Positions 1 through 64,000 of a DNA stretch of 64,000 bases are shown here, in pieces. Position 1 is the stretch's first letter, and each line of letters begins with the position of its first letter. Location of the stretch: contig CAWHFJ010000009.1 in assembly GCA_963828495.1 (NCBI GenBank), forward strand, positions 106,338 through 170,337, read 5' to 3'. The translations under genes were made by a program, and so were the position numbers. The DNA comes from Candidatus Omnitrophota bacterium. Lineage in GTDB: Bacteria > Omnitrophota > Gorgyraeia > Zapsychrales > Fredricksoniimonadaceae. The notes below the pieces were generated by a model. The model did not search any database. It was not told the origin of the DNA and was given only the letters and a program-made list of their open reading frames with translations.

Positions 1-70
1 CCGCAGGGTCTACGACTCCCACTTTGATATTGGTGCCGCCGACATCCACACCAACGACATACCGACTCAT
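1..70 (-). CDS. ROK-family sugar kinase (glucokinase-like), first 23 codons only; gene runs off the left edge
   Basis: The reverse complement of 1..70 starts with ATG and reads MSRYVVGVDVGGTNIKVGVVDPA. This is the N-terminal DxGGT phosphate-binding motif of ROK/glucokinase proteins. It is too short to appear in the ORF track. Confidence 0.45.
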   Translation of the reverse strand, partial: MSRYVVGVDVGGTNIKVGVVDPA

Positions 71-161
71 TACAATCCTTACTTTTAACTGTTATTAAGA
101 CTTTTATTTATTTTATACTAAAAAAAACAGGTCTTCAATAGGCGTTTCAAATGAATTCCAG

Positions 162-1568
162 CTAATATAATGGCCGAAAGGCGGTCAAGCCTTTGGGAAT
201 AGTGAAGATGAATTTGGCGCCACGACCCGCCTGGGATTCTACACGCACACGCCCACCCTGGTCTTCTACCGCGGCTTTGACAATGGCCAACCCCACCCCT
301 GTTCCGCTATATTCATCCCCTGTATGCAGACGTTTAAAAATATCAAAAATTTCCTGATGATGCTTGGGGTCAATGCCGATCCCGTTATCTTCAACGGTAA
401 ATTCATACCCCTTGAGGTTATCACGCCAACTGATTTTCACCACAGGACGAGTCCCGGCGGGGACAAATTTAATCGCGTTACTGATAAGATTAAAAAATAC
501 AGCCGTGGTTTTAATGCGGTCACAAACGATTTGGGGCATGGGAGATCCCAGTTCAATGCGGGCTGATGCGTGTTGAATCATAAAATCGCAATTGGCAACG
601 GCCGCGTCAATGACCTCCTGAATAGAGCTACGCGTATAAGGATTTTTAACCCGGGATATCCTGGTCAACTCCAACATGTCCTTAATCAACGCATTAAGCC
701 GCGTGGCCCCACGGCGCACACCGCTGATACAATCCTGGCCTTTTTTGTCCAGCTGCGCAGCATAGTGCCCTTCCAAATAAGCCCCATAACCGACGATGGT
801 CGTCAAGGGACCCGCTATATCGTGGCTGACCGTATGCACAAACCTGTCGAGCTCCTGATTTAATTTTTCTAAATCCTTCTTCTGCCGGTTGATTTCTTCC
901 AAATTTTCCTTAAACACAAACAGCAATAACCCGAGCGTTGTACTTAAAACTAAACTAAACCAAAATATCTCATTGGACCTCTGACGCCTTTGCTCACTTT
1001 TGTTGACCGATTCATGCACCAGGCCCCATACCTGCTGGACAATGGCCTGGACGTGCCTCGACAGCCCTCTCTGGCGCAGGTCAATGGCGTCCAAATCTTC
1101 CAGTGACAGTTGAAACCCGCCTTTTTCCACCGCTATAAATATGGCCTCGACCGTACTGTCATACCGTTGGGTTTGATCGGCCCAACGCGCAAAAGAGTCC
1201 TTCAAAGATGACGGGATATCTCCCAGCGCATCCACACGGGCAATCTGAACATCGGACTGTTTAATGTACTGACCAAAAAGCCCTTCTAAGCCCTTCACAT
1301 AATCCGCTAAATATTGACTCCGCGACCCATTAACCTGACCAAACGCTAATTCTTCAGCAGCCCCTGAGAGCTTTTCAAAAATAATTTCCTTTTCCAGCTG
1401 TATCTCATTAAGCTGGGTGGCCGCCTCCATCAAAACCAAATCCACTTGGGCCACATGGTCAAACTCTACAAAAATATCGGCTAATTGGCTCAACCCCACC
1501 CAGGCCGTGGCTGTCAGGAAAGCCAGCAACAATAAAACCAAAACAAAAATTTTAGAGGAATTCTTCAT
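162..1568 (-). CDS. membrane sensor histidine kinase (helical extracytoplasmic sensor, HisKA + HATPase_c)
   Basis: N-terminal TM segment and a second TM near aa 195-215. H-box FVHTVSHDIAGPL. ATPase boxes NAIKF, EDNGIGI and GTGVGLAIV. Confidence 0.9.
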   Translation of the reverse strand: MKNSSKIFVLVLLLLAFLTATAWVGLSQLADIFVEFDHVAQVDLVLMEAATQLNEIQLEKEIIFEKLSGAAEELAFGQVNGSRSQYLADYVKGLEGLFGQYIKQSDVQIARVDALGDIPSSLKDSFARWADQTQRYDSTVEAIFIAVEKGGFQLSLEDLDAIDLRQRGLSRHVQAIVQQVWGLVHESVNKSEQRRQRSNEIFWFSLVLSTTLGLLLFVFKENLEEINRQKKDLEKLNQELDRFVHTVSHDIAGPLTTIVGYGAYLEGHYAAQLDKKGQDCISGVRRGATRLNALIKDMLELTRISRVKNPYTRSSIQEVIDAAVANCDFMIQHASARIELGSPMPQIVCDRIKTTAVFFNLISNAIKFVPAGTRPVVKISWRDNLKGYEFTVEDNGIGIDPKHHQEIFDIFKRLHTGDEYSGTGVGLAIVKAAVEDQGGRVRVESQAGRGAKFIFTIPKGLTAFRPLY

Positions 1569-2605
1569 AAGTGTTTGTGGGTCTGATAAAGACCAAACGC
1601 TACCACACGATTGCGCCCCTGAGATTTAGCGCGGTACAAAGCCCAATCCGCCTTGTCCATGAGCTCTTCTAAAAGTTTACCGTCGCTAGGATAGACCGCG
1701 ACCCCAATACTCAACGTCATATGCAGGCTATTGTCATACGCTTTGATCACTGTGTCCTGTGCGGCCTTACGGATACGTTCCGCCACCACACAAGAACCTT
1801 CCAAATCCGTATCCGGCAAAACCACACAAAACTCTTCTCCGCCGAAGCGTCCTACAATATCGATTTCACGCACACCTTCCTGGATAATACGGGCTATCTC
1901 TTTGAGCACCGCATCTCCGGTCAAATGCCCGTGCTGATCATTGACCATTTTAAAATGGTCGGCATCAATCATTAAAAAGGCAAGACTGCTCTTGTGAAGA
2001 CGCGAACGCTTGATTTCCTCATCAAAACGCTCGATAAAATAACGCCGGGTATAAACTCCTGTCAGGCCGTCGGTAATAGCCAGGGTTTCAATGTCCTTGT
2101 ATAGCTTCAGGCGCCGCAAGGCCAAAGCAAACTGATGCGCCAGGATCGCAAATTTCTCTTTGTCTTTGTCCTCCAAACCTTTGTATAACAACACCCCGAA
2201 TTTGCTTTCCTTGCTCTTGAGCACAAAAACCCCATAATCACTGGGTAAAATCCCGTCCTTAAAAGCCTCATCCACCTCATGCACCAATTGGCAGTCCGCT
2301 AGGTCCACGTTTTCATTTAATTTCTTACGAAAGATATCAAACGCTTCCTGTTCTTCCCAATGACGAGTGATTTCCTTGGTCATCTCATAAAGAGTAAATA
2401 TCTGCGACGCCTGATTTTCTAGCTTGGATTTTTCAGCCTGTGCTTTTTCTTTCTGTTCAATAATTTTTCCAAAAACATCCTTAGCCCCCAGCACATCCTC
2501 ATCCGCCCTCTGCTCCAGCCCCAAGACCACGAGCTTAGCTAAGTAAAAAACCACGGCCACAAAAGCTGCTGTGAGAATAATAAAAATATAAATCATGCGG
2601 CACAC
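1565..2605 (-). CDS. diguanylate cyclase (TM, coiled coil, GGDEF domain)
   Basis: GGEEF active site (RFGGEEFCVVLP) with an RxxD I-site (REID) five residues upstream. A 4-nt ATGA overlap joins it to the downstream kinase gene. Confidence 0.9.
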   Translation of the reverse strand: MCRMIYIFIILTAAFVAVVFYLAKLVVLGLEQRADEDVLGAKDVFGKIIEQKEKAQAEKSKLENQASQIFTLYEMTKEITRHWEEQEAFDIFRKKLNENVDLADCQLVHEVDEAFKDGILPSDYGVFVLKSKESKFGVLLYKGLEDKDKEKFAILAHQFALALRRLKLYKDIETLAITDGLTGVYTRRYFIERFDEEIKRSRLHKSSLAFLMIDADHFKMVNDQHGHLTGDAVLKEIARIIQEGVREIDIVGRFGGEEFCVVLPDTDLEGSCVVAERIRKAAQDTVIKAYDNSLHMTLSIGVAVYPSDGKLLEELMDKADWALYRAKSQGRNRVVAFGLYQTHKHL

Positions 2606-3885
2606 ACCTTGTTGCGTCCGGTTTCTTTAGCTTGATACAGCGCCTCATCCGCCTTATAAATCAAATCCTCTTTCGACCGGGCATCAACGGGAAAAGAGGC
2701 GACACCGATGGAGACTGTCACATAGGTTTTCTGCCGGCGCAGGGTGATTTCATGCGTTTCAATTTTTTCCCTGAGTTTATTGGCCAACTGCACGGCTTTA
2801 GATTTGGGACAATTCGGCAGTAAAATGCAAAACTCTTCCCCCCCGTAACGGCATAGCAAATCTCCCGGGTCACTGAATTGCTCTTCCATCAGATGGGCTA
2901 CACTCTTTAGCACGATGTCCCCGGCTATGTGGCCGAAAGAATCATTATATTTTTTAAAACGGTCTAAATCAATCATCATAAAGACAAGCTCGGCCCCTAC
3001 GCGTATGCCCCGGGCAATTTCTTCATTGAGACGTTCCAGCATATGCCGGCGAAGATACAACCCGGTCAGCCCGTCTTTAATGGCCATGGTCTCCAGACGT
3101 TCGTACAGCTGCGCATTTTCAATGGCGATGGACGTCACATCCGCAATGGTCCGTAAAAACCGCAAATCATCTGTGGCAAAGTGGCGCGCCACGGTGCTCT
3201 CCACGCGTAGAATGCCCAGTGTTTTTTCCCCCACAATAAGGGGGGTGGAAATGAGCGAACGAATAAGACGTTTCTCTTCCGCTCCTATTTTATCCAGATC
3301 AAAACGGAAATCCGTATGAACGTCCTCCACGAGCAGAGGATGCATGGTCTTGATGACAAACTGATCGAAAATATCCCCCTTTTTGGCCTTGAGATCGACT
3401 TGCATCTGCCCTTTTTGAGAAGAAGAAAGCCCCAGTTCGCCGGTGGTGGAATGGAATAAATACAAAATCACGGTCACATCTTTATGGCCGAAAAGACGAC
3501 TGACCTCGACAGACAAAGTATTCGATGTCTCCTCCAGGCTCAAACACAGGCTTAATTTTTCGGTCAATTCTTTTAAATGTGCATAACTGATGATCTTCTG
3601 GCGCAGAGACTCGATGGTTTCCCATTCACGCTGCAATTCGGCTTTCAGCAAATTGGCACGCTCAAAATACTCCTCTTTCTGCAAAGCAATGTGCGACTGT
3701 TTTTTTTGCAGACGTCTGTGAAAAGCCATCAATAAAAAAATATTGATCAAAAGGGCAGCTGCCAGGAAGAAATAGGCCGCGGGATTGTGAGATGCGTAAA
3801 CAAAAAAACCCACTAAAGGGACTAGGAAAGAAAAAACAACTAGGAAATACAGCCTAGATAATGGTTTCTTCGGTTTTCGAATCAA
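2593..3885 (-). CDS. diguanylate cyclase with two TM segments, coiled coil, GAF and GGDEF domains
   Basis: RYGGEEFCILLP active site and a GAF-like region (LISTPLIVGEKTLGILRVES). It overlaps both neighbouring genes. Confidence 0.9.
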   Translation of the reverse strand: MIRKPKKPLSRLYFLVVFSFLVPLVGFFVYASHNPAAYFFLAAALLINIFLLMAFHRRLQKKQSHIALQKEEYFERANLLKAELQREWETIESLRQKIISYAHLKELTEKLSLCLSLEETSNTLSVEVSRLFGHKDVTVILYLFHSTTGELGLSSSQKGQMQVDLKAKKGDIFDQFVIKTMHPLLVEDVHTDFRFDLDKIGAEEKRLIRSLISTPLIVGEKTLGILRVESTVARHFATDDLRFLRTIADVTSIAIENAQLYERLETMAIKDGLTGLYLRRHMLERLNEEIARGIRVGAELVFMMIDLDRFKKYNDSFGHIAGDIVLKSVAHLMEEQFSDPGDLLCRYGGEEFCILLPNCPKSKAVQLANKLREKIETHEITLRRQKTYVTVSIGVASFPVDARSKEDLIYKADEALYQAKETGRNKVCAA

Positions 3886-4957
3886 AGAAGTGTACCTTGC
3901 TCATGTCGAATATCAGGTCCATGTCCCGGTTGACATCCGGCAGGTCATGGGCCCCAACGCGAGCGATAAAATTATGCTTGCCCGTTGTTAAATACAGGTA
4001 GACCTCGGAGCCCAGTGGCTCCACCACTTCACAGGTGGCCCGCACGGTATTTTCGGGTGAGGCGTCGGAAGCGAACAGTCTATCGTAAATGTCCTCCGAA
4101 CGGATCCCCATAATGATTTCCTGACCGCTATACTCAGCAATCTTAGGATACATCTCGTCTAATAGTTTAACCTGAAACTTACCTTCATTAAAGAAATATT
4201 TGTGGTCCCTCTTGATAATCCGGCCCGTAATAAAATTGATCGGAGGCGAACCGATGCAGGAAGCCACAAATTTATTGGCCGGCTTATCATAAACCGTTAT
4301 AGGGTCCGCACATTGCTGGATCAATCCTTCATTCATGACCACAATACGGTCCCCCATGGTCATGGCTTCGGTTTGATCGTGCGTCACATAAATAAAGGTC
4401 GTCTGCAAGCGCATGCGCAATTTATGGATTTCGGTGCGCATCTGTACGCGCATCTTGGCATCCAGGTTGGACAGCGGTTCATCGAAAAGAAACACCAAAG
4501 GTTTGCGCACAATGGCGCGGCCCAAGGCCACACGCTGGCGTTCCCCTCCGGAAAGCTCACGCGGCCGGCGTTCTAAATATTGGTTGATCCCCAAAACTTC
4601 AGCCGCTTCATGGACGCGTTTCTCAACTTCGGGTTTGGGATAGCGGTGTAATTTGAGGCCAAAGGCCATATTTTCAAACACGTTCATATGCGGATACAGG
4701 GCATAATTCTGGAACACCATGGCAATATTGCGGTCTTTGGCAGGAACATCATTGACTAAGCGATCATTGATCCAAATCTCACCGGAGGTGACTTCTTCCA
4801 ATCCGGCCACCATGCGCAAGGTGGTGGATTTACCGCAGCCGGAAGGCCCGACAAGTACGACAAACTCCTTATCGCCGATTTCCAAATTAACATTCTTGAC
4901 GGCATCGAAACCGCCTTTATACCTTTTGCAAAGATTTTTGATCCTGATATGGGCCAT
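3854..4957 (-). CDS. sugar-type ABC transporter ATP-binding protein (MalK/UgpC-like), no permease or binding protein adjacent
   Basis: Walker A GPSGCGKST, signature LSGGERQRV, Walker B LVFLFDEPLS, and a C-terminal MalK-type regulatory domain. Confidence 0.9.
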   Translation of the reverse strand: MAHIRIKNLCKRYKGGFDAVKNVNLEIGDKEFVVLVGPSGCGKSTTLRMVAGLEEVTSGEIWINDRLVNDVPAKDRNIAMVFQNYALYPHMNVFENMAFGLKLHRYPKPEVEKRVHEAAEVLGINQYLERRPRELSGGERQRVALGRAIVRKPLVFLFDEPLSNLDAKMRVQMRTEIHKLRMRLQTTFIYVTHDQTEAMTMGDRIVVMNEGLIQQCADPITVYDKPANKFVASCIGSPPINFITGRIIKRDHKYFFNEGKFQVKLLDEMYPKIAEYSGQEIIMGIRSEDIYDRLFASDASPENTVRATCEVVEPLGSEVYLYLTTGKHNFIARVGAHDLPDVNRDMDLIFDMSKVHFFDSKTEETII

Positions 4958-4959
4958 AA

Positions 4960-5802
4960 TTAGTTTTGAAAATAGCCTATCGCATGCGCCAAAACCCCTT
5001 TAAGGTCCTGGCGTTGGACAATCATATCAATCATGCCGTGGGCCAATAAAAATTCCGAACGTTGAAAGCCCGGAGGTAATTTTTGTCTTATGGTCTGTTC
5101 CACGACCCTGGGGCCGGCAAAACCGATCAACGCTTTGGGTTCGGCGATAATCACGTCCCCTACCCCGGCGAAAGAAGCCATGATCCCCCCCATGGTCGGA
5201 TTCGTCAATACCGAAATATACAACAGCCCCGCCGCCTGATGACGCTGCAGGGCCGCACAGGTCTTGGCCATCTGCATGAGCGAAATAGCCCCTTCATACA
5301 TGCGCGCCCCGCCGCCGGAACCTGAGACAATAATCACCGGCAATTGCTCCCGGGTCGCATATTCCACCAGACGGGTTATTTTTTCACCTACGACAGAGCC
5401 CATGGATCCCATGATAAAACGCGAATCCGTCACCGCCAGGGCAACTTTTTTCCCTTCAATGGCGCCATAACCGGAGATCACGGCATCTTGAAGCCCCGTG
5501 GACTCCTGGTCCTGTTTGATTTTTTCTTTATAGGTCTTGGGGCCTTCAAATGCCAACGGGTCACCGGAGACCATATTCGGGTCTGTCTCGTTAAATGTCC
5601 CCTCATCAATTAAATGCTCAATGCGCTCGCCGGCCGTTAAACTCAAATGAAAGCCGCATTTGGGGCAGACATTCAGGTTGTTCTTTAATTCTTTGGAATA
5701 CGCCGGCGACTCACAGCCCGGGCATTTGGTCCATACGCCGGCGGGGATCTCCTTGCGCTTGACTTTGATAAAGGTGTAATTGGATTTCCCGAATAAGGAC
5801 AT
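4960..5802 (-). CDS. accD: acetyl-CoA carboxylase carboxyltransferase beta subunit
   Basis: N-terminal zinc ribbon CPGC..CPKC followed by a carboxyltransferase domain. Length of 280 aa is typical. Confidence 0.92.
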   Translation of the reverse strand: MSLFGKSNYTFIKVKRKEIPAGVWTKCPGCESPAYSKELKNNLNVCPKCGFHLSLTAGERIEHLIDEGTFNETDPNMVSGDPLAFEGPKTYKEKIKQDQESTGLQDAVISGYGAIEGKKVALAVTDSRFIMGSMGSVVGEKITRLVEYATREQLPVIIVSGSGGGARMYEGAISLMQMAKTCAALQRHQAAGLLYISVLTNPTMGGIMASFAGVGDVIIAEPKALIGFAGPRVVEQTIRQKLPPGFQRSEFLLAHGMIDMIVQRQDLKGVLAHAIGYFQN

Positions 5803-5830
5803 ATATTTACCGTGCCATTACTCTCAATAT

Positions 5831-5972
5831 GGCGGGGCCTGGCTTGGCCTCGATATTAAGGTGCTCCTAATTGAAATGCGTTTGTCACAGCCTTAGCTCT
5901 TGGTGATTTACCTCGACTGCCCCTTGGGGCCGTCACCGTCCGCTCCTTAATATCGAGGCCAAGCCACCCGCC
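5831..5972 (+). repeat. family E palindromic repeat, copy 1
   Basis: A perfect 21-bp stem pairs GGCTTGGCCTCGATATTAAGG (5841..5861) with CCTTAATATCGAGGCCAAGCC (5945..5965), extended by GGCGGG/CCCGCC. The stem encloses an ~87-nt core that recurs at 46224..46310. Confidence 0.7.
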
Positions 5973-5998
5973 GCTTAATTTAGCCTTATGTTCTCGCT

Positions 5999-7297
5999 CT
6001 ACTCCATTTTATAAATCGTCAATCCCGATAACACTTTGGGATAGAAATAGGTGGTCTTAGGCGGCATACGCTCGTCGTTAAGCGCGATGGCCCGCAATTG
6101 CTTGACCGAAACGGGATTAAGAATAAATCCGGCCTCAGCGGCACCTTCATTCACAGCTCTCACGACTTCATCAGGATCTATAGAATAAACCGTATCATCG
6201 GTGGACACCCCTACTTGGTCTAAAATAAACGCCTTCAAAATAGCCGCATCTAAACTGCGATAGTCCCTGGAGCCTTCCTTGACCATCTTATCAATGAGCA
6301 TTTTATTCTTTAACCGCAGTAAAAACATGCCCTGCTTGTTATACAAACCAAAGGCATGCTCATTTTGGCCCGCGCGGGCCAATAAAACCATCCAATCTAT
6401 TTTATTCTTAACACGATCAATACGGAAATACTGTTCTAAAAGATTAACGCTGATGGGAAATTTTTTGACGATGCGGTGAATGGGGAATATCTGCAAATCC
6501 TTGGAGTCCATATTGGTAAAATAGGTCATCACATAATCGTAGGGTTCCTCACCCGTGGTCTTGGGAGCCTTCTTTAAAGCCTCCCGGCGGATTTGATTCG
6601 CCACCTCGAAACGATGATGCCCGTCACAGATAAATAAATTCTGGTTATCAACAACACGGATGATTTCCTGAATTTTATCCGGGTCTTCCAAGCGCCAGAT
6701 GGAGTGTTTGACTTTATCCTGGTCCACCGCTTCCAGATCAGGCTTCTGGTTGGCCAAATCTTTAAAGAATATCCGGTCGATTTTGCCGGCCTTATCCGCG
6801 TATCCGACAAAAATCGGGCTTAAGTTGCTTTTTAAGGCGCTCCACAGCGTGAACCGGTCGGTTTTAGCCAAGGCATGCGTGTGCTCGTGCGGTAAAGTGC
6901 GCACCCCCGAGTCTTCGGTTATTTTCAACAGCCCCAAAAAACCCGTACGGATATATTTTTCGCCTTGATATTTATAATCCTGTTTATAAAAATAAATACA
7001 GGGTTTTTCATCTTGTTTTAATATGCCTTTTTTTAGCCATTCCTCATATGTCTTCTTGGCCCGGATGTATTTATTGTCCTTGTCAGTGTCTTTAGGCGTG
7101 TCTTTGGTCAATTCCAGGCGGATAAAATTATACGGGGCCTGCTTATAATAAGCATCCTGCTGTTCCTTGGAGATAATATCATAGGGGGGACAGAAGACCT
7201 CTGAGAGGTTTTCGACTTTCTCCTTATTATAAAAAACCGCCGCGAATGGCTTAAGCGCTGACATGAACCATGCCCTTTCTTTATTTAAAATTAACAA
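5999..7297 (-). CDS. DUF1015 family protein
   Basis: Length of 432 aa and motifs such as FICDGHHR and YFYPK are typical of the DUF1015 family as I recall it. Confidence 0.75.
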   Translation of the reverse strand: MLILNKERAWFMSALKPFAAVFYNKEKVENLSEVFCPPYDIISKEQQDAYYKQAPYNFIRLELTKDTPKDTDKDNKYIRAKKTYEEWLKKGILKQDEKPCIYFYKQDYKYQGEKYIRTGFLGLLKITEDSGVRTLPHEHTHALAKTDRFTLWSALKSNLSPIFVGYADKAGKIDRIFFKDLANQKPDLEAVDQDKVKHSIWRLEDPDKIQEIIRVVDNQNLFICDGHHRFEVANQIRREALKKAPKTTGEEPYDYVMTYFTNMDSKDLQIFPIHRIVKKFPISVNLLEQYFRIDRVKNKIDWMVLLARAGQNEHAFGLYNKQGMFLLRLKNKMLIDKMVKEGSRDYRSLDAAILKAFILDQVGVSTDDTVYSIDPDEVVRAVNEGAAEAGFILNPVSVKQLRAIALNDERMPPKTTYFYPKVLSGLTIYKME

Positions 7298-7351
7298 AGG
7301 AATAATTATAACATAAAACTATATTAAAGGAAGCAAAAGCAGGCCTGAAGC

Positions 7352-7636
7352 CTATTTATCCTTGTGTGGGCATCCCGCGCAGCATGAACCGGAAGCCGCA
7401 GGAGTACCGGCCGATTTGGAGGAATCTTTCTTTTCAGCGGTTGGAGCGGCTTTCTTTTTATAATCGGTTTCGTAGAAACCGGACCCTTTAAAAATCATGC
7501 CGGAGCCGCTGCCGATCAAGCGGGATAATTTCTTTTTATGGCATTTCGGGCATTTGGTCAATTTAGGGTCAGTCATGGTCTGCAATTCTTCGAAAACGTG
7601 TCCGCAGGCCTGGCATTCGTAGTCATAGGTTGGCAT
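7352..7636 (-). CDS. FmdB-family zinc-ribbon protein
   Basis: N-terminus MPTYDYECQACGHVFE with a second CPKC pair. Cys-rich C-terminal tail. Confidence 0.8.
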   Translation of the reverse strand: MPTYDYECQACGHVFEELQTMTDPKLTKCPKCHKKKLSRLIGSGSGMIFKGSGFYETDYKKKAAPTAEKKDSSKSAGTPAASGSCCAGCPHKDK

Positions 7637-7645
7637 ATATTCACC

Positions 7646-8782
7646 TTATTTAAATGCTTTTTTAAATTTATCCTTAAATGACGATTTACCGTTATTTTCG
7701 CCTAATTCTGTGCTCAATGCCTCCAACAATTCGCGCTGGCGCTGGCTTAGTTGACTGGGGACATTGAGCATCACACGCACATACAAATCGCCATATTCAT
7801 GGCTCCCATGCACATCCGGCATCCCCTGGCCGCGCATACGAAACACCTTACCGCTTTGTGTCCCTTCGGGGATTTTCATGACCACTTCTTCTTTCAGTGT
7901 TTTGATCTTTTCTTCGCCTCCTAAAGCCGCCTTAACAAAGGAAACCGACAAATCCATCTGCAAATCGTGACCATGCCTCTCAAATACAGGATGATTCCTC
8001 ACTTTAATAAAAAGAAACAAATCTCCGCTGCCTCCGCTGCCAATCTCCCCTTCACCCCGGACACGCAGCTGAGAATCATTATCAACACCCGGCGGGATCT
8101 TGATCTCGACCGTACGGGTCATCCTGGTCAATCCTTTCCCGGCGCATTCCGGGCAATACTCCGTGACCATCTTGCCCTGACCATGGCATTTAGGACAGGT
8201 TTGGGCCATACGGAAAAACCCATTAGCCATGACCACCTGGCCTTGTCCGCCGCAGGTCGAACAGGTTTTCATCGCGCTGGCGGATTTAGCGCCGGTGCCG
8301 TCGCATTTCTTGCAGTGCTCATAGCGAGGGAATTTGATTTCCTTCTTAACTCCGCTGTAGGCTTCTTCGAGGCTCAATTCCACTTCGTATTGAATATCGC
8401 GGCCGCGTGAGCGTCTGCTGCCCCGCGCAGAGCCGCCGCCTAAATCAAACTGGGCGCCGAACATACGGCCTAAAAGATCGCCCAAGTCGGACTCGTCGCC
8501 AAAGATGCTGGAGAAATCCGCCCCGCGGAAAATATCTTCCGATGTATAGTTCTGGTCAATGCCCTGATGGCCGAACTGGTCATACGTTTGCTTTTTCTGC
8601 GGATCCGAAAGCACCCCGTAGGCCTCGGAGATTTCCTTAAATTTCTCCTCAGCGGCCTTTTTCTCAGGTTCAGGGACGCGGTCCGGATGGTATTTCAAAG
8701 CCAGAGAACGGTAAGCCTTCTTGATGTCCGCCAAGGTCGCAGTCTTAGGCACGTCTAAAATTTCGTAGTAATCTCGCTTCAT
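7646..8782 (-). CDS. dnaJ: molecular chaperone DnaJ
   Basis: J domain with HPD (KYHPDR), a G/F-rich linker, four CxxCxGxG zinc motifs and a C-terminal domain. The start was moved to MKRDYYEILDV (ATG at 8782). The ORF-track start at 8800 overlaps the dnaK stop. Confidence 0.93.
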   Translation of the reverse strand: MKRDYYEILDVPKTATLADIKKAYRSLALKYHPDRVPEPEKKAAEEKFKEISEAYGVLSDPQKKQTYDQFGHQGIDQNYTSEDIFRGADFSSIFGDESDLGDLLGRMFGAQFDLGGGSARGSRRSRGRDIQYEVELSLEEAYSGVKKEIKFPRYEHCKKCDGTGAKSASAMKTCSTCGGQGQVVMANGFFRMAQTCPKCHGQGKMVTEYCPECAGKGLTRMTRTVEIKIPPGVDNDSQLRVRGEGEIGSGGSGDLFLFIKVRNHPVFERHGHDLQMDLSVSFVKAALGGEEKIKTLKEEVVMKIPEGTQSGKVFRMRGQGMPDVHGSHEYGDLYVRVMLNVPSQLSQRQRELLEALSTELGENNGKSSFKDKFKKAFK

Positions 8783-8799
8783 AATTTTACTGCCCCACA

Positions 8800-10725
8800 C
8801 TATTTATCACTAGACGCTTTAAAATCAGCATCAATCACGTCGTCCTTGCCCTTGTCTTGCTTGGGCTCGGCAGATCCGCCCTGAGGCTGCTCGGGATTCG
8901 GCTGCTCTGCTTGGCCTCCACCGCCCGCTTGCGCCTGGTCTTTGGCGGCGCTGGCTTTGTACATTTCTTCCGCTAATTTATGGCTGACTTTCTGCAGACT
9001 TTCCATGCTGGACTTGATCTTGTCCTGATTCTTGTCCTTGATGGCATCTCGCAGAAGCGTTAATTCTTTTTCCACCGCTTCTTTTTCGCTCGCCGATACT
9101 TTGTCGCCATAATCTTTCAGGGATTTTTCCGTTGTATAAAGCAACGTATTGGCCTGGTTGAGAAGCTCCGCTTCCTCGCGGCGCTTCTTGTCCTCTTCGG
9201 CATATTTTTCCGCTTCCTTGACCATTTTTTCTATTTCCGCTTCCGACAGCTTGGTCTTGGCCGTGATCTGGATCTTTTGCTCTTTGCCCGTGGCCTTGTC
9301 TTTGGCGGTCACATGCACAATACCGTTAGCATCAATGTCAAAGGTCACCTCGATTTGCGGGATGCCGCGCGGTGCCGGCGGGATACCGACAAGGTCAAAA
9401 CGGCCTAATTCCGTATTATCATTGGCCATCTGACGCTCCCCTTGTAAAACCCGGATCGTCACCGCCGTTTGATTATCGTCGGCCGTTGAAAATATCTGGC
9501 TTTTCTTGGTGGGGATGGTCGTATTGCGGTCAATGAGTTTGGTAAATACCGAACCCATCGTTTCAATCCCCAAAGACAACGGTGTGACGTCGAGCAATAA
9601 AACTTCCTTGGCATCCCCGGTGATAATAGCCCCTTGCACCGCGGCCCCCAAAGCGACACATTCCATAGGGTCAATGCCGCCTTCAATTTTCTGGCCGACT
9701 TCCTTTTCCAAAAACTGCTGAACAATCGGCATACGGGTAGGCCCGCCGACTAAAACCACACGGTCGATCTTAACGTCCGCCCCTAATTTAGCGGAGGCAT
9801 CTTTAATCGCTTGACGCACCGGACCGCGGCAGCGGTCAATGAGAGGCGTAATAAGGCTCTCGAGTTTGGCGCGATCAATTTTCATTGTCAAATGTTTAGG
9901 GCCCGTGGCATCTGCTGTAATATACGGCAAATTCACTTCCGTTGACACCGTGCTGGAAAGCTCCACCTTGGCCTTTTCCGCGGCTTCGCGCAGACGCTGA
10001 AACGACATTTTGTCATTGCGTAAATCCACACCGGATTCTTTTTTAAATTCCGTGATGATATACTCAATCAAGGCATTGTCCATGTCCGTACCGCCTAATT
10101 GCGTATCGCCGGAGGTTGACAAAACTTCAAAGGTCGCGGCCTTAGAAGCCGTGTCCCAACCCATTTCCAAAATAGTCACATCGAGCGTCCCGCCGCCTAG
10201 ATCAAAAACCATGATCTTCTGCTCTTTGCCGGCTTTATCTAAACCATACGCCAGGCAAGCCGCGGTCGGCTCATTGATGATGCGCAACACTTTAAGGCCC
10301 GCGATTTCTCCCGCGTCCCGGGTCGCTTGACGCTGATTATCATTAAAATACGCCGGGACCGTGATCACAGCGCCGTCCACCGTCTCCCCTAAAAATTTCT
10401 CGGCATCGGATTTAATTTTTTGCAGAATGAATGACCCGACCTGCTGGGGCGTATACTCCTTGCCGAATACCTTGAATTTAAACTCCGTCCCCATTTTGCG
10501 TTTGGAGGCATAGATCGTCCCCTCCGAATTAATCGGCGCCTGACGACGGGCTGGTTCACCGACGAGCAATTGCCCGTCTTTGGTAAAAGCCACAAATGAC
10601 GGGAACGCTTTACCCGAGGCGATGCCTGCGCCTTCCGCCGATGGAATAATGACCGGACGGCCACCCTCCATAGCGGCTGCTGCTGAATTTGATGTGCCTA
10701 AATCGATTCCAATAACGCGTGCCAT
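8800..10725 (-). CDS. dnaK: molecular chaperone DnaK (Hsp70)
   Basis: Hsp70 signatures [21 protein letters not shown] and [10 protein letters not shown]. Length 641 aa. Confidence 0.97.
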
Positions 10726-10745
10726 ATGTAATCTCCTGTTGCTGG

Positions 10746-10786
10746 ATCCCCGATTAAAACATTCGGGGATGACCCCTACGGGGTCA
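10746..10786 (-). other. two adjacent stem-loops in the grpE-dnaK spacer
   Basis: ATCCCCGA-N9-TCGGGGAT lies at 10746..10770. TGACCCC-TAC-GGGGTCA lies at 10770..10786 and covers the grpE TGA stop. The dnaK RBS AGGAGA follows. Confidence 0.4.
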
Positions 10787-11299
10787 GTTAATATTCTTTG
10801 CTACTTTTACCTTAGCCGTGCGAACGACTTTGCCGCCTAAGGTGTATCCTTTTTCCAATTCCTCCATCACTACATGATCAGGAAATTCTGTTGTTTCCTG
10901 CTGCATCAAAGCTTCCTGGGTATTAGGGTCAAACAATTTCCCTACACACTCAATGGGCTTGACTCCGTATTTAGTCATTAATTCTTTCATATTGTTGAAA
11001 ACCATCTCCAGGCCCTTGACTAAATTAACATCCGCCCCTTTTTGGGATTTAAACGCCGCTAGCGATCTTTCCAAATCATCATACAATTTCAAACATTCAA
11101 CAATGACTTCCTCATGCGCATATTTGATCAAATCGCTACGTTCACGCTCATGGCGCTTGCGCATATTATCAAATTCCGCCAAAAGCCGCACATATTTATC
11201 TTTATGCAGCGCTGCCTCATCCGGTTGGTTGCCTTCAATTGCCGCCGGGGCTTCCTGAGACAAAATTTCTTCCTGAGGTTTTAAATTGGGCTCATCCAT
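10784..11299 (-). CDS. grpE: nucleotide exchange factor GrpE
   Basis: Motifs [12 protein letters not shown] and FDPNTQEA are typical of GrpE. The gene sits between hrcA and dnaK. Confidence 0.93.
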
Positions 11300-11308
11300 A
11301 ATTTTGAT

Positions 11309-12037
11309 TTAACGGCTTAATATCTGCGAGATATAATCGAGGGTCGAAACCACGCGATCATACTGCATGCGTGTCGGACCTAACACCGCGATACGCCCTT
11401 TTATCCCATTTTTTTCAAAACGGGAAACAGCCAAGGAACAGCCTTCCATATCCTTAAGGGCCATTTCATGGCCTATATAAATTTCGATTTTTTTCTCTAA
11501 AGTACGGTTGATCAGTTCCATGAGCCGTTCTTTCTCCTCAAGAATTCTTAAAATCGCCTGAATTTTTAAGATGTCTGTCGTGTCCGGATACCCGACCACA
11601 TAATTGGTCCCCTTACAGACAATCTTATAGTCATCTCCATCATCCAAAGACACGATGCTGGTATAATGGGTCAGGTCCGAAATGACCTGGGAAGTTTTTT
11701 CCATCAAATCTTCCAGCTGGCGCGCATGATGCTTATACTCCTGATGAATGCGGCGCTTTTCTTCTTCTAATAATTGGATTTCATGCATCAGATGGTCCAC
11801 ATAATAGCGGTAACCCTGCTGGGTCGGCATACGGCCGGCCGAGGTATGCGGATGCGTCAAATACCCCTCTTCTTCAAGGTCCGCCAGAATATTGCGCACC
11901 GTTGCGGGAGACACATCAAGATTGTATTCTTCCGTAATAAATTGTGACCCCACCGGCAAAACAGTCTTAATGTAGCGCCCGATCACAATCGCCAGTATGC
12001 GGTCTTTACGTATCTGTATGTCGGAATGTTTAACCAT
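11309..12037 (-). CDS. hrcA: heat-inducible transcription repressor HrcA (short form)
   Basis: Winged-helix N-terminus (PVGSQFI..VSPATVRNILADLEEEGYLTHPHTSAGRMPT). The start was chosen at the second ATG (12037), which has a GAGGG RBS. The ORF-track ATG at 12061 lies only 10 nt from CIRCE and has no RBS. Confidence 0.88.
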   Translation of the reverse strand: MVKHSDIQIRKDRILAIVIGRYIKTVLPVGSQFITEEYNLDVSPATVRNILADLEEEGYLTHPHTSAGRMPTQQGYRYYVDHLMHEIQLLEEEKRRIHQEYKHHARQLEDLMEKTSQVISDLTHYTSIVSLDDGDDYKIVCKGTNYVVGYPDTTDILKIQAILRILEEKERLMELINRTLEKKIEIYIGHEMALKDMEGCSLAVSRFEKNGIKGRIAVLGPTRMQYDRVVSTLDYISQILSR

Positions 12038-12070
12038 AAAATGACTATCCCTCAAGGGCATTGGATTAAA

Positions 12071-12097
12071 TTAGCACTCTCAATGTCTGTCTGCTAA
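12071..12097. promoter_or_regulatory. CIRCE operator upstream of hrcA-grpE-dnaK-dnaJ
   Basis: TTAGCACTC-N9-GTCTGCTAA compared with the consensus TTAGCACTC-N9-GAGTGCTAA, giving 2 mismatches in one arm. Confidence 0.8.
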
Positions 12098-12098
12098 A

Positions 12099-12126
12099 AG
12101 TATATCAAAAACCTGATGTTTGTCAA
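12099..12126 (-). promoter_or_regulatory. sigma70-type promoter of the hrcA operon
   Basis: On the minus strand TTGACA (12126..12121), a 16-nt spacer, then TATACT (12104..12099). CIRCE follows immediately. Confidence 0.65.
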
Positions 12127-12133
12127 GACGGGA

Positions 12134-12739
12134 TTATTTTTTGGGGATAGCCGCCAACGTCCAGTCAATAGCAACGGCTTTATGTTTCAGGAAATAAAAG
12201 AAGATGACCTGCTTTTCCTTCTGTTCTTTACTGAATGCCACACCTTCGGGAATGCTGTTTTTATACACGCACGGCGGAGAAACCAGCATGCTGGCAAAAC
12301 CTGCGGCAGCCAAACCGTCCTTCAGAGCACCCGCAATCATTTGGCACAATGTCCCGCATGTCGTCATCATGGACTGATCGTCTTCGTCATAGGGGACTTG
12401 AAGTCCGGCGGCTTTAAAAATTTTCTCTGCTACCTCGGTATCTACATACAGGACCAAAGCGCCACGGGCCCGCTGTCCCTGCATATCGGCCTGATTTAAA
12501 TAAAAACTTGTCGCAGCAATATAAACCGCTGTATCAAATTTTTCTGAAGCATGCACGCACATGCGTCCTTCATATTCATTGATGGGTTTGGCAAGAATTT
12601 CGTGCGGCTGGGAGGCCTCAAGGCCGCCCGTGGCTGTAATCAACTCTTTCATAAACCCGGTGATGATGGAATTAACTACCTGCGGATCAAACTTTTTAGT
12701 CATAGGGGTAAATATACCACAGGGGGGCAATGAAGACAA
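12134..12739 (-). CDS. hypothetical protein, possibly a CheX/CheC-like fold
   Basis: 201-aa ORF. The N-terminal segment KFDPQVVNSIITGFMKELITATGG resembles CheX-type N-termini. This is weak and from memory only. An alternative ATG start is at 12703. Confidence 0.45.
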   Translation of the reverse strand: MSSLPPCGIFTPMTKKFDPQVVNSIITGFMKELITATGGLEASQPHEILAKPINEYEGRMCVHASEKFDTAVYIAATSFYLNQADMQGQRARGALVLYVDTEVAEKIFKAAGLQVPYDEDDQSMMTTCGTLCQMIAGALKDGLAAAGFASMLVSPPCVYKNSIPEGVAFSKEQKEKQVIFFYFLKHKAVAIDWTLAAIPKK

Positions 12740-13744
12740 TCATTTATAAAAAAACTGCTCCATGACCAAACGCCCTTGGGCGTTATATTCCCGACGTTTG
12801 ATCAGCACACCGTGCGCAAAATATTCCTCATACCACAGCCAGCCTTTAACGCTATATGTTTTAAAAACACCTTCCTGTTTATCATTTTTATACAGGCCTT
12901 GAATTTTAATATATCCATCGGGATAAAAGCACTTATATAGGCCTTCTTTCTTCCCCTGATATACGCTGACCGTGTCGAAGATCTCCCCGCCTTCATAATA
13001 CTCGCACCAATGGGCATCATTCAAAAGCCCTTGATCATAATGGGCACGCGACTTACATTTACCGCTCAGATAAAACATACTGATATCGCCGTCTAATCGA
13101 TCATTTTTATACGTTCCCTCGCGCATCAATTGGCCGGTTTCATAATATTCTTTGCTGCGGCCATTCTTCCGGCCGTTAGACGATTCAAAAAGTCCGCGCA
13201 AACTGCCGTCCTCATAAAATTCCCGCATCATACCTATCTGCCGTCCGTCTTTATACTCCAGTTCCCGCTTGACTTGGGCATTAGGATAAAATTCTTTGGT
13301 GAACCCCTGCTCTTTACCCCAGACAAAGTGATGTTCAGCAGTCACACGGCCATGCTCATCATATTCCCGGGTCACTCCGTCCTGCATGCCTCTAATATAG
13401 GTAATTTCGACCTTGGGGTTGCCGTTGGCATAATAAATAGTGGAAACGCCGTGCAGTTGTCCGTTACTGTAAAAAGATTTTAGCCGAAGAACTCCGGAGG
13501 GGTAATAGCCCTGGGCCATGCCTTCAAGCTTGCCGTTAAGATAGTTCCCCCAGCCTTTAACGCGGCCGTCGGGATAAAAAGTGCGGAAACGCCCGTTGGG
13601 TTGCCCCCAACGGTACTCCACGGCCTTGATCACGTGGCCTCGGGCATCAAATTGATTATAAAGGCCGTTTTGGGGCGGTTGGTCGGCCCGAACAAGGCAG
13701 GTGCTTAGATATAATCCAAGGAAAAAAGACAACCATTTCATCAT
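12740..13744 (-). CDS. secreted MORN-variant repeat protein (YwqK-like repeats)
   Basis: Signal peptide MMKWLSFFLGLYLSTCLVRA followed by many ~23-aa repeats of the form G..xxYYxnGxlk. Confidence 0.75.
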   Translation of the reverse strand: MMKWLSFFLGLYLSTCLVRADQPPQNGLYNQFDARGHVIKAVEYRWGQPNGRFRTFYPDGRVKGWGNYLNGKLEGMAQGYYPSGVLRLKSFYSNGQLHGVSTIYYANGNPKVEITYIRGMQDGVTREYDEHGRVTAEHHFVWGKEQGFTKEFYPNAQVKRELEYKDGRQIGMMREFYEDGSLRGLFESSNGRKNGRSKEYYETGQLMREGTYKNDRLDGDISMFYLSGKCKSRAHYDQGLLNDAHWCEYYEGGEIFDTVSVYQGKKEGLYKCFYPDGYIKIQGLYKNDKQEGVFKTYSVKGWLWYEEYFAHGVLIKRREYNAQGRLVMEQFFYK

Positions 13745-13757
13745 GAACGGTAAACGC

Positions 13758-14027
13758 CTATGGCGTGACGATATCCAATTGGTCGCACATCAGGAGCATT
13801 TGCTCGTAATGGTCTTCCCAATCATCATAAAACAGCAGGGCCGGCAGCGGAGAGTCCTCCTGCTGTTGTTCATACAATTCAAATTCCGGCGGATATGTGC
13901 CCACATGTAAGTAGCCAAACTGGTTCTTTATCGGGGGAGGGTCATCGGCATAGGTGTTAACGCCTGCCGCCAGTAGCGCAACTACAAAAATAATCGCCCC
14001 TCCCAACCATAAATAGCGTCTTTTCAT
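13758..14027 (-). CDS. hypothetical small exported or membrane-anchored acidic protein
   Basis: 89-aa ORF with an N-terminal hydrophobic segment. No recognisable domain. Confidence 0.5.
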   Translation of the reverse strand: MKRRYLWLGGAIIFVVALLAAGVNTYADDPPPIKNQFGYLHVGTYPPEFELYEQQQEDSPLPALLFYDDWEDHYEQMLLMCDQLDIVTP

Positions 14028-14100
14028 GATGAATCATTCTACCACAATTTTCTTAACCTCCGGCCTTTTCTCTTCTTTTTTTATACGGGGTAAGGTCAAT

Positions 14101-14309
14101 TCTAGACGCGTGCTATTTGGCTTAAATTTGTTTCTAGAACATGCTTGTCTATTCGGCCATTGTGTTTTCTTCGAAGGTAGTAGAAGGCTGATTTGGCATG
14201 GTCCACCTTCGCCTAGATAGCGGTGGCAAATCAGCCTGGGCCCTAGCGAAGCCGCATCGCTGGATGCGGCGAGCGTGCCTGAAAGAATAAATTGAAGCCA
14301 AATAGCCTG
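14101..14309 (+). repeat. composite repeat locus: family D terminus fragment, a 12-bp inverted-repeat pair, and family A copy 1 (right end deleted)
   Basis: TCTAGACGCGTGC at 14101..14113 matches the D terminus. GCTATTTGGCTT (14112..14123) and AAGCCAAATAGC (14295..14306) are perfect inverted repeats bracketing family A copy 1 at 14147..14283. Confidence 0.7.
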
Positions 14310-14381
14310 CTAAAAATTGCTGTTGTTACTCTGTATCAATAACTAAATCAATATTCCCTGTTTCTTCAAAGGCGGAATGTT

Positions 14382-16511
14382 TTAGTCTGTTTCGATAACT
14401 AAATCATCCCCTTGGGCATCAACGGTAATTTTCTGTCCTTCTTTGATTTCTCCCTGCAGCATGCGCAAAGCGATGGGGTCTTGCACCATGCGCTGAATGA
14501 CCCTCTTTAACGGACGGGCCCCGTAGACGGGGTCATAACCCTGACGGCCCAAAAGGTCCCGGGCTTTGTCCGTTGTCTTTAATTGAATGCCGCGGGCTTT
14601 CAAACGCTCGGCTAATACCCCTATTTGAATATCCACGACCTTCTTTAATTCTTTCATCCCCAAACGACGGAAAATCACGATTTCATCCACGCGATTTAAA
14701 AATTCAGGACGGAAGTGATGCCGCAAAGCATCCTGGATGCGATGATCATTTTCTTTTTGGTCCTCTGATACAGCGACATCCAAAGTACCGATATTGGAAG
14801 TCATAATGACAATGGTGTTTTTAAAATTCACCACTCTTCCCTGACTGTCAGTCAGGCGCCCGTCGTCCAACAACTGCAAAAGCACATTAAAAACATCCGT
14901 GTGCGCTTTTTCAATTTCATCAAAAAGCACTACCGCATAAGGTCTACGGCGTATGGCCTCGGTCAACTGCCCGCCTTCTTCGTAGCCGACATAGCCTGGC
15001 GGTGCTCCGATCAGACGCGCCACCGAGTGTTTCTCCATATACTCGCTCATGTCTATGCGCACCATGGCATTTTCATCATCAAATAAGAACCATGCCAACG
15101 ACTTGGCCAGTTCCGTTTTGCCCACACCCGTGGGGCCCACAAAAATAAAAGAGCCCGACGGCCGATGAGGGTCAGATAGCCCCGCGCGAGAACGGCGGAT
15201 ACAGGAGGCAATGGCGGCAATAGCATCATCTTGTCCCACCACACGCCCTCTTAAGGCATCTTCCATGTGGACTAATTTCTGCGTCTCGCTCTCCATCAAT
15301 TTAGACAAAGGGATTTTAGTCCACTTGGCCACAATCTCGGCGATGTCCTGGTCATCGACTTCTTCTTTGAGCATAGCGCCGTCTTTTTGCAGCTTAGCTA
15401 ACTCTTTATTTTTGCCTTCCAATTCTTTGTTAAGTCCGACGAGCGTCCCATAACGGATTTCCGCAACTGTATTCAGGTCACCTATTTTCTCAGCCTGGGC
15501 CTCTTCGATTTTCTTATCTTCCATCTGAGCTTTGAGTGCACGAATACGATCAATGACAACCTTTTCACCCTGCCAGCGCAGGCGCATAGCTTTATTCACT
15601 TCTTTCAGGCGGCCTAATTCCTCATCAATTTTCTTAAGCCTTTCACGGGAAGCCGGATCCGTTTCTTTTTTAAGCGCTTGCCGCTCAATCTCCAGACGGC
15701 GGATCTCGCGCTCATTCTGGTCAAGCTCCTGAGGCATACTGTCAATTTCGATGCGCAGCTTAGACGCCGCCTCATCGATCAAATCAATGGCTTTATCCGG
15801 CAGGAAACGCTCCGTGATATAACGCTGACTCATCATAGCCGCGGCGACGATCGCAGAATCCTGTATACGCACCCCATGATGGATTTCGTATTTTTCTTTT
15901 AACCCTCTTAAAATAGCAATAGTGTCCTCGACACTCGGTTCATTAACGATGACCTGAGCAAATCGCCTCTCTAACGCAGCGTCTTTTTCGATATATTGAC
16001 GGTATTCATCAAGAGTGGTCGCCCCGATACAACGCAAGCCCCCGCGGGCCAAAGCCGGCTTAAGAAGGTTGGAGGCATCTATCGAGCCTTCGGCACGTCC
16101 TGCGCCCACAATAGTATGCAACTCATCAATGAATAAAATAACGGCCCCGTTTTGGTCCTCCACTTCTTTTAAAACAGCTTTCAGGCGGTCTTCAAACTCG
16201 CCGCGGAACTTGGCGCCGGCCACCAAAGCACCCATATCTAAAACAATGATCCGCTTGTGTTTAAGCCCCTCCGGCACATCCTGAGAAAAAATGCGCTGGG
16301 CCAGCCCCTCAACGATGGCGGTCTTGCCGACCCCCGGCTCGCCGATCAAGACCGGATTATTTTTAGTGCGGCGTGAAAGCACCTGGATACAGCGGCGGAT
16401 TTCTTCATCGCGCCCGATAACCGGGTCTAATTTGCCTTTGCCGGCCAATTGGGTCAAGTCACGGCCATATTTTTCCAATGCCTGATGCTGCTCTTCGGAA
16501 TTTTGGTCCAT
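14382..16511 (-). CDS. clpB: AAA+ disaggregase ClpB lacking the N-terminal domain
   Basis: Two Walker A motifs ([16 protein letters not shown]) and a long middle coiled coil. The protein begins at ..[13 protein letters not shown], which is where the N-domain normally ends. An AGGAG RBS precedes the ATG at 16511. Confidence 0.93.
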
Positions 16512-16529
16512 ATTAACTCTCCTAAATTA

Positions 16530-16556
16530 TTAGCACTCTAAGCCTATAAGTGCTAA
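16530..16556. promoter_or_regulatory. CIRCE operator upstream of clpB
   Basis: TTAGCACTC-N9-AAGTGCTAA, 1 mismatch to consensus. It overlaps the last codons of the comEC ORF. Confidence 0.8.
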
Positions 16557-17678
16557 TATACCACAAATCTCTTGTTTGTCAAGCAGCTGACTAAATACGG
16601 CACGTCCTACATGAACTAGATTCCCGCTTTCGCGGGAATGACATTGTACCATACTTAATTGAATATACCCCAACGGCACCTGGGAAAACCAATAGGCTAC
16701 GACGACCATCAAATTAAAAACCACTTTCAAACATCCGGCCAAGACCCACGCTGTTGCGGGCATACACAACCCGGCCAGCGCTAAAGACAATCCTAAGGCG
16801 ACTGTTAAATCCAATAAAGGCACAATAAAAATATTGGCTATCAAAGCGACCGGCGTGATAGTGCCGAAATGCCATAATTGCAAAGGCGTAATCCCGATCC
16901 ACGCGGCCGTGGACACCGCAAACACAGATGCCAGCCACCTGGGGCAAAAGGACAGTGGCTTTTCTATAGGCCCGTACAAAATCACAATCGCAGCCACCGC
17001 AGCAAAAGAAAGTTGAAAACCCGTATCAAATAGATTACGCGCATCCATTAACAATAAAACCAACGCTGCCAAGGCCAAAGAATTTAACGAATCACTTTCA
17101 TATTCAAGGGCATGCGCGGCCAAGACGACCGACGCCATAAACGCCGCACGCATCACCGGGATTGAGCCGCCGGTCAAAATCGCAAAGATAAATAAAAGCA
17201 AAATACTGCCCCCCATTTGCAAGGAGCGGGGAATCCTTATCAATTTTAAAACGAAAAAAATCATGGCTGTCATCATGGCCATGTGCAGCCCCGCGATCAC
17301 TAAAATATGCCCGGTGCCGGTATGCCGAAAAACCATATTGATTTCTTTGGGGATATGGCCCCGGTCCCCTAACACGATGGCCGACATAGTCCCTGCTTCA
17401 TTGTCATTAAGATACTGATACAGCGAAGTCTTTAATTGCCCGCGCCAGCCCTCCAGAACATCGATACCCGGCGGATGGGCGACGTGGATCAGTGCCGCTC
17501 CCAGACAAAATAAACCTATATAAAGAGGCCACATTTTAGGACGGAACAAAAAGAACACCATTAACGCTGAAGATGTGATTAGCCAGAAAGCCAAGCCAAA
17601 CGGCAGAAAGTGCCCTATGAAAATACCTGATGACAAAACCACAACCAGCCAGCAGCAGGGTCGGTGTGTCATGTTCAT
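16530..17678 (-). CDS. comEC: ComEC/Rec2-family DNA internalisation channel (competence domain only)
   Basis: Polytopic membrane protein with FRHTGTGHILVIAGLHM. Start set at ATG 17678 (MNMTHRP), which forms an ATGA overlap with the comEA stop. Confidence 0.85.
   Translation of the reverse strand: MNMTHRPCCWLVVVLSSGIFIGHFLPFGLAFWLITSSALMVFFLFRPKMWPLYIGLFCLGAALIHVAHPPGIDVLEGWRGQLKTSLYQYLNDNEAGTMSAIVLGDRGHIPKEINMVFRHTGTGHILVIAGLHMAMMTAMIFFVLKLIRIPRSLQMGGSILLLFIFAILTGGSIPVMRAAFMASVVLAAHALEYESDSLNSLALAALVLLLMDARNLFDTGFQLSFAAVAAIVILYGPIEKPLSFCPRWLASVFAVSTAAWIGITPLQLWHFGTITPVALIANIFIVPLLDLTVALGLSLALAGLCMPATAWVLAGCLKVVFNLMVVVAYWFSQVPLGYIQLSMVQCHSRESGNLVHVGRAVFSQLLDKQEICGILALIGLEC
16555..16582 (-). 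promoter_or_regulatory. sigma70-type promoter of clpB
   Basis: On the minus strand TTGACA (16582..16577), a 16-nt spacer, then TATATT (16560..16555) running into CIRCE. It has the same CTTGACAAACA -35 context as the hrcA promoter. Confidence 0.65.
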
Positions 17679-17998
17679 AATGCTATAAGCTCCTTGATGC
17701 GCCCAAAACGTTTGGCCGTCAGACCTTTGACTTTGCATAAATCGTCCAACCTCATAAAAGGCCCGTGCTGCCGACGGTAATCCACGATCCTCCTGGCTAG
17801 GGTCGCCCCCACGCCCGGCAACATTTGAAATTCACAGTCCCTTGCGGTATTAATGTGGATCTTAAATTGCCGCAACTGTTTGGCCCAGCGCACAGGGGCG
17901 ATGTCCCGGCGCAAAAGCAACTGCACGCCGGCACCGGCGATAAAAATGATCATCACAATCGCGATAAACTTGCGTTCCTGCGGCGTTAAATAAAACAT
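17675..17998 (-). CDS. comEA: ComEA-family helix-hairpin-helix DNA-binding protein
   Basis: N-terminal TM segment and a C-terminal HhH region (LPGVGATLARRIVDYRRQHGPF..LDDLCKVKGL). Confidence 0.85.
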   Translation of the reverse strand: MFYLTPQERKFIAIVMIIFIAGAGVQLLLRRDIAPVRWAKQLRQFKIHINTARDCEFQMLPGVGATLARRIVDYRRQHGPFMRLDDLCKVKGLTAKRFGRIKELIAL

Positions 17999-18054
17999 GA
18001 ACGGACACTTTTTAGGGGAATTTACATAGGCTCCTGGGGAAGGAGCTTTATATT

Positions 18055-18063
18055 AATTATAAC
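18055..18063 (-). promoter_or_regulatory. possible extended -10 element upstream of comEA
   Basis: The minus strand reads TGTTATAAT, which fits TGnTATAAT, about 55 nt upstream of the comEA ATG. There is no good -35. Confidence 0.3.
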
Positions 18064-18078
18064 AAAATCTGTATTAAA

Positions 18079-19542
18079 TCAAAACAATTTCATCTGCGCG
18101 GCATCCGGATCTTTTTTAGGTGCCTGGCGCTTCGCGGCTTCATAGGCCTTTAATTCTTCGGCAATGTCTGCCAGATACTTTGAGGGGTTTTGGATAAGCG
18201 TTTGGCCGAATAATTGCCTCCGCCTCGCATGAGTCAAATATAACTGCTCACGAGCGCGGGTCATCCCCACATAAAAGAGGCGGCGTTCTTCCGGTACCTC
18301 GCCTTTCATGCCTATTAAATCCAGCGGCAACAGATTGTCTTCACAGCCCACTATAAACACAATCGGAAACTCTAAACCTTTGGCCGCGTGCAAGCTCATC
18401 AGGGAAACCTTCTCGACATTATATTCTATTTGTTCTTCATTTTGACCCAACACATTTTCATCCGAGTAAACTTCGGATCTCTGGACTTTTTGAGAAATTT
18501 GATAAGGGACCCCCAGATATTCCAGTGCCTTACTCAAAATATGACTCTGGGCATTAAGTCTGTATAAAACAGCTATGTCGCCCAAACTATGCCGTGCCCG
18601 ACGGCTGGTGGTCATGTCAAAACCGCCTATCAATTTCTCGATTGTGTGCGCCACATAATCGGCCTCTGAACGGTCCGTAGCCGCAGCATGGATCACTAAT
18701 TTCCCCTCGGTGTCAAGCTTGGCTAACAGCTCCAGGCCTCCCATGACCTGACCTGAGGCGGCCAAAAGACTTGGGGCACTGCGGTAATTCTCCTGCAGGG
18801 TCAGGACCTGTGCAGGGGGAAAATCTTCCTGAAAACGGCGGAATAATTCCACCCGGCTGCCGCGAAAGCCGTAGATAGATTGATTGGCATCCCCAATAGC
18901 TGTTAATAAAACACCTTCGCGGGCTAATATTTTAAGCAGCGCATTCTGTATGATGTTGCTGTCCTGATACTCATCGATGAAAATATAACGGTATTGACGA
19001 CGCAGTTGCCCCGCAATATTTTCATCTTCCAAGAGCAACAAAGCCTCACGTAAAATATCGTCAAAATCAATCCAGCTTTTTTGGCGCAGATAGGACTGAT
19101 AGGCCTTGTAGGCCCCTTTATATGCCTCGTTGGGGTCAATGGCTAATTGAGATGATTTCATCCGACTGATGCGCTCAAGTGTTTCTTTGTCAAAACCCGT
19201 AATATCCTGCGGCCATGCAACTTTAAAATCTTTGGGCAAAGCTGTGTGCTCAAAATAATCCCTCAATAATTTCAGGCAAAAACTATGAAATGTCCCGACA
19301 AACAACTGTGCAGAGTTAACCCCCAGGGCCGTCAGTCTGTCCTGCATTTGGCCCGCAGCCTTATTGGTAAAAGTAATGGCCAAGACTTTTTCGCCGGACT
19401 TTAAAGCAGGGATGATATGGGCCACGCGATGGGTCAAGGTATGCGTCTTACCCGTGCCGGGGCCCGCGGTGATCAATAAATGTGAACCCGTGTGCCTAAC
19501 CGCCTGCCATTGGGATTCGTTTAAATCTGTGGGTCGTTGCAT
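18079..19542 (-). CDS. short UvrD/PcrA-family superfamily 1 DNA helicase
   Basis: Walker A AGPGTGKTH, motif II FIDEYQDSN, plus motifs LQENYRS and VGMTRARE. At 487 aa it is shorter than canonical UvrD. Confidence 0.88.
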   Translation of the reverse strand: MQRPTDLNESQWQAVRHTGSHLLITAGPGTGKTHTLTHRVAHIIPALKSGEKVLAITFTNKAAGQMQDRLTALGVNSAQLFVGTFHSFCLKLLRDYFEHTALPKDFKVAWPQDITGFDKETLERISRMKSSQLAIDPNEAYKGAYKAYQSYLRQKSWIDFDDILREALLLLEDENIAGQLRRQYRYIFIDEYQDSNIIQNALLKILAREGVLLTAIGDANQSIYGFRGSRVELFRRFQEDFPPAQVLTLQENYRSAPSLLAASGQVMGGLELLAKLDTEGKLVIHAAATDRSEADYVAHTIEKLIGGFDMTTSRRARHSLGDIAVLYRLNAQSHILSKALEYLGVPYQISQKVQRSEVYSDENVLGQNEEQIEYNVEKVSLMSLHAAKGLEFPIVFIVGCEDNLLPLDLIGMKGEVPEERRLFYVGMTRAREQLYLTHARRRQLFGQTLIQNPSKYLADIAEELKAYEAAKRQAPKKDPDAAQMKLF

Positions 19543-19554
19543 AATAATATCACC

Positions 19555-20847
19555 CTAAAACAGCGACATTTGTTTGTCTATGCGCTGGCGCTCGCCGGAG
19601 CTAAAAATCTTGATCGTGCCAAATTCTCCGTCGTAGCCAGCGGCAATTTCTACCTTGCCCTGGCGCATGCGATTGACCCCTTCAGCCAGCACATCGCCGG
19701 CCACACGCCGGATATCCTCCACAGGACACTCTAAAAGAATGGTAAACTCATTGCCCAATTGAGCCAAAATATTCATGTACGCCTCTTGCACCGCTTTGCC
19801 GGCCGCGCCCACATCTTTGGCTTCGGCAATCAACTCAGGCAGAGGCACAATATTTTTAAACGGCCGCCAACGTTTGGATTTCTCCCCTTCCGGCCGGTCA
19901 GCCAATATTTCCACACGGCTCATAACACCGACGGTGACAGGCTTGCCGCAAACAGAACAAACGCCTTTATGTTGTATCGTCTCCTTAGGATGCCAGCGCA
20001 CTTGGCAGGCACGGTGGCCGTCAAAATGATATTTACCTTCCTCGGGGAAAAATTCAAGGGTTGATTGCAACCCTTTATCGTTTTTATCGCTCAACGCTTG
20101 ATAAATACCGTCATAAGAAAAATCCGTGTCAAAAATATTGGCCTCGCGCCCCAGTTTGGCGGGCGAATGCGCATCTGAATTGGATATTAAAATAAAATCA
20201 TCCAATCCTTTGAGCCGCCAGTTCATCGGCGGGTCAGAAGACAACCCTGTCTCCACGGCAAAAATATGTCCGGTCAAATCGCCAAAGGCGTCCGTCATGC
20301 TGTCAAATCCGCCCATGGAGCCGAACGCTGAAAACCACGGTGTCCAGATATGCGCCGGCACAAATAAATTTCTGGCGTCTGCCTCAAGGGTCAGCTTCAA
20401 CAGGTCATAAGAATCCAGCCCCAAAATAGGACGGCCGTCAGAAGCAATATTGCCGATGTCTCCCAGTTTTTTCTGGATTTTGCGGGCGGCTTCAAAAGAT
20501 GGGGAAAAAATCAAATTGTGCACCTTGCGCACTTTCCCCAACTTAGGACGCTTATAAATATTGGAAATCTCGACAGTGAGCATAAAGCGCACATCCCCCC
20601 GGCAACTTTTAGGAATTTGAGCGTTGATGGGCTTGGCATATTTTTCTTTAAGTTTAAATAGCCCCTCTTCGGCAGGCTCCAGCTTTTCCTGTAATTCCTT
20701 AAACCATTGGGGATGCACAAAATCCCCTGTGCCGATGACATGAATGCCTTTATATTGGGCCCACAGGTAAAGATTTTCGAGATCAGAATTTTTAGCAGTG
20801 GCGCGGGAATATTTGGAATGGACGTGCAGGTCAGCGATAAATTTCAT
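19555..20847 (-). CDS. PHP-domain plus zinc-ribbon protein of the endonuclease Q-like type
   Basis: N-terminal PHP motif ADLHVHSKYSRA, a later SNSDAHS motif, and a zinc ribbon CSVCGKPVTVGV. Family assignment is from memory. Confidence 0.65.
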   Translation of the reverse strand: MKFIADLHVHSKYSRATAKNSDLENLYLWAQYKGIHVIGTGDFVHPQWFKELQEKLEPAEEGLFKLKEKYAKPINAQIPKSCRGDVRFMLTVEISNIYKRPKLGKVRKVHNLIFSPSFEAARKIQKKLGDIGNIASDGRPILGLDSYDLLKLTLEADARNLFVPAHIWTPWFSAFGSMGGFDSMTDAFGDLTGHIFAVETGLSSDPPMNWRLKGLDDFILISNSDAHSPAKLGREANIFDTDFSYDGIYQALSDKNDKGLQSTLEFFPEEGKYHFDGHRACQVRWHPKETIQHKGVCSVCGKPVTVGVMSRVEILADRPEGEKSKRWRPFKNIVPLPELIAEAKDVGAAGKAVQEAYMNILAQLGNEFTILLECPVEDIRRVAGDVLAEGVNRMRQGKVEIAAGYDGEFGTIKIFSSGERQRIDKQMSLF

Positions 20848-20867
20848 GAGAGGTAGTATATCAAAAA

Positions 20868-23351
20868 TCAGACCACAATGCTCACAAGTTTATTAGGCAC
20901 CACAATAAACTTCTTAATAACGGCGTCTTGCACGTATTTCATCACATTGGCATCCGCCAAACAGAGCTTGCGTAAATCTTCCTGCGGCATATCCGGCGCA
21001 AGTTGTATCTGAGCGCGGACGCGGCCATTGACCTGAACCGCCATCACGATGGTACTGGTTTTAAGCGCGTTTTCATCAAAGGTGGGCCAGGCCACATGGG
21101 CGATGGTGGCCTCAGACTTGCCCATCATCTGCCAGATCTCTTCACTGATATGCGGGGCAAACGGCGCTAACAACAGCACTAATGTTTCAATGGCCTGATT
21201 AAGCAAAAGCCGTCTATCCGGTTTATCGGACTGGGCATACGGGTATTTATCAATCGCATTGGCCAAGACCATCAGGTGGCTGATAGCCGTATTAAATTTA
21301 TACCCTTCTTCAAAAGACTGAGTGACTAATTTAATAGCTTTATTGCGTTCTAATTCCAATTTCTGATCCTCGGGATCCTGAGCATTGAGAGCCCCGGCCT
21401 CCTTGCCCCTATAGTACCTGTCTTCGACCATACGATAAATACGATTGAGGAATTTCCACGATCCTTCTAATCCGCTGTCATTCCATTCCAATTGATCTTC
21501 CGGCGGTGCGGCAAACAAAATGAACAAACGCAGCGTATCTGCCCCGTATCGGGAGAGCACTTCATCCGGGTCAACCGTATTGCCGCGGGACTTGGACATC
21601 ACCTCACCGTCTTTGAGCACCATCCCCTGGGTCAACAGGCGCACAAAAGGCTCCTGGGTCTGGACCAACCCCAAATCTTTAAGGAATTTGGTAAAAAACC
21701 GTGCGTACAATAAATGTAAAATCGCATGCTCAATGCCGCCGACATATTGGTCCACCGGCATCCAGTATTTAGCTTCGTTTTCGTCAAATATTTTCTTATT
21801 GTTATGCGCGGAACAAAACCGCAAAAAATACCAGGACGAATCAAAGAATGTCGCCATGGTATCTGTTTCCCGCCGGGCTTTAAGGCCGCACTTGGGACAG
21901 ACACACTCCACGAAAGAACTCACACGCGCCAAAGGTGATCCTCCCTGCCCGGTCACCTGCACATCCTGCGGTAACACAACCGGCAATCGATCCTCCGCTA
22001 CAGGGACAATACCGCAAACCGGGCAATAAATCATGGGGATCGGTGTCCCCCAATAACGTTGCCGGGAAATCAACCAATCGCGCAAACGCCAATGAATGCT
22101 GATTTTCCCCCAACCTTTGGCCTGCATCCATTCGGCAATTGTCTTTTTGGCCTCTTCATTAGATGTGCCATCAAAATCCCCGCAGTGGACCAACCGGCCC
22201 TCTTCTTCATACGCTTGGGTCATTGTATCGACGGTCATATGAGGATTTCCAGGGTCTTCAATCACTATGCGCATAGGCAACTGATGATTTTTAGCAAATT
22301 CAAAATCACGCTGGTCATGGGTGGGCACCGCCATGATGGCGCCGGTGCCGTATTCCATCAACACATAATCACCGATAAAAATGGGGATCGCCTCTCCATT
22401 AACAGGATTGATGGCATAGCGTCCGGTAAAGACACCGTCCTTGCGCTGATCACCGGACATACGCAAAGATTTACTTTTATTCGCTGTTTCTTTAATAAAA
22501 TCCAGGGTTTGTTTTTCCTGCGGGGTCTTTGCGGTCAGCTTTTTGACTAAAGGATGTTCCGGGGCCAACACGACATAGGTGGCACCGAAAATCGTATCCG
22601 CTCTCGTGGTAAAAACGCTGATAGTATCCGGCATATCTTTGACTTTAAAGAAAATCTCTACGCCATAACTTTTGCCGATCCAGTTTTCCTGCATGGCGCG
22701 TACACGCGAAGGCCATTGCTCTAATTTTTTTAAATCCTCCAGAAGGCTGGGCGCATATTGCGTGATCTTTAAATACCATTGCTCCAGGTCTTTTTGCACA
22801 ACCGCCGTCCTGCAGCGCCAGCAATTGCCGTCAATCACTTCTTCATTGGCCAAGGTCGTCTCACAGTCAGGACACCAATTGACCGACGAGGCTTTCTTAT
22901 AGGCCAGCCCTTGTTCAAACATCTTGATAAAAATCCACTGGTTCCATTGATAATAGGCGGCGTCACATGTGGAAAGTTCGCGGCCCCAGTCATAGGAAAA
23001 CCCCATCTTCTTTAATTCATCATGCATCTGGGTTATACAACGCCGTGTCCATTCGGCAGGATTTGTTTTGTTTTTGATGGCGGCATTTTCCGCCGGCTGG
23101 CCAAAAGCATCGTAGCCGATAGGATGAAGGACGTTAAATCCTTTCATCATTTTATACCGGGCTATCACATCTGTGATCGTGTAATTGCGCACATGCCCCA
23201 TGTGAATTTTTCCCGACGGATAGGGAAACATTTCCAACACGTAATATTTAGGCTTGGCAGAATCTGCCTTGACATAGAAGGTCTTGCGGGCTTCCCAAAA
23301 CTTCTGCCACTTGCTTTCAATATTTTTGATATCGTTGGTGGTATAAGGCAT
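20868..23351 (-). CDS. leuS: leucine--tRNA ligase
   Basis: HIGH-type motif (PSGKIHMGH), KMSKS-type motif (VMSKSRGN) and a CP1 editing domain. Length 827 aa. Confidence 0.97.
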   Translation of the reverse strand: MPYTTNDIKNIESKWQKFWEARKTFYVKADSAKPKYYVLEMFPYPSGKIHMGHVRNYTITDVIARYKMMKGFNVLHPIGYDAFGQPAENAAIKNKTNPAEWTRRCITQMHDELKKMGFSYDWGRELSTCDAAYYQWNQWIFIKMFEQGLAYKKASSVNWCPDCETTLANEEVIDGNCWRCRTAVVQKDLEQWYLKITQYAPSLLEDLKKLEQWPSRVRAMQENWIGKSYGVEIFFKVKDMPDTISVFTTRADTIFGATYVVLAPEHPLVKKLTAKTPQEKQTLDFIKETANKSKSLRMSGDQRKDGVFTGRYAINPVNGEAIPIFIGDYVLMEYGTGAIMAVPTHDQRDFEFAKNHQLPMRIVIEDPGNPHMTVDTMTQAYEEEGRLVHCGDFDGTSNEEAKKTIAEWMQAKGWGKISIHWRLRDWLISRQRYWGTPIPMIYCPVCGIVPVAEDRLPVVLPQDVQVTGQGGSPLARVSSFVECVCPKCGLKARRETDTMATFFDSSWYFLRFCSAHNNKKIFDENEAKYWMPVDQYVGGIEHAILHLLYARFFTKFLKDLGLVQTQEPFVRLLTQGMVLKDGEVMSKSRGNTVDPDEVLSRYGADTLRLFILFAAPPEDQLEWNDSGLEGSWKFLNRIYRMVEDRYYRGKEAGALNAQDPEDQKLELERNKAIKLVTQSFEEGYKFNTAISHLMVLANAIDKYPYAQSDKPDRRLLLNQAIETLVLLLAPFAPHISEEIWQMMGKSEATIAHVAWPTFDENALKTSTIVMAVQVNGRVRAQIQLAPDMPQEDLRKLCLADANVMKYVQDAVIKKFIVVPNKLVSIVV

Positions 23352-23361
23352 GTGCCCTCGC

Positions 23362-23399
23362 TATAAAAACAGAAGGGGATTAGTCTTTAGCCAATCCCC
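23362..23399 (-). terminator. stem-loop with T-rich tail between speH and leuS
   Basis: On the minus strand GGGGATT-N11-AATCCCC is followed by TTCTGTTTTTAT. The plus-strand sense also ends in TTTTT. Confidence 0.45.
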
Positions 23400-23467
23400 C
23401 TTTTTAAGAATTATTGTTGAGATCCTTCGCCTGTTAGCTTAAGGATGACTTTAACGTTACGTTAAAG

Positions 23468-23887
23468 TCACTTGTGCACCAGTTCTTTAATTGTGCCCGC
23501 AGTCTCTTGGTAATAACTTAACCCGCGTTCGACAAACTGCGCCTGCACCCTTTTGGGACCAAAAAAACTGCGGCAAAACTCTTCCGCTTTTTTACGGTCA
23601 AAAGCGCGGCAGCAATAAATATCCACCGTGATAAAGTCTTTGGGCGTCAAGGTATGGATGACAATGGAGCTTTCGATCAATGGCACCCATCCGGAAAGGC
23701 CGGCTTTATCAGGAAAACGCACCCCATCGGATCTAAAAATCGCCGGAGGCGCCTGCTTTTCCATCCCTAAAAACCCGACAATCTCGTCGAGAAAATTGTA
23801 ACACAACGTTAAATCGTCACACACACCTGGCTTGCAATCATAAAGATCGAGCAGGAGCTCATAGCCGAATACTGCAGATTTGTTCAT
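23468..23887 (-). CDS. speH: S-adenosylmethionine decarboxylase proenzyme (small bacterial class)
   Basis: AdoMetDC fold with the self-cleavage site LIESSIVIHT. Length 139 aa. Confidence 0.85.
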   Translation of the reverse strand: MNKSAVFGYELLLDLYDCKPGVCDDLTLCYNFLDEIVGFLGMEKQAPPAIFRSDGVRFPDKAGLSGWVPLIESSIVIHTLTPKDFITVDIYCCRAFDRKKAEEFCRSFFGPKRVQAQFVERGLSYYQETAGTIKELVHK

Positions 23888-24104
23888 TTTATAGGCCGTC
23901 CTTTTTTACGCTTTAGTCCTCCGGTAGAAATGGAATATTATACAAAAATCCCCCATAAATAAAAGAAATATTTTAGAGCCCCCCAAACTATTGGGAACTG
24001 TAGTATTTTATAACAAAATTGGGCCTGTAAATAATAAATTTATAAAATTATAGGCATGCCCAAATTGACTTTTTTCGATGAAATGGATACGCGATGAACA
24101 TGAC

Positions 24105-24773
24105 TTAGGCATCCGGCGGCACAACAACCTCAAAACCTTCTGCCAGGCGCTGATAATAAACGCCTCCCCAGACAAAATAATTAACTCCGTCAGCCATCAC
24201 TATCTGATAATCCGGGGGGAGATAATCAACCACGGCACCAACGACAGGGCCAATAGTCACTAATTGATCCCCCTCTTGCTGATAAAAAACACCCTCGCTA
24301 TAAAAGTATGTTTGGCCATCTACCACGACCTCCTCTAAGTCATCCGGGACAACAATAGCAGGGCTTACAGGAATGTAGGTGACCCTCTCCTCATAATATT
24401 TATACAAATCTCTATCGTAATTACGCTGTGGGTACTGCCCACGATGTTGGGGCTCAACGCGTACCGGCCCTGCTACATTCATAGGCACTTCATGCTGAGG
24501 CGGCCCTACCCGATGCTGGGGCGGCTCTACCCGATGCTGGGGCTCAACGCGTACCGGCCCTGCTACATTCATAGGCGCTTCGTGCTGGGGTAGCTGCACA
24601 CGACGTTGGGGCTCAACGCGTACCGGCGGTACTACATTCATATGGACTTGATGTGGTAGGGGCTGCATGCCTGCATTTTCCCAAGAGGCATAAGCCGGTA
24701 CTGATGCGCCTGCGAGAAGGGCCGTAAAGAACAGTGTGCTAAACACCGTGTTGATATTTTTTATGGGTTTCAT
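24105..24773 (-). CDS. secreted protein with tandem Pro/Gln/His-rich repeats and a Tyr-rich C-terminal domain
   Basis: Signal peptide MKPIKNINTVFSTLFFTALLAGASVPAYA (start at ATG 24773 with a GGGAGG RBS). The repeat MNVAGPVRVEPQHR occurs about three times. No family recognised. Confidence 0.7.
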   Translation of the reverse strand: MKPIKNINTVFSTLFFTALLAGASVPAYASWENAGMQPLPHQVHMNVVPPVRVEPQRRVQLPQHEAPMNVAGPVRVEPQHRVEPPQHRVGPPQHEVPMNVAGPVRVEPQHRGQYPQRNYDRDLYKYYEERVTYIPVSPAIVVPDDLEEVVVDGQTYFYSEGVFYQQEGDQLVTIGPVVGAVVDYLPPDYQIVMADGVNYFVWGGVYYQRLAEGFEVVVPPDA

Positions 24774-24846
24774 GGTTGCCTCCCTGCCCCGCTGGGCTCT
24801 TCCCATCCTTCACCCATTTAGACACTAAAAACCCCTTGAAAGTTCC

Positions 24847-26704
24847 CTATTTTCTTAAATAGATCATCAACAGCACAATAGCCGCCGGAGTCATCCCGGA
24901 AATCCGGTTAGCCTGACCTAACGTAATGGGATTAAAACGGTTAAGCTTCTCTGTGATTTCTTTGGAAAGTCCGGGGATCCTGTTAAAATCAAAGCCCGGC
25001 GGTATCCGGATATATTCAATATGCTTAAACTTTTCCACTTCCTTGTGTTGACGGCGGATAAAACCTTCATACTTAATTTCATATTCGACCTGAGCGATCA
25101 CCTGCCGGCCTAATTTTTCCAGCGTCCCGTCAAAGCCCGCAATCATATCATAAGTAATTTCCGGCCTTTTGAGCAAATCATAGAGTGAAATCGACTGCTT
25201 CAGAGGCGCACTGTCTACCTTTTTAAGAATGTCATCCAGTAATGTCCCCGGAGGGATCTTTGTTAAACGTAAATGTTCTATTTCCTTCTCAATGGCCGCG
25301 TATTTGGCCGTAACTTGATCATAATCTTGGGGTAACAAAAGTCCCAGGTGATGCCCGTATTGCGCCAGACGTTTGTCTGCATTGTCCTCGCGCACGATCA
25401 GGCGATACTCCACCCTCGATGTAAACATGCGATAAGGCTCCTCGGTCCCGCGAGTGACCAAATCATCAATCAACACTCCGATATAAGATTCATGGCGGCC
25501 TAAAATAAGCGGCTCTTTGTCTTGAACTTGCAAAGCGGCATTGATCCCGGCGACCAGGCCCTGGGCAGCGGCTTCTTCATAACCGGTTGTCCCGTTAATC
25601 TGGCCTGCTAAAAACAAGCCCTTGATTTTCTTGGTTTCCAATGTCGGCTTTAATTCCGTCGCCGGCACCACCCCATGCTCAATAGAATAGCCGGGACGGA
25701 CAATCACGGCTTGCCCAAGTCCGGGGATGGAGTGGACCATCTCTTCCTGCACATGGGCCGGAAGACCGGTGGAGATACCGTTAGGATAATACTCAAAAGT
25801 ATCCAACCCTTCGGGCTCCAGAAAAACATGATGCGTAGGCTTGTCCGCGAATTTCTTTAATTTATCTTCAATGGAGGGACAATACCGTACGCCGGTGGCC
25901 TTAATCTGACCGGAATACATCGGGGAGAGATGAAAATTCGCCCGGATAATGTCATGGGTGCGTTGGGTCGTATGCGTAATATGGCAAGATAAAAGTTTTC
26001 GTTCTTTGGGAATAAAAGGCGTTCTAAAAGAAAACGGCACAATAGGATCGTCAGACGCCTGGTACTCCATACCCGTAAAATCAATGGTACGTCCATCCAG
26101 GCGCGGGGGTGTGCCGGTCTTAAACATCATGATCTGGAAGCCCAGATCGCGGATACAGCGGGCCAAGCGTATGGATGCCTGTTCATTGATACGGCCGCCG
26201 GAGGTAATCTGTGGCTCCGATATGGATGCGCCCGTCTAAAAAAGTGCCTGTGGCGATAATCACCGTCGGGGCTTCTACATGCAAACCACTAACGGTCTTA
26301 ATACCCTTAACTTGTCCCCCGGCCACCAGAAGATCACAGACTTCATCTTCAATAACAGTCAAATGCGGCTGATTTAAGACCACATGTTGCATATACAAAC
26401 GGTATTGCTTGCGGTCTGCCTGGCAGCGGGACGAACGCACCGCCTGGCCTTTGGAGGCATTTAATTGCCTAAATTGGATCCCTGTGCGGTCGGCGGCCAG
26501 ACCCATTTCCCCGCCTAAAGCATCGATCTCTTTGACTAACTGGCCTTTGCCGACACCTCCGATGGCGGGATTACAGCTCATCTGTCCGATGGTGTCACGG
26601 CTCAAGGTCACCATGGCCGTCGCAAGGCCCATGCGGGCTGGCGCTAAAGCCGCCTCAATGCCGGCATGTCCGGCGCCTATAACGATGCAATCAAATGAAT
26701 TCAT
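24847..26704 (-). pseudogene. mnmG: tRNA uridine 5-carboxymethylaminomethyl modification enzyme MnmG, split by one frameshift (ORFs 26183..26704 and 24847..26166)
   Basis: The N-terminal fragment carries the FAD motif VIGAGHAGIEAA. The C-terminal fragment carries KTGTPPRLD. The shifted frame reads through the junction as ITSGGRINEQASIRLARCIRDLGF. Confidence 0.9.
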
Positions 26705-26744
26705 AAGGGAACTAAAATAGCGCGAATAACGACGATTGTCAACA

Positions 26745-26955
26745 TGAACGCGTTAGTACTAGAACGGGATAAATTTATTCTTTTCGCTCCTGTCATCGTT
26801 TTCTTAACGCCAAAAATTCTTATGCTGGTTCGGTGCTCAAACAAGTTTGACCATTTAAGACCGAAGTCTTAAATACCCTCACCATCATAAGTTTTTTGGC
26901 TAAAAACGATCAGTCGCTTCAAAGAACAAATTTATCCCGTACAATGCACGCGTCT
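26745..26955 (+). repeat. family D long imperfect palindrome, copy 1
   Basis: The two arms GGGATAAATTTATTCTTT.. and ..AAAGAACAAATTTATCCC pair over ~85 bp around the tip hairpin TTTAAGAC-CGAA-GTCTTAAA (26854..26873). Homologous to 52757..53005. Confidence 0.7.
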
Positions 26956-27113
26956 ATTCGGTCATTGTGTTTTCTTCGAAGGTAGTAGAAGGCTGATTTG
27001 GCATGGTCCACCTTCGCCTAGATGGCGGTGGCAAATCAGCCTGGAGACTAGCGAAGCCGCATCGCTGGATGCGGCGAGCGTGCCTGAGAAGGAAATACAA
27101 TGGCCGAATAGAC
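26952..27113 (+). repeat. family A terminal-inverted-repeat element, copy 2 (full length, 162 nt)
   Basis: TIRs are GTCTATTCGGTCATTGT (26952..26968) and ACAATGGCCGAATAGAC (27097..27113). The interior is nearly identical to 14147..14283 and to the reverse complement of 52556..52717. Confidence 0.75.
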
Positions 27114-27155
27114 ATCCATGAAGAAATTAATTGAAGCCAAATAGCCTGCGGGAAC

Positions 27156-28484
27156 TTATTTGATCCAACCTGCGACGGTCTGCCATAATAAATAGACATT
27201 TAATACAATAATCACGGCCGTCACTATCCATGCGAGCACTTGAAGCCATGCGGAATTCACAAAGCTTCCCATTTTCTTCTTGTCCGATGTGAACACAACC
27301 AGCGGGACTACCGCGAAACCCAATTGAAGGGATAAAATAACCTGACTAAAAATCAGCAAATCCCCTGTCCCCTTTTCCCCATACATCGAAGCCACAATCA
27401 CCGCAGGGACAATCGCGATTGATCTCGTTAACAGGCGCCTGACCCACGGACGCAGGCGGATATTCAAAAAGCCCTCCATGACGATTTGGCCTGCTAATGT
27501 CCCTGTCAGCGTCGAGTTTTGCCCCGATGCTAAAAGGGCAATCGCAAATACAATGCTGGCCATGGACGCGCCTAAAACCGGCGTTAATAAATTATACGCA
27601 TCATGGATGTCGGCCACATCCTGGTGACCGGTACCGTGAAAGGCCGCAGCACTCAGGATCAAGATCGCGGCATTAATAAAAAACGCACAAAACAAAGCGA
27701 AAGCCGAGTCTATGCCTGCGAAATGCACGGCCATCTTTTTGCCTTCTTCATTGCGTTCATACGCCCTGGTTTGCACAATACTCGAATGCAAATACAAATT
27801 ATGCGGCATGACCGTGGCCCCTAAAATGCCAACCGCAATATATAACATGCCGGGATTAGTGACGATCTCGGGTTTAGGCAATAAATTAGCAAAAAACAGC
27901 GGTAAGGAAGGATTGGCAATCATCATCTCATAGGCAAAACTCCCTGCGATTAATAATATTAAACCCGCTACCAAAGATTCAATAACGCGGAATCCCTTAT
28001 ACTGCAAAAATAAAATGACAAGCACATCCATCGCGGTTAGCAAAACACCTATTACAAGAGGAAGATGAAAAAGCAGATTCAAGGCAATGGCAGAGCCGAT
28101 GACCTCAGCCAAATCACACGCGGCAATAGCGATCTCACATCCCACCCACAACATGAAAGATACCGGTTGACTATAATGGTCCCGGCAAGCCTGGGCTAAA
28201 TCACGGTCGGTGACAATACCCAGCTTTAACGCCAAATGTTGCAGTAAAATGGCGATAAAATTGGAAAACAATATCACGGACAGTAAAATATAGCCGTATT
28301 TAGCCCCACCGGCTAAATCCGTCGCCCAGTTGCCCGGATCCATGTAACCGACCGCCACCATGAGTCCGGGCCCCAAAAAAGCCAGCATCTTACGCCCCCA
28401 ACTGGCATGGGCATCCACACGGATACTCGAATGGACTTCCGATAGGCTTACTGTTTTGCTCTCCTGCCGCCAGCCTAATCTCAT
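27156..28484 (-). CDS. mntH: Nramp-family divalent metal (Mn2+/Fe2+) transporter
   Basis: Motif GPGLMVAVGYMDPGNWATDL, 11-12 TM segments, length 442 aa. Confidence 0.92.
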   Translation of the reverse strand: MRLGWRQESKTVSLSEVHSSIRVDAHASWGRKMLAFLGPGLMVAVGYMDPGNWATDLAGGAKYGYILLSVILFSNFIAILLQHLALKLGIVTDRDLAQACRDHYSQPVSFMLWVGCEIAIAACDLAEVIGSAIALNLLFHLPLVIGVLLTAMDVLVILFLQYKGFRVIESLVAGLILLIAGSFAYEMMIANPSLPLFFANLLPKPEIVTNPGMLYIAVGILGATVMPHNLYLHSSIVQTRAYERNEEGKKMAVHFAGIDSAFALFCAFFINAAILILSAAAFHGTGHQDVADIHDAYNLLTPVLGASMASIVFAIALLASGQNSTLTGTLAGQIVMEGFLNIRLRPWVRRLLTRSIAIVPAVIVASMYGEKGTGDLLIFSQVILSLQLGFAVVPLVVFTSDKKKMGSFVNSAWLQVLAWIVTAVIIVLNVYLLWQTVAGWIK

Positions 28485-28492
28485 ATATTCTC

Positions 28493-29854
28493 CTAGGAAT
28501 ATCCTTTCGAGTATCCAATATCAATAATCCCTCTCCTAACCAAATCTTCTATCGAATCTTTCATGAACTGCATCCCTTGGTCTTTCCCCCTTAATATGTA
28601 ATCAGGAATTTGTTTCCAGTCGCCGTCACGGATCATTTTCCTTCCGGTATCATTCATCAAGAACACTTCTACAGCCGGCACCAAGCCTGCCTCTCCGACA
28701 ATGCGAGGGAAAAGTTCTTGAACAATAATGCCATTTAACACCAGGGAAAGCCGGGTCAAAATATGTTTCTGGGTCTCCGCAGGGAAAAAGGATACCACCC
28801 GATCCAAAACCTGAGAAATGCTGGCCGAATGAATGGTGGTTAAAACTAACATCCCTGACTCGGCCGCAGTCAACACCAGCTCCAGAGTTTCTACGTCTAG
28901 AGTTTCGCCTATAATCAACACATCAGGATTTTGTCTTAACGCATTACGGATAGCTGATGCGTACGAAATGGTGTCGCGGCCCAATTCTCTTTGTTTAATA
29001 ATGCATCCTCTTTGTTCTTGAATATATTCGATGGGGTCTTCAATGCTGATGATGACACCGTTAATAAGTTTACCTAAATAACTTACGAGTGAAGCCAGTG
29101 TCGTTGTTTTCCCTGATCCCGTCCGACCGGCAATAACAATGAGCCCTCTATGGCTATCTCTCATCAAGCGTTCTGTAACGCCGGGAAGCCCTAATTGGGA
29201 AGGGGTGGGAATTTTTGCATTCACAATGCGACAAATAGCCTCTACCCTACCCTGCTGGACATGTATATTAAACCTTAATCTTTTCTCTTTATAAGTAAGG
29301 ATAAAATTTATATCTTTAGACTTCATAAACTTGGCATAACTATCGTCATCCAAGAGATTCAGCAATAAATTTTTCACCGTGTATTCATCTAAAACTCTCC
29401 CTACATTTTTCAATTCTCCCATCGTCTTTACAATAATGGGGTGCCCCGCCATAAAATGGACATCCATAACATTTTGGAGATCGACGCTATCCAGAAGAGC
29501 ATAAATATTAATCTCGTGTAAAAAAGTTATTAATTTCTCTTTGTCCTGTTCTTTGATATCCTTTATCTGGGTACCCACAAGGTACTGCCTGGAGCCTGTT
29601 TTATCAATTTGGAGCCTAACAACGGATGCCGTAAAAGATATCTTCTCATTATCTGAAACATAGCAACTGATCCTGAGGGTGGAATTCAATTTAAATTCCT
29701 TATTGTCATAAAAGCCAAGTCCTCTGGCTGAGATATCAAAAGCTTCTGTGGCCACAGGAGTACCATAACGCTCATCCCCCAGATATTCCTCATACTGAAT
29801 GGTATTTTTATACTTAAGGCGTTGGTCTTTCCTTTGATTAGATTTTGTCTGCAT
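28493..29854 (-). CDS. PilZ domain fused to a PilT/PilU-type hexameric ATPase
   Basis: N-terminal PilZ motifs RKDQR and DISARG. PilT N-domain. Walker A GRTGSGKTTT, Asp box SIEDPIEY, Walker B DVLIIGE, His box LTTIHS. Confidence 0.85.
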   Translation of the reverse strand: MQTKSNQRKDQRLKYKNTIQYEEYLGDERYGTPVATEAFDISARGLGFYDNKEFKLNSTLRISCYVSDNEKISFTASVVRLQIDKTGSRQYLVGTQIKDIKEQDKEKLITFLHEINIYALLDSVDLQNVMDVHFMAGHPIIVKTMGELKNVGRVLDEYTVKNLLLNLLDDDSYAKFMKSKDINFILTYKEKRLRFNIHVQQGRVEAICRIVNAKIPTPSQLGLPGVTERLMRDSHRGLIVIAGRTGSGKTTTLASLVSYLGKLINGVIISIEDPIEYIQEQRGCIIKQRELGRDTISYASAIRNALRQNPDVLIIGETLDVETLELVLTAAESGMLVLTTIHSASISQVLDRVVSFFPAETQKHILTRLSLVLNGIIVQELFPRIVGEAGLVPAVEVFLMNDTGRKMIRDGDWKQIPDYILRGKDQGMQFMKDSIEDLVRRGIIDIGYSKGYS

Positions 29855-29955
29855 ACAGACCTCCTGTTTATACTATCTTCAAACAAATTATAGTAACTTT
29901 TTGGATGACTTTAATCAATATTTACTTAATTTGCTTAAGGAGAATAAAAAAAATA

Positions 29956-30963
29956 TTACGAGGAAGGATGCGCGCAGGACTCGCGCACAATCAAATCAGG
30001 AGCAAAGACTTTGTGGACTACACCTTTTTGCTTACCGGTCATAATTTCATAAATCACTTTTGTCGCCTCTTCCCCCATGGTAAACAACGGCTGTTTGATC
30101 GTCGTCAATCCAACAGGGCCAAACAAGCCGGCGGGATTATCATCAAACCCGATAATCGAAATATCTTCAGGGACTTTAATACCGTTTTCCATGGCGACCG
30201 AAATAATCTCCAAAGCCATGTCATCGCTAGCCGCAAAAATAGCCGTGGGAGGATTATCCAAAGAAAAAAAACGTTCGGATGCCAAACGGGCCGACCGACG
30301 GGAATAGTCCCCCTTATACACATAATCCGGCGGAGAGTCGATCCCATGCACAGCCAAGGCATTCTGGAAACCCTCAAACCTGTCTATGCCCGCCTGTGTC
30401 TGCATATTACCGGTGATGGTGGCGATACGCTTGTGGCCTAAATTGACCAGATATTCCGCCGCCGTAAAACCGCCTTTGACATTGTCCACGGCAATGTAGC
30501 TCACTTCTAAATCTTTGACAATATGGTTAAGGACCAGGCAAGGGGTCGCTTCACGTATGGCTGATTCAACCTGAGTCCGGTTTTCAATGATATCTGCGAA
30601 GATAAGACCTCCGGCATAACTCGAGCGTAACGGATTAGTCCCGTCAGTAATATGAAAAATTAAATCTAACCGCAGGGTTTCGCAACCATGGCCGATGCCG
30701 CGTATCAACTCCACGGCATAAAAAGAATGAAAAATACCGGGATACCCGGGCATAACAAAGCCGATGGCCGTGTTCTCTATCCCACGGGCCAAACGTTGGG
30801 CCGTAGGGTTGGGCTTGAACTTTAACTCGGTGATGACCTGTTGCACACGTTGGGCGACTTCTTTATTGACCGTGGGGACTTTATTGAGGACGCGGGAAAC
30901 GGTGGTGATGGAAACTTTTGCCCGTCTGGCGACATCAGTTATGCTTATTTTTTTTTCGACCAC
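29956..30963 (-). CDS. LacI-family transcriptional regulator
   Basis: N-terminal HTH ITDVARRAKVSITTVSRVLN followed by a periplasmic-binding-protein-like sugar-binding core. Confidence 0.9.
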   Translation of the reverse strand: MVEKKISITDVARRAKVSITTVSRVLNKVPTVNKEVAQRVQQVITELKFKPNPTAQRLARGIENTAIGFVMPGYPGIFHSFYAVELIRGIGHGCETLRLDLIFHITDGTNPLRSSYAGGLIFADIIENRTQVESAIREATPCLVLNHIVKDLEVSYIAVDNVKGGFTAAEYLVNLGHKRIATITGNMQTQAGIDRFEGFQNALAVHGIDSPPDYVYKGDYSRRSARLASERFFSLDNPPTAIFAASDDMALEIISVAMENGIKVPEDISIIGFDDNPAGLFGPVGLTTIKQPLFTMGEEATKVIYEIMTGKQKGVVHKVFAPDLIVRESCAHPSS

Positions 30964-31001
30964 GTTGAAGGGTAACGAATGGATGAAAGGTTTAAAACTA
31001 A

Positions 31002-32294
31002 TTAAAGTCTGACAGTGTCCCCCACTCTAAGCTCAGTGGATTTATCCTTGATGTCCGCAGCACAAATATCACGACGCACCTGAATGACTTCCAACGTAGC
31101 GATTGCTCTTGAATCGCGATACACTCTCAAAACACTACCAACGCCCACAGGAGAGTTGGCTTGGCCTAAATCCGCGATAACGAAATTACTGCTTTCATTA
31201 ATACTGATAATAGCCCCCTGGTTCTTAGATGCCACGGGAGACGTAAAAGCTCCCTGCCCCTGGTTGTTGGGCGCATTGACAATAATGGGAGGCAACTCCA
31301 TACCGCCCGCGGCAGAAGATGGGGCAACAGAATTTTCAGAAAGTCTTTTATCCAGGCTTTGTTTAATTTTCCAAATGTCATCAATGCGGCTTTGGATCAC
31401 GCTTTCGGTCTCAACTAATTTTTTCTGCATAGCATCTTTCTCATCCGTCAAGCGGGAAATCGTCTTCTCCAAAGCGAGCTTAGTGGAGGTCAGGCCCCTG
31501 ATCTCTGCCAGCAATTCTATGTTCTCTTCTTTGACCTTATCGGCGCGGTCATTCACGGCTTTTTGATCATTGCGTGCGCGGGCTAAATCAATGGAAAGCG
31601 TGTCGGCCAAATCTCCGCCATATTTAACTTTTTGGGCAATTTCATCTTTTTCATGAGTGACCTGTTTGACCTGCAGCTCCAGATCGGAATTCTGTTTCTT
31701 TAATTCCACGACTTGTAAAGCGGCTTGGTCCAATTCGGATTTGCTTTTCTCAATCTCCAGTTGTAAAGCGGCCTTCTGCTTAAGCACGGAAGCCCAGTAC
31801 TGATCCCCTTGGGCTGAAGTCACATCCACGACGGGCGCTGGTGCGGGGGTACTCGACGGCGGGGCCTGGATAATACGGTCTTTATAAACGATCTGGGTCG
31901 GGCGGTCTTTTAACTTTTGCATCAAATCGTCACGTTCGCGGGTAATGGTATCAACGCGATTTTTATAATCATCCCGCTCAGAATTCGCCTGATCAATCTG
32001 TGATTGCAAATCAGCGGACTTGCGCTTCACTTCATCATAAAGATTTTGGGTCTCTGTCTTTGCCTGATCGGCCTGTGAAACTTTAGTATTCAGTTGGTCT
32101 GCATCACCCTGCAATTTTTTGACTTGGGCCAAAAGCCCTGCTTCTCTGCTTTGATTGTCGGAGATTTGCGAGCGCAAATGTTGAACTTGCCCTTCAAGCG
32201 CCTGTTTTTGCATTAATGTCGAAACAGCAACTGCCGCACTAGCCACCACAAGTATTGCTAAAACCCCCACTCCCAAACGTACGGCTTTGGACAT
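31002..32294 (-). CDS. membrane-anchored long coiled-coil protein with a small C-terminal beta domain
   Basis: N-terminal TM segment (LGVGVLAILVVASAAVAV), about 270 aa of heptad-rich sequence, and a C-terminal ~70-aa domain. No family recognised. Confidence 0.6.
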   Translation of the reverse strand: MSKAVRLGVGVLAILVVASAAVAVSTLMQKQALEGQVQHLRSQISDNQSREAGLLAQVKKLQGDADQLNTKVSQADQAKTETQNLYDEVKRKSADLQSQIDQANSERDDYKNRVDTITRERDDLMQKLKDRPTQIVYKDRIIQAPPSSTPAPAPVVDVTSAQGDQYWASVLKQKAALQLEIEKSKSELDQAALQVVELKKQNSDLELQVKQVTHEKDEIAQKVKYGGDLADTLSIDLARARNDQKAVNDRADKVKEENIELLAEIRGLTSTKLALEKTISRLTDEKDAMQKKLVETESVIQSRIDDIWKIKQSLDKRLSENSVAPSSAAGGMELPPIIVNAPNNQGQGAFTSPVASKNQGAIISINESSNFVIADLGQANSPVGVGSVLRVYRDSRAIATLEVIQVRRDICAADIKDKSTELRVGDTVRL

Positions 32295-32394
32295 ACCCTC
32301 TCCTAAATATATTTGTAATATACAAAATATAACAAACAGGGAGCCTTAATACAAGAAGATTTACAAAAAAATTTATTCTTAAAAAATCGATACT

Positions 32395-32961
32395 TTATTC
32401 ATAACGGATATGGGCAAGATAAAATACACACGAAGAAGGATTGTCATCCGTATTGGCAATCCAGGCAAATCCTCCGCTGATATAAGTCAAATCTTTGTCA
32501 CGTAAATCAATGGCATATTCTTTCCACTCTTTGGAGAGAATCACCGGACCGATGGAGGCCGTATCCGAATCGGGATATTCCCGGCCATTGCCTACCCCGC
32601 CTAACCTGAATTCCGCGATCCTCTCGCCGCCGGCCTCCCCGCGGGCCCAAAACACCAAACGACGGGCACCCGTTAAATTATATCCGCCTTTTCGATCCCC
32701 CCAATTATCCGCCGGATTAAGCCAGTAGACTCCGGCCCACCGTCGACTTTTTAAAGAACAGCCGGTATCATAAACGACTTTAATACAACTTGTATTCTCA
32801 TGGCAATTATCTCTCCACGCATCATCCATTTTAATGCACTCGCCGGTGGGCATATAGCCGGAGGGTACAAAACGATTTAAAGAACCCTTGTCTTGATAAA
32901 CGACAAACGGCTTAAAGGGTTTAGTTTTCTCCTCACCGGGGATGGTCGCTGTTTTGAGCAT
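32395..32961 (-). CDS. beta-sandwich (carbohydrate-binding-module-like) protein, probably secreted; 5' end appears frame-disrupted
   Basis: WAGVYW..NWG..L.F.ARGE.GGE..EF..GG pattern. A signal-peptide-like ATG ORF at 33007 lies in another frame across a T8 run. Confidence 0.6.
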   Translation of the reverse strand: MLKTATIPGEEKTKPFKPFVVYQDKGSLNRFVPSGYMPTGECIKMDDAWRDNCHENTSCIKVVYDTGCSLKSRRWAGVYWLNPADNWGDRKGGYNLTGARRLVFWARGEAGGERIAEFRLGGVGNGREYPDSDTASIGPVILSKEWKEYAIDLRDKDLTYISGGFAWIANTDDNPSSCVFYLAHIRYE

Positions 32962-33027
32962 GGGCCAGGCAGGGAATAAAAAAAAGACAAATAAGTAAAT
33001 AATTCATAAGAAGGATTCGGCATGAAT

Positions 33028-33071
33028 GAGGACAGCGCCTTATTTTTGGTAAAAATAGTGGCGCTGTCCTC
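33028..33071 (-). terminator. long perfect hairpin just downstream of the 33079 gene
   Basis: GAGGACAGCGCC (33028..33039) and GGCGCTGTCCTC (33060..33071) form a 12-bp perfect stem with a 20-nt loop. There is no clear U-tract. Confidence 0.35.
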
Positions 33072-33078
33072 TAATTAA

Positions 33079-33831
33079 TTAAACATTATCCAATTCCGCT
33101 AATTTCTGCTGAGCGGCTTCGGCAGGTTTCCAGAACCAACCGTTAGGATCCCAACATTGCGCGTACAAGAACTCGTTGATGACTCTCTTATACGCCTTAA
33201 CGGCATCTTCTTTTTTGCCGGCATTTTGATAAGCTTCACCCAAAATAAACAGGGCCGTACCGACATCATTAAGTGCCCAATAACTAAAAGTTTTCTCTTT
33301 CGATTCCCACGCATATTCTTTCAAACTCGACTGCATGGTCTTGGCTTTGCCCTCGTATAATTCCAAGGTCTTATTGACATACGCTTCCACGGCCTTAAGA
33401 TCATTGGCCGCCAGAGCCGCCCATGCCTTCTGCACTAATTGATTGGAAGAATAATCGCCGAAATTCCAATTCACCCCGGCCGCAATCATATCCAATTTTT
33501 CTTTGGCTGCTGCCGCAGGCTTCCAAAACCAGCCTTTGGTGTCCCAAGTCTGACCGAAAGAATAATCGCTAATGACTTTATTATAAGCCTCTTTCGCTTC
33601 ATCTTTCATATTGGCATTTTGATAAGCTTCCCCTTGAATGTAATAGCTGGTTGCCACATCATTAAGGGCCCAATATTTGAAGATATCATCATTAGAACCG
33701 GTCACATAATCTTTCAAGCTGGCCTGCATCTTTTTGGCCTGCGCGGCATACAGTGAAATACATTTATTAGTGTACGCCAACACAGACTCAATATCATTTT
33801 GAGCCAATGCTTGCCACGCCTTGGTGGCCAA
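33079..33831 (-). CDS. secreted protein made of two ~125-aa helical (TPR-like) modules; signal-peptide exon in another frame (33857..34030)
   Basis: Internal duplication: KAWQALAQND...WFWKPAAAAKEKLD and KAWAALAAND...WFWKPAEAAQQKLA. An upstream ATG at 34030 encodes MKKWESLLIIAVFGFCATNVFAQD. Confidence 0.65.
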   Translation of the reverse strand: MATKAWQALAQNDIESVLAYTNKCISLYAAQAKKMQASLKDYVTGSNDDIFKYWALNDVATSYYIQGEAYQNANMKDEAKEAYNKVISDYSFGQTWDTKGWFWKPAAAAKEKLDMIAAGVNWNFGDYSSNQLVQKAWAALAANDLKAVEAYVNKTLELYEGKAKTMQSSLKEYAWESKEKTFSYWALNDVGTALFILGEAYQNAGKKEDAVKAYKRVINEFLYAQCWDPNGWFWKPAEAAQQKLAELDNV

Positions 33832-34095
33832 GGTCGTAGACCGGTAATCGCCGAAATTAATCGGCGCTTTGACCCTGGCCTGCTCTGCGCCTGCCGCTCT
33901 GAGCCACCGGTGCCGGTTGAGCCTCAGAAGCCGCTTTAGCAGCGCTCACCGCCGCCTGGTCTTGAGCGAAAACATTTGTCGCACAAAAACCGAATACTGC
34001 AATAATTAAAAGACTTTCCCATTTCTTCATACCGTACTCCCTCCTTAATGTTAGGTTCTAGAAATAAAATGCCCCTGCTCCATGCAGGTGGCGTG

Positions 34096-36411
34096 CTAAG
34101 ACTTCCAAAGTTCCTTATAAGTATAATATACTTTCCTACCTTCGCGCAAGTACGGGCTTTGAGAGCCGTCTCCCTGGCCAAAAATGCCAAACCACTCTTC
34201 AAAATAATAACCGCCCGGGAAAGGCCCCACCGCGTCCGCTTTAGTGGAATGAATGGAAGGTGTATAATTTTTCCACCATTCATCCAGCCACTCAAAAGCC
34301 ATACCACCGACGGAATTTCCCACACCGTCTTCGAAACCTGCGCTGTTATAAAGGATATCCAGCCAATTGCCTTTATGATAATCCGCCTGCGCCTGCTGGG
34401 CCTGTTCATAACTCATGCTTGCCCCCCCATAAGACGGAGCCCCGTATTCCGTAATAAAAGCCGGCTTATCCGCATACTCGGCCACATCCTCCCAGAAAGA
34501 ACCGAATCCGTAATCCCCGCGATAAATATTGGCCCCGTAAGCATCCACATCCGGAGCATATTTGCCGAATTTTTCCAAAAATAAAGTATCCCCCTGACAG
34601 ATCGCCACCGGATGGTTGGGGTCGATAGATTTAATCATCTGCGCCACTTTATTGATAAATTTAAAATAGGCCACAGGTTTTTTATCGGCGTTGGACGCCA
34701 CTCCGTAATTATTTTCATTGCCTAAAATCCACATAAGAATATACGGTTGGTCCTTGAACTCCATGACCATTTCCCTGACATACGCCATCATATTTTCTTG
34801 ATGCACGGGGTTTTCATAATCCGTGCCGTCCGACCAACTGGCCCCGGAGCCGATCGCGTATTTGCCTATGAAATTACTCAACGCCACCTTAAACCCGTAC
34901 TCCTTATACATTTTTTCCAAGAGGGCCTTGTCGGATTTCATGTAGGCCTGATAGTAGATGCGTAACGTGTTGACCCCCATATCTTTCATCAGCTTAAAAT
35001 CACCGACCACAGGCTCATCGTCATGACGTCTATTGTCCCCATATTTATCCACCCATGCTTCATAGGGCGCATCAATGGTGCCGTTATGATTATCGTCTTC
35101 CTGCATCCAATCCACCAAGGTCCCATTGTCAGGGCTTTGTCCTACTTTGGTGGGCATATACGCCATGCCTTTGATCAGAAAAGGTTTATTGTCCACCAAT
35201 AACTGCCAGTGGCCGCTTTCATATTTGACAAAACGCACCTGGCCCTGCCCTGAATAAAAAAGGGGTTTCCCTAAAGGCATTTTAGGCGGCTGCCAATTTA
35301 ATTTTTGTTTGGCACGCTCAAGCGCGCTTAACTTGCGGATAACCCCGGGCTTAGTGATCGTCACATACTTATGAGGATCATCGGCATTAAGGATGCGTAT
35401 CTTGCCCCATTTGTATTCCAAATGCAGTTTAGGATGAATGCGGGTCAAATATTGAATTTTGGCCACCGCCGCCTGGGCCGGATACCACGGGGTCTGCCAA
35501 TACGTCCACGCTACTGTAGACGGAAAATTCACAATCAGCGCATGGTAGGCCTTAATGGCATCCTGATACATGCCGGCCTTTTCAAAAATGTTGCCTATAT
35601 AAAATAATCGAACGCCCCAAGATTCGGGCGCGGTAAACCATTTATAAAAAGCAGCTTGTAAGTCCGGTGTGTTGACAAAATCCCAATGACTGCCCTGCAG
35701 GCGCCCTTCTTTTAAAGCTTGCCTATACCCGGGGTCTCTATACACATCCGCTATATTAGGGTAAATACCTTCACCCGACGCTGCCACTAACCCCGCCTGA
35801 TCAGTGATTTGATAATGGAAATCCTTGGTCCCTACATTAAGGAATTTACCGTATCGCTGATAATCAACGATCTGTTCTGTTCCCGGGAACGTCAACACCG
35901 GTATGGTTCGAGGGGCTTGCTTGACGGGGGCCGCGACTTGGGAGGGTGTTTTGCCTTCCATCGTATCAATGCTGGCCTGCGATTTTTCCGCCACTGACCA
36001 GTAAGTGCCGCGGCTGGGATCAAAACTCTGGGCCCAGGGATATTGAGCGATAATATTTTTGAACTGAAGTATCGCTTCATCATTTTTCCCCTGATGCATG
36101 AGGGCCTCAGCCTTGATAAACAAACAGGTAGCCACATCCGACATAATTTTGTAATCATCTCTTTGACTGGCAACAGGGAAATGACTTAACTGGGAGGCTA
36201 ACGCTTGGGCCTTGTCGCCGTAGGTTTTAGTTATTTCATCAACTAAATCCGCAAGGGTTTTTAAATCCCCTTCATTGGAAGCTTTCCAGGACAAACGCAC
36301 AAGTTCAGAAGAGGAGCGCTCTTGCGTCTGGGCATAGACAACAACTGCCGTAGAAATAAGAAGCGTCACCACGAGGGCTGAAAAAAGGCCTTTAACGATA
36401 TATTTTTGCAT
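34096..36411 (-). CDS. secreted clan GH-A (TIM-barrel) glycoside hydrolase with N-terminal TPR-like modules
   Basis: Signal peptide from ATG 36411 (MQKYIVKGLFSALVVTLLISTAVVVYA). Acid/base motif WILGNENNYG and nucleophile motif FITEYGAP. The N-terminal modules are homologous to the 33079 protein. Confidence 0.75.
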   Translation of the reverse strand: MQKYIVKGLFSALVVTLLISTAVVVYAQTQERSSSELVRLSWKASNEGDLKTLADLVDEITKTYGDKAQALASQLSHFPVASQRDDYKIMSDVATCLFIKAEALMHQGKNDEAILQFKNIIAQYPWAQSFDPSRGTYWSVAEKSQASIDTMEGKTPSQVAAPVKQAPRTIPVLTFPGTEQIVDYQRYGKFLNVGTKDFHYQITDQAGLVAASGEGIYPNIADVYRDPGYRQALKEGRLQGSHWDFVNTPDLQAAFYKWFTAPESWGVRLFYIGNIFEKAGMYQDAIKAYHALIVNFPSTVAWTYWQTPWYPAQAAVAKIQYLTRIHPKLHLEYKWGKIRILNADDPHKYVTITKPGVIRKLSALERAKQKLNWQPPKMPLGKPLFYSGQGQVRFVKYESGHWQLLVDNKPFLIKGMAYMPTKVGQSPDNGTLVDWMQEDDNHNGTIDAPYEAWVDKYGDNRRHDDEPVVGDFKLMKDMGVNTLRIYYQAYMKSDKALLEKMYKEYGFKVALSNFIGKYAIGSGASWSDGTDYENPVHQENMMAYVREMVMEFKDQPYILMWILGNENNYGVASNADKKPVAYFKFINKVAQMIKSIDPNHPVAICQGDTLFLEKFGKYAPDVDAYGANIYRGDYGFGSFWEDVAEYADKPAFITEYGAPSYGGASMSYEQAQQAQADYHKGNWLDILYNSAGFEDGVGNSVGGMAFEWLDEWWKNYTPSIHSTKADAVGPFPGGYYFEEWFGIFGQGDGSQSPYLREGRKVYYTYKELWKS

Positions 36412-36449
36412 GACCAAGTATAGCATAATAATGCGTATCCCTGCCAATG

Positions 36450-39155
36450 TCAAACCCCCAGAACAACTTTGATGACGGCATTTTTGGTGATGGATGTTCT
36501 TTTGATGCAAACCTTAGCCGGGGCCAGACGGATCAAATCGAGGGGGTGGCCATCCATGAAAACTGCCCCAATCGCATAGGCCCCCGCATCCAATTTTTTA
36601 GGATTGTGATACTCCACCGTCAGACGCTTGCCCGCAAATGGACAGACAACACAGGCAATCCCTTGTTTATTAAATTCTTCTTTAACTAATTGAGGGGCCA
36701 AGATCAAATCACCGCGAGCGCCCCGCACGCCAAAAACATAAATCAATTGGGTCAATACCCACCAGCTGGCGGAACCGGTCAAATAATGGTACATCCCTCG
36801 GCCCTGTGAATCAAAATATTCCGGAATCCCGGGATAAATTTTACTGTGCACCCCATCGATGGCCATCCGATAAATGGACTGCAGCACTTCATAGCCACGA
36901 CGGGCAAAGCCGCGCTGGTAGAGTGCTGCGGCGAACATCACGGTCATATGGCTGAAAAAAGAACCGTTTTCTTTTGTGCCGTAAGCAAAGGCGAACGCAC
37001 GCCCCAAATCCAAATAATGACGCACACCAAAATCCGTATTCAGACGATACCCTTTAAATGTCTTGTCTTTTAAAAAGGCCTCCGCGCTTTCCACGATTTT
37101 TTCGATCTCCCCCTCAAGGGCCATCCCGCTCATGATGGCAAACACTTGCCCCGTCAAGGTCATACGCACCCGTGTGTCCACCCGACCCTCCACGGCACGG
37201 CCATTATTGTCATAATAACCGTTGAACCATTCATAGGTCTTGGAGCCTTTTTTCACCCGGACCTTTTCCTGACGGCGTATATGCGCAAATATCCATGTGG
37301 ATTTGGCGCGCAAATCACGCACCACATCTTTGATAGCCACCTCAACGGTTTGCCCGCTTAAAGCCGGTTGTACGCTGCGGTAATATCGATCGAAAAGATG
37401 CCGGTATTTCGCCTTCTGGTCGTCGTAATTAACCTTTTCACCTAAGGTGTCCAATAAAATCAAAAGCTCTCGGGCCAGGAGGACAGAATCGATGGCTTTG
37501 ATTTTGGCCATATCTTCCAGAAGGTCCGCTAGTTTTAACAAATTGCCGCCGTAAAATGACGTGAACGCCACCGACTCGCCACGGGCTGCCGCCATGTCCA
37601 GACCGTCATTCCAATCCGCGCTTTCTAAACGGATGATATTGTGTTGCCCGACGTTAAAAAATTGGGTCAGATTCTCTACCAGCACATGCTCCAGGATAGT
37701 GCCTGTATACACATGCCCTTGCCCATCCAGCAGTTTATGACCATACTGGCTCGTCCAGCCCATATCTTTGTCCAGGGTGCGGGATAATTGGCAATCCCGA
37801 AAATAATCCTGTTTCTCCAGCAGAATATCAAAGTCCCCGGTCTGGTCGATATACAGCAACAAGGTCAACAACGGCCATGCCCCGTGGTCCATCCACACGC
37901 GGGTGATGGCATTGCGGTCCGCTAAAAACTCACCGGGCGAGTTACCGATGATAGTGGCATTACTGCCGTCGATGCGGATGCCCGCACAATTGTTAATCAA
38001 ATCGGCTCTCACACCATGGGGCTCAATAAGAATCAGCGACAATAAATCCTGCCAGATATCTCTCCAACCCCTGCCGCCTTGGCCATAGTCATGGTCGGGC
38101 AAGAACGAACAGCCGAAAATACGGCGTAAAATCGGCTGTAAAATAACCCAGCGCGTCCAGGCATCAAAATTTTTATCCGCGCCGCTAAAAACAATGGCAG
38201 AAATTTTCCCGGACCAATAGGCCTTATTAAGCGCCCAGGCTTTAGCCCATTTATCCGCATCATCAAAACGGCTAAAAATATCCAGGGCTTGGGATTCGCT
38301 ATCGGCGATTCCAATAGCCACCACATAAGATTGGCTTTCCCCCGCCTTTAAAGTAAGGTCCTTGAAACGCAACGCTCCCAGAACTTCCTTGCCGTTTTTG
38401 AGCGTTTCGCCCAGCCTAACCGGTTGATGATTTTCAAAAACCGCCTGCGGCCTTTGAGGAGAGCCGCCATCGCCATAAAAACTATCCACCGTCGGAAAAG
38501 AACCCAGGATGCGGCCCCCGTTGTCCTCACCTCCAAAGACAAAATAAACACAACGGCTTTCCTGATGGCCTTCTTCATTAAAGGCCATGGCTGTCTGCAT
38601 CAACACCCCTTCGGGCCTTTGTTGGACCCGGTTTAAAAGCGCGGTCACATGTTCATGGTCGTGTTTGTTGTCCCTGGAACGGCCGAAAAGAGCAACGGCA
38701 AAGGTGGGGGTACATCGGACGGTCTTTGGGGAAATATTTTTAACCGTCACCTGCATCAATTCAACATTTTCTCCGGAGACCGGAATAAAGTTGACGGCGC
38801 TTAATTCTAATCCTGACGGCTTTAAAGAACGCTTGTACTTATGCCACAATGGGCCTATGTCAATGGTCATCGAATCCGACGGGTTTTCCTGTGATAAACT
38901 GAAAACCCCCTTCTCTTTAATAAAAACAAAGAAATCCCGCAACGGCAGGCGTAAATCTTCCCGAGAGGCAGGTTTGGTCAGGTAATGGAATTTATCCACT
39001 TTAATGTCGCCGCTGAGAGTCGGCGAAATAGCGGACTTGATACTCGATGGGCCACCACCGCACAAAGGCGCATAGATAGTCTTGATACGAGCAGCCTGTT
39101 TTGAGGTAAAACTCACTCCGTCAGGTAAAAATGTATAAAAGGGATCTTCCGGCAT
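36450..39155 (-). CDS. cytoplasmic GH94-like (alpha/alpha)6 glycoside phosphorylase/hydrolase superfamily protein
   Basis: 901 aa with no signal peptide. The ESADWNDGLD motif resembles the catalytic DWND region of cellobiose/chitobiose phosphorylases (from memory). Confidence 0.6.
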   Translation of the reverse strand: MPEDPFYTFLPDGVSFTSKQAARIKTIYAPLCGGGPSSIKSAISPTLSGDIKVDKFHYLTKPASREDLRLPLRDFFVFIKEKGVFSLSQENPSDSMTIDIGPLWHKYKRSLKPSGLELSAVNFIPVSGENVELMQVTVKNISPKTVRCTPTFAVALFGRSRDNKHDHEHVTALLNRVQQRPEGVLMQTAMAFNEEGHQESRCVYFVFGGEDNGGRILGSFPTVDSFYGDGGSPQRPQAVFENHQPVRLGETLKNGKEVLGALRFKDLTLKAGESQSYVVAIGIADSESQALDIFSRFDDADKWAKAWALNKAYWSGKISAIVFSGADKNFDAWTRWVILQPILRRIFGCSFLPDHDYGQGGRGWRDIWQDLLSLILIEPHGVRADLINNCAGIRIDGSNATIIGNSPGEFLADRNAITRVWMDHGAWPLLTLLLYIDQTGDFDILLEKQDYFRDCQLSRTLDKDMGWTSQYGHKLLDGQGHVYTGTILEHVLVENLTQFFNVGQHNIIRLESADWNDGLDMAAARGESVAFTSFYGGNLLKLADLLEDMAKIKAIDSVLLARELLILLDTLGEKVNYDDQKAKYRHLFDRYYRSVQPALSGQTVEVAIKDVVRDLRAKSTWIFAHIRRQEKVRVKKGSKTYEWFNGYYDNNGRAVEGRVDTRVRMTLTGQVFAIMSGMALEGEIEKIVESAEAFLKDKTFKGYRLNTDFGVRHYLDLGRAFAFAYGTKENGSFFSHMTVMFAAALYQRGFARRGYEVLQSIYRMAIDGVHSKIYPGIPEYFDSQGRGMYHYLTGSASWWVLTQLIYVFGVRGARGDLILAPQLVKEEFNKQGIACVVCPFAGKRLTVEYHNPKKLDAGAYAIGAVFMDGHPLDLIRLAPAKVCIKRTSITKNAVIKVVLGV

Positions 39156-39167
39156 AATACTTCAGTT

Positions 39168-39521
39168 TTAAGTTGGAAGGCTTTCTTGGGTGAGTTTAAA
39201 AAGACGTTGCATTTTAAGAAAATTCACTTGAGGGAATTCCAGTCCGATATCCCAAAAAGATAAATCCAGGGATTTTGCCCTCACCACGCGACCATTGAGA
39301 ATCATCGGCTCTCCGCCATCCGGCAATTCAACCTGCAAAGAAAGCTGATCATCTAAAAAAAACCGTTCTTTGCTCAAAATACGCGCACCGCTGGCCGAAG
39401 CATCTCTTAAAAAAACATCGTTCCCGTAATCCTCGCGTGAATCTTTAAATTTTGCCGGGAAACGGGCTGAAAACCGCTCAAATATCCTGCGATCTTCCTT
39501 TATTGGGGTGTCATCCGACAT
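39168..39521 (-). CDS. single-domain PilZ protein
   Basis: PilZ motifs RRIFER and DASASG. Start set at ATG 39521, which has an AAGGA RBS 8 nt upstream. Confidence 0.8.
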   Translation of the reverse strand: MSDDTPIKEDRRIFERFSARFPAKFKDSREDYGNDVFLRDASASGARILSKERFFLDDQLSLQVELPDGGEPMILNGRVVRAKSLDLSFWDIGLEFPQVNFLKMQRLFKLTQESLPT

Positions 39522-39538
39522 AGCCGTAATCCTTAACT

Positions 39539-39880
39539 TTATTCTTCCCAACGTTTTGAAGAAAAGTACCTATCCAAACGGTTAGGAGAACCCGAAATAA
39601 TCTCTGAAAAAACCATGCCTACCCGGTATTGGTCAGAATCGTCCAGTTTGCGTACCCACTTCACAACCCCAATGACCATAACAGGTTCTGTGTTTGGACG
39701 AAGAATGATTTCAAGCGCTATTCTCTGATTGATCCCAATGTTTTGGGAAGAAAGAAACCCAATCCCATGCCGACTGATATCTACTGTTTGAGTCTGATCA
39801 AATTCGGAACCGCTTTTACTTTCTACGGGAACAAAACAATGATGCCTTGCTTCCGCACGTTGGTTGACCTCAGCTTCCAT
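39539..39880 (-). CDS. single-domain PilZ protein
   Basis: PilZ motifs RAEAR and DISRHG. Length 113 aa. Confidence 0.8.
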   Translation of the reverse strand: MEAEVNQRAEARHHCFVPVESKSGSEFDQTQTVDISRHGIGFLSSQNIGINQRIALEIILRPNTEPVMVIGVVKWVRKLDDSDQYRVGMVFSEIISGSPNRLDRYFSSKRWEE

Positions 39881-39917
39881 ACAAGCTCCCTGCTTTTAGA
39901 TATAAAAATTATATTAT

Positions 39918-39931
39918 TGAAAGCGCTTCCC
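39918..39931. promoter_or_regulatory. candidate LacI-family operator upstream of the PilZ/glycan genes
   Basis: TGAAAGCGCTTCCC compared with the generic LacI/CcpA-type pattern TGnAAnCGnTTnCA. The core AAGCGCTT is a perfect palindrome. It is adjacent to a minus-strand TATAAT at 39908..39913. Confidence 0.3.
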
Positions 39932-40106
39932 TCACCTATAGTTTAAAACATATTTGCTAAAAAGCAAATCAAAATATAAATATCCTAAAAATCTGCAAGT
40001 TCTTGATGTTGTTGGGGTTATAGAAAATCCCGAAATTTTAACAAAAAAAATATAAATAATTAAAATCCGGTGTTCTTTTTTTGCTCTTTTTTTAACTTCA
40101 TTTTTA

Positions 40107-40135
40107 TTGCAGCCTATTTACGCTAATGCTATACT
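40107..40135 (+). promoter_or_regulatory. sigma70-type promoter of the only plus-strand block
   Basis: TTGCAG (40107..40112), a 17-nt spacer, then TATACT (40130..40135). The ATG at 40145 is only 9 nt downstream with no RBS, so the transcript would be leaderless or nearly so. Confidence 0.5.
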
Positions 40136-40144
40136 GTTTTCATT

Positions 40145-40345
40145 ATGCCGCAAAATTCTTCTTCTCCCAAGAACGAACAACTTTCTTTGGCAGAATACGC
40201 CAAAATTAAAGAAAAATTAGCTAAATCCAAACTTAAACTGTCTTTCCCGTGGATCATCAAAGCCTGTTTCATCATTCCCTTGCTCTACGTTGCATTCCTT
40301 ATTATCTATTACTTGGTGCATCTGCGTTTTTTACCGGAACATTAA
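40145..40345 (+). CDS. small single-TM membrane protein, hypothetical
   Basis: 66-aa ORF with a Lys-rich N-terminus and one TM segment. Its stop overlaps the next start (TAAATG). Confidence 0.45.
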   Translation: MPQNSSSPKNEQLSLAEYAKIKEKLAKSKLKLSFPWIIKACFIIPLLYVAFLIIYYLVHLRFLPEH

Positions 40346-40734
40346 ATGACTATTACTGATTATATCATCCTGGTCTTAAGCCTTTTCTTACTGGCGCGTG
40401 GCGCCGCGCGCGGATTTATACGTTCTTTGCTCGCTCCTATTTCTCTTATAATAACAACTATCCTCAGTATTCTTTATTATCAAGCCACTCACGACTTGAT
40501 CGTAAGCCTCTTATCGGATTATTGGGCCCTATCCTTCTGCATTATCTTTTAAAATTCTTCTTAAAACATTCGCCAAGAGCCACCAATACGAACACACGCC
40601 CCGGGCTTCTTCAGCAGTTTCGCGGGCGGCGTCCTTACGTTGGCCTGGGGCTGGGTATTTATTGCATTACCCTTATATTATTAGCCCTGTTTCCGGCCAA
40701 AGAAAATTTTTGGACGCCTTACACAATGATGTAA
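40346..40734 (+). pseudogene. cvpA: CvpA-family membrane protein, fragmented across reading frames
   Basis: N-terminus MTITDYIILVLSLFLLARGAARGFIRSLL is CvpA-like. The sequence continues in other frames (GPILLHYLLKFF.., then FSSFAGGVLTLAWGWVFIAL back in the original frame). Confidence 0.6.
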
Positions 40735-40768
40735 TTACTTCAATTTCTTACAAAATCACCGCCATGCC

Positions 40769-41074
40769 ATGGGAGGAAAACTTTTACCTATATTCAAAGA
40801 ACCGTCTACCCTGATAAAACTCGTCTGTCTTCAAACAGCTGACACGCAGTCCTTGGCGCAAGACCCGCGTTTCCAAAAAATCCTGCAGGATGCTGAAATC
40901 CAACAAGAAATCAACGGCCATGATATGGCCAAATTGATGAGCAATCCCAAAATAATGGCCTTGACCCAACAGATCATGACCGACCCTGAAATGCTCAAAA
41001 AAGTTATGGCCGTCTGGCAAAACCAGCCAGAAATCCCCCTCACCGTAACAAGCGCCGCTGGATCTCGCTCTTGA
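40769..41074 (+). CDS. hypothetical protein with STI1/DP-like helical repeats; possibly the C-terminal part of the disrupted cvpA-like gene (same frame as 40346)
   Basis: DPRFQKILQDAEIQQ..NPKIMALTQQIMTDPEMLKKVM pattern. It converges on and overlaps the 3' end of the response regulator gene. Confidence 0.4.
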   Translation: MGGKLLPIFKEPSTLIKLVCLQTADTQSLAQDPRFQKILQDAEIQQEINGHDMAKLMSNPKIMALTQQIMTDPEMLKKVMAVWQNQPEIPLTVTSAAGSRS

Positions 41075-41429
41075 TATCCTCCGGAGAACAAGGCTTCGCC
41101 AGAATCCCATTCATGCCTGAGTCCCAACATTCCAGCATCATGCTCGAGACTTGTCCGCGCATATACGCCGTTATAGCAACGATCGGTGTTTCTTTGTCCA
41201 TCTTGCGGATCATCTGGGAGGTTTTATAACCGTCCAGCTTAGGCATACGGATATCCATGAGGATGAGATCAAATTTTTCTGCCTGTATTTTCTCGAGAGC
41301 CTGTTGCCCATCCGCACAAAGCACAAGCCTGCATCCCATTTCTCCGATGACGATCTCCATAAAATATCGGCTAGCTTCATCATCTTCCACATACAAAATT
41401 CTTTTGTCTGCTAACGATGTGTCCACCAT
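41040..41429 (-). CDS. single-domain response regulator (REC only)
   Basis: Acidic pocket VEDDE, phospho-acceptor LILMDIRMP, and conserved T (AITAY) and K (AKP). Confidence 0.88.
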   Translation of the reverse strand: MVDTSLADKRILYVEDDEASRYFMEIVIGEMGCRLVLCADGQQALEKIQAEKFDLILMDIRMPKLDGYKTSQMIRKMDKETPIVAITAYMRGQVSSMMLECWDSGMNGILAKPCSPEDIKSEIQRRLLR

Positions 41430-41443
41430 ATTTTCCCCCTACT

Positions 41444-41827
41444 TTAAGATTTTTCTATCCACGATATAATTTCTTTTTCAAATACTTTCACATCCCTTCC
41501 CTTGGCGATAAAACCGTTCATCCCAACCAAAAAACATTTTTCCTTAACATCCGCCAAGACATGGGCTGTCACCGCGACAATCAAAACGGTCCTGTCAATA
41601 TCCTGCCTGATAATCTGTGTCGCTGTTACCCCATCCATGACCGGCATCCTCAGATCCATAAAAATAATATTGAATTTGCCCCTCTTGACTTTTTCCACGG
41701 CCTCCTGACCATTATACGCCAACTCAAAACTACAACCAATGTTTTCCAACATCAGCTGCATGTAATATTGATTAGCTCTATCATCTTCTACCAATAAAAC
41801 TCTCTTGTCTTTGAGCGTTTGATCCAT
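41444..41827 (-). CDS. single-domain response regulator (REC only)
   Basis: VEDDR, IIFMDLRMP, AVTAH and AKG motifs. Confidence 0.88.
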   Translation of the reverse strand: MDQTLKDKRVLLVEDDRANQYYMQLMLENIGCSFELAYNGQEAVEKVKRGKFNIIFMDLRMPVMDGVTATQIIRQDIDRTVLIVAVTAHVLADVKEKCFLVGMNGFIAKGRDVKVFEKEIISWIEKS

Positions 41828-41837
41828 TCTGACGCCC

Positions 41838-44642
41838 CTAAATTTTATCCAAATTAAAAGTCACTATAAATTCACTGCCTTTGTCGATTTGGGATAGTAC
41901 ACGGATCTGCCCACCCATTAAAACAGCCAATTTCTGCGCAATGTGCAACCCCAGACCCACTCCATCGTATATTTGCCCTTTATAAAACTCATGAAATCTG
42001 GTGAAGGGATCAAAAATATAAGGCAGCTGTGCCTCAGGTATGCCAATACCGGTATCTTTCACTGAAACTCTCACACGATATTGATCTTTGTTAGGCTGAT
42101 GGTCATCAATTCCAGCGGTCACTTGGATCCGGCCCTTTAGTGTGTATTTGAAAGCATTGCTTAACAAATTATCGATGATCTGCCGCACCCTAAGAACATC
42201 CCCTTTTAACCGTGGGATTGTTCCTTCAAAACTTAAGGATACCGTCACATCTTTTTTCCCTAACCCGACCTGTGCTGTCTCCACGGCCTCTGCCAACAGC
42301 TGATGAAGATCCAATTCTTCGGACTTAAATTCTGCCTTACCTAAATCTATTTTAGAAGCATTAAGAATATCTTCAACCAGGGCCAAAAGATATTTTCCCC
42401 GTTCATTGATAAAATCGACCCCTTTGCGGTACTTTTCCTCCATATCCACAGACTTTAATATATGGGAAATCCCGAGAATCGCATTTAAGGGGGTGCGCAA
42501 ATCATGCGAAATATTCGTTAAAAATTCCGTCTTATATCTATTGGCCGTCTCCGCCTCTTCTTTAGCTATTCTCAGCGCTTCTTCGATTCTTTTGCGCCCG
42601 CTTAACTCTTGTTGAGATTTTTCGTAAAGCTGCGCATTGACCAGGGCCACTGAAACTTGACTCGCCAGGGTTTCAAGAAATTCGCTTTGCTGATCGAAAT
42701 CCCGCATAGTGTCCGACGCCAATCCCATCACGCCGATGATTTCGTCCCCGTTGGTCAACGGCAATGCCACAAAGGATTTTATACCGGCCCGTTTGCATTC
42801 CTGCCAAGTACAACGGCCGTCCGTAAAAATATCGCGGGAATACAGGGGTTTCTTTTCTCGAACCGCCGATCCGCACAGGCATTCGCCTACGCGATGTTCC
42901 GGAATAACACCGAAACGCCGGCCTAAATCAACTGGCAGCGATTCCTTGAGGACCAGTCGCTCTCCGTCGCGGAGAAACAAAAAAGTCAGATCGGCATCAA
43001 CAGCACCGCGTATCCCGGCCAACGCGGTTTTTATGGTCTTATCCAACGACAAGCTTGTGTTCACCGTACGCCCCAAAATATTAAGCGCAGAGAGCTCCTC
43101 TCCCCTCTGAATGATCATTCTTTCAGCGCGCTTACTCTCAGTAATATCGATAATGATCCCTATGATCGCTTGCTCTCCTTTCAAATTAATCAATTCTGCC
43201 ACAATGAATACATCCCGAATCTCCCCGGACTTCCTGCGAAATTGTGTTTCCAGTCTCTCTACGCGTCCCTTTTCTGAAAGCATCTTGACCATCATGACGC
43301 GATGTCCCGGGTAAACCCACATATTTAATGTTACAAGATCGTTTCCGACTATCTCCTGGCGCGTATGTCCGACAAAAATGTCAAAAAAAGCATCATTAAC
43401 CTCCAGAATCTTCCCGTCTGCAAAACGCGTTATAGCAATACTAATCGGCGCATGATGAAATACACTCGCAAACCGCATCTCACTCTCTTTCAATGTCTCT
43501 TCCGCCTTCTTGCGTTCGGTGATTTCGCGCACCATAGCAATCACACCGATAATGTTTCCACTGTTATCCCGATGCGGCGTATAAATCCCCTGGGCCCAAC
43601 CTTTTTTTTCTGTCCCGGGGACACGATATTCAAAATCGGAAGAAATAACCGTCTGGCCGAGCATCGCCCGGGCCAATAACTTATCAATGCCTTGCTCCAC
43701 AATGTGCGGGAATAGATTGGTGGCTTTTTTCCCAAGAACTTGTGCTGCCGGCATCCCTGTCATCTGCTCCATCGCTGAGTTCCAAACTTTATAACATAAT
43801 TGAGTGTCGTAAACAATAATACCCTCGCCGGCGGCCCGGATGACTTCGTCAGCGAAATGTTGGGCCTCCCTGATGCCCTCCTCCATCCGCCTGTGCTCGG
43901 TGATGTCATGCATAACAGCAACCGCTCCCAAAACCCGTCCGTCTTTGCCCTTAACCGGCCCTGCGTTGGCCATAATATAACGTTTGGGCTGCCCCTTAGC
44001 GGCAATCACCATACTGATGTTCTGCATCGTTTCACCGCGGAAAGCCCTCGCCAAAGGAACGGTGCTAATATCCATGGGTGTCGTCCCGTCCTCTTGATAA
44101 AGATCATAATAGCTGGCCCATTGTGTCTGCGGGATTTTCCTGGGATCCAATCCATGCCAATCGCGAGCCTTCCGGTTAAAAAGAACAAGCTCTCCATCTT
44201 CATTGCATGCCACGAGTCCGGCGTCTATATGCTCGAATATAGTTTCCAAAAAAGTCCACTGAAAATCGAAAGCTATCTGTGCCTGCTTGTGCTTAGTGAT
44301 GTCCTTAAGGCCCATCAGGACCATCCGCTCACCCACTACATCTTCATCAATAATTCTGGCATTAAGCAACAGTGTCCTCTCGCCAATACCCGGGAATTGA
44401 CCACAGAGCTCAAAATTGTCAATTGAGGTCTTTTGAGTCCATACGGCTTCTAACATCTTGCGCAGCGCCGGAATATCCCACTGATGCTGCCCTAAATCGT
44501 AAAGCAGTTCACCTTCGGTTTGCTCCGGAAGAATTTTAAATTGGCAATAAAAAGACTTGTTGGCTGTCTTGACGCAGAGACTTTTATCAAGAACTATCAT
44601 CGGGTCAGGAACCGCTTCAATGATACTTTTGATCGAATGCAT
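41838..44642 (-). CDS. cytoplasmic multi-PAS, GAF hybrid-type sensor histidine kinase
   Basis: About four PAS/PAC units and a GAF domain. H-box ISHDLRTPLNAI and ATPase boxes (LSNAFKYT, DTGIGI, GVGLGL). Confidence 0.9.
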   Translation of the reverse strand: MHSIKSIIEAVPDPMIVLDKSLCVKTANKSFYCQFKILPEQTEGELLYDLGQHQWDIPALRKMLEAVWTQKTSIDNFELCGQFPGIGERTLLLNARIIDEDVVGERMVLMGLKDITKHKQAQIAFDFQWTFLETIFEHIDAGLVACNEDGELVLFNRKARDWHGLDPRKIPQTQWASYYDLYQEDGTTPMDISTVPLARAFRGETMQNISMVIAAKGQPKRYIMANAGPVKGKDGRVLGAVAVMHDITEHRRMEEGIREAQHFADEVIRAAGEGIIVYDTQLCYKVWNSAMEQMTGMPAAQVLGKKATNLFPHIVEQGIDKLLARAMLGQTVISSDFEYRVPGTEKKGWAQGIYTPHRDNSGNIIGVIAMVREITERKKAEETLKESEMRFASVFHHAPISIAITRFADGKILEVNDAFFDIFVGHTRQEIVGNDLVTLNMWVYPGHRVMMVKMLSEKGRVERLETQFRRKSGEIRDVFIVAELINLKGEQAIIGIIIDITESKRAERMIIQRGEELSALNILGRTVNTSLSLDKTIKTALAGIRGAVDADLTFLFLRDGERLVLKESLPVDLGRRFGVIPEHRVGECLCGSAVREKKPLYSRDIFTDGRCTWQECKRAGIKSFVALPLTNGDEIIGVMGLASDTMRDFDQQSEFLETLASQVSVALVNAQLYEKSQQELSGRKRIEEALRIAKEEAETANRYKTEFLTNISHDLRTPLNAILGISHILKSVDMEEKYRKGVDFINERGKYLLALVEDILNASKIDLGKAEFKSEELDLHQLLAEAVETAQVGLGKKDVTVSLSFEGTIPRLKGDVLRVRQIIDNLLSNAFKYTLKGRIQVTAGIDDHQPNKDQYRVRVSVKDTGIGIPEAQLPYIFDPFTRFHEFYKGQIYDGVGLGLHIAQKLAVLMGGQIRVLSQIDKGSEFIVTFNLDKI

Positions 44643-44781
44643 TAATGTCCCTGCCTTTCGTATTCAAAGGGCCCCAGGAATGCCGCCAGGAAACAGACGA
44701 TTTTAGAATTATAGTACATCCCGATGTATTTAAACACTTTTCTTTTCGAAGGTGGCTTTCACAAGAAGCGGACCAGGAAGG

Positions 44782-46173
44782 TCACTTGCCTATGCAAAAT
44801 TGGGAAAAGATGCGGTCCAGCAAATCCTCGTCGATATTGCGCCCGGTAATGGCATCCAGTTGATTGACGGCCCCTTTAATGTCTTCGGCAATAAATTCCA
44901 GAGAAGTGTTTTCATCCATGAGACGGCAGGCGTCCTGCAGACCTTCGCGGGCACGCTCTAAAGCCTTGATGTGGCGGATATTGCTGATTAAAATGCCGTG
45001 CGTATCAAAATTCTTGTCCCTGCCGACGATTGCAACAATCTTACCCTCCAGCTCTCGGATAGATTCCGCCGCAAGGGCTGAAACTTCAATCACGTGCTGG
45101 TGGCCAAATATCTCTATGGGCCTTGATATGTCCAGCTGATGGCTTAAATCCATTTTATTGACCACCACCAAAACACAACGGCCTTTCAATTTTTCCATCA
45201 GCCGTGTGTCTGCCTCTTGGAGGGGAGAACTGTAATCCAAAACCAAAAGCACCACATCCGCGCTGTTGATATACAGATGACTGCGCTTGAGGGCTTCCTC
45301 TTCAATGATATCCCTGGGCACAAAAATACCGGCGGTATCCACCAATTGAATCGGAATGCCTTTCATTTGCACGGATTCCTCCAGCACATCCCGGGTGGTG
45401 CCGGCAATGTCTGTGACGATAGCACGCTGTTGTTTAAGCAAACCGTTGAGCAACGAGGATTTACCCACATTGGGGCGCCCGCACAGGACAATGCGTATCC
45501 CTTCTTTAAGAATACGGCCGCTCTTGGAAGATTCCAAAAGCCTAAGGACACGCTCTTGGGGCATACGGATGCGGGTTAATATTTGCCGGCGGCTTTGCGC
45601 CTCAATGCCATCCTCCGGAAAATTAATCAGGGCCTCTACCATGGTATAAAGCTCTAACAATTCTTCCCTGATGTTCTTGATCTCTTCCGACAACTCGCCT
45701 TTTAATTGATGGTTGGCTACGCGCAAAAAATTTTCAGTTTTAGCCCCCACCAGGTCCATCACCGCTTCTGCTTGGGATAAATCCAGGCGGCCATGAAGAA
45801 ACGCCCGCTTGGTAAATTCTCCCGGCTCAGCCAGACGCGCGCCGGCGCTCAAGACAACATCCAGAACAGCGCGCACAGAAGCCCTCCCCCCGTGACAACT
45901 GATCTCAACAACATCCTCGGTCGTATAACTTTTAGGCGATCGCATCAGCGTCACCAGGACCTCGTCAATCGTCTCGTTTTTCTTGAGGATGCGGCCATAA
46001 TGCACCGTATAACTTTTGCATTCTGCCAATTTCTTGCCTGACTCAAGCTCGACAATAGCATCGGCCACAGTAATCGCCTGTTGGCCGCTGATGCGCACAA
46101 TGCCGATGCCTCCCTGTCCCGCCGGAGTAGCAATGGCTGCAATCGTATCTTCCAAACCTTTGTACTGGTACAT
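44782..46173 (-). CDS. mnmE: tRNA modification GTPase MnmE
   Basis: G1 motif GRPNVGKSS and G3 motif DTAG. The C-terminal FCIGK is typical of MnmE. Confidence 0.95.
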   Translation of the reverse strand: MYQYKGLEDTIAAIATPAGQGGIGIVRISGQQAITVADAIVELESGKKLAECKSYTVHYGRILKKNETIDEVLVTLMRSPKSYTTEDVVEISCHGGRASVRAVLDVVLSAGARLAEPGEFTKRAFLHGRLDLSQAEAVMDLVGAKTENFLRVANHQLKGELSEEIKNIREELLELYTMVEALINFPEDGIEAQSRRQILTRIRMPQERVLRLLESSKSGRILKEGIRIVLCGRPNVGKSSLLNGLLKQQRAIVTDIAGTTRDVLEESVQMKGIPIQLVDTAGIFVPRDIIEEEALKRSHLYINSADVVLLVLDYSSPLQEADTRLMEKLKGRCVLVVVNKMDLSHQLDISRPIEIFGHQHVIEVSALAAESIRELEGKIVAIVGRDKNFDTHGILISNIRHIKALERAREGLQDACRLMDENTSLEFIAEDIKGAVNQLDAITGRNIDEDLLDRIFSQFCIGK

Positions 46174-46199
46174 AACGCTCCAATTCCCCTAATTCCCAA

Positions 46200-46370
46200 C
46201 GGGGCCTGTCTCGGCTTCGATGTTAAGGTGCTCCTGATTGAAATGCGTACGTCACAGCCTTAGCTCTTGGTGGTTTACCTCAACCAGCCCTCGGGGCCGT
46301 CACCGTCCGCCCCATATTCCCTATTGCTTGCTCGGCAACTCTAACTTCAATGTCCGAGCCCACCCGCCGC
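46200..46370 (+). repeat. family E palindromic repeat, copy 2
   Basis: The core at 46224..46310 is about 85-90 percent identical to 5857..5943 by eye. The 5' arm is homologous to copy 1. The 3' arm is interrupted by ~34 extra nt. Confidence 0.7.
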
Positions 46371-46405
46371 AATTCTTAGAGAATTAAGTGTGTGTCACGT
46401 TAATT

Positions 46406-46466
46406 AAAAACGAACAGTCGCTTCAAAGAACAAATTTATCCCTTACAATGAACGTATGCGTCTAGA
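46406..46466 (+). repeat. family D right-arm fragment, copy 3
   Basis: AAAAACGAACAGTCGCTTCAAAGAACAAATTTATCCCTTACAATG..GCGTCTAGA matches 26903..26955. Confidence 0.6.
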
Positions 46467-46493
46467 GCTGAAAAGCTATTATCATAATAATTT

Positions 46494-47791
46494 TCAGCTC
46501 GAGGTCGTGCCTGCTATAGCCAAACAATCTATCGCCTCTGCCACTAGGAAAATGGAACCCGTCACCAAAACTACATCCTGAGCGCCTGCCATCTGCATCG
46601 CCTTCTGTAAAGCTTTCGGCAAAGACGCTACGATTTCAACGGGTTGTCCGCCAAAATAACTCTGCGCCTCCGCGGGCGTAAATACATGGGCCCGTGGGTG
46701 TTTGGCCTGAGTCAAAAAAATATGCGCCACGCTGTTTTTTAAATGCGCGCTCATGGCCCGCGCATCTTTGTCTTCAGACACCCCCATCACCAGGAGTACC
46801 CGTCGGTCAGGATACTCCTCGACAAGGGTCTGGGCCAACGCTTGGGCCGAAGCTGCATTATGCGCGCAATCGACAACCACATCCGGGCGCGCCCTCAACA
46901 ATTCAAAACGGCCGGGCCAGCGGACATTTTTGAGCCCTTCCACCAACGCCTCATCACTGATTTTAAACCCTGTATCTTTTAATACCGCCGCAACTTCCAA
47001 GGCCACAGCCGCATTCACTACTTGGTGCTTCCCCTTCAAGGCTATTTTTAAATCTTTGTATTTATCCGGATGCACTAGTATCGGCTCAATGGCAAATGCA
47101 CGGCAACGCGCACGCACAATATCCATGACCTCTTTATCTTGGGGCGCCACCACGACTTTCTGACGGGCGTTCTTAATTATCCCCGCTTTTTCCGTCGCTA
47201 TTTGGCTTAACTGTGTGCCTAAAATCCGGGTATGGTCAAAGCTCACCGGCGTAAGGGCCGCTACCAAAGAATCCACGGCATTGGTCGCATCCAGCCGTCC
47301 GCCCAAACCTGTTTCCAAAATAATCACATCCACATGCCTTTGAGCAAAGTAGCACAACGCCGCTACTGTTAACACTTCGAAAAAGGTAAGGACCTCCCCC
47401 CTATTTTGAATAGCCGCGGCAAAAGGACGCAAATCCGTCAGTACCGCAGCCAAGTCCTCGTCGCTGATAGAACCTGAAAAATACTCTTTAGAGCGGAGGT
47501 TGGCCTTATTCAAAATACGGACACGCTCATTGACCCTGTGCAAATGAGGCGACGTATACAGTCCGACGGTGTAGCCGGCCTCCTGCAAAATGCCGGCCAA
47601 GAAAGCACAGGTCGACCCTTTGCCCTTGGTCCCTGCCACATGAATAATGCGTAAATCCCGGAAGGGTTACCCACCAAATCCAAAAATTTATGAATACGGG
47701 CTAAATTAAAATCTTCGCCGCGCAGTGTATGAAGTTGGGACTCAAAATTGACAAAGGAATTAAGGTATGCGTGCGGATTAAACGCAGTCAT
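46494..47791 (-). pseudogene. folC: folylpolyglutamate synthase/dihydrofolate synthase FolC, split by one frameshift (ORFs 47510..47791 and 46494..47639)
   Basis: The C-terminal fragment has the P-loop HVAGTKGKGST once read from the shifted frame (RDLRIIHVAGTKGKGS). The N-terminal fragment ends ..FLDLVGNP and then goes out of frame. Confidence 0.88.
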
Positions 47792-49350
47792 TAGTGTTTA
47801 AAGTGCCTGATGCCGGTCATCACCATGGCTATCTTTTTCTTATCGGCTTCTTTAATCACGGCGGCATCCATGATGGAACCGCCGGTCTGCACAATGGCTT
47901 TGATACCGGCCCGGGCAGCAATGGTGACAGTGTCGGGCTTGGGCAAAAACGCATCTGATGCTAAAATACTGCCGCGGGCCGCACGAGATGCCCGACGGAT
48001 AGCATGAATCGCGGCATCCACCCTGCTGGTTTGACCGCATCCAATCCCTACCGTCTGTGTGCCACGGACCAAGACAATGGCATTGCTTTTAACATGCTTA
48101 ACCACTTTCCAGCCAAACTGCATGGCCGCCAGCTGTGCTCGGGTAGGCTTGATTTTAGTGACGACTTTTAACTCTTCCGGTTTTAGCTGGCGATTGTCTT
48201 TATCCTGCAGCAGGAGCCCGCCGGATACTTTCTTAAAATCAAAAGGCTCGGCTTTGAAGTTGGCAATATCCAACACGATTAGCCGTAAGTTCTTTTTAGC
48301 CGATAAAATACCCTGCGCTTGTGCCGTAAATTCAGGAGCGATGATGCATTCCATAAAACCGCTTTTGATAATAGCCGTGGCTGTTTTGCCATCTACACAG
48401 CGGTTAAAACCAATAATACCGCCGAAGGCTGAAAGCGGATCGCATTTAAAGGCCTTGCTATACGCACGATCAATACTTTTGTCAGAAGCGATCCCGCACG
48501 GGTTGTTATGCTTGACAATGACAGCCGTGGGCAAATCAAATTCATGAATCAATTCAACCGCCGCGTTCAAATCAAGGATATTATTAAAAGACAATTCTTT
48601 GCCTTGTAATTGTCGAAGTCCTGCCAATCCTTGATGCCCGGCACTGTCCCTGTAAAAAGCCGCCGCCTGATGCGGATTTTCACCATAACGCAAATCTTGG
48701 GATTTGCTGAAAGCCAACGTCAAATCTTTAGGAAAAGAAGAAAAAGAGTTATCGCCCTTGAAGCGGTTATTTAAGAAATCATAAATGGCCCCGTCGTAGC
48801 GACAGGTGCGCTCAAAGGCTTCCATACTCAAACTCGTCAACACCTTGTCCGACAAAATACCGCCGTTATTATTCAGCTCGCTTAAGATTTCGTTATACCG
48901 CTTAGGGTTGCAGACGACCGCGACACTTTTATAATTTTTGGCCGCGGAACGCAGCATGGAAGGCCCGCCGATATCGATATTTTCAATAGCCTCTTGCAGA
49001 GATATGTCCTTCTTGCGGATGGTTTGCTCGAAAGGATAAAGATTGACCACCACCATATCAATGAGCCCTATCCCGTGGGCGGCTATTTGTTTTAAATGTT
49101 CGGGGTTTTCACGCAAGGCCAGAAGGCCGCCGTGAATCTTAGGATGCAGGGTCTTGACGCGCCCGTCAAGCATTTCCGGGAAACCGGTATACTCAGAAAC
49201 TTCCTTGACCGCAAGGTTGGCCGAACGCAACAGCGCCGCTGTCCCGCCGGTGGAGATGATCTCGATGGCCATCTTCTGCAGACCACGGGCAAAATCCACC
49301 AAGCCGGTTTTATCGGAAACGGAAATTAAAGCGCGTTTAACTTTAATCAA
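47791..49350 (-). CDS. purH: bifunctional AICAR transformylase / IMP cyclohydrolase
   Basis: MGS-like N-terminus RALISVSDKTGLV..STGGTA and an AICARFT domain. Length 519 aa. Confidence 0.96.
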   Translation of the reverse strand: MIKVKRALISVSDKTGLVDFARGLQKMAIEIISTGGTAALLRSANLAVKEVSEYTGFPEMLDGRVKTLHPKIHGGLLALRENPEHLKQIAAHGIGLIDMVVVNLYPFEQTIRKKDISLQEAIENIDIGGPSMLRSAAKNYKSVAVVCNPKRYNEILSELNNNGGILSDKVLTSLSMEAFERTCRYDGAIYDFLNNRFKGDNSFSSFPKDLTLAFSKSQDLRYGENPHQAAAFYRDSAGHQGLAGLRQLQGKELSFNNILDLNAAVELIHEFDLPTAVIVKHNNPCGIASDKSIDRAYSKAFKCDPLSAFGGIIGFNRCVDGKTATAIIKSGFMECIIAPEFTAQAQGILSAKKNLRLIVLDIANFKAEPFDFKKVSGGLLLQDKDNRQLKPEELKVVTKIKPTRAQLAAMQFGWKVVKHVKSNAIVLVRGTQTVGIGCGQTSRVDAAIHAIRRASRAARGSILASDAFLPKPDTVTIAARAGIKAIVQTGGSIMDAAVIKEADKKKIAMVMTGIRHFKH

Positions 49351-49354
49351 CGGA

Positions 49355-49510
49355 TTATCTCTTGCCTTTTTTACGTTTACGTTCGGAAGGCTTACAATAA
49401 AAGCGGCGTTCTTTGAGCTCGACTAAAAAACCGTCTTTTTGGCATTGCTTCTTAAATAAGCGCATCGCTTTTTCAAAACTGTTCTTGTCATTGACTTTAA
49501 CTTCTAACAT
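49355..49510 (-). CDS. rpsU: 30S ribosomal protein S21 (51 aa)
   Basis: Hand translation gives MLEVKVNDKNSFEKAMRLFKKQCQKDGFLVELKERRFYCKPSERKRKKGKR. This matches the S21 pattern (..ALRRFKR.C.K.G...E.RRR.FYEKPSE.R). An AAGGAG RBS lies upstream. It is below the ORF-track size cutoff. Confidence 0.85.
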   Translation of the reverse strand: MLEVKVNDKNSFEKAMRLFKKQCQKDGFLVELKERRFYCKPSERKRKKGKR

Positions 49511-49558
49511 GACGCATCACGGCTCCTTAATGGGTTTAATTGAGTTTGGGAAGGTTGT

Positions 49559-49587
49559 ATTATAAATACCTGTGGGGCTTATGTCAA
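49559..49587 (-). promoter_or_regulatory. perfect-consensus sigma70 promoter upstream of rpsU
   Basis: On the minus strand TTGACA (49587..49582), a 17-nt spacer, then TATAAT (49564..49559). Confidence 0.7.
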
Positions 49588-49592
49588 CCAAT

Positions 49593-50777
49593 TCAATACG
49601 TGGGATCGACGTAGGTGTATCGTTCTCCTGCGAAATTGCGCAACGTATACCGACCGCCCTTTTTAGAAACTATATAGTCAGGACTAATAGGGATCTTCCC
49701 GCCGCCGCCGGGACAGTCGATCACATAGGTCGGCACCGCATAACCGGTGGTGTACCCGCGCAAATTCTGGAGGATATTAATGCCGCACTCAACCGTCGTG
49801 CGAAAATGCCTGGAGCCGACGATCGGATCGCACTGGTAAATGTAATACGGCCGCACGCGAATTTTCAGCAGCTCGTGAAAAAGTTTTTTCATGACTGCCG
49901 GAGAGTCGTTGATCCCGCGCAGCAACACCGTTTGACTGCCCATCGGTATGCCGGCATCGGCAATCATGTTACAGGCGTATTTAACACGGGGGGTTATTTC
50001 TTTGGGATGGCTAAAATGAACACTCATCCACAGCGGTGAATATTTTTTAAACATCGCAACGAGCTCAGGAGTGATCCGCTGGGGTAACGTCGCAGGGGTA
50101 CGCGTACCGATACGTACAAATTCCACATGAGGAATTGCCTTGACCCTGGAGATCAGATATTCCAGCATGCGGTCCCCTAAAGTCAAAGGATCACCGCCGG
50201 AAATCAACACATCACGGATTTCTTTATGTTCACGGATATACTTGAGCGCTGCATCATAGGTGGCGGTGTTGAGCGTATGGTTGCCGTCACCGACCATGCG
50301 CGAACGCGTGCAATAACGGCAGTACATGGCGCACATTTCATTGACTAAAAAAAGCACCCTGTCCGGATAACGGTGCACCAGCCCATGTACGACGGAATTT
50401 TTGTCTTCCCCGCAAGGGTCAAGCATTTCTTCGGGACTCGTTTCAAACTCATCCTCCAGCGGCACTGACTGCAGGCGAATGGGGCATGCGGGATCATTAG
50501 GATCAATCAAAGAAGCAAAATAAGGCGGAATGGACATGGTCAATTTGTCCCCCATGCCTTTAATCCCGCGCACTTCACGTTCGGTCAATGTCATCAGCCT
50601 GGAGATTTGATCCAACGTGCGCAGGCGGTTTCTCATCTGCCAGCGCCAGTCTTCCCAATCAGCTAAGGTAGCCCCGGGGAAAAGCCGCATCACGCGCTTT
50701 TCTTGGGGTGACAACGGTATATGAGGAGTCCCTGATGAAACTGTATCTTCTTGGGCCAGAGCGGTATCAGAGATCAT
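49593..50777 (-). CDS. kamA: KamA-family radical SAM lysine 2,3-aminomutase
   Basis: Radical SAM cluster CAMYCRYCTRS. The KamA-type N-terminal W..W.WQ motif and C-terminal region are present. Confidence 0.85.
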   Translation of the reverse strand: MISDTALAQEDTVSSGTPHIPLSPQEKRVMRLFPGATLADWEDWRWQMRNRLRTLDQISRLMTLTEREVRGIKGMGDKLTMSIPPYFASLIDPNDPACPIRLQSVPLEDEFETSPEEMLDPCGEDKNSVVHGLVHRYPDRVLFLVNEMCAMYCRYCTRSRMVGDGNHTLNTATYDAALKYIREHKEIRDVLISGGDPLTLGDRMLEYLISRVKAIPHVEFVRIGTRTPATLPQRITPELVAMFKKYSPLWMSVHFSHPKEITPRVKYACNMIADAGIPMGSQTVLLRGINDSPAVMKKLFHELLKIRVRPYYIYQCDPIVGSRHFRTTVECGINILQNLRGYTTGYAVPTYVIDCPGGGGKIPISPDYIVSKKGGRYTLRNFAGERYTYVDPTY

Positions 50778-51790
50778 TTCTTGTAAACCTCGTCTCCAAG
50801 CCCCACACGTATCAGGGCTTCATCCACTATTTTGTTAATGATCTGATTATACGACATGCCTTTGACTTTAGCAAAAAGTACAAACACATCGTCCGGGCTT
50901 AGACTCGGCAGAGGATTGATTTCCAACACATACGGCTTGCCCGCTTCATCCACACGAAAATCCACCCGCCCGAAATCACGGCAATCCACTGAATTGTAAA
51001 CTCTCAGCGCTAAGTCCTGTAGACGGCGTGCTAATTTCCCGTCAATGGGTGCCGGACAAATATATTCCACCGACTTTTCAACCACGTGGCGATAGGAATA
51101 AAATTCATTGCCTAAGAGAGTCTTCCCGCCAATGGCGTATTGGACAACCGGCATGGGCTCAGGCGGATTATTGCCGATAACACCTACCGTAAACTCGGTG
51201 CCTTTAATAAACTCCTCGACCAAAGCCGGCTGTTTATAATTCTGATAGATGTGGTCCACCTGGGTTTTGAGCTGCTCAAAATTCTTCACCATTGAATTTT
51301 GCGTAATCCCCTTGGACGTGCCCTCATGCAGGGTCTTAACGAATAAAGGGAAACCGATGGTATTCAATTCAAACAGATCATCCGCGCCGGTGGCTTTAAA
51401 ATAACGGGGTGTCGGAATCCCGTCAGCGATAAAACACTTTTTGGCCATCACTTTATCCAAGGTGACCCCCAAAGTCAGCGCATCAGCACCGACAAAAGGG
51501 ATATTGTACAAATCCAAAATGGCCGGCACCTGAGACTCGCGGTTGCGGCCTCTAAAGCCTTCGGAAATATTTAAAACAAGGTCCACCTTCAAATCATCGC
51601 TCGTCACGCGACGAATCAGCTGGCGCGCCCCGCCTATCAGCACGACCTTGTGTCCCGCTGATTCCAAAGCCACTTTAAGGCATTCCACTGTTTTATGCCC
51701 GTCGAGCTCAGCGGCCGCATCAATGGGGTCATCCGGCGTTTTCTGCCAATCGCTTTTTAAATCGTAGGTAAGCCCTATTATTTTACTCAT
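50774..51790 (-). CDS. ATP-grasp ligase of the D-alanine--D-alanine ligase family
   Basis: ATP-grasp core (FPLFVKTLHEGTSKGI, VEEFIKGTEF, GRVDFRVDEAGKPYVLEINPLP). A 4-nt overlap joins it to kamA. Confidence 0.8.
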   Translation of the reverse strand: MSKIIGLTYDLKSDWQKTPDDPIDAAAELDGHKTVECLKVALESAGHKVVLIGGARQLIRRVTSDDLKVDLVLNISEGFRGRNRESQVPAILDLYNIPFVGADALTLGVTLDKVMAKKCFIADGIPTPRYFKATGADDLFELNTIGFPLFVKTLHEGTSKGITQNSMVKNFEQLKTQVDHIYQNYKQPALVEEFIKGTEFTVGVIGNNPPEPMPVVQYAIGGKTLLGNEFYSYRHVVEKSVEYICPAPIDGKLARRLQDLALRVYNSVDCRDFGRVDFRVDEAGKPYVLEINPLPSLSPDDVFVLFAKVKGMSYNQIINKIVDEALIRVGLGDEVYKK

Positions 51791-51835
51791 ATCATGTTCA
51801 ATTTATCAAAAATACGCCGAAATGCTATAAAAATC

Positions 51836-52504
51836 TTAACGACTTATACCAACGTTCACCCGTTGACAAATCCCCTTGACAGGACAGACGGAACACTTAG
51901 GTGAAATAGGTTTGCACACATTCTGCCCCCACATGACTAATAAAGCATTATACGCGATCCAATAGTGCGTAGGCAGTTTCTTTCTTAACGCAAATTCCGT
52001 CTCTGCAGGCGTCCGGGTTTTGATATACCCCAGACGATTCGAGATGCGGTGCACATGGGTATCCACGCATATGCCTAATTGACCAAACCCTTCGGTCAAA
52101 ACCAGGTTCGCGGTTTTGCGTCCGACCCCTTTGAGCGTCAACAGTGCATCTAAATCTGGGGGCACCTCGCCTTTGAAGCGTATCAATAAATCGTCGCAAA
52201 TCTCATGAATGCGCACAGCCTTGGTTTTATAGAACCCCACAGGATAAATCAACTTTTCAATCTCCGCAACAGGAATCTTAAGCATCCCTTGGATCGTATC
52301 GGCCCTGGCAAAGAGACGTTCGCTCGCGGGCAAGGTGGTTTCATCACGGGTGCGCAGGCTCAATAGACAAGAAATAAGGACCAAAAACGGACTTTTAAAT
52401 TTCTTGCCGACCAAGGTCACTGAAGGATCAGGCCAATCGCGCATGGCGAGGTTAAGGCGTTTGATCACTTGGGCGATTTGTTTATTGTCTAAAAGTTTAG
52501 TCAC
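51836..52504 (-). CDS. nth: endonuclease III (DNA glycosylase/AP lyase)
   Basis: HhH-GPD motif LKGVGRKTANLVL and an FeS cluster C-x6-C-x2-C-x5-C at the C-terminus. Start moved to GTG 52504, because the longer ORF-track N-terminus reads through repeat A3. Confidence 0.88.
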   Translation of the reverse strand: MTKLLDNKQIAQVIKRLNLAMRDWPDPSVTLVGKKFKSPFLVLISCLLSLRTRDETTLPASERLFARADTIQGMLKIPVAEIEKLIYPVGFYKTKAVRIHEICDDLLIRFKGEVPPDLDALLTLKGVGRKTANLVLTEGFGQLGICVDTHVHRISNRLGYIKTRTPAETEFALRKKLPTHYWIAYNALLVMWGQNVCKPISPKCSVCPVKGICQRVNVGISR

Positions 52505-52555
52505 CTTTGTCTTCCCTTCGCAAGCACGCCCATCGAGATGAAAGCTATTGCCTGT

Positions 52556-52717
52556 GTCTATTCGGCCATTGTATTTCCTTCTCAGGCACGCTCGCCTCGT
52601 CCAGCGACTCGGCTTCGCTAGTCTCCAGGCTGATTTGCCACCGTCATCTAGGCGAAGGTGGACCATGCCAAATCAGCCTTCTACTACCTTCGAAGAAAAC
52701 ACAATGGCCGAATAGAC
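52556..52717 (-). repeat. family A terminal-inverted-repeat element, copy 3 (full length, inverted orientation)
   Basis: GTCTATTCGGCCATTGT (52556..52572) and ACAATGGCCGAATAGAC (52701..52717) form a perfect 17-bp TIR. The interior is the reverse complement of copy 2 with a few substitutions. Confidence 0.75.
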
Positions 52718-52756
52718 AGACACATTAATGTGCCTCACACATAATAGCTTTTCATT

Positions 52757-53005
52757 TCTAGACGCGTGCATCATTGTAAGTGATAAATTTGTTCTTTTTG
52801 CGACTGTAGTTTTTAGCCAAAAAACTTATGCTGGTGAGGGTATTTAAGACTTCAGTCTTAAATGGTCAAACTTGTTTGAGCCTTACAGTTCTAGAGAGCT
52901 TTAAGGCGAGTTGTTTGACCACCGAACCAGCATAAGAATTTTTGGCGTTAAAAAAACGATTCCAGGAGCAAAAAGAATAAATTTATCACTTACAATGCGT
53001 GCGTG
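52757..53005 (-). repeat. family D long imperfect palindrome, copy 2 (inverted orientation, ~40-nt internal insertion)
   Basis: Starts TCTAGACGCGTGC and ends ..TACAATGCGTGCGTG. Tip hairpin TTTAAGAC-TTCA-GTCTTAAA. It abuts the era stop codon. Confidence 0.7.
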
Positions 53006-53006
53006 T

Positions 53007-53930
53007 TTAAAGATCGCTAAAGATGTAGCCCATGTCCTCGAGCATGCCGTAATCCTCTCTCCAACGCGAAGAGGTCTTCACAAATAGCTCAAGGAACACC
53101 TTGCTGTCCACTAACTCTTCCAAGTCCTTACGGGCTTCGCTGCCCACCTGCTTTAAAATAGCCCCGGATTTGCCGATGACAATTTCCTTCTGGGATTCGC
53201 GCTCGACGAGAATCACGGCCCTGATATGCAGAATTTTGCCGCGTTGAGGCCGCACACTTTCAATAATAACGGCAATCGAATGCGGCACTTCTTCACGCAT
53301 CAGGTTAAACAATTTCTCCCGGATCAAATCCGCCATGGCCATGCGTTTAGGCAAATCCGTAATCGCATCCTCAGGATATAACAACGGCCCCTGCGGCATT
53401 TGCTCAAATAAAAGGTCAAGCAGCTTTTTGACATTAGTCCCTTTAAGCGCGGACAGTGGCAATAGAATCAAGTCCCTCATCTCTTGTATAGGGACCCCGC
53501 GCGTCTGTTCCCAAAGTTGAATATATTCCGGCACAAACTTGCCCTTGGTGATGTCAATCTTGTTCAACGCCACAATAATGGGCTTGCCGCATTTATTCAA
53601 ACGTCCCATCACATGTTGTTCTTCCGCTCCGGTTTTCTCACTGGCATCCACCATATGAATAACGGCATCGACGGAGTCGATGGGGCCCATGGACGCACGG
53701 TTCATATACTTATCAAGGGCGTCACGGCCTGTGTGTATGCCCGGCGTATCGATAAAAATGATCTGCCCCCGCTCGTCGGTATAAATCCCTCTGATCTGCT
53801 GGCGCGTGGTTTGCGGCACATTGGAAACAATGGACACTTTTTCACCCAGAATAGCATTCAGCAAAGTGGACTTCCCCACATTGGGCCGGCCTACGATGGC
53901 CACCATCCCGCATTTTTGTTTTTTATCCAT
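53007..53930 (-). CDS. era: GTPase Era
   Basis: G1 motif GRPNVGKST, G3 motif DTPG, G4 motif NKID, and a C-terminal KH domain. Confidence 0.95.
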   Translation of the reverse strand: MDKKQKCGMVAIVGRPNVGKSTLLNAILGEKVSIVSNVPQTTRQQIRGIYTDERGQIIFIDTPGIHTGRDALDKYMNRASMGPIDSVDAVIHMVDASEKTGAEEQHVMGRLNKCGKPIIVALNKIDITKGKFVPEYIQLWEQTRGVPIQEMRDLILLPLSALKGTNVKKLLDLLFEQMPQGPLLYPEDAITDLPKRMAMADLIREKLFNLMREEVPHSIAVIIESVRPQRGKILHIRAVILVERESQKEIVIGKSGAILKQVGSEARKDLEELVDSKVFLELFVKTSSRWREDYGMLEDMGYIFSDL

Positions 53931-53931
53931 A

Positions 53932-54195
53932 TTATTTGCGATACTTCAAAACAGCGACAACGACCCCGGTAAATAAAACCAAATTCACTATGTTAAAACA
54001 CCGCCAGACCATGTCCTTGGAGATAAAACCTGCCGGGGCCATCAAAATTGAGCATACCCAGACACCCCATAACCAGCTCATGGATATGTCCTGTGCTGAT
54101 CGGCGCCGGACAATTTTAACAATCAAAGGAATATTCCACAAAGGCATCATAATCGACGCCACCAGACCAATGCGTTCTATCATAAGCATAGACAT
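53932..54195 (-). CDS. small three-TM membrane protein, possibly PQ-loop/SemiSWEET-like
   Basis: 87 aa with three hydrophobic segments. Tightly packed between pfkB and era. Family call is weak. Confidence 0.45.
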   Translation of the reverse strand: MSMLMIERIGLVASIMMPLWNIPLIVKIVRRRSAQDISMSWLWGVWVCSILMAPAGFISKDMVWRCFNIVNLVLFTGVVVAVLKYRK

Positions 54196-54248
54196 CCTTT
54201 ATGTTATTGTAAAACTACGATCCCAACAGCTGTTGACATCGTGAGGGC

Positions 54249-55154
54249 CTATGTCGCGGCAAAAAACTTGACGAATGTTTTCATGCGCTCATCGACTTCA
54301 CCCATCGAAAGCGACGCTGTCCTGGCCATGCCAAATCCCTGCACATTAAAAGAAGCGACCGTCGTAGCATATAACAACGCCTTGCGCAAACTCTTATCGT
54401 CGACTTTGTTGACACGACTTAAATAGCCCATGAGGCCGCCGGCAAAAGTGTCGCCTGCCCCCGTGGGGTCAACCACCTTTTCAACCGGATAAGCCGGAAA
54501 GGCAAACGTCATTGTATTACTGTAAAATAATACCCCGTGCTCGCCTTTTTTAATGACAATCATCCGCGGCCCCATGGCCCTGAGACGTTTGGCGGCCATG
54601 ATCAAATTATTTTCTTCCGAAAGCTCCCTGGCCTCAGTATCATTGGCCACGAACAAATGCACCATCTTCATCAGGCGGCGTAATGATTTGCGCTTATGGG
54701 TGATCCATAAATTCATGCTGTCTAGCCCGATTAACTGCGGACTTTTCAGGTGCTTTAAAAGCTGCACCTGCAAATCCGGATCGAAGTTGGCCAGAAAAAT
54801 ATTAGGTAAACGTTTTTGATGCTCCGCCAATTGGGGCGTATACCCCTCTAAAACCCCCAATTGGGTCGCCAGGGTCAAGGCGTTATTTAAATCCCCTTTT
54901 TTATACTCCCCCCTCCATCGGAAAGTTTTGCCACAATTGACTTTGAGCGACGAGAGGTCAATACCCTTGCGCTTTAAAAAATCCACATGCTTATGCGGAA
55001 AATCCTTCCCCACCACCGCCACCATATGCACATCCGTAAAAAGACGGGCCGACATGGCAAAATGCGCGGCGGAACCGCCCAACATGTCCTTTTTAACGCC
55101 TGAGGGGGTTTTGACATGATCCAAAGCAACGGTTCCTAAAACGACCAGACTCAT
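54249..55154 (-). CDS. PfkB-family carbohydrate kinase
   Basis: GAGDTFAGG motif near the C-terminus. Start set at ATG 55154 (MSLVVLGTVALD) with an AGGAG RBS. The longer ORF-track N-terminus reads through hairpin repeats. Confidence 0.85.
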   Translation of the reverse strand: MSLVVLGTVALDHVKTPSGVKKDMLGGSAAHFAMSARLFTDVHMVAVVGKDFPHKHVDFLKRKGIDLSSLKVNCGKTFRWRGEYKKGDLNNALTLATQLGVLEGYTPQLAEHQKRLPNIFLANFDPDLQVQLLKHLKSPQLIGLDSMNLWITHKRKSLRRLMKMVHLFVANDTEARELSEENNLIMAAKRLRAMGPRMIVIKKGEHGVLFYSNTMTFAFPAYPVEKVVDPTGAGDTFAGGLMGYLSRVNKVDDKSLRKALLYATTVASFNVQGFGMARTASLSMGEVDERMKTFVKFFAAT

Positions 55155-55170
55155 AATAATTCTCCTATGC

Positions 55171-55215
55171 GGGAGGACACAAGGTCCGCTATACGGGCGG
55201 ACACAAGGTCCGCCC
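55171..55215 (-). repeat. tandem pair of GC-rich hairpins between yjbQ-like gene and pfkB
   Basis: The direct repeat GGACACAAGGTCCGC occurs twice. The second unit forms the perfect hairpin GGGCGGAC-ACAAG-GTCCGCCC (55195..55215). No U-tract. Confidence 0.5.
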
Positions 55216-55218
55216 CTA

Positions 55219-55641
55219 CTACTCCCCAATGATCTTAACTAATACCCGCTTATCCCGACGGCCGTCAAACTCTCCGTAAAAAATCTGCTCCCAAGGCCCA
55301 AAATCCAGTTTGCCCCCGGTTATGGCCACCACCACCTGGCGGCCCATCACCTGCCTCTTTAAATGCGCATCCGCATTGTCCTCACCGGTATCGTTATGCC
55401 TGTAGCTCGCGGTGGGCTCATGGGGCGCTAATTTTTCGAGCCAGCTATCATAATCATGCAAAAGCCCGCTTTCATCATCGTTAATATACACACTGGCGGT
55501 GATATGCATGGCATTCACCAAACATAGCCCTTCTTGAATGCCGCTTGTATCAACAGCCGCCTGCACCTGGCCGGTGATATTAATATACGCCCGACGGGTT
55601 TTAGTATGAAACCATAATTCTTGACGATAATGTTTCATCAT
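55219..55641 (-). CDS. YjbQ/UPF0047-family protein (secondary thiamine-phosphate synthase type)
   Basis: 140 aa with motifs [14 protein letters not shown] and DNADAHLK, typical of the family. Confidence 0.85.
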
Positions 55642-55653
55642 CTTTACAGGGAT

Positions 55654-56073
55654 TCACTTGAGAGACTTTGAAAGGCGCTTTTTCTTTTTTTCCAGCTGTT
55701 TGATGTATTGCTGAAAATGCTCATCTTTAAGTAAATTATCCAAATCCGTATCACCCTTTAAATACTCAAAATCGTCCCACCCAAACTCAATGGCCCGGGT
55801 CAATGCTCCCAACGCCGCACGGGTTTGTTTAAGCAAAGCATACGAACAGGCCAGATTATAAAACACCAGCGGATCCTCAGGTCTCAGGCGTGAAAGTTTT
55901 AAATCTACCTCCAAACCTTTTTGCCATAGCCCTGCTTTGGTGTATAAATCCCCAAGGACACTCAGGGCTTCAATAAACATCGGTGTATCCTTGAGAATGC
56001 TCTCATAAAAAGCGATTTCGAAGTCCGCGTCTTGTTTTTTACGGGTATTTTGGGGGGCCTGCTCTTTGGGCAT
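55654..56073 (-). CDS. TPR repeat protein
   Basis: Three TPR-like helix pairs and a Lys-rich C-terminus. Confidence 0.75.
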   Translation of the reverse strand: MPKEQAPQNTRKKQDADFEIAFYESILKDTPMFIEALSVLGDLYTKAGLWQKGLEVDLKLSRLRPEDPLVFYNLACSYALLKQTRAALGALTRAIEFGWDDFEYLKGDTDLDNLLKDEHFQQYIKQLEKKKKRLSKSLK

Positions 56074-56099
56074 AAATAATCCTCGTTAGAAAATCAACC

Positions 56100-57251
56100 T
56101 CACTTTTTCTTTAAATATTGTTCCATACGAAGCACCGCTTCTTTAAGGTTGTCAAAACTGGACGCATAGGAAATTCTCACATGGTCACGACAGCATTGGC
56201 CGAAAGCCACTCCCGGCACCACAGCCACCTTTTTTTGACGCAATAAATTCCTGGCGAAATCCACAGAACTTTCCCCGGTGGATTTAACCGAGGGGAACAC
56301 ATAGAAAGCCCCTTGCGGCATGTGGCACTTGAGGCCTATATCATTTAAAGCTCGGACGATAAACCGGCGGCGGCGATCATACTCTTTTTTCATGGCTTGC
56401 ACGTCCGGTAACGGGTTTTTTAAAGCCTCCAGGGCCGCCATCTGTCCGGTAATCGGCGCGCATAACATGGTGTATTGATGGATTTTAGTCATCGCGCCTA
56501 CTATGTCCGCGGGGCCGCACACATAGCCGATGCGAAAACCTGTCATAGCATACGCTTTGGAAAAACCATTAAGATAAATCACCCGATCTTGCATCCCCTT
56601 TAAGACCGCTATCGGCGTATGGTCAAAATCATACGTCAGCTCATCGTAAATCTCGTCGCTGATAACCAGCATATCATGTTTTTTGATGACGCGGCTCAGA
56701 GCTTCCAGTTCTTTTCTGGAATACGAGGCCCCTGTCGGGTTGGCCGGGTAATTGAGCAAAATCCCACGCACGCCCTGGGTAAACGCTTCATCAATTTGCT
56801 GTGGGGTCACCTTAAAACCATCTTGGAGACGGGTCTTTATATACACCACCTGGCCCCCCGCTAACTCGACCGTGGGACCATACGCCACATAATACGGTTC
56901 AGGTATCAAAATTTTATCGCCGGGGTTAAGGATAGCCCTCATCGCTAAATCCAAAGCTTCGCTGACGCCGACGGTAATGAGGATCTCTTCTTGGGGGTCA
57001 TAGACGAGATCGTATCTTTTTTTTAAAAAAGCGGCAATCGCGCGGCGTAACTGGTCTGTCCCTTTATTGGAAGTATAGGAAGTAAACCCGTCTTCCAGCG
57101 ATTTGATGGCCTGCTCGCGAATATGCCATGGCGTGACAAAATCCGGCTCTCCGACCCCTAAAGAGATGACGTCTTTCATGCCCAACACTAAATCAAAAAA
57201 GGCCCTGATGCCGGAGGGCGCTAATGCATCGACACGTTTAGAAATTCTCAT
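56100..57251 (-). CDS. class I/II pyridoxal-phosphate aminotransferase (aspartate aminotransferase-like)
   Basis: PLP-lysine motif NGFSKAYAMTGFRIGY. Length 383 aa. Confidence 0.9.
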   Translation of the reverse strand: MRISKRVDALAPSGIRAFFDLVLGMKDVISLGVGEPDFVTPWHIREQAIKSLEDGFTSYTSNKGTDQLRRAIAAFLKKRYDLVYDPQEEILITVGVSEALDLAMRAILNPGDKILIPEPYYVAYGPTVELAGGQVVYIKTRLQDGFKVTPQQIDEAFTQGVRGILLNYPANPTGASYSRKELEALSRVIKKHDMLVISDEIYDELTYDFDHTPIAVLKGMQDRVIYLNGFSKAYAMTGFRIGYVCGPADIVGAMTKIHQYTMLCAPITGQMAALEALKNPLPDVQAMKKEYDRRRRFIVRALNDIGLKCHMPQGAFYVFPSVKSTGESSVDFARNLLRQKKVAVVPGVAFGQCCRDHVRISYASSFDNLKEAVLRMEQYLKKK

Positions 57252-57260
57252 GATAAGCTT

Positions 57261-57545
57261 TCAATAAGAAATATTCTGCCTGCGCTCACTTTTAGAATAC
57301 TTAAAGACCTGCCCCTCTTCCTTGTATTTACGCAGTAAAAAATGGGTAGCTGTCTGGCGCACATTAGCCATGGATGAAAGCTTGGCGGCAACGAAATCCG
57401 CCACCGTTTGTATGCTTTCCCCCTCGACAATGACCAGCAAATCATATCCCCCTGAAAGTAAATAACAGCTTTTCACCTGAGGGTAGGTATAAATCCGCTC
57501 GGCGATGTTGTCAAAACCAAGGTCTTTCTGCGGAGTGATCGACAC
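57261..57545 (-). CDS. stand-alone Lrp/AsnC ligand-binding (RAM) domain protein; true start probably ATG 57600 in another frame
   Basis: YLLSGGYDLLVIVEGESIQTVADFV is a typical AsnC-type RAM domain. A GGAG RBS plus ATG lie at 57600, one frame off. Confidence 0.75.
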   Translation of the reverse strand: MSITPQKDLGFDNIAERIYTYPQVKSCYLLSGGYDLLVIVEGESIQTVADFVAAKLSSMANVRQTATHFLLRKYKEEGQVFKYSKSERRQNISY

Positions 57546-57620
57546 CTCAATCAGAGCGCGTACCGCTGTTTTAGGATTAATCTTGGGCTTCTTTCACCAT
57601 AAAACATCTCCTTCCATTTC

Positions 57621-58616
57621 TTACGTTTTATTTTGACCTTGCATAAAATTGACCCGGCGTTCCAATTTGGCCACCTGATCTTTTAAAATATCAACGTCTT
57701 CACGCAATATTTTGATCTTCTCGCGCAGTTGATTATTACGGGCATCCTTCTGCACCATTTCGTGGATCAGCTTCTTTTTTTCAACTGCCCAGGATGAAGT
57801 CAACCCCGAAGAATATCTCAATTGATCCAGGCGCATTTCATAGGCTCTGATAGCAGCCTCCAACTGGTCCTTGCGCTTTTTAAGTTCATCATACTTGAGC
57901 TGCTGGCTTGTGCCCAAAGTTCCCTCTGGGGATTTCTTTGACTTTTGCTCCTGCAAATCCTTTAACTGCAACTGGAGCTGTTTGTTGGCCTCTTCAATGG
58001 CATGCACATCCAGATTTTGTGACGGCCCGCCGGACTTCAGCGAGCTTAATTGATCCTCCAGAATCACTTCCTGTTTCTTTTCTTCTTCAAGCTGACGGCG
58101 CAAATCCGTCAACTGCCCATCAGGTGCCCCGACGGCTTCAGGCGCCGGGGTTTCCTTTTTTTGGTCCTGCTGATGGCGTTGGATGTCTGCCGCCTTACGC
58201 CTCTGGGATTGGATTTCCCGGCCTAAATCCAACTGCTTTTTTTGTAAATTCTCCAAGCGCTCCTGGAATTCTCTGGCCTGCTGCCTTTTCGTTTTAACGG
58301 TTTGCTGCAAGTCGTCTAACCGCACCTGCTGGTCTGTACGGCCATGCCGTTGGTTCAACAAAAGGCGTATGGCTTCATTTTTATCCTGCTGGTCCTTAAG
58401 GGTTTTCTTTAAGTCTTGCCCCTGCTCTATTAACTTGCGGTATTCCGCCCGTATCTGGTTATTTTTAATCAACAGGGTCTGCGCTTTTGCCTTAATCACA
58501 TCCAACGTCAACTGCCATTGCTCCGGCATGGATGAAGGCTCTGAGGCAACCTGAGCCCTGGCATCAGCAGAGTACCCTAAAAGGCCGAGTATCATAATAA
58601 TTTTTAGAAAACTCAT
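57621..58616 (-). CDS. secreted coiled-coil protein, hypothetical
   Basis: Signal peptide MSFLKIIMILGLLGYSADARA followed by Gln/Lys/Glu-rich heptad sequence. Confidence 0.6.
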   Translation of the reverse strand: MSFLKIIMILGLLGYSADARAQVASEPSSMPEQWQLTLDVIKAKAQTLLIKNNQIRAEYRKLIEQGQDLKKTLKDQQDKNEAIRLLLNQRHGRTDQQVRLDDLQQTVKTKRQQAREFQERLENLQKKQLDLGREIQSQRRKAADIQRHQQDQKKETPAPEAVGAPDGQLTDLRRQLEEEKKQEVILEDQLSSLKSGGPSQNLDVHAIEEANKQLQLQLKDLQEQKSKKSPEGTLGTSQQLKYDELKKRKDQLEAAIRAYEMRLDQLRYSSGLTSSWAVEKKKLIHEMVQKDARNNQLREKIKILREDVDILKDQVAKLERRVNFMQGQNKT

Positions 58617-58634
58617 GGGAACAATTATAGCGGG

Positions 58635-60074
58635 TTATTGACGATGGGGCAAGAGAGTAAATAAATTCGATCGGGCTAACCTCAAGGCCTCCTCTTTAGT
58701 TTTAATCTTTCCCAACGCCGCGGCTTCCTCAACGCTTAAAAGGATCTTCCCAAACAACGGTGAGGGTTTTAATTTTAAAACTTTGATCAAATCATGTCCC
58801 GTTAAGAGCCGCTCTCGGTGCGGCTCGTCTTTGATCTTAAAATAGCGGTCGATAAGCATATGACAAATTTTAGCATGATGCTTGTGCTTGGAGGCCGTGG
58901 TCAAAATGCCACAGGTCGCCGCTTGATCTGCCAAACTCAAAACCGCGAGGCCCGGGGCTTGGTCTTTCGTGTCACGCAAATACCGGAATATCGCTTTTTC
59001 GCTGGGGCGCTTAAAATTGGACAGATAGCCCGGTCTTAAATGCATCCGCACCGCGTCTTCTAAAAAAAACCGCTCTTTAACGGATAATTTCAAATGTTTG
59101 GCCACCAAACGGGTGATGCGCTCTGAGGCATGCTCATGGCCGTGAAAAATCATCCGCGAGGCTTCTTGACGACGAGTTTCGGGCTTGCCTATGTCGTGCA
59201 ATAAAGCCGCCATTTTCAAAAGGGCAGCGCGTGTGTGCCCCCCGCCTACAGCCTCCTGCAGGTAAGCTTTCATGCGCTCGTTGTCATTCATTTGGACGAG
59301 ATTCTCTAACTGTCTAACCGTCTCCAAAGAATGATGCCACACGTCCAGATGATGATAGCCGCCTTGGGATATCCCCACCATCACTGATAGCTGCGGCAGA
59401 ACATAAAATAACAGGCCGATTTTATCCATCTCGGATAATATTGTATACGCACGGGGAGAACCCAGGATTTTAAAAATCTCATCGCGTATTCTTTCCATGG
59501 CCACACTCGGTATCAAATGCGCGTCTTTTTTGATTTGGGCCATGGTCTTGCCTTCAATCGTAAAGCCCAGCGTGGCGCGTAAAGTAAACGCGCGCAAAAG
59601 TCTCAACGGATCATCCTTAAAAACGCCCCCGTAGACCATCCGCACGCGGCGGGCTTTTAAATCCCGCCGGGCGCCTTGAATTTCGAGGAGGACGCCCCTG
59701 GCCCCAAGTTGAGTGATATCCACGGCGAGCGTATTGATGGTGAAATCCCGCAGGCTCAAATCCTTTTTGATGGTCCCGGCGCGCCAATCGGTCAAATCAA
59801 AAGTCCAAACCTCCCCTTGCATTTTTTTGACCACCCGGGCGCTATTATGCTCTCGGTCAAGTACGACAAATGTGCCTTTGATAGACCGGGCCAGATGGCG
59901 CGCCAGCACCATCGCTCCCCGGTCAACGGCAAAATCAAAATCACGACACGCGCGATTCAGATAATAATCGCGCAGAGCGCCGCCGACTAAAAACACCCGG
60001 CAACGGCGGTTTTTGAACGCCTCTTTGATGGGGGACAATTGAGGATAATACTCCACTATCTCTTGTGTGATCAC
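58635..60074 (-). CDS. cca: tRNA nucleotidyltransferase (CCA-adding enzyme / poly(A) polymerase family) with HD domain
   Basis: Pol-beta head motif VGGALRDYYL..RDFDF and HD motif LLHDIGKP. Confidence 0.85.
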   Translation of the reverse strand: MITQEIVEYYPQLSPIKEAFKNRRCRVFLVGGALRDYYLNRACRDFDFAVDRGAMVLARHLARSIKGTFVVLDREHNSARVVKKMQGEVWTFDLTDWRAGTIKKDLSLRDFTINTLAVDITQLGARGVLLEIQGARRDLKARRVRMVYGGVFKDDPLRLLRAFTLRATLGFTIEGKTMAQIKKDAHLIPSVAMERIRDEIFKILGSPRAYTILSEMDKIGLLFYVLPQLSVMVGISQGGYHHLDVWHHSLETVRQLENLVQMNDNERMKAYLQEAVGGGHTRAALLKMAALLHDIGKPETRRQEASRMIFHGHEHASERITRLVAKHLKLSVKERFFLEDAVRMHLRPGYLSNFKRPSEKAIFRYLRDTKDQAPGLAVLSLADQAATCGILTTASKHKHHAKICHMLIDRYFKIKDEPHRERLLTGHDLIKVLKLKPSPLFGKILLSVEEAAALGKIKTKEEALRLARSNLFTLLPHRQ

Positions 60075-60475
60075 GGTTGAGCCAGGGATGATTTTTGGAA
60101 GACATCATCCGCCACAAAAATCGGCGCTTTGAGGCGCACCGCCATGGCGATGCTGTCGGAAGGACGGGCATCAATGGTCTTGATAGCTCCGTCCTTGGAT
60201 TTGATTTCGAGCTTAGCATAAAAAGTATTGTTAACGAGCTTGTCGATAACGACGCGCGAAAGACTCGCCTCCAACACTTCCATCACGTTGACTAAAAGGT
60301 CATGCGTCATGGGGCGCGGCACATCTACCCCGGAGATCTTGATCTTGATGCTGGAGGCCTCCATAAAACCGATGACAATAGGAATTTGGCGATCCCCCTC
60401 TTTTTCCTTAAGAACGATCACCTGATCCTGACGTTTTTCATCAATGATAATTCTGGACAATTCGACCTGGACCAT
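60071..60475 (-). CDS. bifunctional nuclease (BFN/DUF151) domain protein
   Basis: Motifs IPIVIG..EA, RPMTHDL and IDARPSDSIAMAVR are typical of the family. Confidence 0.85.
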   Translation of the reverse strand: MVQVELSRIIIDEKRQDQVIVLKEKEGDRQIPIVIGFMEASSIKIKISGVDVPRPMTHDLLVNVMEVLEASLSRVVIDKLVNNTFYAKLEIKSKDGAIKTIDARPSDSIAMAVRLKAPIFVADDVFQKSSLAQP

Positions 60476-60485
60476 ATATTCAACC

Positions 60486-62186
60486 TTATAACTGGGTATA
60501 AATCGGAAATTGCTGCGCTAAATGCTCTACATCCCGACGGATTTTATCTAATTCCGCTTCATCATCACGGTTTTGCACGGCGCGGTCAATCAAATCCGCG
60601 ATATGAGACATCTCGGGCTCTTTCATGCCGCGGGTCGTTACCGCCGGGGTGCCGATACGAATACCGCTGGCAACCGTCGGCGGTGCGGGGTCAAAAGGCA
60701 CCAAATTCTTATTGACCGTAATCTGTACGCGATCCAATAACCCTGCCGCCTCTTTACCTGTAATGCTTTTCGGACGTAAATCCACCATGAACAGATGATT
60801 GTCCGTGCCTCCGGCAACAATCCGAAAACCCTTAGCACTCAGGGCTGCGGCAAACGCTTGGGCATTGGCCAGTACCTGTTGCTGATATTGCTTGAACTGC
60901 GGCGCTAAGGCTTCTTTAAAAGCCACGGCTTTGGCCGCGATAATATGCATCAAAGGCCCGCCCTGAATACCCGGAAAAATAGCACTGTCAATTTTCTTGG
61001 CAAACTGACTTTGGCATATAATCATGCCTCCCCGAGGCCCCCTTAACGTCTTATGGGTCGTACTCGTCACAAAATGGGCATACGGCACGGGGTTGGGATA
61101 CAAACCCGCCGCAACAAGGCCCGCGAAATGAGCCATATCCACAAATAAATACGCACCGACTTTGTCCGCGATAGCACGGAAACGCGCAAAATCCAAAACT
61201 CTCGAATACGCCGAATAACCGGCCACGATCATCTTGGGCTTATGTTCCATGGCCAGGCGCTCCACTTCATCCATATCAATGATCTCGGTTTTAGCATCGA
61301 CCTTATACGAAACGAAATGATACAAGCGCCCGGAAATATTGAACTTGAGCCCATGGGTCAAATGCCCGCCGCAGGCCAAATCCATCCCCATGACCACATC
61401 CCCGCAATTTAACACCGCCATGTACACCGCCGTGTTGGCCTGTGAACCCGCATGCGGCTGCACGTTGACATGATCCCCCCCAAAAAGCTCTTTGGCGCGC
61501 GCGATGGCCAGACTTTCAACCTCGTCGATAAATTCACAGCCGTTGTACCAGCGTGCGCCGGGATAGCCTTCGGCATATTTATTGGTCAGCACGCTCCCGG
61601 CCGCTTCCAATACCGCGGGGGAAACAATATTTTCAGACGCAATCAATTCAAGGTTGTTTTGCTGACGCTTGAGCTCATGCCGGATCGCCTGATCAATCTG
61701 AGGGTCAACGGTCTTAAGGGACCTCATTGTGAAAACGCCTTCCTCCTTTTCTATATCTTGAATTTGCTCTTTGCGGCGCAAATGCCGTCCGCCTTCAAAC
61801 TCGGTTGACAACCAAACCTTAATAATCTCTCGGGCCGTATGACCATTCACAAATTTGGAACCTAAAACCAACACATTGCTGTCATTGTGCTGACGGGAAA
61901 GAATCGCCGCCTCCGGGGTATACACCAACGCCGCGTACACGCCCAGCACTTTATTAGCAGCAATGGAATGCCCCAGGCCTGTCATACATAAAAGGATCCC
62001 CCGGCTGCCGGGATTGCCTACCACTGCCAGCCCCACATCATGTGAAATTTGCGGATAATCACAGATCTCTCCTTCGACATGCGTGCCCATATCCACAACC
62101 TCGTGACCCCAGTCCGTAAGCCATGCCACCACTTGTCTTTTTAATGGAAAACCACGGTGATCCGCACCAACAAATATTTTCATCAA
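60486..62186 (-). CDS. glyA: single ORF encoding ribose-5-phosphate isomerase B fused to serine hydroxymethyltransferase
   Basis: Residues 1-145 are RpiB/LacAB-like ([13 protein letters not shown] .. FEGGRHLRR). Residues ~154-566 are full-length GlyA ([24 protein letters not shown]). Confidence 0.9.
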
Positions 62187-63250
62187 ATTAGCTCCACAAT
62201 TTTTTCGATAGCTTCATCAATCGTCAACAAGCACTCCTGATAGGCCTCGTGCGGTTGGCCGATGGGGTCTGGCACATCCAGATCCGCCTCGAAACCGCGA
62301 TGCGTATTAGCAAATTCCTTCAAGAGATATACCCTTTTCTCTACCGACGGCACGCGCTCTAAAATCTGCATACGGTGCGCACGTGTCATGGCAAAAATCA
62401 AATCCGATTTTTTAAGCATAATGGTCCCCAAAGACTGTGCGGTATGCCCCGCGGCATTGATCCCGCGTTGCCTCAAAACAGCAAGGGTGTCCTGACTGGC
62501 CGCGGATTTAAAATACACACTGGTGCCCGCCGAATGGACCTCTACATCTTCACGCGCTGTCAATTTACTTTTAAGCAAATATTCCGCCATTACCGAACGG
62601 CAACTGTTACCCGTGCACACAAATAAAACACACTTCTTGTTGACGGTCCTATCCACATCCGACTGGGTGATGACCCCATCGCGCGTGACGGTAGGGCGCT
62701 CTTGTGTAAAATCCACGATCGTCGAAGAAATCCCAAAATCAACCGCGCCGCCGTCCAAGGCCAAATCAACCGCGCCATCCAAATCTTCCAAAGCTTCCTG
62801 GCAATTGGTGGGAGGTTTTTTGCCTTCCAAATTAGCCGATGGCGCCGCGATCGTGCATCCGCTTTCTTCGACCAAACGCAAAGCCACCGTATGGTCCGGT
62901 ATGCGTATGCCGATAGTTTCGCCTGCATGCAGGGAAGGCACGATCACCGTCAAAGGCCCGGGCCAGTACTTATCAATGAGCTTATATAAATTCGGATGCG
63001 TATAGCTCGAATAATTATCAATGATCTCCCGCTGGGCCACCAAAATGGAAAACAATTTCCCATCCACACGGTGCTTGACCGCGCGCAGCCGGGACATGGC
63101 CTTGGGACAATTGGAATCTGCCGCAATGCCGTAAACAGTTTCCGTCGGGAAAATCACCAAACCGCCCTGGCGCACAATGCGCGCCGCTTCGGCAATTTTT
63201 TCCGGCTCCGGTAAAGCTGAATTGACCTTTAAAACCTTAGTGGCGCCCAT
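62183..63250 (-). CDS. tsaC: threonylcarbamoyl-AMP synthase (TsaC/YwlC, YrdC domain) fused to a low-molecular-weight protein phosphatase domain
   Basis: YrdC-domain motifs ([19 protein letters not shown]). The C-terminus has the CX5R(S) loop VCTGNSCRS and a DPIG Asp loop. Confidence 0.88.
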
Positions 63251-63276
63251 AAAGAAGTTTTATTAGGGACAGCGCC

Positions 63277-64000
63277 CTATTTACCTGCGATATCCCGGCG
63301 AAAAAACATACGGTCAAAATGAATTTTACCTACCGCATTATACGCTTTGCAACCAGCCACTTCAAGATTTCTACCAAGCCCCGTCACTCCCAGCACCCTG
63401 CCGCCACTGGTGACCAAACGCCCTCCGTCATTTTTAGTGCCGGCATGAAAAACAACGGTGTCTTCATCCTTGATTTCATCCAGTCCGCTGATGGCGCAAC
63501 CGCTTTGATATTGACCGGGATAGCCCCCGGAGGCAACGACCACACATACGCAGGCACGCTCATCCCATTGGACTTTACGCTCATGGAGCATCCCGTCACA
63601 AGCCGCCAAAAAGATATCCACGATATCGCTTTGAAGGCGCGGCAAAATGCATTGAGTTTCCGGATCTCCGAAACGTACGTTAAACTCCAGCGTCTTAGGG
63701 CCCTCCGCTGTCAGCATCAATCCCGCGTAAAGCACGCCTTTAAAGGGATTGCCCTCCTGATACATACCGCGCATGGCCGGTTCAATGATACCGGTAATAA
63801 TCTTGTCCAACACTTCCGCCGTCACCAAGGAGTTAGGAGAAAAGGCCCCCATCCCGCCGGTATTAGGCCCACGATCATCATCAAAAATACGCTTATGGTC
63901 CTGGGCGGTCGGTAAAACCAAAAAATGTTTACCGTCGCAGATAGCCAAAACCGATGCCTCAGGCCCCTGCAGGCATTCTTCAATAATGACCCTGTCCCCT
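63277..64000 (-). CDS. purD: phosphoribosylamine--glycine ligase, C-terminal ~240 codons (gene continues past the right edge)
   Basis: Motifs DHKRIFDDDRGPNTGGMGAFSP and EFNVRFGDPE. The reading frame stays open to position 64000 (..GDRVIIEECLQGPEASVLAICDG). Confidence 0.92.
   Translation of the reverse strand, partial: GDRVIIEECLQGPEASVLAICDGKHFLVLPTAQDHKRIFDDDRGPNTGGMGAFSPNSLVTAEVLDKIITGIIEPAMRGMYQEGNPFKGVLYAGLMLTAEGPKTLEFNVRFGDPETQCILPRLQSDIVDIFLAACDGMLHERKVQWDERACVCVVVASGGYPGQYQSGCAISGLDEIKDEDTVVFHAGTKNDGGRLVTSGGRVLGVTGLGRNLEVAGCKAYNAVGKIHFDRMFFRRDIAGK

Follow-up and report, generated by a model that had tools for sequence, protein, structure and literature searches.

Hairpin modules in four gene spacers

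The window, by which we mean the whole 64-kb stretch of Omnitrophota DNA that was analyzed, is gene-dense, with practically every gene on the minus strand and a negative GC skew along its full length. Four of its gene spacers are occupied by small non-coding hairpin repeats, one nested in another, and the flanking genes are syntenic housekeeping genes (for example, Era, nth, ClpB, and MnmG). Homologues of its Era and Nramp proteins come from sources named Candidatus Omnitrophota or Omnitrophica. No tRNA genes were found in the window, and a search of the whole window against Rfam 15 at the gathering score returned no family. Domain searches and Pfam lists covering all window ORFs revealed no transposase, integrase, or reverse transcriptase (RT) domain, in agreement with the original prediction that no mobilizing enzyme is encoded here. 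A phage or plasmid origin was rejected, since blastn gave no match to phages or plasmids and the two hits to viral contigs were chance matches inside coding sequence.

The positions of the identified modules are given in Table 1. The expectation that the same modules are nested as a mosaic at four loci was borne out. Module H is a hairpin of about 47 nt (consensus GCGTCTAGAGCTGAAAAGCTATTAT / ATAATAGCTTTTCAGCTCTAGACGC), the outer arm of which is the junction motif GCACGCGTCTAGA; the hairpin modules K (about 140 nt), A, D or its relative D', and E (about 150 nt, with the two copies E1 and E2) are nested within H or adjoin it. At the A3 locus, the left (52740-52769) and right (52524-52549) H arms bracket a K remnant together with A3, and D lies alongside. 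A covariance model of family A detects exactly three copies in the window. The model match to A1 spans 14147-14307 on the plus strand and is degenerate, its 3' arm having been replaced.

Table 1. Module positions in the four spacers and at E1
Feature	Positions	Strand	Remarks
E1	5831..5974	not assigned	hairpin of ~145 nt, arms of ~34 nt
H right-arm remnant TTCTAGACGCGTGC	14097..14113	+	junction motif of the original prediction; adjoins D' left arm
D' left arm GCTATTTGGCTTAAATTTGTTTCT	14112..14135	+	
A1	14147..14282	+	between D' arms; lacks its own 3' P1 strand; 126 bits
D' right arm AGAATAAATTGAAGCCAAATAGC	14283..14306	-	
D	26756..26946	-	multi-layer hairpin of ~190 nt; best fold opposite to A2
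Junction GCACGCGTCTA	26945..26955	+	GTCTA common with A2 terminus
A2	26952..27113	+	complete family A; -96.8 kcal/mol, z -10.6, 176.9 bits
Linker (CATGGATGTC type) and one D' arm	27114..27145	-	
E2	46199..46370	not assigned	right arm broken by small hairpin fragment ATATTCCCTATTGCTTGCTCGGCAAC
D fragment	46405..46454	+	A-proximal arm alone
H	46458..46504	not assigned	complete, empty
H right arm	52524..52549	-	AATAGCTTTCATCTCGATGGGCGTGC on the minus strand; 3' of A3
A3	52556..52717	-	complete; nested H(K-remnant(A)); 168 bits
K left-arm remnant and H left arm	52718..52769	-	K remnant has CACATTAATGTG; H arm ends GCACGCGTCTAGA
D	52772..52997	+	complete multi-layer hairpin, 226 nt, 35-nt arms; best fold opposite to A3

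The motif TCTAGACGCGTGC had been proposed to mark all four loci, and it was located at each of them, with two exact copies on the plus strand (14101-14113 and 52757-52769) and two copies with two mismatches on the minus strand (26946-26958 and 46454-46466). At up to two mismatches, these four matches compare with 0.57 expected, and four were reached by 1 of 100 shuffles; the significance of the bare motif is only borderline. Every match is embedded in longer repeats that are non-random (0 of 100 shuffles). The sequence GCACGCGTCTA(GA), which had been read as a common joint between modules, is actually the basal arm of hairpin module H, and, by the refuting condition set in the original prediction, the motif proved not to be shared among further copies: exact GCGTCTAGA is limited to the closest lineage (the window and loci L026, L033, and L043), and the 5' flank of the remaining A copies shows merely a loose T-R-Y-G-Y. 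A2 does start inside the junction motif, with GCACGCGTCTA/TTCGG at its start. By sequence comparison, this junction corresponds to the A3 arrangement minus 44 nt between two GTCTA direct repeats. The spacer of 39 nt described between A3 and D was recovered as well, with CACATTAATGTG located within 52718-52756.

The 12-bp inverted repeat GCTATTTGGCTT reported around A1 is exact at 14112 and 14295 and, as noted originally, its right-hand half recurs after A2 (at 27134). It belongs to arms of about 24-29 nt and is the arm tip of the D-related element D', which has its interior in common with D and differs in the outer arms (GCTATTTGGCTTCAATTTG); as families, D and D' measure 200-230 nt. Full D' elements were found in L087 and L091, and the arm that follows A2 is orthologous to the left arm of the full D' in L091. 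A fourth copy of the 12-mer at 47197, inside the FolC gene, is probably due to chance. E2 adjoins the D fragment over 46199-46454, as originally described. The fragment ATATTCCCTATTGCTTGCTCGGCAAC that breaks its right arm is also found inside A loops of other genomes, where small E2-related fragments interrupt or replace the tips of the A hairpins P2 and P3. The stop codon of FolC is contributed by an arm of the complete H.

Structure, strand, and distribution of A and D

Family A measures about 160 nt (155-163 nt, and longer with loop insertions), and its ends pair over 26 bp. Together with a 2x2 tandem G.A loop, which is invariant, and 5 more pairs, these 26 bp form a rod (26-31 bp in total) that leads to a three-way junction with three tandem G.A motifs. 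The junction bears two hairpins, P2 (11 bp, with the conserved 7-nt bulge GCAUGGU and a variable tip) and P3 (8 bp, with the loop GCUG or GCAG). Covariation was assessed for 56 pairs in 35 non-redundant copies using 500 shuffles and slid-partner controls; alifold was also run. Altogether, 97% of the cells are paired and 25 of the 56 pairs have compensatory (both-sided) changes, and any of the measures was equalled by none of the 500 shuffles. In the slid controls, just 35-46% of cells were paired and 2-7 pairs changed on both sides. At an outer site of the terminal helix P1, the states UC/GA, GA/GA, and GA/UC occur in 13, 13, and 7 copies, respectively, and UC/UC, the sole non-pairing state, occurs in none. 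Structural constraint on A is thus demonstrated by its covariation.

The constraint applies to one strand. A2 folds at -71.4 kcal/mol in antisense versus the sense value given in Table 1, covariance-model scores are 126-178 bits in sense versus 15-46 bits in antisense, and G.U cells outnumber A.C cells by 113 to 11. Conservation is highest in the junction strands, which are invariant, and lowest at the termini, where the outer 3-4 P1 pairs are the most variable. A search of the stretch 26700-27200 against Rfam 15 at E <= 10 gave no match for A. Family A is a conserved strand-specific folded element outside the catalogued RNA and transposon families, and statistically it behaves like a genuine structured RNA with regard to covariation, conserved wobble pairs, and tandem G.A loops.

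Several identities of A were considered and rejected. The sequences CGAAGGUAGU and GACUAG are reminiscent of human Y1 RNA, but A has no Rfam match and its pairing partners are different. A self-cleaving ribozyme was rejected in view of CUGAGAA without the hammerhead G8, again with no Rfam match; in Rfam 15, no covariance model for Y RNA, 6S, retron msr, self-cleaving ribozymes, or HEARO/IS605-orfB RNAs matched. The antisense strand of A contains a 53-codon ORF from terminus to terminus. This frame was discarded as protein-coding, since the lengths of variants are offset from one another by 1, 4, and 8 nt, and it shares words with none of 5.8 billion predicted proteins. A pseudoknot between the P2 bulge (UGGUC) and the junction (GACUA) is not supported; it is broken in copies with GCCCUAG.

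In D, compensatory changes affect 33 of the 68 pairs predicted. In all nine independent D-A tandem units, D folds 10-23 kcal/mol better antisense to A, and the order is constant (5'-D-A-3' in A-sense) with opposite folding strands, which demonstrates the polarity of the pair. An arm of D or D' lies within 330 nt 5' of A in 22 of the 48 non-redundant copies, and an arm on the 3' side alone in 0 of 48, an association that is partly ascertained because most loci were fetched with an A-specific probe. Four of these 22 copies also have a 3' arm, so that A is nested in the arms. D or D' without A was seen in the protein-fetched loci L084, L087, and L091. Structural conservation and strand specificity of A and D across many Omnitrophota had been overlooked in the original prediction.

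A single scan of a genome collection with a strict 23-base terminal pattern of A matched three metagenome-assembled genomes (MAGs), all of them Omnitrophota. A single metagenome scan with the invariant A 19-mer GGCGAGCGTGCCTGAGAAG yielded 76 loci, about 50 of which are true A homologues, the rest being chance coding matches in high-GC contigs. These Omnitrophota metagenome and MAG loci come from peat, bog, permafrost, and groundwater. The overall number of non-redundant A copies is about 48. Truncated, chimeric, and interrupted copies of A are frequent.

Target-site duplication was not detected in 43 A copies, the longest common flank substring averaging 3.09 versus 3.17 in permuted flanks (p = 0.74), and this lack of duplication is regarded as demonstrated. 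The TGCG or TGCACG present on both sides of some copies was rejected as a duplication by the negative permutation test; it is a loose flank preference. Relative to flanking genes, A is in the same orientation in 15 cases, opposite in 15, convergent in 4, and divergent in 0. A hand tally of solo copies gave 10 in sense and 11 in antisense, so a preference for the mRNA-sense orientation was rejected. This random orientation makes a cis role of A-sense in host mRNAs unlikely. No conserved neighboring protein was found across about 50 A loci, and large ORF clusters that suggested a partner gene were spurious read-throughs of A itself.

Module turnover among related genomes

The syntenic pieces available for comparison share about 91% (L084, L091), about 78% (L085-L088), or 70-80% (L013, L028, L034, L043, L052, L061, L076, L079) nucleotide identity with the window. 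The insertion polymorphism that the original prediction proposed to look for was found, as the module content of orthologous spacers differs between genomes of 77-91% identity; module turnover is fast. For example, the Era-nth spacer contains D and H(K(A3)) in the window, one D arm with other modules and E in L084, a terminator-like hairpin of 82-88 nt in L085 and L086, and a full D' in L087. The Nramp-gidA spacer has a full D' and D without A in L091; in the window, the orthologous D' arm and D are retained, and the D' interior has given way to A2.

Two differences between L084 and the window are clean insertions. In the first, a 138-nt K interrupts H precisely at its apex (L084 positions ~17296-17433), and in the second, about 88 nt comprising three small ATTCCCGC-N-GCGGGAAT hairpins were inserted at the equivalent of window position ~57259. 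Clean insertions are limited to K and these small hairpins, and all differences in A between relatives are replacements. Where the window carries a T2SSE/PilZ gene, L028, L034, and L061 have a copy of A downstream of LacI; L052 and L079 have one instead of window positions 41004-44781, and L013 has one downstream of ComEC. D occurs alone in L076, in a spacer that measures only 12 nt in the window. The A subfamilies downstream of LacI differ between L028 and L034, which we take to argue for repeated hits on a hot spot, not vertical conservation.

Modules are demonstrably nested, and newer modules are placed at the apex or base of older hairpins. Some junctions fall on microhomologies of 5-6 nt (GTCTA and CATTGT); an A copy in L033 is joined by its 5' end to a D arm through CATTGT, a hexamer common to both. 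Module positions coincide with points of gene gain and loss.

Known repeat systems and possible explanations

The BIME-like mosaic named in the original prediction remains the best analogy, along with NIME-like mosaics. The modules resemble BIMEs and REPINs as extragenic, hairpin-forming, non-coding repeats with compensatory stem changes (PMC3116915, PMC3337134). REP and REPIN sequences fold into hairpins as ssDNA or mRNA and show compensatory changes; a REP unit has 20-40 nt, and a REPIN combines two REPs in inverted orientation, its ends being conserved and its spacer variable (PMC3116915). Extragenic imperfect palindromes with compensatory changes and single-strand folding, which characterize REPs, are found here too. 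As in BIMEs, units of opposite polarity in a fixed order form mosaics without target-site duplication. In addition, the tetranucleotide GTAG, which has a role in REPs, lies directly 5' of the A P2 hairpin (GGTAGTAGA). However, unit size and the part that is conserved place the modules outside REP and REPIN: A (160 nt) and D (225 nt) exceed a REP several-fold in length and are branched, and A is conserved in its interior junction and least at its termini, whereas REPINs have conserved ends and a variable spacer. Copy number, extrapolated from three in 64 kb, is seemingly tens per genome, not the hundreds of BIMEs. REPINs depend on a RAYT, a single-copy enzyme (Y1 HUH transposase) encoded elsewhere; here such an enzyme would likewise act in trans, and no RAYT is present in the 64-kb window.

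NIME (dRS3) and Correia elements also build intergenic mosaics of short repeat modules (PMC2649163, PMC2229807). Correia elements are similar to A in size (100-160 bp), in their inverted ends of about 26 bp, in having a conserved core, and in outward promoter-like hexamers at the ends. They differ by a duplicated TA target and conserved termini, neither of which A has, and these elements (CREE) are without strand-specific folding or a three-way junction. A dRS3-like hairpin (GTCATTCCCGCGAAAGCGGGAATCTAG) occurs at ~16615-16641 and is polymorphic in L084, but the modules are not bracketed by such hairpins as they are in NIMEs.

REP loops are targeted by IS1397 and ISKpn1, and REP-like palindromes by the IS110/IS1111 family; insertion by the IS110 family generates no duplication. 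Integration at a palindrome apex is what we see for K in H. These insertion sequences are autonomous and carry a transposase, in contrast to the ORF-less modules, and no hairpin-targeting element of this kind was found in the sequence searched. Elements derived from IS200/IS605 lack target-site duplication, have sub-terminal hairpins on one strand, and insert in an orientation biased with replication. A has no duplication; its ends are inverted repeats, its orientation relative to the uniformly co-oriented genes is balanced at 15:15, and D and A have opposite polarity, and these three points count against membership. Integron attC sites were rejected (no R''/L''-L'/R' boxes with GTTRRRY, no integrase in the window, and syntenic housekeeping flanks), as were retron ncRNAs (no conserved adjacent protein across the ~50 loci and no RT domain in the window). 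The structured RNAs of Rfam 15 differ in that A is multi-copy, position-polymorphic, and often truncated, and no family matches.

We favor, with modest confidence, the explanation that the modules are fast-turnover non-autonomous selfish repeats in the style of BIME, NIME, and REPIN, in which the folded single strand is what is selected. A non-autonomous nature of the elements is supported: A has no ORF (the discarded antisense frame aside) and no conserved termini. We infer that mobilization occurs in trans and also what the intermediate is: the enzyme that copies the elements would be encoded at another place in the genome and would recognize the folded single strand (ssDNA or RNA) and not duplex terminal repeats. 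Candidates include a REP/RAYT-type HUH enzyme, an IS110-type recombinase, and a reverse transcriptase. The copies would integrate into, or recombine at, pre-existing hairpins, which may be the sole permissive targets in such gene-dense genomes, and the junction motif would be a module arm that is reused repeatedly for landing or recombination. The mosaic would expand through nesting and shrink through microhomology deletions. Against this explanation, the window has no mobilizing enzyme and the sequence searched no autonomous master element, no excision or transposition intermediate was seen, clean insertions do not include A, and the D-A association is the partly ascertained one described above. 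A bias for one strand with respect to replication, which is usual for HUH-type ssDNA elements, is not seen here. The invariant junction strands and tandem G.A loops suit a functional RNA at least equally well.

Whether A and D constitute something categorically new is a related matter, and we put it forward tentatively, either as a structure-dependent mobile element that moves without duplication or as a new class of structured RNA. As a mobile element, they may be a divergently polarized pair of a 160-nt three-way junction and a 225-nt multi-layer hairpin, which may spread by integrating at the apex or base of other hairpins without duplicating the target. As an RNA, A (and D) may be a new conserved structured non-coding RNA class specific to Omnitrophota.

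It is unlikely, but worth weighing, that the multiple copies of A are genes encoding a new structured small RNA that acts in trans, with D perhaps encoding a second, divergent one. The promoter would come from the A-proximal arm of D, and nesting and turnover would be secondary to gene duplication, an extension we consider equally unlikely. The strong covariation, conserved G.U pairs, and invariant G.A loop and junction strands alongside varying helices and termini suit this explanation, and random orientation relative to host genes suits an independent transcription unit. The D arm nearest A2 has TTCAAA-16-TACAAT facing A2, 6 nt ahead of its first base, other D arms retain a TACAAT-like hexamer, and in L002 and L011, A is preceded by TATAAT at a distance of 5-7 nt. 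The match in the D arm facing A2 is weak (9 of 12) and was the sole promoter-like match for A, so the case for a promoter of its own was rejected. Solo A copies have no consistent promoter, the promoter scan found none at the A1 and A3 loci, and no terminator or U-tract follows the A hairpins. The frequent truncated, chimeric, and interrupted copies, the variable presence among close relatives with different subfamilies at one site, and the absence of D from more than half of the copies also speak against an RNA gene.

Still less probable is that the modules are host-useful cis elements of mRNAs, acting as stabilizers of 3' or 5' ends, as processing sites for RNase III or RNase E, or as terminators of an unconventional kind. 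In that case, and just as improbably, the D-A pair would serve as a cassette that works in both orientations, since a transcript entering from either side ends in an element folded in sense; indeed, the last-transcribed element is the sense one on whichever strand. Modules begin right after stop codons and upstream of the next promoter, as with the TTGACA-17-TATTTT promoter at 26742-26714. The plain terminator-like hairpin of L085/L086 fills the same spacer, and Correia elements are known to be substrates of RNase III and to donate promoters (PMC2649163). However, the tally of solo A copies (11 antisense versus 10 sense) offers no sense preference, no U-tracts follow the hairpins, and the same sites in close relatives manage without modules.

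We regard ordinary DDE-transposase MITEs of the Correia or ERIC kind, accumulated by chance in a few permissive spacers, as very improbable. The terminal inverted repeats (26 bp in A and 35 bp in D), the size of 160-230 bp, the lack of ORFs, the multiple copies, and the insertion polymorphism would all be expected of such elements. On the other hand, target-site duplication is absent, the outermost bases of A are the least conserved and its interior the most, the mismatches in A are strand-asymmetric, and D-A order and polarity are constant. In about 790 kb of related sequence, we found no insertion sequence with ends matching A or D and no arm pair enclosing an ORF.

Finally, an origin of the loci in faulty assembly, through the collapse or chimeric joining of repeats, can practically be dismissed and is refuted for two of the four: independent, colinear contigs from another assembly bridge the A2/D locus (L081, 99.8% identity) and the A3/H/D locus (L093, 99.5%), so these loci are real; homologous elements are present in dozens of unrelated assemblies; and the breaks of short-read contigs (L082, L083, and L094) within A, which might suggest an artefact, are expected of a genuine repeat.

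The Omnitrophota are uncultured, gene-dense nanobacteria, and our literature searches for repeat families or structured RNAs in this phylum found no relevant description. The modules are the fastest-changing portion of otherwise syntenic genomes and, since they break short-read assemblies, they matter for MAG quality and strain typing. Family A behaves like a mobile repeat, covaries like a functional RNA, and falls outside the definition of a MITE, which makes it a candidate for a new structure-dependent mobilization mechanism or a new RNA class. The alignment of 35 sequences and the covariance model make this question directly testable in metatranscriptomes and complete genomes.

Reading frames overlapping the repeat modules

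An arm of H, a hairpin module of about 47 nt, overlaps the FolC-like ORF at its 3' end and provides the gene with its stop codon (GAGCTGAAAA). The C-terminus encoded in the window differs from that in the related contig L084. The 12-mer GCTATTTGGCTT also recurs within the FolC-like coding region, in its fourth exact copy; this copy is probably due to chance rather than part of an arm of D' (a hairpin repeat with a D-like interior and other outer arms). On the antisense strand of A, a folded repeat of about 160 nt, an ORF of 53 codons extends from terminus to terminus. Its start codon, located at the boundary, is ATG or GTG, and its stop codon is the TAG of the terminal repeat. No similar predicted protein was found in a database of 5.8 billion sequences, and we treated this ORF as non-coding.

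Positions of the described features in the window and in contigs of related genomes
Feature	Contig	Position	Strand	Details
ClpB-like gene promoter	window	16511-16600		TTGACA-N17-TATATT
ClpB-like gene promoter	L013	5490-5530		identical hexamers
Hairpin GTCATTCCCGCGAAAGCGGGAATCTAG	window	~16615-16641	-	
GTCATTCCCGCGAAAGCGGGAATCTAG-type hairpins	L084	~6539-6626		
GTCATTCCCGCGAAAGCGGGAATCTAG-type hairpins	L076	~9210-9240		
GTCATTCCCGCGAAAGCGGGAATCTAG-type hairpins	L091	~9921		
DUF6515 gene	window	24105-24806		
Tandem repeats in DUF6515 gene	window	24425-24673		three, imperfect, 69-90 nt
mnmG/gidA	window	24847-26704		two ORFs
mnmG/gidA, first part	window	26183-26704		GIDA profile positions 1-167
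mnmG/gidA, second part	window	24847-26166		GIDA profile position 178 to end
Antisense-A ORF	window	26952-27120	-	
Antisense-A ORF	window	52553-52717	+	
PilZ/T2SSE ATPase gene	window	28493-29854		between LacI and Nramp
H arm in FolC-like ORF	window	46494-46504		
12-mer GCTATTTGGCTT	window	47197-47208		FolC-like coding region
Hairpin AAATAGGGGGACAGCGCCCTATTTT...AAAATAGGGCGCTGTCCCCTATTT	L085	10925-11012		Era-nth spacer
Hairpin AAATAGGGGGACAGCGCCCTATTTT...AAAATAGGGCGCTGTCCCCTATTT	L086	10925-11006		Era-nth spacer

Promoter and small hairpins

Upstream of the ClpB-like gene, whose product of 709 aa is devoid of the usual N-terminal domain, a sigma-70-type promoter is conserved between the window and L013, where a copy of A adjoins its -35 box. 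The hairpin GTCATTCCCGCGAAAGCGGGAATCTAG is similar to the Neisseria dRS3 repeat (ATTCCC-N8-GGGAAT). Hairpins of this type, one to three in number, occur at other sites in relatives and constitute a further mobile family of small hairpins. In L085 and L086, the Era-nth spacer, which in the window holds copies of the repeats, carries a hairpin with a 25-bp stem flanked by A and T tracts that looks like a bidirectional terminator; the two spacers differ by a 6-nt CTATTT tandem unit.

Gene content around the repeat loci

All sizeable genes are located on the minus strand and the GC skew is negative throughout (1-64000); so strict a co-orientation across 64 kb is unusual. Immediately downstream of the A2/D locus, mnmG/gidA is broken into two ORFs, whereas the closest relative (L090/L091) has a single unbroken gene of 618 aa; the break reflects a frameshift, a pseudogene or an error in the assembly. 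The DUF6515 gene contains tandem repeats of its own.

The PilZ/T2SSE ATPase gene is present only in the window when compared with L091, L028 and L092. In L091 (95% identical), the same place is taken by a spacer of 148 nt that contains a small hairpin; L028 has a Fur gene there together with A and a D' arm, and L092 has a Fur gene. The LacI-Nramp interval is a hot spot of gene gain and loss that coincides with repeat modules.

Follow-up and report, generated by a model that had tools for sequence, protein, structure and literature searches.

What is the non-coding repeat of 162 nucleotides (nt) that occurs three times in this stretch of a Candidatus Omnitrophota genome? A preliminary description, made from the letters of the 64-kb window (the whole stretch of DNA that was analyzed), had offered three readings of the repeat, named Family A: a MITE, a structured RNA family, or both. 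As checks, it proposed counting copies beyond the window, testing for covariation, and scanning against Rfam. Both of its ideas turned out to be partly right. Family A is probably a structured bacterial MITE family specific to one Candidatus Omnitrophota clade, and its structure is under strand-specific constraint. The family was previously undescribed, and it is an ordinary kind of element, set apart only by a branched hairpin fold that paired mutations preserve and that is more stable on one strand. The analysis documents a small mobile repeat family in Candidatus Omnitrophota; in the literature searched, no paper joined Omnitrophota and inverted-repeat transposable elements.

The copies had been placed at 14147..14283 (copy 1, plus strand, right end missing), 26952..27113 (copy 2, plus strand, full length), and 52556..52717 (copy 3, minus strand, full length and inverted), and we found them at these positions and in these orientations. 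They are 93 to 96% identical (156/162 between copies 2 and 3, 131/137 between copies 1 and 2, and 127/137 between copies 1 and 3). Their 17-mer end has five matches with at most one mismatch in the window, versus 0.22 expected in shuffled sequences. Comparison with copy 2 showed that the right end of copy 1 was lost when 34 nt between two short direct repeats, GAAGGAAAT and GAAGAAAT, were deleted. None of the reading frames stays open in every copy, in line with the earlier remark that no frame is conserved, and subfamilies differ from each other by indels of 4 to 5 nt. Family A thus codes for nothing. The statement that no transposase lies nearby also held: among about 55 open reading frames (ORFs) of the window, searches with Pfam and NCBIfam detected no transposase, recombinase, or reverse-transcriptase domain.

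Copy 2 consists of 3 nt of flank, TA, a 152-nt element, TA, and 3 nt of flank. The element proper is placed at 26957..27108 (plus strand), since conservation drops outside the TA. The left and right TA, a putative target-site duplication, are at 26955..26956 and 27109..27110. Of the 17-bp terminal inverted repeat (TIR) described before, the inverted ends stand and the boundary does not: the outer 5 nt on each side (GTC plus TA and TA plus GAC) are probably flanking target and TA duplication. As RNA, copy 2 folds exactly as had been drawn, with a closing stem of 26 bp that includes G.U pairs, a capped helix, and a separate hairpin. Based on fold and covariation, the arms of the closing stem were assigned to 26957..26983 and 27082..27108, and the second hairpin, GCCGCAUC-GCUG-GAUGCGGC, to 27056..27075. 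Covariation defines the long internal hairpin GGCUGAUUUGG...CAAAUCAGCC at 26990..27042, the apical part of which is variable (all plus strand). The left arm of the closing stem holds conserved G.U positions and an invariant tandem G.A/A.G, located in copy 2 at 26978-26979 opposite 27086-27087.

The differences between the window copies were mostly read correctly. The C-to-T change in the left TIR of copy 2 (position 26962) does give a U.G pair, and in its last hairpin copy 3 does replace an A-U pair by G-C and gain a new tandem G.A/A.G. This P5 variant of copy 3, GCCGAGUC/GACGAGGC, is common to L005 and L019. The claim that all remaining changes lie at or near the TAGAT loop is contradicted by copy 1, which at a junction (14240-14242) has GCC in place of AGA, breaking one pair of a 3-bp helix.

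Searches outside the window revealed a larger family. Of 185,579 genomes representing species, only two contain a match to a degenerate 26-nt end pattern, and both are Candidatus Omnitrophota MAGs; a 22-nt internal pattern matched 32 metagenome contigs with one copy each. Public genomes and metagenomes together added about 30 distinct copies to the three of the window. All of them come from contigs of a single Candidatus Omnitrophota clade and occupy unrelated intergenic sites in these related genomes. After removal of duplicates, 23 distinct full-length copies (158 to 163 nt) were available, plus longer, shorter, and truncated ones. From the 23 we built a covariance model, R1, which scores copy 2 with 184.9 bits. 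Scanning with R1 found no copy in the window beyond the three, and one additional copy in L020 that the exact 22-nt pattern had missed. The 22-nt stretch is identical among the pattern-found copies by construction; the additional L020 copy differs from it at a few bases, so the conservation of this stretch is not solely an artefact of ascertainment. The element measures 152 to 158 nt, or 195 to 199 nt in copies with nested inserts, and every full copy has complementary ends of 20 to 26 bp.

The closest named homologues of the MntH and ClpB proteins of the window are labelled Candidatus Omnitrophica. Several copy-bearing contigs encode MntH proteins 81 to 86% identical to that of the window, showing that the family belongs to one clade. 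No similarity to plasmids or viral contigs was found. The window itself carries housekeeping genes (e.g., dnaK/dnaJ/grpE, clpB, leuS, mnmG, mntH, era, and purH); every credible gene is on the minus strand and the GC skew is negative throughout, an unusually strict co-orientation.

Several observations bear on mobility. All copies are intergenic and they occur in both orientations, usually 5 to 45 nt past a stop codon and between tandem or convergent genes. Flanks are unrelated between copies, and when all ORFs up to 3 kb away from the copies were compared with one another, synteny was seen but no recurrent partner gene. The mntH-mnmG spacer is devoid of Family A in relatives whose MntH is 94 to 95% identical: L049/L050 have only one repeat of another family and the mnmG promoter there, and L039/L040 have other repeats. 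Downstream of clpB, Family A is missing in relatives with 96% and 91% identical ClpB (L047 and L048). L020 is syntenic with the window (lacI, mntH, and mnmG), and its two copies occupy other spacers. L007 and L031 share the flanking genes and a homologous right flank, and the element between them is in opposite orientation. Besides copy 1, the copy in L034 is truncated, and those in L004 and L025 are interrupted by other repeats. Short-read contigs with the window's own MntH and ClpB end inside the element, as expected of a multi-copy repeat. Thus, Family A is dispersed in many copies and is absent from orthologous spacers of close relatives, and these data together with the assembly breaks support the reading as a mobile repeat.

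A base-precise empty site was sought using window-identical proteins and homologues of MntH and ClpB, and none was found, because all orthologous spacers examined have been rebuilt by other repeats and cannot be aligned base for base. Lacking such a filled/empty pair, we can only infer the TA duplication. Neither the window nor about 400 kb of loci revealed an autonomous copy with these ends or a transposase, and there were no extra ends in the loci with up to four mismatches. The spacers of these Omnitrophota genomes are mosaics of several nested MITE families, which turn over between genomes whose proteins are still 91 to 96% identical. The repeats break short-read assemblies of these MAGs and could serve as strain markers.

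We gave virtually no credence to the idea that the copies are remnants of a segmental duplication, or chance palindromes, with no family dynamics. It has its starting point in the window, where copies 2 and 3 are part of a more extensive inverted duplication (26768-26907 matches 52809-52987). However, this duplicated block is a separate repeat family that exists without Family A at 46405-46482 and in L049, and some 30 copies with unrelated flanks are spread over many contigs. The folding free energy of copy 2, -95.1 kcal/mol as RNA, corresponds to a z-score of -11.8, which also speaks against this idea.

The ends of the element were compared in 27 independent copies. Terminal TA is invariant at both sides (left, T and A in 27/27; right, T in 27/27 and A in 26/27). 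The three bases outside the TA contain only 0.5 to 1.5 bits, and hardly any conservation is seen further out. Bases outside the TA vary among copies with near-identical interiors, and TTC, TGT, ACA, and GTT were found within one subfamily. When both flanks were joined around a single TA, short palindromes resembling TYTARA resulted: GTCTAGAC (five copies), GTTTAAAC (five copies), TTCTAGAA (four copies), and relatives of these. The positions directly beside the TA are almost never mixed, forming CTAG or TTAA (C..G 12, T..A 9, T..G 1, and C..A 0), and the T/A two bases outside the TA is nearly invariant. Insertion at TA with duplication of this dinucleotide is a property of IS630-family transposases (PMC2170065). 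Judged from the joined flanks, the TA of Family A is probably a target duplication within a TYTARA-like site. Alternatively, the inverted repeat could run to the very end of the element with no duplication, as the CTAG/TTAA pairing is equally compatible with this.

Copy 2 offers a suggestive case. The motif GCACGCGTCTAGA is uninterrupted at 46458 and 52757, beside two other copies of a neighbouring repeat family. At copy 2 it is split, reading GCACGCGTC-TA-element-TA-GAC; beyond TAGA, the motif is not continued. The split, GTCTA-element-TAGAC, would point to a TA duplication. Two further ideas on the ends were dropped. Site-specific insertion into a pre-existing small palindrome was rejected, since no "empty" palindrome was present in 400 kb. 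The missing combination of an X-left with a Y-right end was rejected as a strand signal, since only 2.1 copies were expected and the deficit is not significant.

The covariation test was performed on an alignment of the 23 full-length copies. The RNAalifold consensus has 57 pairs in six helices, and 97% of the alignment cells form standard pairs, versus 34 to 45% if partners are slid by one to three columns. Double-sided changes are present at 16/57 pairs, and the observed covariation score was reached in 0/500 shuffles. All helices contain compensatory changes. In the long hairpin, both sides changed at pairs 39-92, 45-86, 49-82, 57-81, 59-79, and 61-77; pairs 110-121, 111-120, and 112-119 covary in the second hairpin. 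No cell is broken at pairs 39-92 (A-U 13, G-C 10), 45-86 (A-U 13, C-G 5, U-A 5), 49-82 (G-C 15, U-A 6, A-U 2), 59-79 (A-U 13, C-G 10), and 112-119 (U-A 13, A-U 9, C-G 1). Common descent of the copies makes these counts larger than the number of independent events.

Compensatory changes can also arise by a non-selective route, the templated correction of quasi-palindromes, and some of the double changes could have this origin. Such correction would remove wobble pairs, yet several of them are retained: U.G 32-132 in 23/23 copies, G.U 18-146 in 20/23, and U.G 22-142 in 12/23. The tandem G.A/A.G at 27-28/136-137 is invariant in the 23 copies, and the most frequent combination of end variants again has a tandem of this type, as does the variant hairpin of copy 3. 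Junction strands outside the forced search pattern, such as GGCGAGCGUGCCUGAGAAG, are nearly invariant. We conclude that a branched fold comprising a closing stem, two hairpins, and a tandem G.A is conserved through compensatory changes. Compensatory evolution combined with the strand asymmetry described next makes the family a convenient test case for the question of whether MITE hairpins are kept by selection on RNA, by the mechanism of transposition, or by templated palindrome repair.

Strand-specific wobble, noted at first in three copies, shows the same pattern in 23. The forward sense is the more stable one in 23/23 copies, with mean values of -83.3 versus -65.4 kcal/mol (a difference of about 18). 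For copy 2, the reverse complement reaches -71.4 versus -95.1 kcal/mol with RNA parameters; with DNA parameters the gap is smaller (-50.6 versus -42.7). The bias was also seen in site types, with 12 G.U versus 2 A.C sites (p = 0.013), and in mismatches, with 15 purine-purine versus 3 pyrimidine-pyrimidine (p = 0.008). These data show that the structure is under strand-specific constraint. The folded strand may be RNA or single-stranded DNA.

An explanation on the RNA side is that Family A is first of all a dispersed structured RNA, either a small RNA gene family or a cis-acting module for processing or stability, and that spread is secondary. We consider this unlikely, although it is the strongest of the rival explanations and is supported by several of the above results: compensatory changes in all helices, G.U and tandem G.A on the forward strand only, an asymmetry that is larger with RNA than with DNA parameters, and the near invariance of unforced junction strands. 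Moreover, a weak sigma-70-like site, TTCAAA-16-TACAAT, ends 6 nt before copy 2, and there is precedent in bcr1, a repeat that is transcribed and keeps its fold by compensatory changes (PMC3184786). On the other hand, copies 1 and 3 have no promoter-like site and none of the three has a terminator-like tail; a dedicated promoter was accordingly rejected. About 14 copies are in sense and 11 in antisense orientation to the gene that has its 3' end toward the element, so that an orientation bias with respect to read-through transcription was rejected as well. Rfam gave no match in the whole window at the gathering score. For the element at E ≤ 10 it gave only a spurious 13-bit match to PYLIS_3, so no Rfam family explains it. 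No neighbouring gene recurs, and presence/absence in close relatives as well as truncated and interrupted copies give no hint of an indispensable gene.

Near-random orientation, together with a weak promoter-like site at copy 2 only, means that selection on host transcripts at each inserted copy cannot explain the strand asymmetry. The constraint seems to act on those lineages that keep spreading, and its basis may be a life-cycle stage at which the element is single-stranded, or the RNA transcribed from active copies. Plain double-strand cut-and-paste leaves the favoured strand fold and the kept internal helices unexplained.

A single-stranded DNA intermediate, whose folded strand is recognized by an HUH/Y1 enzyme as in PATEs and REPINs/RAYT, would account both for the strand specificity of the fold and for the absence of a long duplication. 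One strand folds more stably than the other, with DNA parameters also, G.T and tandem G.A stabilize DNA hairpins too, no flanking direct repeat is longer than TA, and a GGTAGTAG motif is located 5' of the long hairpin. We nevertheless regard this route as improbable. The inverted repeats of 20 to 26 bp reach the very ends of Family A, whereas IS200/IS605 ends are subterminal hairpins with no TIRs, and TA is found at both ends where a conserved tetra- or pentanucleotide restricted to the left end would be expected. Family A is not built like a REP doublet of short GC-rich hairpins, the window contains no Y1 transposase, and an "empty" palindromic target was not found in 400 kb.

Both known classes of this type were considered and rejected as assignments. 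REP/REPIN elements are inverted doublets of short GC-rich hairpins that have a 5' GTAG, and a RAYT gene is present in the genome; Family A has one long closing stem and two different internal hairpins, and no Y1 transposase is present in the window. PATEs, which derive from IS200/IS605, lack TIRs and have subterminal hairpins, and the conserved tetra- or pentanucleotide of their target adjoins the left end alone; in Family A, TIRs reach the ends and the context is symmetric at both ends.

On the preferred reading as a structured MITE, Family A fits among the TA-ended repeats of other bacteria: RUP, Correia, and ERIC are bacterial MITEs with TA termini, and they resemble it in size and in having TIRs (reviewed by Delihas, PMC2229807). 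Like Family A, RUP is small, non-coding, and intergenic, has TIRs and TA ends that are taken as target duplication, and inserts near or into other mobile elements (PMC2229807). The likeness, which is one of description, has its limits: RUP is 107 bp long and has a known partner, IS630-Spn1, that shares its ends, and a branched fold with covarying internal helices, as in Family A, is not reported for it. Correia/NEMIS elements of Neisseria are 100 to 155 bp long with inverted repeats of about 24 to 26 bp and terminal TA, are intergenic and present in many copies, and their transcripts form long hairpins (PMC2229807). Features of Correia are an IHF site, promoter elements, and RNase III cleavage, and the hosts belong to a different phylum; no transposase is known for Correia or for Family A.

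The ERIC/IRU repeats of enterobacteria are imperfect palindromes with terminal TA as well, ERIC being about 127 bp long (PMC2229807). ERIC acts as RNA when cotranscribed, in an orientation-dependent manner (PMC2229807), whereas Family A has no orientation preference with respect to neighbouring genes. ERIC also departs from Family A in that its TIRs are short and it contains open reading frames. Among repeats, preservation of the fold by compensatory changes has its closest precedent in bcr1 of the Bacillus cereus group. The bcr1 repeat of about 155 bp is similar to Family A in that its distribution is not conserved between related strains and that its cruciform-like fold is maintained in RNA by compensatory changes (PMC3184786). 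It differs by its 5-bp flanking direct repeats and its known transcription, Family A having TA ends and long TIRs.

On the preferred reading, movement would most likely be by cut-and-paste, with transposase supplied in trans by an unseen insertion sequence of the IS630/Tc1-mariner type. The binding sites of this transposase would be the terminal inverted repeats T(T/G)(C/A)GG(C/A)CATTGTG..., and integration would take place at the TA of a short palindromic TYTARA site (such as GTCTAGAC, GTTTAAAC, or TTCTAGAA), with duplication of the TA. Copies would survive only in intergenic spacers, among other MITE families, and the lineages that propagate would retain a branched single-strand fold that is more stable in one sense. 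The fold is probably of importance either in transcripts, for instance in how read-through RNA is tolerated or processed, or at a single-stranded stage in the life of the element. TA as a duplication, the type of transposase, and any role of the fold are what we infer from sequence comparison.

A more far-reaching variant, to which we attach little weight, holds that the conserved strand-specific fold is itself the working part, either as a folded single-stranded intermediate (RNA or DNA) recognized by some enzyme or as a dispersed RNA module recruited by these small-genome bacteria. If true, the RNA module could be, for example, a processing or insulation signal between genes, and the invariant tandem G.A pairs would be a protein-binding motif.

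Other repeats surround the Family A copies. A second family of about 180 to 230 nt, with the inverted ends GGGATAAATTTGTTCTTT.../...AAAGAACAAATTTATCCC, is present at 26768-26950, 52772-52997, and 46405-46482, and in L049 at 2565-2785. Copy 2 adjoins it, and the mntH-mnmG spacer of L049 holds this family in the opposite orientation. A third family, with the inverted ends GCAGGCTATTTGGCTTCAATT..., was detected at 14107-14135, 14286-14310, and 27122-27150, in L039 at 4335-4580, and in L048 at 3645-3880. Its ends enclose an interior of about 190 nt in L039 and L048. In the window they lie on both sides of copy 1, which is thereby placed between the inverted ends of another repeat family, and on one side of copy 2. 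This suggests nested insertions.

A fourth repeat at 5816-5990 and 46200-46316 (87% identity over 117 nt) has inverted arms of 49 nt at 5816-5864/5942-5990, and pieces resembling ...CCCTATTGCTTGCTCGG... are inserted inside the Family A copies of L004 and L025. Spacers of relatives contain a short hairpin repeat, GTCATTCCCGCGAAAGCGGGAATGAC (L008 at about 845-900, L034 at about 5400-5440, L039 at 2910-2940, and L045 at 2415-2490), sometimes directly beside Family A copies. Just left of copy 3, on the minus strand at 52718-52745, GTGTGAGGCACATTAATGTGT is similar to TATGAGGACATTGTGT, the alternative form of the Family A left end, and may be what is left of another, degraded copy. Together with copy 3, it occupies the loop of a hairpin, GAAATGAAAAGCTATT...AATAGCTTTCATCTC, which is uninterrupted at 46464-46501.

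Three genes of the window deserve mention. The mnmG region (24847-26704) is divided into two ORFs of 439 and 173 amino acids (aa), and L039, a close relative, has a single gene of 618 aa; the split reflects either a frameshift, with mnmG then a pseudogene, or a mistake in the assembly. The final 25 nt of clpB occur in duplicate, at 14326-14350 and 14382-14406, with 88% identity and 56 nt from start to start, separated by 31 nt containing GAAACAGGGAAT. The clpB genes of relatives end with the downstream version, and it seems that a small insertion rebuilt the 3' end of the gene. Finally, within the DUF6515 gene (24105-24806), a unit of about 90 nt is repeated in tandem three times at 24425-24673, with 72 to 79% identity.

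What the first reader, a model, noticed from the sequence alone, without database searches (positions are those of the whole stretch)
28493..29854. PilZ domain fused to the N-terminus of a PilT-type ATPase, encoded alone without other pilus genes
One 453-aa ORF combines two parts:
- A canonical c-di-GMP-binding PilZ signature (RKDQR ... DISARG).
- A complete PilT/PilU-type motor (Walker A GRTGSGKTTT, Asp box, Walker B, His box).

In characterised systems c-di-GMP reaches type IV pilus or T2SS ATPases through MshEN domains or through separate PilZ/FimX adaptor proteins. To my knowledge a covalent PilZ-PilT has not been characterised.

No pilB, pilC, pilM-Q or pilin genes are nearby. The neighbours are mntH and a LacI regulator.

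By hand counts of 60-nt lines, the PilZ and N-domain part (about 29040..29850) runs roughly 23-43 percent GC. The ATPase core and adjacent genes run roughly 42-60 percent. This would fit a domain acquisition or relaxed composition.
Basis: partly seen in the sequence, partly recalled or inferred. Interest (0 to 1): 0.55.

Follow-up and report, generated by a model that had tools for sequence, protein, structure and literature searches.

The report
PilZ sensor fused to PilT motor
This gene from an uncultured Omnitrophota bacterium joins a c-di-GMP-sensing PilZ domain directly to a PilT-type pilus-retraction ATPase, a conserved but unstudied architecture that would let the second messenger act directly on the retraction motor.

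Summary
ORF 28493-29854 (-) encodes 453 aa. Residues 6-112 are a PilZ domain (Pfam 41.7 bits, cutoff 22.5) with RKDQR and DISARG motifs. Residues 116-445 are a PilT-family ATPase.

It is not an indel artefact. Five independent short-read contigs match the gene without gaps. More than 110 homolog clusters (41-100% identity, 447-461 aa) share the architecture, almost all labelled Omnitrophota. The core family is monophyletic (100/100 NJ bootstraps).

The c-di-GMP-contacting residues are almost invariant (R8 61/63, R12 63/63, D/N40 62/63, G45 59/63). The window also encodes two GGEEF diguanylate cyclases and two single-domain PilZ proteins.

The same gradient occurs in 10 of the 11 orthologous loci examined (very weakly in one of them) and follows amino-acid composition. 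"Encoded alone" holds for this window, but relatives sit beside pilB-pilB-pilins, a prepilin gene or a Che cluster.

Best reading (about 0.55): a type IVa pilus retraction ATPase directly gated by c-di-GMP. I found no paper describing it. Reviews place c-di-GMP input on extension ATPases and list V. cholerae PilT as non-binding. Verdict: new variant of a known kind, moderate interest.

The parts
28493..29854 (-). Complete PilZ-PilT ORF (453 aa plus stop codon)
   Evidence: ORF. (domains). (identical protein on five other contigs). (gap-free DNA match).
29860..29865 (-). Shine-Dalgarno AGGAGG, 5 nt upstream of the ATG
   Evidence: Read from the sequence.
29519..29839 (-). PilZ domain (residues 6-112): beta-barrel 18-100 plus C-terminal helix 102-114
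   Evidence: Pfam PF07238 at 41.7 bits. AF2 models with pLDDT 88-89. Foldseek top hits are all c-di-GMP-binding PilZ domains: MotI, Alg44, MrkH, YcgR, MapZ.
29819..29833 (-). RxxxR motif (R8-K-D-Q-R12)
   Evidence: R8 conserved in 61/63 and R12 in 63/63 family members.
29720..29737 (-). [D/N]xSxxG motif (D40-I-S-A-R-G45)
   Evidence: D40 is 58 D plus 4 N. S42 is 36 S, 22 G, 4 T. G45 is 59/63.
29486..29551 (-). Junction (residues 102-123): PilZ C-terminal helix, a 2-residue turn, then the first helix of PilT
   Evidence: DSSP on the model shows H102-114 and H117-123, with 10-residue-block pLDDT of 95, 92 and 85 across residues 101-130. F111, L121 and N/D116 are conserved.
29180..29509 (-). PilT N-terminal domain (residues 116-225)
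   Evidence: TIGR01420 alignment covers 118-445. PDB PilT alignments. Foldseek to PilT4 6ojy_B gives TM 0.91 and rmsd 1.8 A.
28496..29179 (-). PilT C-terminal ATPase domain (residues 226-453)
29105..29128 (-). Walker A G-R-T-G-S-G-K-T. It has Arg where the canonical PilT sequences aligned here have Pro or Gly.
   Evidence: R244 in 60/63 family members. Among 19 PilT/PilU relatives without PilZ this position is Pro in 15 (G, A or S in the others).
28985..29041 (-). Asp box region (E272, E276, Q288-R289-E290)
   Evidence: All are invariant, 63/63.
28904..28924 (-). Walker B DVLIIGE (catalytic E317)
   Evidence: D311, G316 and E317 are 63/63.
28829..28861 (-). His box ESGMLVLTTIH. The first His (the TGH position) is replaced by Met. 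The second His (H342) is kept.
   Evidence: Position 335 is M/T/A/I, with 0/63 His. H342 is 61/63. 17 of the 19 PilZ-less relatives aligned have TGH.
28625..28648 (-). AIRNLIRE-like motif (T-G-R-K-M-I-R-D; family consensus A-x-R-R-I-I-R-[DE])
   Evidence: The two putative PilU sequences in the same alignment have PLISDLIFKG instead.
27156..28484 (-). Nramp/MntH gene. It starts 8 nt after the PilZ-PilT stop, so it is probably co-transcribed. This linkage is not conserved in relatives.
   Evidence: Different neighbours are seen.
29956..30963 (-). LacI-family regulator upstream, separated by a 101-nt intergenic gap
1565..3885 (-). Two diguanylate cyclase genes (GGDEF, and GAF-GGDEF), both with GGEEF active-site motifs. 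They are a possible source of the ligand.
39168..39880 (-). Two tandem single-domain PilZ genes, which are further c-di-GMP receptors in the same genome
   Evidence: PF07238 at 42.9 and 44.3 bits.

Best explanation
The gene encodes a PilT-type hexameric ATPase of the type IVa pilus machine. Its N-terminus carries a functional c-di-GMP-binding PilZ domain, joined through a short, conserved helix-turn-helix junction to the first helix of PilT.

Proposed mechanism:
- c-di-GMP is made by GGDEF enzymes such as the two in this window.
- It binds the RxxxR loop and the DxSxxG strand of PilZ.
- The resulting change in PilZ is passed through the rigid junction to the PilT N-domain.
- The N-domain's packing against the neighbouring C-domain sets the hexamer's conformational cycle.
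- So the messenger directly changes either retraction ATPase activity or the motor's access to the PilC/PilM platform.

My guess for the sign is a brake. High c-di-GMP would inhibit retraction and keep pili extended for attachment, by analogy with YcgR and MotI on the flagellar motor.

Shown here: the fusion itself, its conservation, intact ligand-binding motifs, intact core catalytic residues, the PilT fold, and the presence of cyclases.

Inferred: c-di-GMP binding, action on type IVa pili, allosteric coupling, and the sign of the effect.
For: - Domain calls above or near curated thresholds.
- AF2 full-length model with pLDDT 89.1 and pTM 0.80, and a confidently modelled junction.
- The ATPase part superposes on PilT4 (TM 0.91, rmsd 1.8 A) and on PilU.
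- The PilZ part matches c-di-GMP-bound PilZ structures. MotI is the top hit, followed by Alg44, MrkH, YcgR and MapZ.
- Ligand-contact residues are almost invariant across 63 members at 41-100% identity, although the PilZ domain is otherwise the least conserved part (mean column conservation 0.50 against 0.74 for the ATPase core).
- Catalytic E317, the Asp-box glutamates and Walker A lysine K249 are invariant.
- The AIRNLIRE-like motif is of PilT type rather than PilU type.
- In relatives the gene lies directly upstream of two MshEN-PilB genes and pilins, next to a prepilin gene, or next to a CheW-MCP-CheA-CheY cluster.
- Type IVa pilus genes occur in nearly all Omnitrophota genomes (PMC10066038).
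- The window holds two GGEEF cyclases and two further PilZ proteins.
Against: - No binding or activity data exist.
- TIGR01420 scores 304, below its 319 cutoff.
- The core family has lost the first His-box histidine (0/63) and has Arg instead of Pro in Walker A, so catalysis may be altered.
- More distant PilZ-PilT proteins lose the second histidine or Walker B as well. This hints that some members are regulators rather than motors.
- Most loci, this window included, have no adjacent pilus genes.
- I could not establish whether the same genomes also carry a canonical PilT (one search was uninformative).
Confidence: 0.55

Rival explanations
1. It is a regulatory PilT paralog rather than the working retraction motor. 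It would be a weak or inactive ATPase. When loaded with c-di-GMP it would occupy or vacate the PilC/PilM docking site, or form mixed assemblies with a canonical PilT/PilU. That would make it a clutch or competitor of PilB and PilT.
For: - Family-wide loss of the first His-box histidine, and P-to-R in Walker A.
- Distant members have further decay: P0126 and P0129 have N in place of the second His, and P0229 has DQ in place of GE in Walker B.
- The score is below the TIGR01420 cutoff.
- The review read (PMC11656802) reports that Walker-box-inactive V. cholerae PilT still supported retraction together with PilU.
Against: In the core family the Walker A lysine, Asp-box glutamates, Walker B glutamate and second histidine are 61-63/63 conserved. 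That is the pattern expected of an active enzyme. In L010 it is the only PilT-like gene next to pilB-pilB-pilins.
Confidence: 0.22
2. The PilZ domain is a c-di-GMP-independent protein-protein adaptor, like the PilZ proteins of Xanthomonas and Pseudomonas that bind PilB without binding the nucleotide. Here it would be tethered to PilT for localisation or partner binding.
For: Type IV pilus PilZ proteins that lack c-di-GMP binding are the founding members of the family (text on Xc1028/Xac1133; PMC8389850 listed). Some family members score below Pfam PilZ thresholds in the precomputed annotation.
Against: Those adaptors have lost the RxxxR loop. This family keeps RxxxR and [D/N]x[S/G]xxG at 92-100%, while the rest of the domain drifts. 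The structural neighbours are ligand-binding PilZ domains.
Confidence: 0.1
3. The ATPase serves a machine other than the type IVa pilus, for example a T2SS-like secretion or DNA-uptake apparatus, or another PilT-like-driven process of these ultra-small, possibly predatory bacteria. c-di-GMP would control that process.
For: - The L010 cluster pilin carries a T2SSG (pseudopilin) Pfam hit.
- The most recurrent synteny found (5 loci) is Asp kinase - PilZ-PilT - LeuA, which is unrelated to pili.
- A ComEC-like gene lies 11 kb away in the window.
- Secretion and pilus genes flank giant-protein loci in Omnitrophota.
Against: The best sequence and structure matches are PilT and PilU, not DotB, GspE or VirB11. 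A PilT-type AIRNLIRE-like motif is retained. A prepilin gene and a Che cluster are adjacent in some loci.
Confidence: 0.1
4. It is an artefactual fusion, created by an assembly or sequencing indel that joined a small PilZ gene to a pilT gene.
For: At least one gene in the window is frameshifted. mnmG is split at about 26170-26183.
Against: - The identical 453-aa protein is encoded on five independent short-read contigs, with no gaps across the gene.
- More than 110 homolog clusters of the same length carry both domains.
- The junction is conserved and confidently modelled.
Confidence: 0.01

Closest known systems
PilT retraction ATPases of type IVa pili (P. aeruginosa PilT 3JVV; G. metallireducens PilT4 6OJX/6OJY; A. 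aeolicus PilT 2EWV)
   Same: The two-domain PilT fold (TM 0.9) at 33-35% identity. Walker A lysine, Asp box, Walker B glutamate, second His-box histidine and an AIRNLIRE-like motif are shared.
   Different: It carries an extra 115-residue N-terminal PilZ domain. Walker A has Arg for Pro. The first His-box His is lost. It scores just below the TIGR01420 cutoff. The V. cholerae PilT is listed as not binding c-di-GMP.
MshE/PilB/PilF extension ATPases with N-terminal MshEN (GSPII) c-di-GMP-binding domains
   Same: A secretion-superfamily ATPase of a type IV pilus that carries its own N-terminal c-di-GMP receptor domain. The logic is the same, with the messenger acting directly on a pilus motor.
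   Different: The receptor fold differs: a PilZ beta-barrel instead of the helical MshEN, and there is no MshEN Pfam hit. The motor is the opposite one, of retraction type rather than extension type. According to the 2024 review, the extra N-terminal domain is what distinguishes extension from retraction ATPases.
PilZ-FimX-PilB complex (Xanthomonas, Pseudomonas)
   Same: A PilZ-fold protein physically attached to a type IV pilus ATPase and linked to c-di-GMP signalling.
   Different: There PilZ is a separate protein that lacks RxxxR and does not bind c-di-GMP. It binds the PilB N-terminal domain, and the nucleotide is sensed by the FimX EAL domain. Here PilZ is covalently fused, keeps the binding motifs, and sits on a PilT.
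YcgR (E. coli) and MotI/DgrA (B. subtilis) flagellar brake and clutch proteins
   Same: A ligand-binding PilZ domain that controls a motility motor. MotI is the top structural neighbour of this PilZ domain (TM 0.72).
   Different: Those are free proteins with an additional PilZN/YcgR_N domain, and they act on flagellar stator or rotor parts. Here PilZ is a single domain built into the motor ATPase of a pilus.
Other PilZ fusions to output enzymes (BcsA cellulose synthase C-terminal PilZ, Alg44, M. xanthus PilZ-DnaK)
   Same: The general principle of PilZ fused in cis to the protein it regulates.
   Different: The partner is different. In the literature searched, none of these fusions is to a secretion-superfamily ATPase.

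Membership tests
PilZ domain (Pfam PF07238), c-di-GMP-binding type | Profile HMM score above the gathering threshold | tested here: met
   41.7 bits against 22.5, residues 6-112.
PilZ domain (Pfam PF07238), c-di-GMP-binding type | N-terminal RxxxR motif | tested here: met
   R8-K-D-Q-R12. Conserved 61/63 and 63/63.
PilZ domain (Pfam PF07238), c-di-GMP-binding type | [D/N]xSxxG motif on the second or third strand | tested here: met
   D40-I-S-A-R-G45. D/N in 62/63, S/G/T in 62/63, G in 59/63.
PilZ domain (Pfam PF07238), c-di-GMP-binding type | Six-stranded beta-barrel followed by a C-terminal helix | tested here: met
   AF2 shows six strands (18-100) plus helix 102-115, pLDDT 87.9. Foldseek hits are PilZ domains of MotI, Alg44, MrkH, YcgR, MapZ and BcsA.
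PilZ domain (Pfam PF07238), c-di-GMP-binding type | Binds c-di-GMP | not testable with these tools
   Needs DRaCALA or ITC on the recombinant protein.
PilT/PilU family type IVa pilus ATPase (NCBIfam TIGR01420) | HMM score at or above the curated cutoff | tested here: not met
   304.2 bits against a cutoff of 319.1, full-length alignment 118-445 to model positions 3-330 of 343. It is a near miss and by far the best family.
PilT/PilU family type IVa pilus ATPase (NCBIfam TIGR01420) | Walker A, Asp box and Walker B catalytic residues | tested here: met
   K249, E272, E276 and E317 are invariant. Walker A has the variant G-R-T-G.
PilT/PilU family type IVa pilus ATPase (NCBIfam TIGR01420) | His box with two histidines (TGH...LH) | tested here: not met
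   The first His is replaced (M335; 0/63 His in the family). The second His (H342) is present in 61/63.
PilT/PilU family type IVa pilus ATPase (NCBIfam TIGR01420) | PilT-specific AIRNLIRE motif (absent in PilU) | tested here: inconclusive
   The window has T-G-R-K-M-I-R-D and the family has A-x-R-R-I-I-R-[DE]-G. The Arg, Ile-Arg and acidic positions are kept, which is closer to PilT than to the two putative PilU sequences, which have PLISDLIFKG.
PilT/PilU family type IVa pilus ATPase (NCBIfam TIGR01420) | Two-domain PilT fold | tested here: met
   Foldseek gives 6ojy_B TM 0.91, rmsd 1.8 A over 344 columns, and 3jvv TM 0.90.
PilT/PilU family type IVa pilus ATPase (NCBIfam TIGR01420) | Forms hexamers and powers pilus retraction | not testable with these tools
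   Needs biochemistry or genetics. Only a monomer could be modelled.
MshEN-type c-di-GMP-binding ATPases (MshE/PilB/GspE) | N-terminal MshEN/GSPII domain (PF05157) carrying the RLGxx(L/V/I)(L/V/I)xxG(L/V/I)(L/V/I)xxxxLxxxLxxQ motif | tested here: not met
   No PF05157 hit at E of 1 or less. GspE and PilB models match only the ATPase core at 76-82 bits. Not a member.
YcgR/MotI family | PilZN (YcgR_N) domain preceding PilZ; a free protein of about 220-250 aa | tested here: not met
   There is a single PilZ domain at the extreme N-terminus, followed by PilT, and no YcgR-type N-terminal domain hit. The resemblance is functional only.

The most novel reading that the evidence does not exclude
Omnitrophota have built a c-di-GMP-operated brake or clutch directly into the pilus retraction motor. 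It would be the pilus counterpart of YcgR/MotI on flagella and the mirror image of MshEN on extension ATPases. It would let these ultra-small, host-dependent bacteria lock pili in the extended, attached state, or trigger retraction, in response to the second messenger. The family-specific changes in the active site (Walker A Arg, loss of the first His-box His) would be part of the coupling mechanism.
Probability: 0.4. Interest if true: 0.65.

Novelty: new variant of a known kind. Interest (0 to 1): 0.5.

Why it matters
In the literature read here, c-di-GMP control of type IV pili acts on extension ATPases (MshEN domains, FimX/PilZ adaptors). The one retraction ATPase listed there, V. cholerae PilT, is recorded as not binding the messenger.

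A naturally fused PilZ-PilT, conserved across a whole candidate phylum, gives a single soluble protein in which direct second-messenger control of a retraction motor can be tested. Suitable assays are binding, ATPase activity, cryo-EM of the hexamer with and without c-di-GMP, and complementation of pilT mutants.

Omnitrophota are uncultured, ultra-small and probably predatory or parasitic, and nearly all encode type IVa pili. Regulation of retraction is therefore likely to bear on how they attach to hosts. Current annotation calls these proteins 'PilT/PilU family type 4a pilus ATPase' and so hides the sensor domain.

Tried and rejected
- Foldseek against AFDB50, to look for the architecture in other phyla: the library was unavailable.
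- PilZ-only profile against PDB sequences: no hit at E of 0.01 or less. The fold search was needed instead.
Only 4 of 80 loci were full-length family members, and the rest were canonical PilTs, so it gave no phylum-wide census.
- Apparent 1.8-2 kb 'long matches' in that scan: of six checked, three were adjacent pilB-pilT genes, two were ordinary single pilT genes and one check landed on an unrelated ORF. None was a fusion.
- Metagenome scan with a back-translated GRTGSGKTTT pattern: only 5 of 80 loci belonged to the family, so the pattern is not specific enough. It still added three contexts.
- Testing whether Omnitrophota also have a canonical PilT: the one candidate (L073, 'Omnitrophica WOR_2', in a pilQ-pilB-pilT cluster) has relatives that are unnamed or Opitutaceae. 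Co-occurrence stays unresolved.
- Sigma-70 promoter and terminator scan around the gene: nothing above shuffled expectation, and no clear promoter in the 101-nt upstream gap.
- Rfam scan of the window for a c-di-GMP riboswitch or other RNA: no hits.
- Functional link to mntH or LacI: rejected as general, because that neighbourhood is confined to near-identical contigs.
- Recent domain acquisition inferred from GC: rejected.
- PilZ-ATPase docking in the AF2 model: could not be examined, because the tool returns no coordinates or PAE.
Full report
**What is there**

The ORF at 28493-29854 on the minus strand is real. It starts with ATG, encodes 453 aa, and has AGGAGG 5 nt upstream of the start.

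Pfam places a PilZ domain at residues 6-112, at 41.7 bits against a gathering threshold of 22.5. It places a T2SSE ATPase core at 110.5 bits. NCBIfam aligns residues 118-445 end to end with TIGR01420 (PilT/PilU family). The score is 304.2 bits, just under the 319.1 cutoff and far above every other secretion ATPase model.

The best solved relatives by sequence are PilT proteins of Geobacter, Pseudomonas and Aquifex, and P. aeruginosa PilU (E 1e-55 to 1e-59, residues about 116-445).

An AlphaFold2 model built on 63 family members is confident (pLDDT 89.1, pTM 0.80). Its C-terminal 340 residues superpose on G. metallireducens PilT4 with TM 0.91 and rmsd 1.8 A. A separate model of residues 1-122 (pLDDT 87.9) finds only c-di-GMP-binding PilZ domains in the PDB. 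B. subtilis MotI is first, then Alg44, MrkH, YcgR, MapZ, VCA0042 and BcsA.

In the model, the PilZ C-terminal helix (102-114) is followed by a two-residue turn. The first helix of PilT (117-123) comes directly after it. The junction is well conserved (F111, N/D116, L121) and confidently modelled, so the two parts look rigidly coupled rather than loosely tethered.

**Not an artefact**

The window does contain at least one frameshifted gene: mnmG is split between 26183-26704 and 24847-26166. This ORF is sound:
- The identical protein is encoded on five independent short-read contigs from different sequencing runs.
- Those contigs are 99.7-99.95% identical to the window at the DNA level, with no gaps across the gene.

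**Organism and family**

The homology search returned more than 110 clusters (at 90% identity) with 41-100% identity and the same length (447-461 aa). Most carry precomputed PilZ+T2SSE annotations. Wherever a source names them, it is as 'PilT/PilU family type 4a pilus ATPase' from Candidatus Omnitrophota/Omnitrophica. One is labelled Elusimicrobiota, and one GTDB locus is labelled Planctomycetales.

A PilZ-only profile searched against 1.84 billion representatives found eight full-length PilZ+T2SSE representatives among its top 150 hits. Everything else was generic di-PilZ or YcgR-like proteins. The PilZ domain therefore has no close free-standing relatives.

In a neighbour-joining tree of the ATPase part, the core family (37% identity or more) is monophyletic in 100/100 bootstraps. 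Four distant PilZ-PilT proteins (30-35% identity) join it in the best tree, but with only 27/100 support. At least the core stems from one old fusion.

**Conservation pattern**

| Feature | Residues | Conservation (of 63) |
|---|---|---|
| PilZ RxxxR | R8, R12 | 61, 63 |
| PilZ [D/N]xSxxG | D/N40, S/G/T42, G45 | 62, 62, 59 |
| Walker A lysine | K249 | 63 |
| Asp box | E272, E276, Q288-R289-E290 | 63 each |
| Walker B | E317 | 63 |
| Second His-box His | H342 | 61 |

- PilZ is the least conserved part of the protein. Mean column conservation is 0.50, against 0.64 for the PilT N-domain and 0.74 for the ATPase core. The residues that contact c-di-GMP in characterised PilZ domains are nevertheless almost invariant.
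- The C-terminal motif reads A-x-R-R-I-I-R-[DE]-G. This is close to the PilT AIRNLIRE motif and unlike the two putative PilU sequences in the same alignment.
- Two substitutions set the core family apart from the other PilT, PilU and PilB sequences aligned. Walker A is G-R-T-G rather than G-P-T-G (R in 60/63). The first His-box histidine (TGH) is replaced by M/T/A/I (0/63 His).
- Some distant members have lost more. P0126 and P0129 lack the second histidine, and P0229 has a degenerate Walker B.

**Context**

In this window the gene lies between a LacI-type regulator (101-nt gap upstream) and mntH. The mntH start is 8 nt after the stop, with an AGGAG overlapping the stop codon.

No pilus gene occurs anywhere in the 64 kb.

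This neighbourhood is not conserved. Across about 17 distinct loci I found:
- Five with Asp kinase - PilZ-PilT - LeuA-like synthase synteny (L008, L013, L095, L129, L171).
- One with the gene directly upstream of two MshEN-PilB genes and two pilins (L010/L011).
- One with a canonical prepilin gene 121 nt upstream (L145).
- One next to a CheW-CheW-MCP-CheA-CheY cluster (L014).
- The rest among unrelated housekeeping genes.

An orphan pilT is common in bacteria (general knowledge), so isolation from pil genes is weak evidence in either direction.

Seymour et al. 2023 report type IVa pilus genes in nearly all Omnitrophota genomes, but they do not mention PilT, PilZ or c-di-GMP (PMC10066038).

The window itself shows that this organism uses c-di-GMP:
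- Two diguanylate cyclase genes with intact GGEEF motifs lie at 1565-2605 and 2593-3885, next to a histidine kinase.
- Two tandem single-domain PilZ genes lie at 39168-39880, beside two receiver proteins and a PAS-GAF histidine kinase.

**The GC argument**

The 5' half of the gene is indeed lower in GC, but only by about 6 points:

| Region | GC |
|---|---|
| PilZ | 0.386 |
| PilT N-domain | 0.379 |
| PilT C-domain | 0.443 |
| Whole window | 0.477 |

This does not indicate domain acquisition, for three reasons:
- The low region includes the PilT N-domain, which is not an acquired part.
- The same gradient is seen in 10 of the 11 orthologous loci examined, whose locus GC ranges from 0.37 to 0.53. 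It is only marginal in one of them (L014), and in L010 only the PilT N-domain is lower.
- It matches amino-acid composition. FYMINK residues make up 34-35% of the 5' half against 25% of the C-domain. GARP residues make up 16-18% against 24%.

**Mechanism**

The best-supported reading is a type IVa pilus retraction ATPase whose activity, or whose engagement with the machine, is directly controlled by c-di-GMP through the in-cis PilZ domain.

The PilZ domain occupies the N-terminal position that, in extension ATPases, is taken by the MshEN/GSPII domain. That domain binds c-di-GMP or platform proteins (PMC11656802). This looks like a convergent solution on the opposite motor.

The sign of the effect is a guess. 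By analogy with YcgR and MotI, and with the general rule that high c-di-GMP favours attachment, I favour inhibition of retraction.

The main rival is that the family is a regulatory, weakly active PilT paralog. The altered Walker A and His box suggest this, and so does the further decay in distant members. I could not determine whether the same genomes also hold a canonical PilT. The only nominally 'Omnitrophica' canonical PilT I found (L073, in a pilQ-pilB-pilT cluster) has relatives that are unnamed or Opitutaceae.

**Comparison with what is known, and novelty**

Searches of 8 million full texts for 'PilZ-PilT' and variants returned nothing. Other searches:
- The PilZ-domain survey by Galperin and Chou does not mention PilT or any secretion ATPase fusion.
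- The 2024 review of PilB regulation states that the extra N-terminal domain distinguishes extension from retraction ATPases, and places c-di-GMP input on the former.
- Romling's 2023 table lists V. cholerae PilT as 'no binding'.
- Omnitrophota genome papers do not mention the fusion.

The architecture exists silently in domain databases and is annotated simply as PilT. It appears undescribed and uncharacterised. It combines two well-known modules in a logical way, so I rate it a new variant of a known kind, not a new kind of system.

It is of moderate interest. It offers a clean, single-protein test of direct second-messenger control of pilus retraction, in a phylum where pili are probably central to a host-dependent lifestyle.

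Noticed in passing
window 24847-26704 (-): mnmG/gidA is split into two ORFs in different reading frames (26183-26704 and 24847-26166). This is a frameshift, either a real pseudogene or an assembly error.
   Followed up: partly
window 162-3885 (-): A histidine kinase is followed by two diguanylate cyclase genes (GGDEF, and GAF-GGDEF), both with intact GGEEF active sites. The start of each overlaps the end of the gene upstream of it.
   Followed up: partly
window 39168-44642 (-): Two tandem single-domain PilZ genes (127 and 113 aa, both with RxxxR and DxSxxG) lie about 1.2-2 kb downstream of two stand-alone receiver genes and a PAS-PAS-GAF-HisKA kinase. This may be a c-di-GMP and two-component signalling cluster.
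   Followed up: partly
window 60486-63250 (-): Two apparent gene fusions. One is RpiB (LacAB_rpiB) fused to serine hydroxymethyltransferase (566 aa). The other is Sua5/YrdC fused to a low-molecular-weight phosphotyrosine phosphatase (355 aa). From memory, these genes are neighbours in Bacillus (ywlC-ywlE-ywlF-glyA).
   Followed up: no
window 16530-17738 (-): A ComEC-like 'Competence' domain protein of only 402 aa lies 11 kb from the PilZ-PilT gene. Nearby ClpB-like (709 aa) and UvrD-like (487 aa) ORFs also look short for their families.
   Followed up: no
window 1-64000: Almost every ORF of 150 aa or more that looks like a gene is on the minus strand across the whole 64 kb.
   Followed up: no
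window 29847-29860: A 5-bp palindrome, GTCTG-TATG-CAGAC, places the PilZ-PilT start codon in the loop of a small hairpin just after the Shine-Dalgarno sequence. It may be chance.
   Followed up: no
P0126, P0129, P0195, P0229, P0263 (distant PilZ-PilT proteins): The more distant PilZ-PilT fusions show progressive loss of catalytic motifs. The second His-box His is replaced by N, P, K or Q, and P0229 has DQ in place of GE in Walker B. P0182 and P0195 keep a canonical PilT-type TGH His-box start and AIRNLIRE-like motif. P0182 also keeps GPTG in Walker A, while P0195 has GATG.
   Followed up: partly
L008, L013, L095, L129, L171: Synteny of phosphoglycerate mutase - (CstA) - aspartate kinase - PilZ-PilT - LeuA-like synthase is conserved across members only 40-55% identical to the query. 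It is an amino-acid-biosynthesis neighbourhood with no obvious link to pili. L095 also has single PilZ genes and an HD_5 (possibly HD-GYP) gene nearby.
   Followed up: partly
L014 4933-10295: In the contig labelled Elusimicrobiota, PilZ-PilT is followed by CheW, CheW, an MCP, CheA-REC and a REC gene, and it is preceded by another REC gene. This resembles a Pil-Chp/Frz-type chemosensory module.
   Followed up: no
window 24105-24806 (-): A DUF6515 protein carries a proline-rich tandem repeat (variants of PVRVEPQHRV, PPQHEV/A and PMNVAGP) in its N-terminal half.
   Followed up: no

Follow-up and report, generated by a model that had tools for sequence, protein, structure and literature searches.

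A pair of stand-alone PilZ proteins heads a predicted LacI-controlled beta-1,3-glucan operon in Omnitrophota

Two genes encoding small, stand-alone PilZ proteins are located directly 5' of a gene for a predicted GH94 laminaribiose phosphorylase (LBP) in 31 GTDB species representatives, in three metagenome contigs and in the stretch of DNA analysed here, a 64,000 nt sequence of Candidatus Omnitrophota bacterium (GCA_963828495.1 CAWHFJ010000009.1:106338-170337; hereafter the window) in which the locus occupies positions 32395-39931 (Table 1). Because the triplet recurs in the genomes of these 31 species, the PilZ-PilZ-GH94 arrangement is far beyond chance. The explanation that we favour, and that we consider rather probable, is that the locus is a LacI-controlled operon for exogenous beta-1,3-glucan of the laminarin, curdlan or callose type, headed by two stand-alone c-di-GMP receptors that tie c-di-GMP to the flux through the pathway. 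An earlier note on this DNA had considered PilZ proteins heading such a glycan operon to be an undescribed arrangement, and in agreement with this our literature search found no link of PilZ to laminaribiose phosphorylase, cellobiose phosphorylase or GH94. Since about 30 related species keep PilZ paired with a beta-1,3-glucan operon, sugar breakdown appears to be wired to a lifestyle signal.

Table 1. Features of the PilZ-headed locus, listed in the direction of the minus strand (positions counted from the first nucleotide of the window).
Feature	Position	Strand	Evidence
LacI-type operator-like palindrome	39917..39930	.	Half-sites GGGAAGC and GCTTTCA on the minus strand
PilZ1, stand-alone PilZ protein of 113 aa, heads the unit	39539..39880	-	Pfam PF07238, 2e-11
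PilZ2, 117-aa stand-alone PilZ protein	39168..39521	-	Pfam PF07238, 6e-11
Predicted LBP, GH94, 901 aa, cytoplasmic	36450..39155	-	phmmer to PDB 6GGY, Pfam, motifs
Perm2 (second ABC permease) remnant, final 24 codons	36385..36456	-	tblastn
Predicted secreted glucanase, 771 aa	34096..36411	-	Pfam TPR_6 and Glyco_hydro_2_C, PDB matches, AlphaFold/Foldseek
Two-module TPR-like secreted protein	33079..34030	-	Pfam TPR_6 twice; frames read directly
RNA hairpin, 12-bp GC-rich stem, without U-tract	33028..33071	-	MFE -27.7 kcal/mol
CBM-like beta-jelly-roll secreted protein	32395..33007	-	Predicted model and Foldseek
Membrane-anchored coiled-coil protein, 430 aa	31002..32294	-	Coiled-coil-type Pfam matches only
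LacI-family repressor, presumed operon regulator	29956..30963	-	Pfam LacI HTH and Peripla_BP_3

The set of minus-strand genes listed in the earlier note was recovered in full, coordinates included, and its domain calls hold, with the GH94 and clan GH-A assignments now narrowed to beta-1,3-glucan enzymes. As calculated from the coordinates, the first four genes are separated by gaps of 17, 12 and 38 nt, in line with the tight spacing described before, and these gaps together with the LacI-type operator 5' of PilZ1 make the suggested co-transcription plausible. Scans for promoters and terminators gave an outcome no better than that of shuffled sequences.

The 901-aa protein is predicted to be a GH94 laminaribiose phosphorylase. 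A phmmer search aligned residues 16-874 with PDB 6GGY, the LBP of Paenibacillus sp. YM-1 (PsLBP), at E = 7e-261, and the identity to this crystallised enzyme is 48% over 851 aligned residues, whereas cellobiose and chitobiose phosphorylases, the next GH94 specificities, reached only 1e-18 to 1e-10. [quoted passage not shown] The DWND motif proposed for this protein is present at residues 514-517, and R365-D366, W515-N516-D517 and H736 align with PsLBP, corresponding to the sugar-phosphate motif RD, the WND motif with the general-acid Asp and the phosphate-site His of GH94 enzymes (PMC6771811). Reading of the sequence revealed no N-terminal hydrophobic segment, in accordance with the proposed absence of a signal peptide.

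In the 771-aa protein encoded downstream, a signal peptide and two TPR-like modules that each close with an aromatic beta-hairpin are followed by a beta-rich linker and then by a (beta/alpha)8 barrel of clan GH-A that resembles GH158. In this barrel, the expected acid/base motif GNENN and nucleophile motif TEYG were found at residues 564-568 and 654-657. The top PDB sequence matches, spanning 133-182 residues only, are GH158 enzymes (9ORO, 8e-15; 6PAL, 2e-10), and a profile search gave 7e-16 for 9ORO and 4e-13 for 6PAL as compared to 4e-10 for the best GH2 entry. In the alignment, the counterparts of the putative catalytic residues E566 and E655 are Glu143 and Glu229 of GH158(Pro) (E135 and E221 in the numbering of the chain), and the E566/E655 pair is invariant in 39 homologues. 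When the AlphaFold model (pLDDT 78) was searched with Foldseek, GH158 accounted for all of the top six matches (TM-score 0.47-0.58, identity 16-21%), and PslG appeared at rank 30 as a distant match to the barrel. The model stops at the barrel without showing the eight-stranded C-terminal Ig-like domain of GH158, and carries a beta-rich segment (residues 331-417) and the TPR-like modules on its N-terminal side. Pfam recognised only a generic GH2-type TIM barrel, with a weak GH72 match in some homologues. By sequence and fold, the enzyme appears nearest to the GH158 beta-1,3-glucanases, its membership of the family being partial at about 20% identity. GH158(Pro) yields mainly laminaribiose (PMC13195107), which is exactly the substrate of LBP and hence fits a GH158-like glucanase paired with this phosphorylase; the specificities of the two enzymes are predicted here from relatives that are 48% and about 20% identical, respectively.

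Two of the accessory genes are interrupted in the window. The two-module gene is split by a 1-nt insertion near 33898 into a signal-peptide ORF (33946-34030), with the start ATG at 34030 in the other frame, and a body ORF (33079-33831) encoding a 250-aa TPR protein; alignment with related loci L002 and L003 showed one base extra in the window, and the orthologues of relatives are intact with 316-322 aa. Similarly, a 1-nt insertion near 32946 separates the ATG of the CBM-like gene at 33007 from the body ORF (32395-32961, 188 aa), the uninterrupted protein being 203 aa long and represented by the otherwise identical, intact P0241. Owing to the single extra base in each gene, the signal peptides are out of frame with the body ORFs, and the description of both proteins as secreted thus applies to the relatives, where the CBM-like orthologues bear signal or lipoprotein peptides, and to the window only if the indels are read through. 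Both insertions are probably artefacts or very recent.

The claim that the beta-sandwich protein is CBM-like agrees with its predicted model (pLDDT 85.7, pTM 0.82), which has a CBM-type jelly roll fold with CBM8, CBM30, CBM11 and CBM29 as best Foldseek matches (E = 2e-6 to 3e-5) and CBM27 and CBM22 also among the top matches; the TM-scores of all these matches span 0.53-0.69. A profile of 14 orthologues gave no significant match in PDB and Pfam, and the 188-aa protein is thus regarded as CBM-like without an assignable CBM family. The predicted RNA hairpin that separates the TPR gene from the CBM-like gene has a z-score of -7.2 compared to shuffles, and its sequence is kept in L001. The coiled-coil protein, which has an N-terminal hydrophobic segment and a small C-terminal beta domain, is encoded 3' of the CBM-like gene in relatives as well (34-87% identity). 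The glucanase N-terminus of relatives is 30-42% identical to the two-module protein, i.e., the two are paralogous; this paralogy, the two frameshifts and the deletion of a transporter cassette described below were not part of the earlier note.

In related loci, the region between LBP and the glucanase gene encodes a substrate-binding protein (SBP) and two permeases (Perm1 and Perm2) of an ABC importer, often together with a GPH/MFS symporter. This transporter is deleted in the window and in L001-L003. A tblastn search with residues 251-274 of Perm2 from L005 matched positions 36456-36385 of the window with 67% identity, where the remnant is joined to the 5' end of the glucanase gene, and we interpret it as the scar of a transporter cassette deleted in the lineage of the window. 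With the in-locus importer lost and two accessory genes frameshifted, the pathway may be incomplete here, unless a transporter encoded elsewhere serves it.

The LacI gene is kept at the end of the locus with 56-99% identity and a dN/dS of 0.03. At the opposite end, the operator-like palindrome precedes the PilZ1 ATG by 37 nt. It agrees with TGAAAGCGCTTTCA in 12 of 14 positions, and its 12-nt core, allowing at most one mismatch, has a single match in the entire window. Across 34 related loci comprising 613 kb, 18 of the 23 near-perfect matches were found no more than 400 nt upstream of PilZ1. This palindrome with its central CG is presumed to be the LacI operator of the unit.

Both PilZ proteins score well above the PF07238 cut-off of 22.5 bits (PilZ1, 44.3 bits; PilZ2, 42.9 bits) and carry intact c-di-GMP motifs, namely R8xxxR12 and D34xS36xxG39 in PilZ1 and R12xxxR16 and D40xS42xxG45 in PilZ2, suggesting that they are c-di-GMP receptors. 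Conservation of the RxxxR and DxSxxG positions is 90% or higher in each family (35 sequences each: 34 relatives and the window), and dN/dS was 0.13-0.18 for PilZ1 and 0.13-0.20 for the pair. Comparison of the two families by hhalign (probability 97%, 21% identity) identified them as distant paralogues.

Conservation of the gene neighbourhood had been set beforehand as a refuting test, and we found the PilZ pair kept beside the phosphorylase across an Omnitrophota clade, the PilZ-linked LBPs forming one clade in the LBP tree. In L009 the PilZ-PilZ-LBP core stays in place, whereas the whole downstream locus has been swapped for housekeeping genes. As the core outlives both this loss and the loss of the transporter in the window and L001-L003, LBP is indicated as the partner of the pair in preference to the importer and the glucanase, and the existence of orphan LBP genes without PilZ indicates that the PilZ proteins are regulatory and not structural. 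The adjacency might instead reflect inherited synteny without a functional tie, in which case the pair would belong with a CvpA gene or simply be among the many PilZ genes of PilZ-rich genomes. Indeed, 30 of the 34 related loci with PilZ genes have a divergent CvpA gene upstream of the pair, and since it is likewise conserved, LBP is not singled out by synteny alone; moreover, other Omnitrophota clades (L047, L068, and L064) have PilZ proteins near LBP that are unrelated to this pair, and densely spread PilZ genes could be enough to account for this. However, the LacI-type operator is specific to the interval that separates CvpA from PilZ1, where it sits near the PilZ1 start, and CvpA is broken in the window whereas both PilZ genes are intact. 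In the closer clade the PilZ genes and LBP share one orientation, with gaps of 6-40 nt, and the pair has been retained through about 50% divergence of the LBP protein and several rearrangements; in more distant relatives the gap between PilZ2 and LBP is 120-280 nt and could hold a promoter of its own. We therefore regard mere synteny as the least probable of the explanations considered, and as very improbable.

Under the favoured explanation of a c-di-GMP-linked catabolic operon, the secreted GH158-like glucanase, together with the CBM-like and TPR-like module proteins, would degrade the polymer to laminaribiose or short oligomers, which would be imported by the SBP-dependent ABC importer with or without the GPH symporter (encoded in the operon in relatives, deleted here), and cytoplasmic LBP would convert laminaribiose to glucose and glucose-1-phosphate. 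The LacI repressor, bound to the palindrome 5' of PilZ1, would silence the unit as long as no inducer (presumably laminaribiose) is available. PilZ1 and PilZ2 would be made together with the phosphorylase, bind c-di-GMP through RxxxR and DxSxxG and, as adaptors, tie the c-di-GMP state of the cell (attached vs. free) to the flux through the pathway. The glucanase, importer, LBP and LacI steps rest on homology, fold and synteny, and the PilZ steps are those that we infer. Most parsimoniously, the phosphorylase is the PilZ target, a shared MalK/MsiK-type ABC ATPase being the alternative. Elsewhere in the window two GGDEF cyclases follow a MalK-type ATPase, in an order that is kept in relatives, and with this MalK-GGDEF-GGDEF cluster the window has a second connection of sugar handling to c-di-GMP.

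The PilZ proteins could also be outputs of the locus, with the laminaribiose-responsive LacI operator setting their amount by substrate and with targets outside the locus (type IV pilus ATPases, adhesion, motility), so that cells are kept on the glucan. Motility or pilus machines are the targets of most characterised stand-alone PilZ proteins (YcgR, DgrA/MotI, MapZ, and Xanthomonas PilZ), and the placement of the operator upstream of PilZ1 is consistent with such a role. The only PDB sequence matches of the PilZ2 family are to the Xanthomonas type IV pilus PilZ (3DSG, 3CNR), but these are weak (1e-4, about 55 residues). Likewise, a PilZ-PilT ATPase gene is found just downstream in the window (by Pfam a PilZ-T2SSE ATPase, 3' of LacI) and in L003, with a similar one near LBP in L064, but it is absent from L001, L002 and most related loci, and this ATPase, listed with the locus in the earlier note, is not a conserved member of it. 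Furthermore, external targets do not require the tight and lasting adjacency to LBP that is seen even after the rest of the locus was lost. On balance we judge it unlikely, although a serious candidate, that the pair serves as an output.

The earlier note had itself proposed that c-di-GMP levels may be linked through this locus to the turnover or recycling of an extracellular beta-glucan-type polymer. Such a polymer would be the matrix made by the cell itself, and the hydrolases encoded with PilZ-controlled synthases (BcsZ with BcsA) would be an analogue. Exopolysaccharide production is classically under c-di-GMP control, including the c-di-GMP-dependent synthesis of curdlan, a beta-1,3-glucan, in Agrobacterium; the secreted TPR and membrane-anchored coiled-coil proteins could be matrix-associated, and PslG is among the distant Foldseek matches of the barrel. 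On the other hand, no synthase or glycosyltransferase domain (GT2 included) was found in the window locus, in the Pfam gene lists of L001-L003 or, by reading, in the L005 cassette, and the conserved partner genes encode importers together with a phosphorylase and a LacI repressor, which are hallmarks of catabolism. In Paenibacillus and Clostridium, the LBP-ABC-LacI module is a nutrient-uptake operon. The importer genes of relatives, the LacI repressor and these Firmicute operons thus point to a locus for uptake and catabolism, and a role in exopolysaccharide turnover is no longer favoured and appears improbable.

Compared with known systems, the locus resembles in its metabolic part the laminaribiose operons of Firmicutes, with which it shares a GH94 LBP, a LacI-family regulator and, in the relatives of the window, an SBP-dependent ABC importer. 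The Firmicute LBP homologues are found in LacI-SBP-permease-permease-LBP clusters (Paenibacillus, Clostridium) in which LBP is last, whereas in the Omnitrophota locus it directly follows the PilZ pair. PilZ genes are absent from the Firmicute clusters, and the Firmicute loci analysed here are also without the TPR-fused GH158-like glucanase, the CBM-like gene and the coiled-coil gene. The beta(1,3)-glucan loci of Bacteroides employ SusC/SusD, periplasmic GH3 hydrolysis and a hybrid two-component system. With the BuGH158 loci of Bacteroides and the processive enzyme GH158(Pro), the Omnitrophota system has in common a secreted or surface clan GH-A beta-1,3-glucanase, as predicted here, with the same Glu pair and dedicated glycan-binding proteins. 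It differs in being without SusC/SusD and in the proposed use of ABC/MFS import, phosphorolysis and LacI, and its glucanase, at about 16-21% identity to GH158, carries a TPR-like region at its N-terminus instead of the Ig-like domain at the C-terminus.

Known partners of stand-alone PilZ proteins are CheR1 for MapZ/PA4608, the flagellar motor for DgrA/MotI, and FimX and PilB for Xanthomonas PilZ. PilZ1 and PilZ2 resemble such partner-binding adaptors in being single-domain proteins of about 110-120 aa with the RxxxR and DxSxxG motifs of the c-di-GMP-binding members. However, the known partners belong to motility, chemotaxis or pili, whereas the Omnitrophota pair neighbours a catabolic phosphorylase and a sugar-repressor operator and, unlike known adaptors, consists of two tandem paralogous genes that are always kept together. 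PlzA of Borrelia burgdorferi has two PilZ-type modules (xPilZ-PilZ) and affects glycerol and chitobiose use. It binds DNA and RNA in a c-di-GMP-dependent manner (PMC9915621). PlzA is likewise a c-di-GMP receptor of two PilZ-type modules with a carbohydrate link, but it is a single polypeptide encoded outside any glycan operon and acts on nucleic acids. The PilZ domains of BcsA and Alg44 share the fold, the c-di-GMP motifs and a glucan-related context; in contrast to the free-standing Omnitrophota proteins, which belong to a degradative pathway with no synthase, they form part of a synthase or act as its partner, and they activate polymer synthesis. Finally, the glycogen-debranching enzyme GlgX of Streptomyces reportedly binds c-di-GMP and would be a precedent for direct tuning of a glucan-catabolic enzyme by this messenger, with the difference that the messenger binds the enzyme itself without a PilZ adaptor and that the substrate is an alpha-glucan store and not an exogenous beta-glucan.

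The minus-strand gene series described in the earlier note was confirmed by ORF listing and translation, and its domain calls by Pfam. Gaps of 17, 12 and 38 nt separate the first four genes, from PilZ1 to the gene of the 771-aa protein, and upstream of PilZ1 a 260-nt AT-rich spacer is followed by small membrane-protein genes in divergent orientation, indicating that the transcription unit begins with PilZ1. A palindrome with the halves GGGAAGC and GCTTTCA lies 37 nt 5' of the PilZ1 start codon; 12 of its 14 positions agree with the LacI/CcpA-type consensus TGAAAGCGCTTTCA, and it is the sole match with at most one mismatch in the 64-kb window. Across 34 related loci (613 kb), 18 of 23 near-perfect operator matches lie no more than 400 nt upstream of PilZ1, in a zone covering about 2% of the searched sequence. 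This position places the PilZ genes themselves in a unit controlled by a sugar repressor. Towards the other end, the TPR and CBM-like genes are separated by a very stable hairpin with a 12-bp stem (-27.7 kcal/mol, z = -7.2) that is kept in the close relative L001; it has no U-tract and may act in processing, stability or attenuation. Since the coiled-coil gene is also preceded by an AT-rich spacer, the transcription unit most likely spans PilZ1 to the CBM-like gene. Counts from a promoter and terminator scan of the window were about equal to the shuffle expectation, and the scan thus says nothing on operon boundaries. No Rfam family was detected in the whole window at gathering thresholds, hence a c-di-GMP riboswitch before the operon is absent.

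Features of the PilZ-phosphorylase locus and of the MalK-cyclase cluster in the window
Feature	Position	Strand	Basis or remark
PAS-rich hybrid histidine kinase (934 aa) and two single-domain response regulators	41040-44642		just past CvpA
CvpA-family membrane-protein gene	40346-41074	plus	divergent from PilZ1
Operator-like palindrome	39917-39930
PilZ1	39539-39880	minus	ORF listing and translation; Pfam
PilZ2	39168-39521	minus	ORF listing and translation; Pfam
901-aa protein (LBP)	36450-39155	minus	ORF listing and translation; Pfam
Permease remnant	36456-36385
Sigma-70-like promoter	36453-36425
771-aa protein (glucanase)	34096-36411	minus	ORF listing and translation; Pfam
250-aa ORF (TPR gene)	33079-33831	minus	ORF listing and translation; Pfam
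Hairpin	33028-33071
188-aa ORF (CBM-like gene)	32395-32961	minus	ORF listing and translation
430-aa coiled-coil protein		minus	Pfam
LacI-family protein		minus	Pfam
PilZ-PilT/T2SSE ATPase (N-terminal PilZ fusion)	28493-29854	minus	Pfam
Nramp transporter		minus	Pfam
mnmG (gidA)	24847-26704		split
MalK/MsiK-type sugar ABC ATPase	3854-4957	minus
GAF-GGDEF cyclase	2593-3885	minus	3' of MalK, overlapping frames
Second GGDEF cyclase	1565-2605	minus	overlapping frames
Histidine kinase	162-1568	minus	overlapping frames

By sequence, the 901-aa protein is closely related to PsLBP, the crystallised laminaribiose phosphorylase (LBP) of Paenibacillus sp. YM-1 (E = 7e-261 over residues 16-874, 48% identity), and no other GH94 specificity scores better than 1e-18; the previous "GH94-like" call is thereby narrowed to this enzyme. 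The protein retains the RD motif, the catalytic WND loop and the histidine of the phosphate site. Solabiose phosphorylase was rejected as the specificity, being a 768-aa enzyme with 11.5-29.2% identity to characterised GH94 members, against the 48% seen here to PsLBP. Homologues of the LBP come overwhelmingly from Omnitrophota MAGs; in one related locus (L027, 3208-8133) the LBP region lies inside a 1641-aa ORF that may be a fusion.

The assignment of the 771-aa protein to clan GH-A also stands, and its barrel is closest to the GH158 beta-1,3-glucanases by single sequence, 39-homologue profile and fold (AlphaFold2 model pLDDT 78; Foldseek ranks 1-6 all GH158). The glutamates of its GNENN and TEYG motifs align with the acid/base Glu143 and the nucleophile Glu229 of GH158(Pro), a processive enzyme with laminaribiose as the main product (PMC13195107). 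Because the relationship is distant (16-21% identity, TM-score 0.5-0.58, C-terminal Ig-like domain absent), we label the protein GH158-like and not a proven member. Two TPR-like modules, paralogous to those at the N-terminus of this glucanase, make up the 250-aa protein. Sequence searches with the 188-aa protein, including those with a family profile, found no relative in Pfam or the PDB, and its fold was therefore obtained by prediction; the confident model (pLDDT 85.7, pTM 0.82) matches the jelly rolls of CBM8, CBM30, CBM11 and CBM29, identifying a predicted CBM-like protein of a new family without sequence relatives among described modules. Its orthologues bear signal or lipoprotein peptides.

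In both the TPR and the CBM-like gene the signal peptide is here out of frame with the body, owing to one extra base each (at about 33898 and 32946, respectively) directly after the signal-peptide segment, as compared with relatives at approximately 90% and 76% LBP identity. The dN/dS of the two genes is 0.05-0.16, and another assembly holds an intact 203-aa version of the CBM-like protein (P0241) that is otherwise identical, on which grounds long-standing pseudogenes were rejected. The tRNA-modification housekeeping gene mnmG is likewise split, into ORFs of 173 and 439 aa, by a one-base difference from L001 near 26211, which suggests an indel error of the assembly. Taken together, low dN/dS, the intact copy, the split mnmG and the CvpA gene upstream, which is broken several times, point to assembly errors or very recent mutations.

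Gene order in the close relatives L001-L003 is that of the window. In farther relatives, genes for a sugar-binding lipoprotein (SBP) and two ABC permeases, often joined by one for a GPH/MFS symporter, lie between LBP and glucanase. A 24-codon remnant of the C-terminus of the second permease persists in the window, joined to the glucanase start and now forming part of the glucanase signal peptide, showing that the importer cassette (MFS-SBP-permease-permease) was deleted in this lineage; no further SBP or permease copy occurs in the 64-kb window. A near-consensus sigma-70-like promoter (TTGACA-17-TATTAT, 11 of 12 positions) falls within this remnant, at the LBP stop and just 5' of the glucanase start, and may be a glucanase promoter gained after the deletion. 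In another relative (L040, 3438-7193), a 1251-aa secreted protein without Pfam match and ORFs of 85 and 81 aa lie between the PilZ pair and LBP.

Iterative searches across all fetched loci found both PilZ genes directly 5' of LBP in 31 GTDB species representatives and three metagenome contigs in addition to the window. In a neighbour-joining tree of LBP the PilZ-bearing loci form one Omnitrophota clade, and nine loci of this clade have an orphan LBP in unrelated contexts; the eight of these placed on the tree are nested within the clade, arguing for secondary loss. Among the fetched loci, no adjacent PilZ pair was found beside LBPs of less than 50% identity from other Omnitrophota or Firmicutes. 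The two PilZ families are distant paralogues with RxxxR and DxSxxG at least 90% conserved in each and a dN/dS of 0.13-0.20, and a PilZ1 profile had no match in the PDB. The divergent CvpA gene is syntenic too, and in 30 loci it sits 5' of the PilZ pair. In L001-L003 it is intact and encodes 232-233 aa, including a C-terminal STI1/HOP DP-like domain; in the window, several indels and stop codons in the middle third have cut it into three ORFs, the PilZ genes being intact. The response-regulator region beyond it varies among relatives: the regulators number one to three, and L003 has a kinase fused to CheB/CheR.

Unrelated PilZ proteins of 135-140 aa occur near LBPs of less than 50% identity to that of the window in other Omnitrophota clades (L047, 3588-3995; L068, 4157-4579), reflecting either a recurrent association or a high density of PilZ genes in the phylum. 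The PilZ-PilT ATPase adjoins the locus in the window and in L003 (19539-20900), is absent from L001 and L002, and lies near a distant LBP in L064 (4446-5831); we rejected it as a conserved component of the system.

The MalK-cyclase cluster is another conserved connection of sugar import with c-di-GMP. The order AccD-MalK-GAF-GGDEF-GGDEF (162-5802 in the window) recurs in about 14 metagenome loci (L085, L086, L089-L099 and L101), whose MalK is at least 62% identical, suggesting that the link is systemic in the lineage.

Homology and synteny support a LacI-controlled pathway in which the secreted GH158-like glucanase would release laminaribiose that is imported and then phosphorolysed to glucose and glucose-1-phosphate. 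We infer that the PilZ proteins would bind c-di-GMP and couple this pathway to the c-di-GMP state of the cell. Of the earlier note's interpretation, the enzymes and the conservation of PilZ beside the phosphorylase are retained, and the proposed role in turnover of an extracellular polymer is not. By synteny, LBP is the most parsimonious partner of the PilZ proteins: the PilZ-PilZ-LBP core is kept in the window and L001-L003 despite the importer deletion, and in L009, where the entire downstream part is replaced by housekeeping genes. Alternatively, the PilZ proteins could target the MalK-type ATPase, which has its own conserved cyclase neighbours, or send an outward signal to pili or adhesion. 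A more specific proposal, which we consider possible but rather doubtful, is that c-di-GMP is bound by PilZ1 and PilZ2, perhaps joined in a heterodimer, which then act directly as a switch on the phosphorylase or the shared MalK-type import ATPase, forming a sugar/c-di-GMP feedback circuit together with the conserved MalK-GGDEF-GGDEF cluster.

If true, glycan catabolism would here be seen for the first time under the control of PilZ adaptors, and there would be a handle on the coupling of feeding and attachment in host- or particle-attached Omnitrophota nanobacteria. c-di-GMP is chiefly known as a switch of polymer synthesis, adhesion and motility, and a conserved pair of free PilZ proteins within a LacI-controlled degradative operon would widen its reach to nutrient catabolism via small adaptors, in an uncultured and poorly understood phylum. 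Should the PilZ targets lie elsewhere, the locus would be no more than a usual operon for beta-glucan utilisation that carries two passengers. It also adds a second bacterial lineage to the laminaribiose phosphorylases and a distant, TPR-fused branch beside GH158, and supplies a new CBM-like family and a candidate operator sequence.

Searches of a literature library for PilZ together with GH94, laminaribiose phosphorylase, cellobiose phosphorylase, MalK or MsiK did not find this arrangement described, and those on c-di-GMP biology of Omnitrophota found nothing past census-type mention. c-di-GMP influences carbohydrate catabolism through PlzA in Borrelia and GlgX in Streptomyces, and with these precedents the finding is interesting yet not paradigm-breaking. 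The catabolic module is of a known kind, resembling the Bacteroides GH158 loci and the laminaribiose operons of Firmicutes, where LBP homologues of Paenibacillus and Clostridium lie in LacI-SBP-permease-permease-LBP operons; its novelty lies in the leading PilZ pair, in a GH158-like enzyme that is distant and TPR-fused, and in the CBM-like family.
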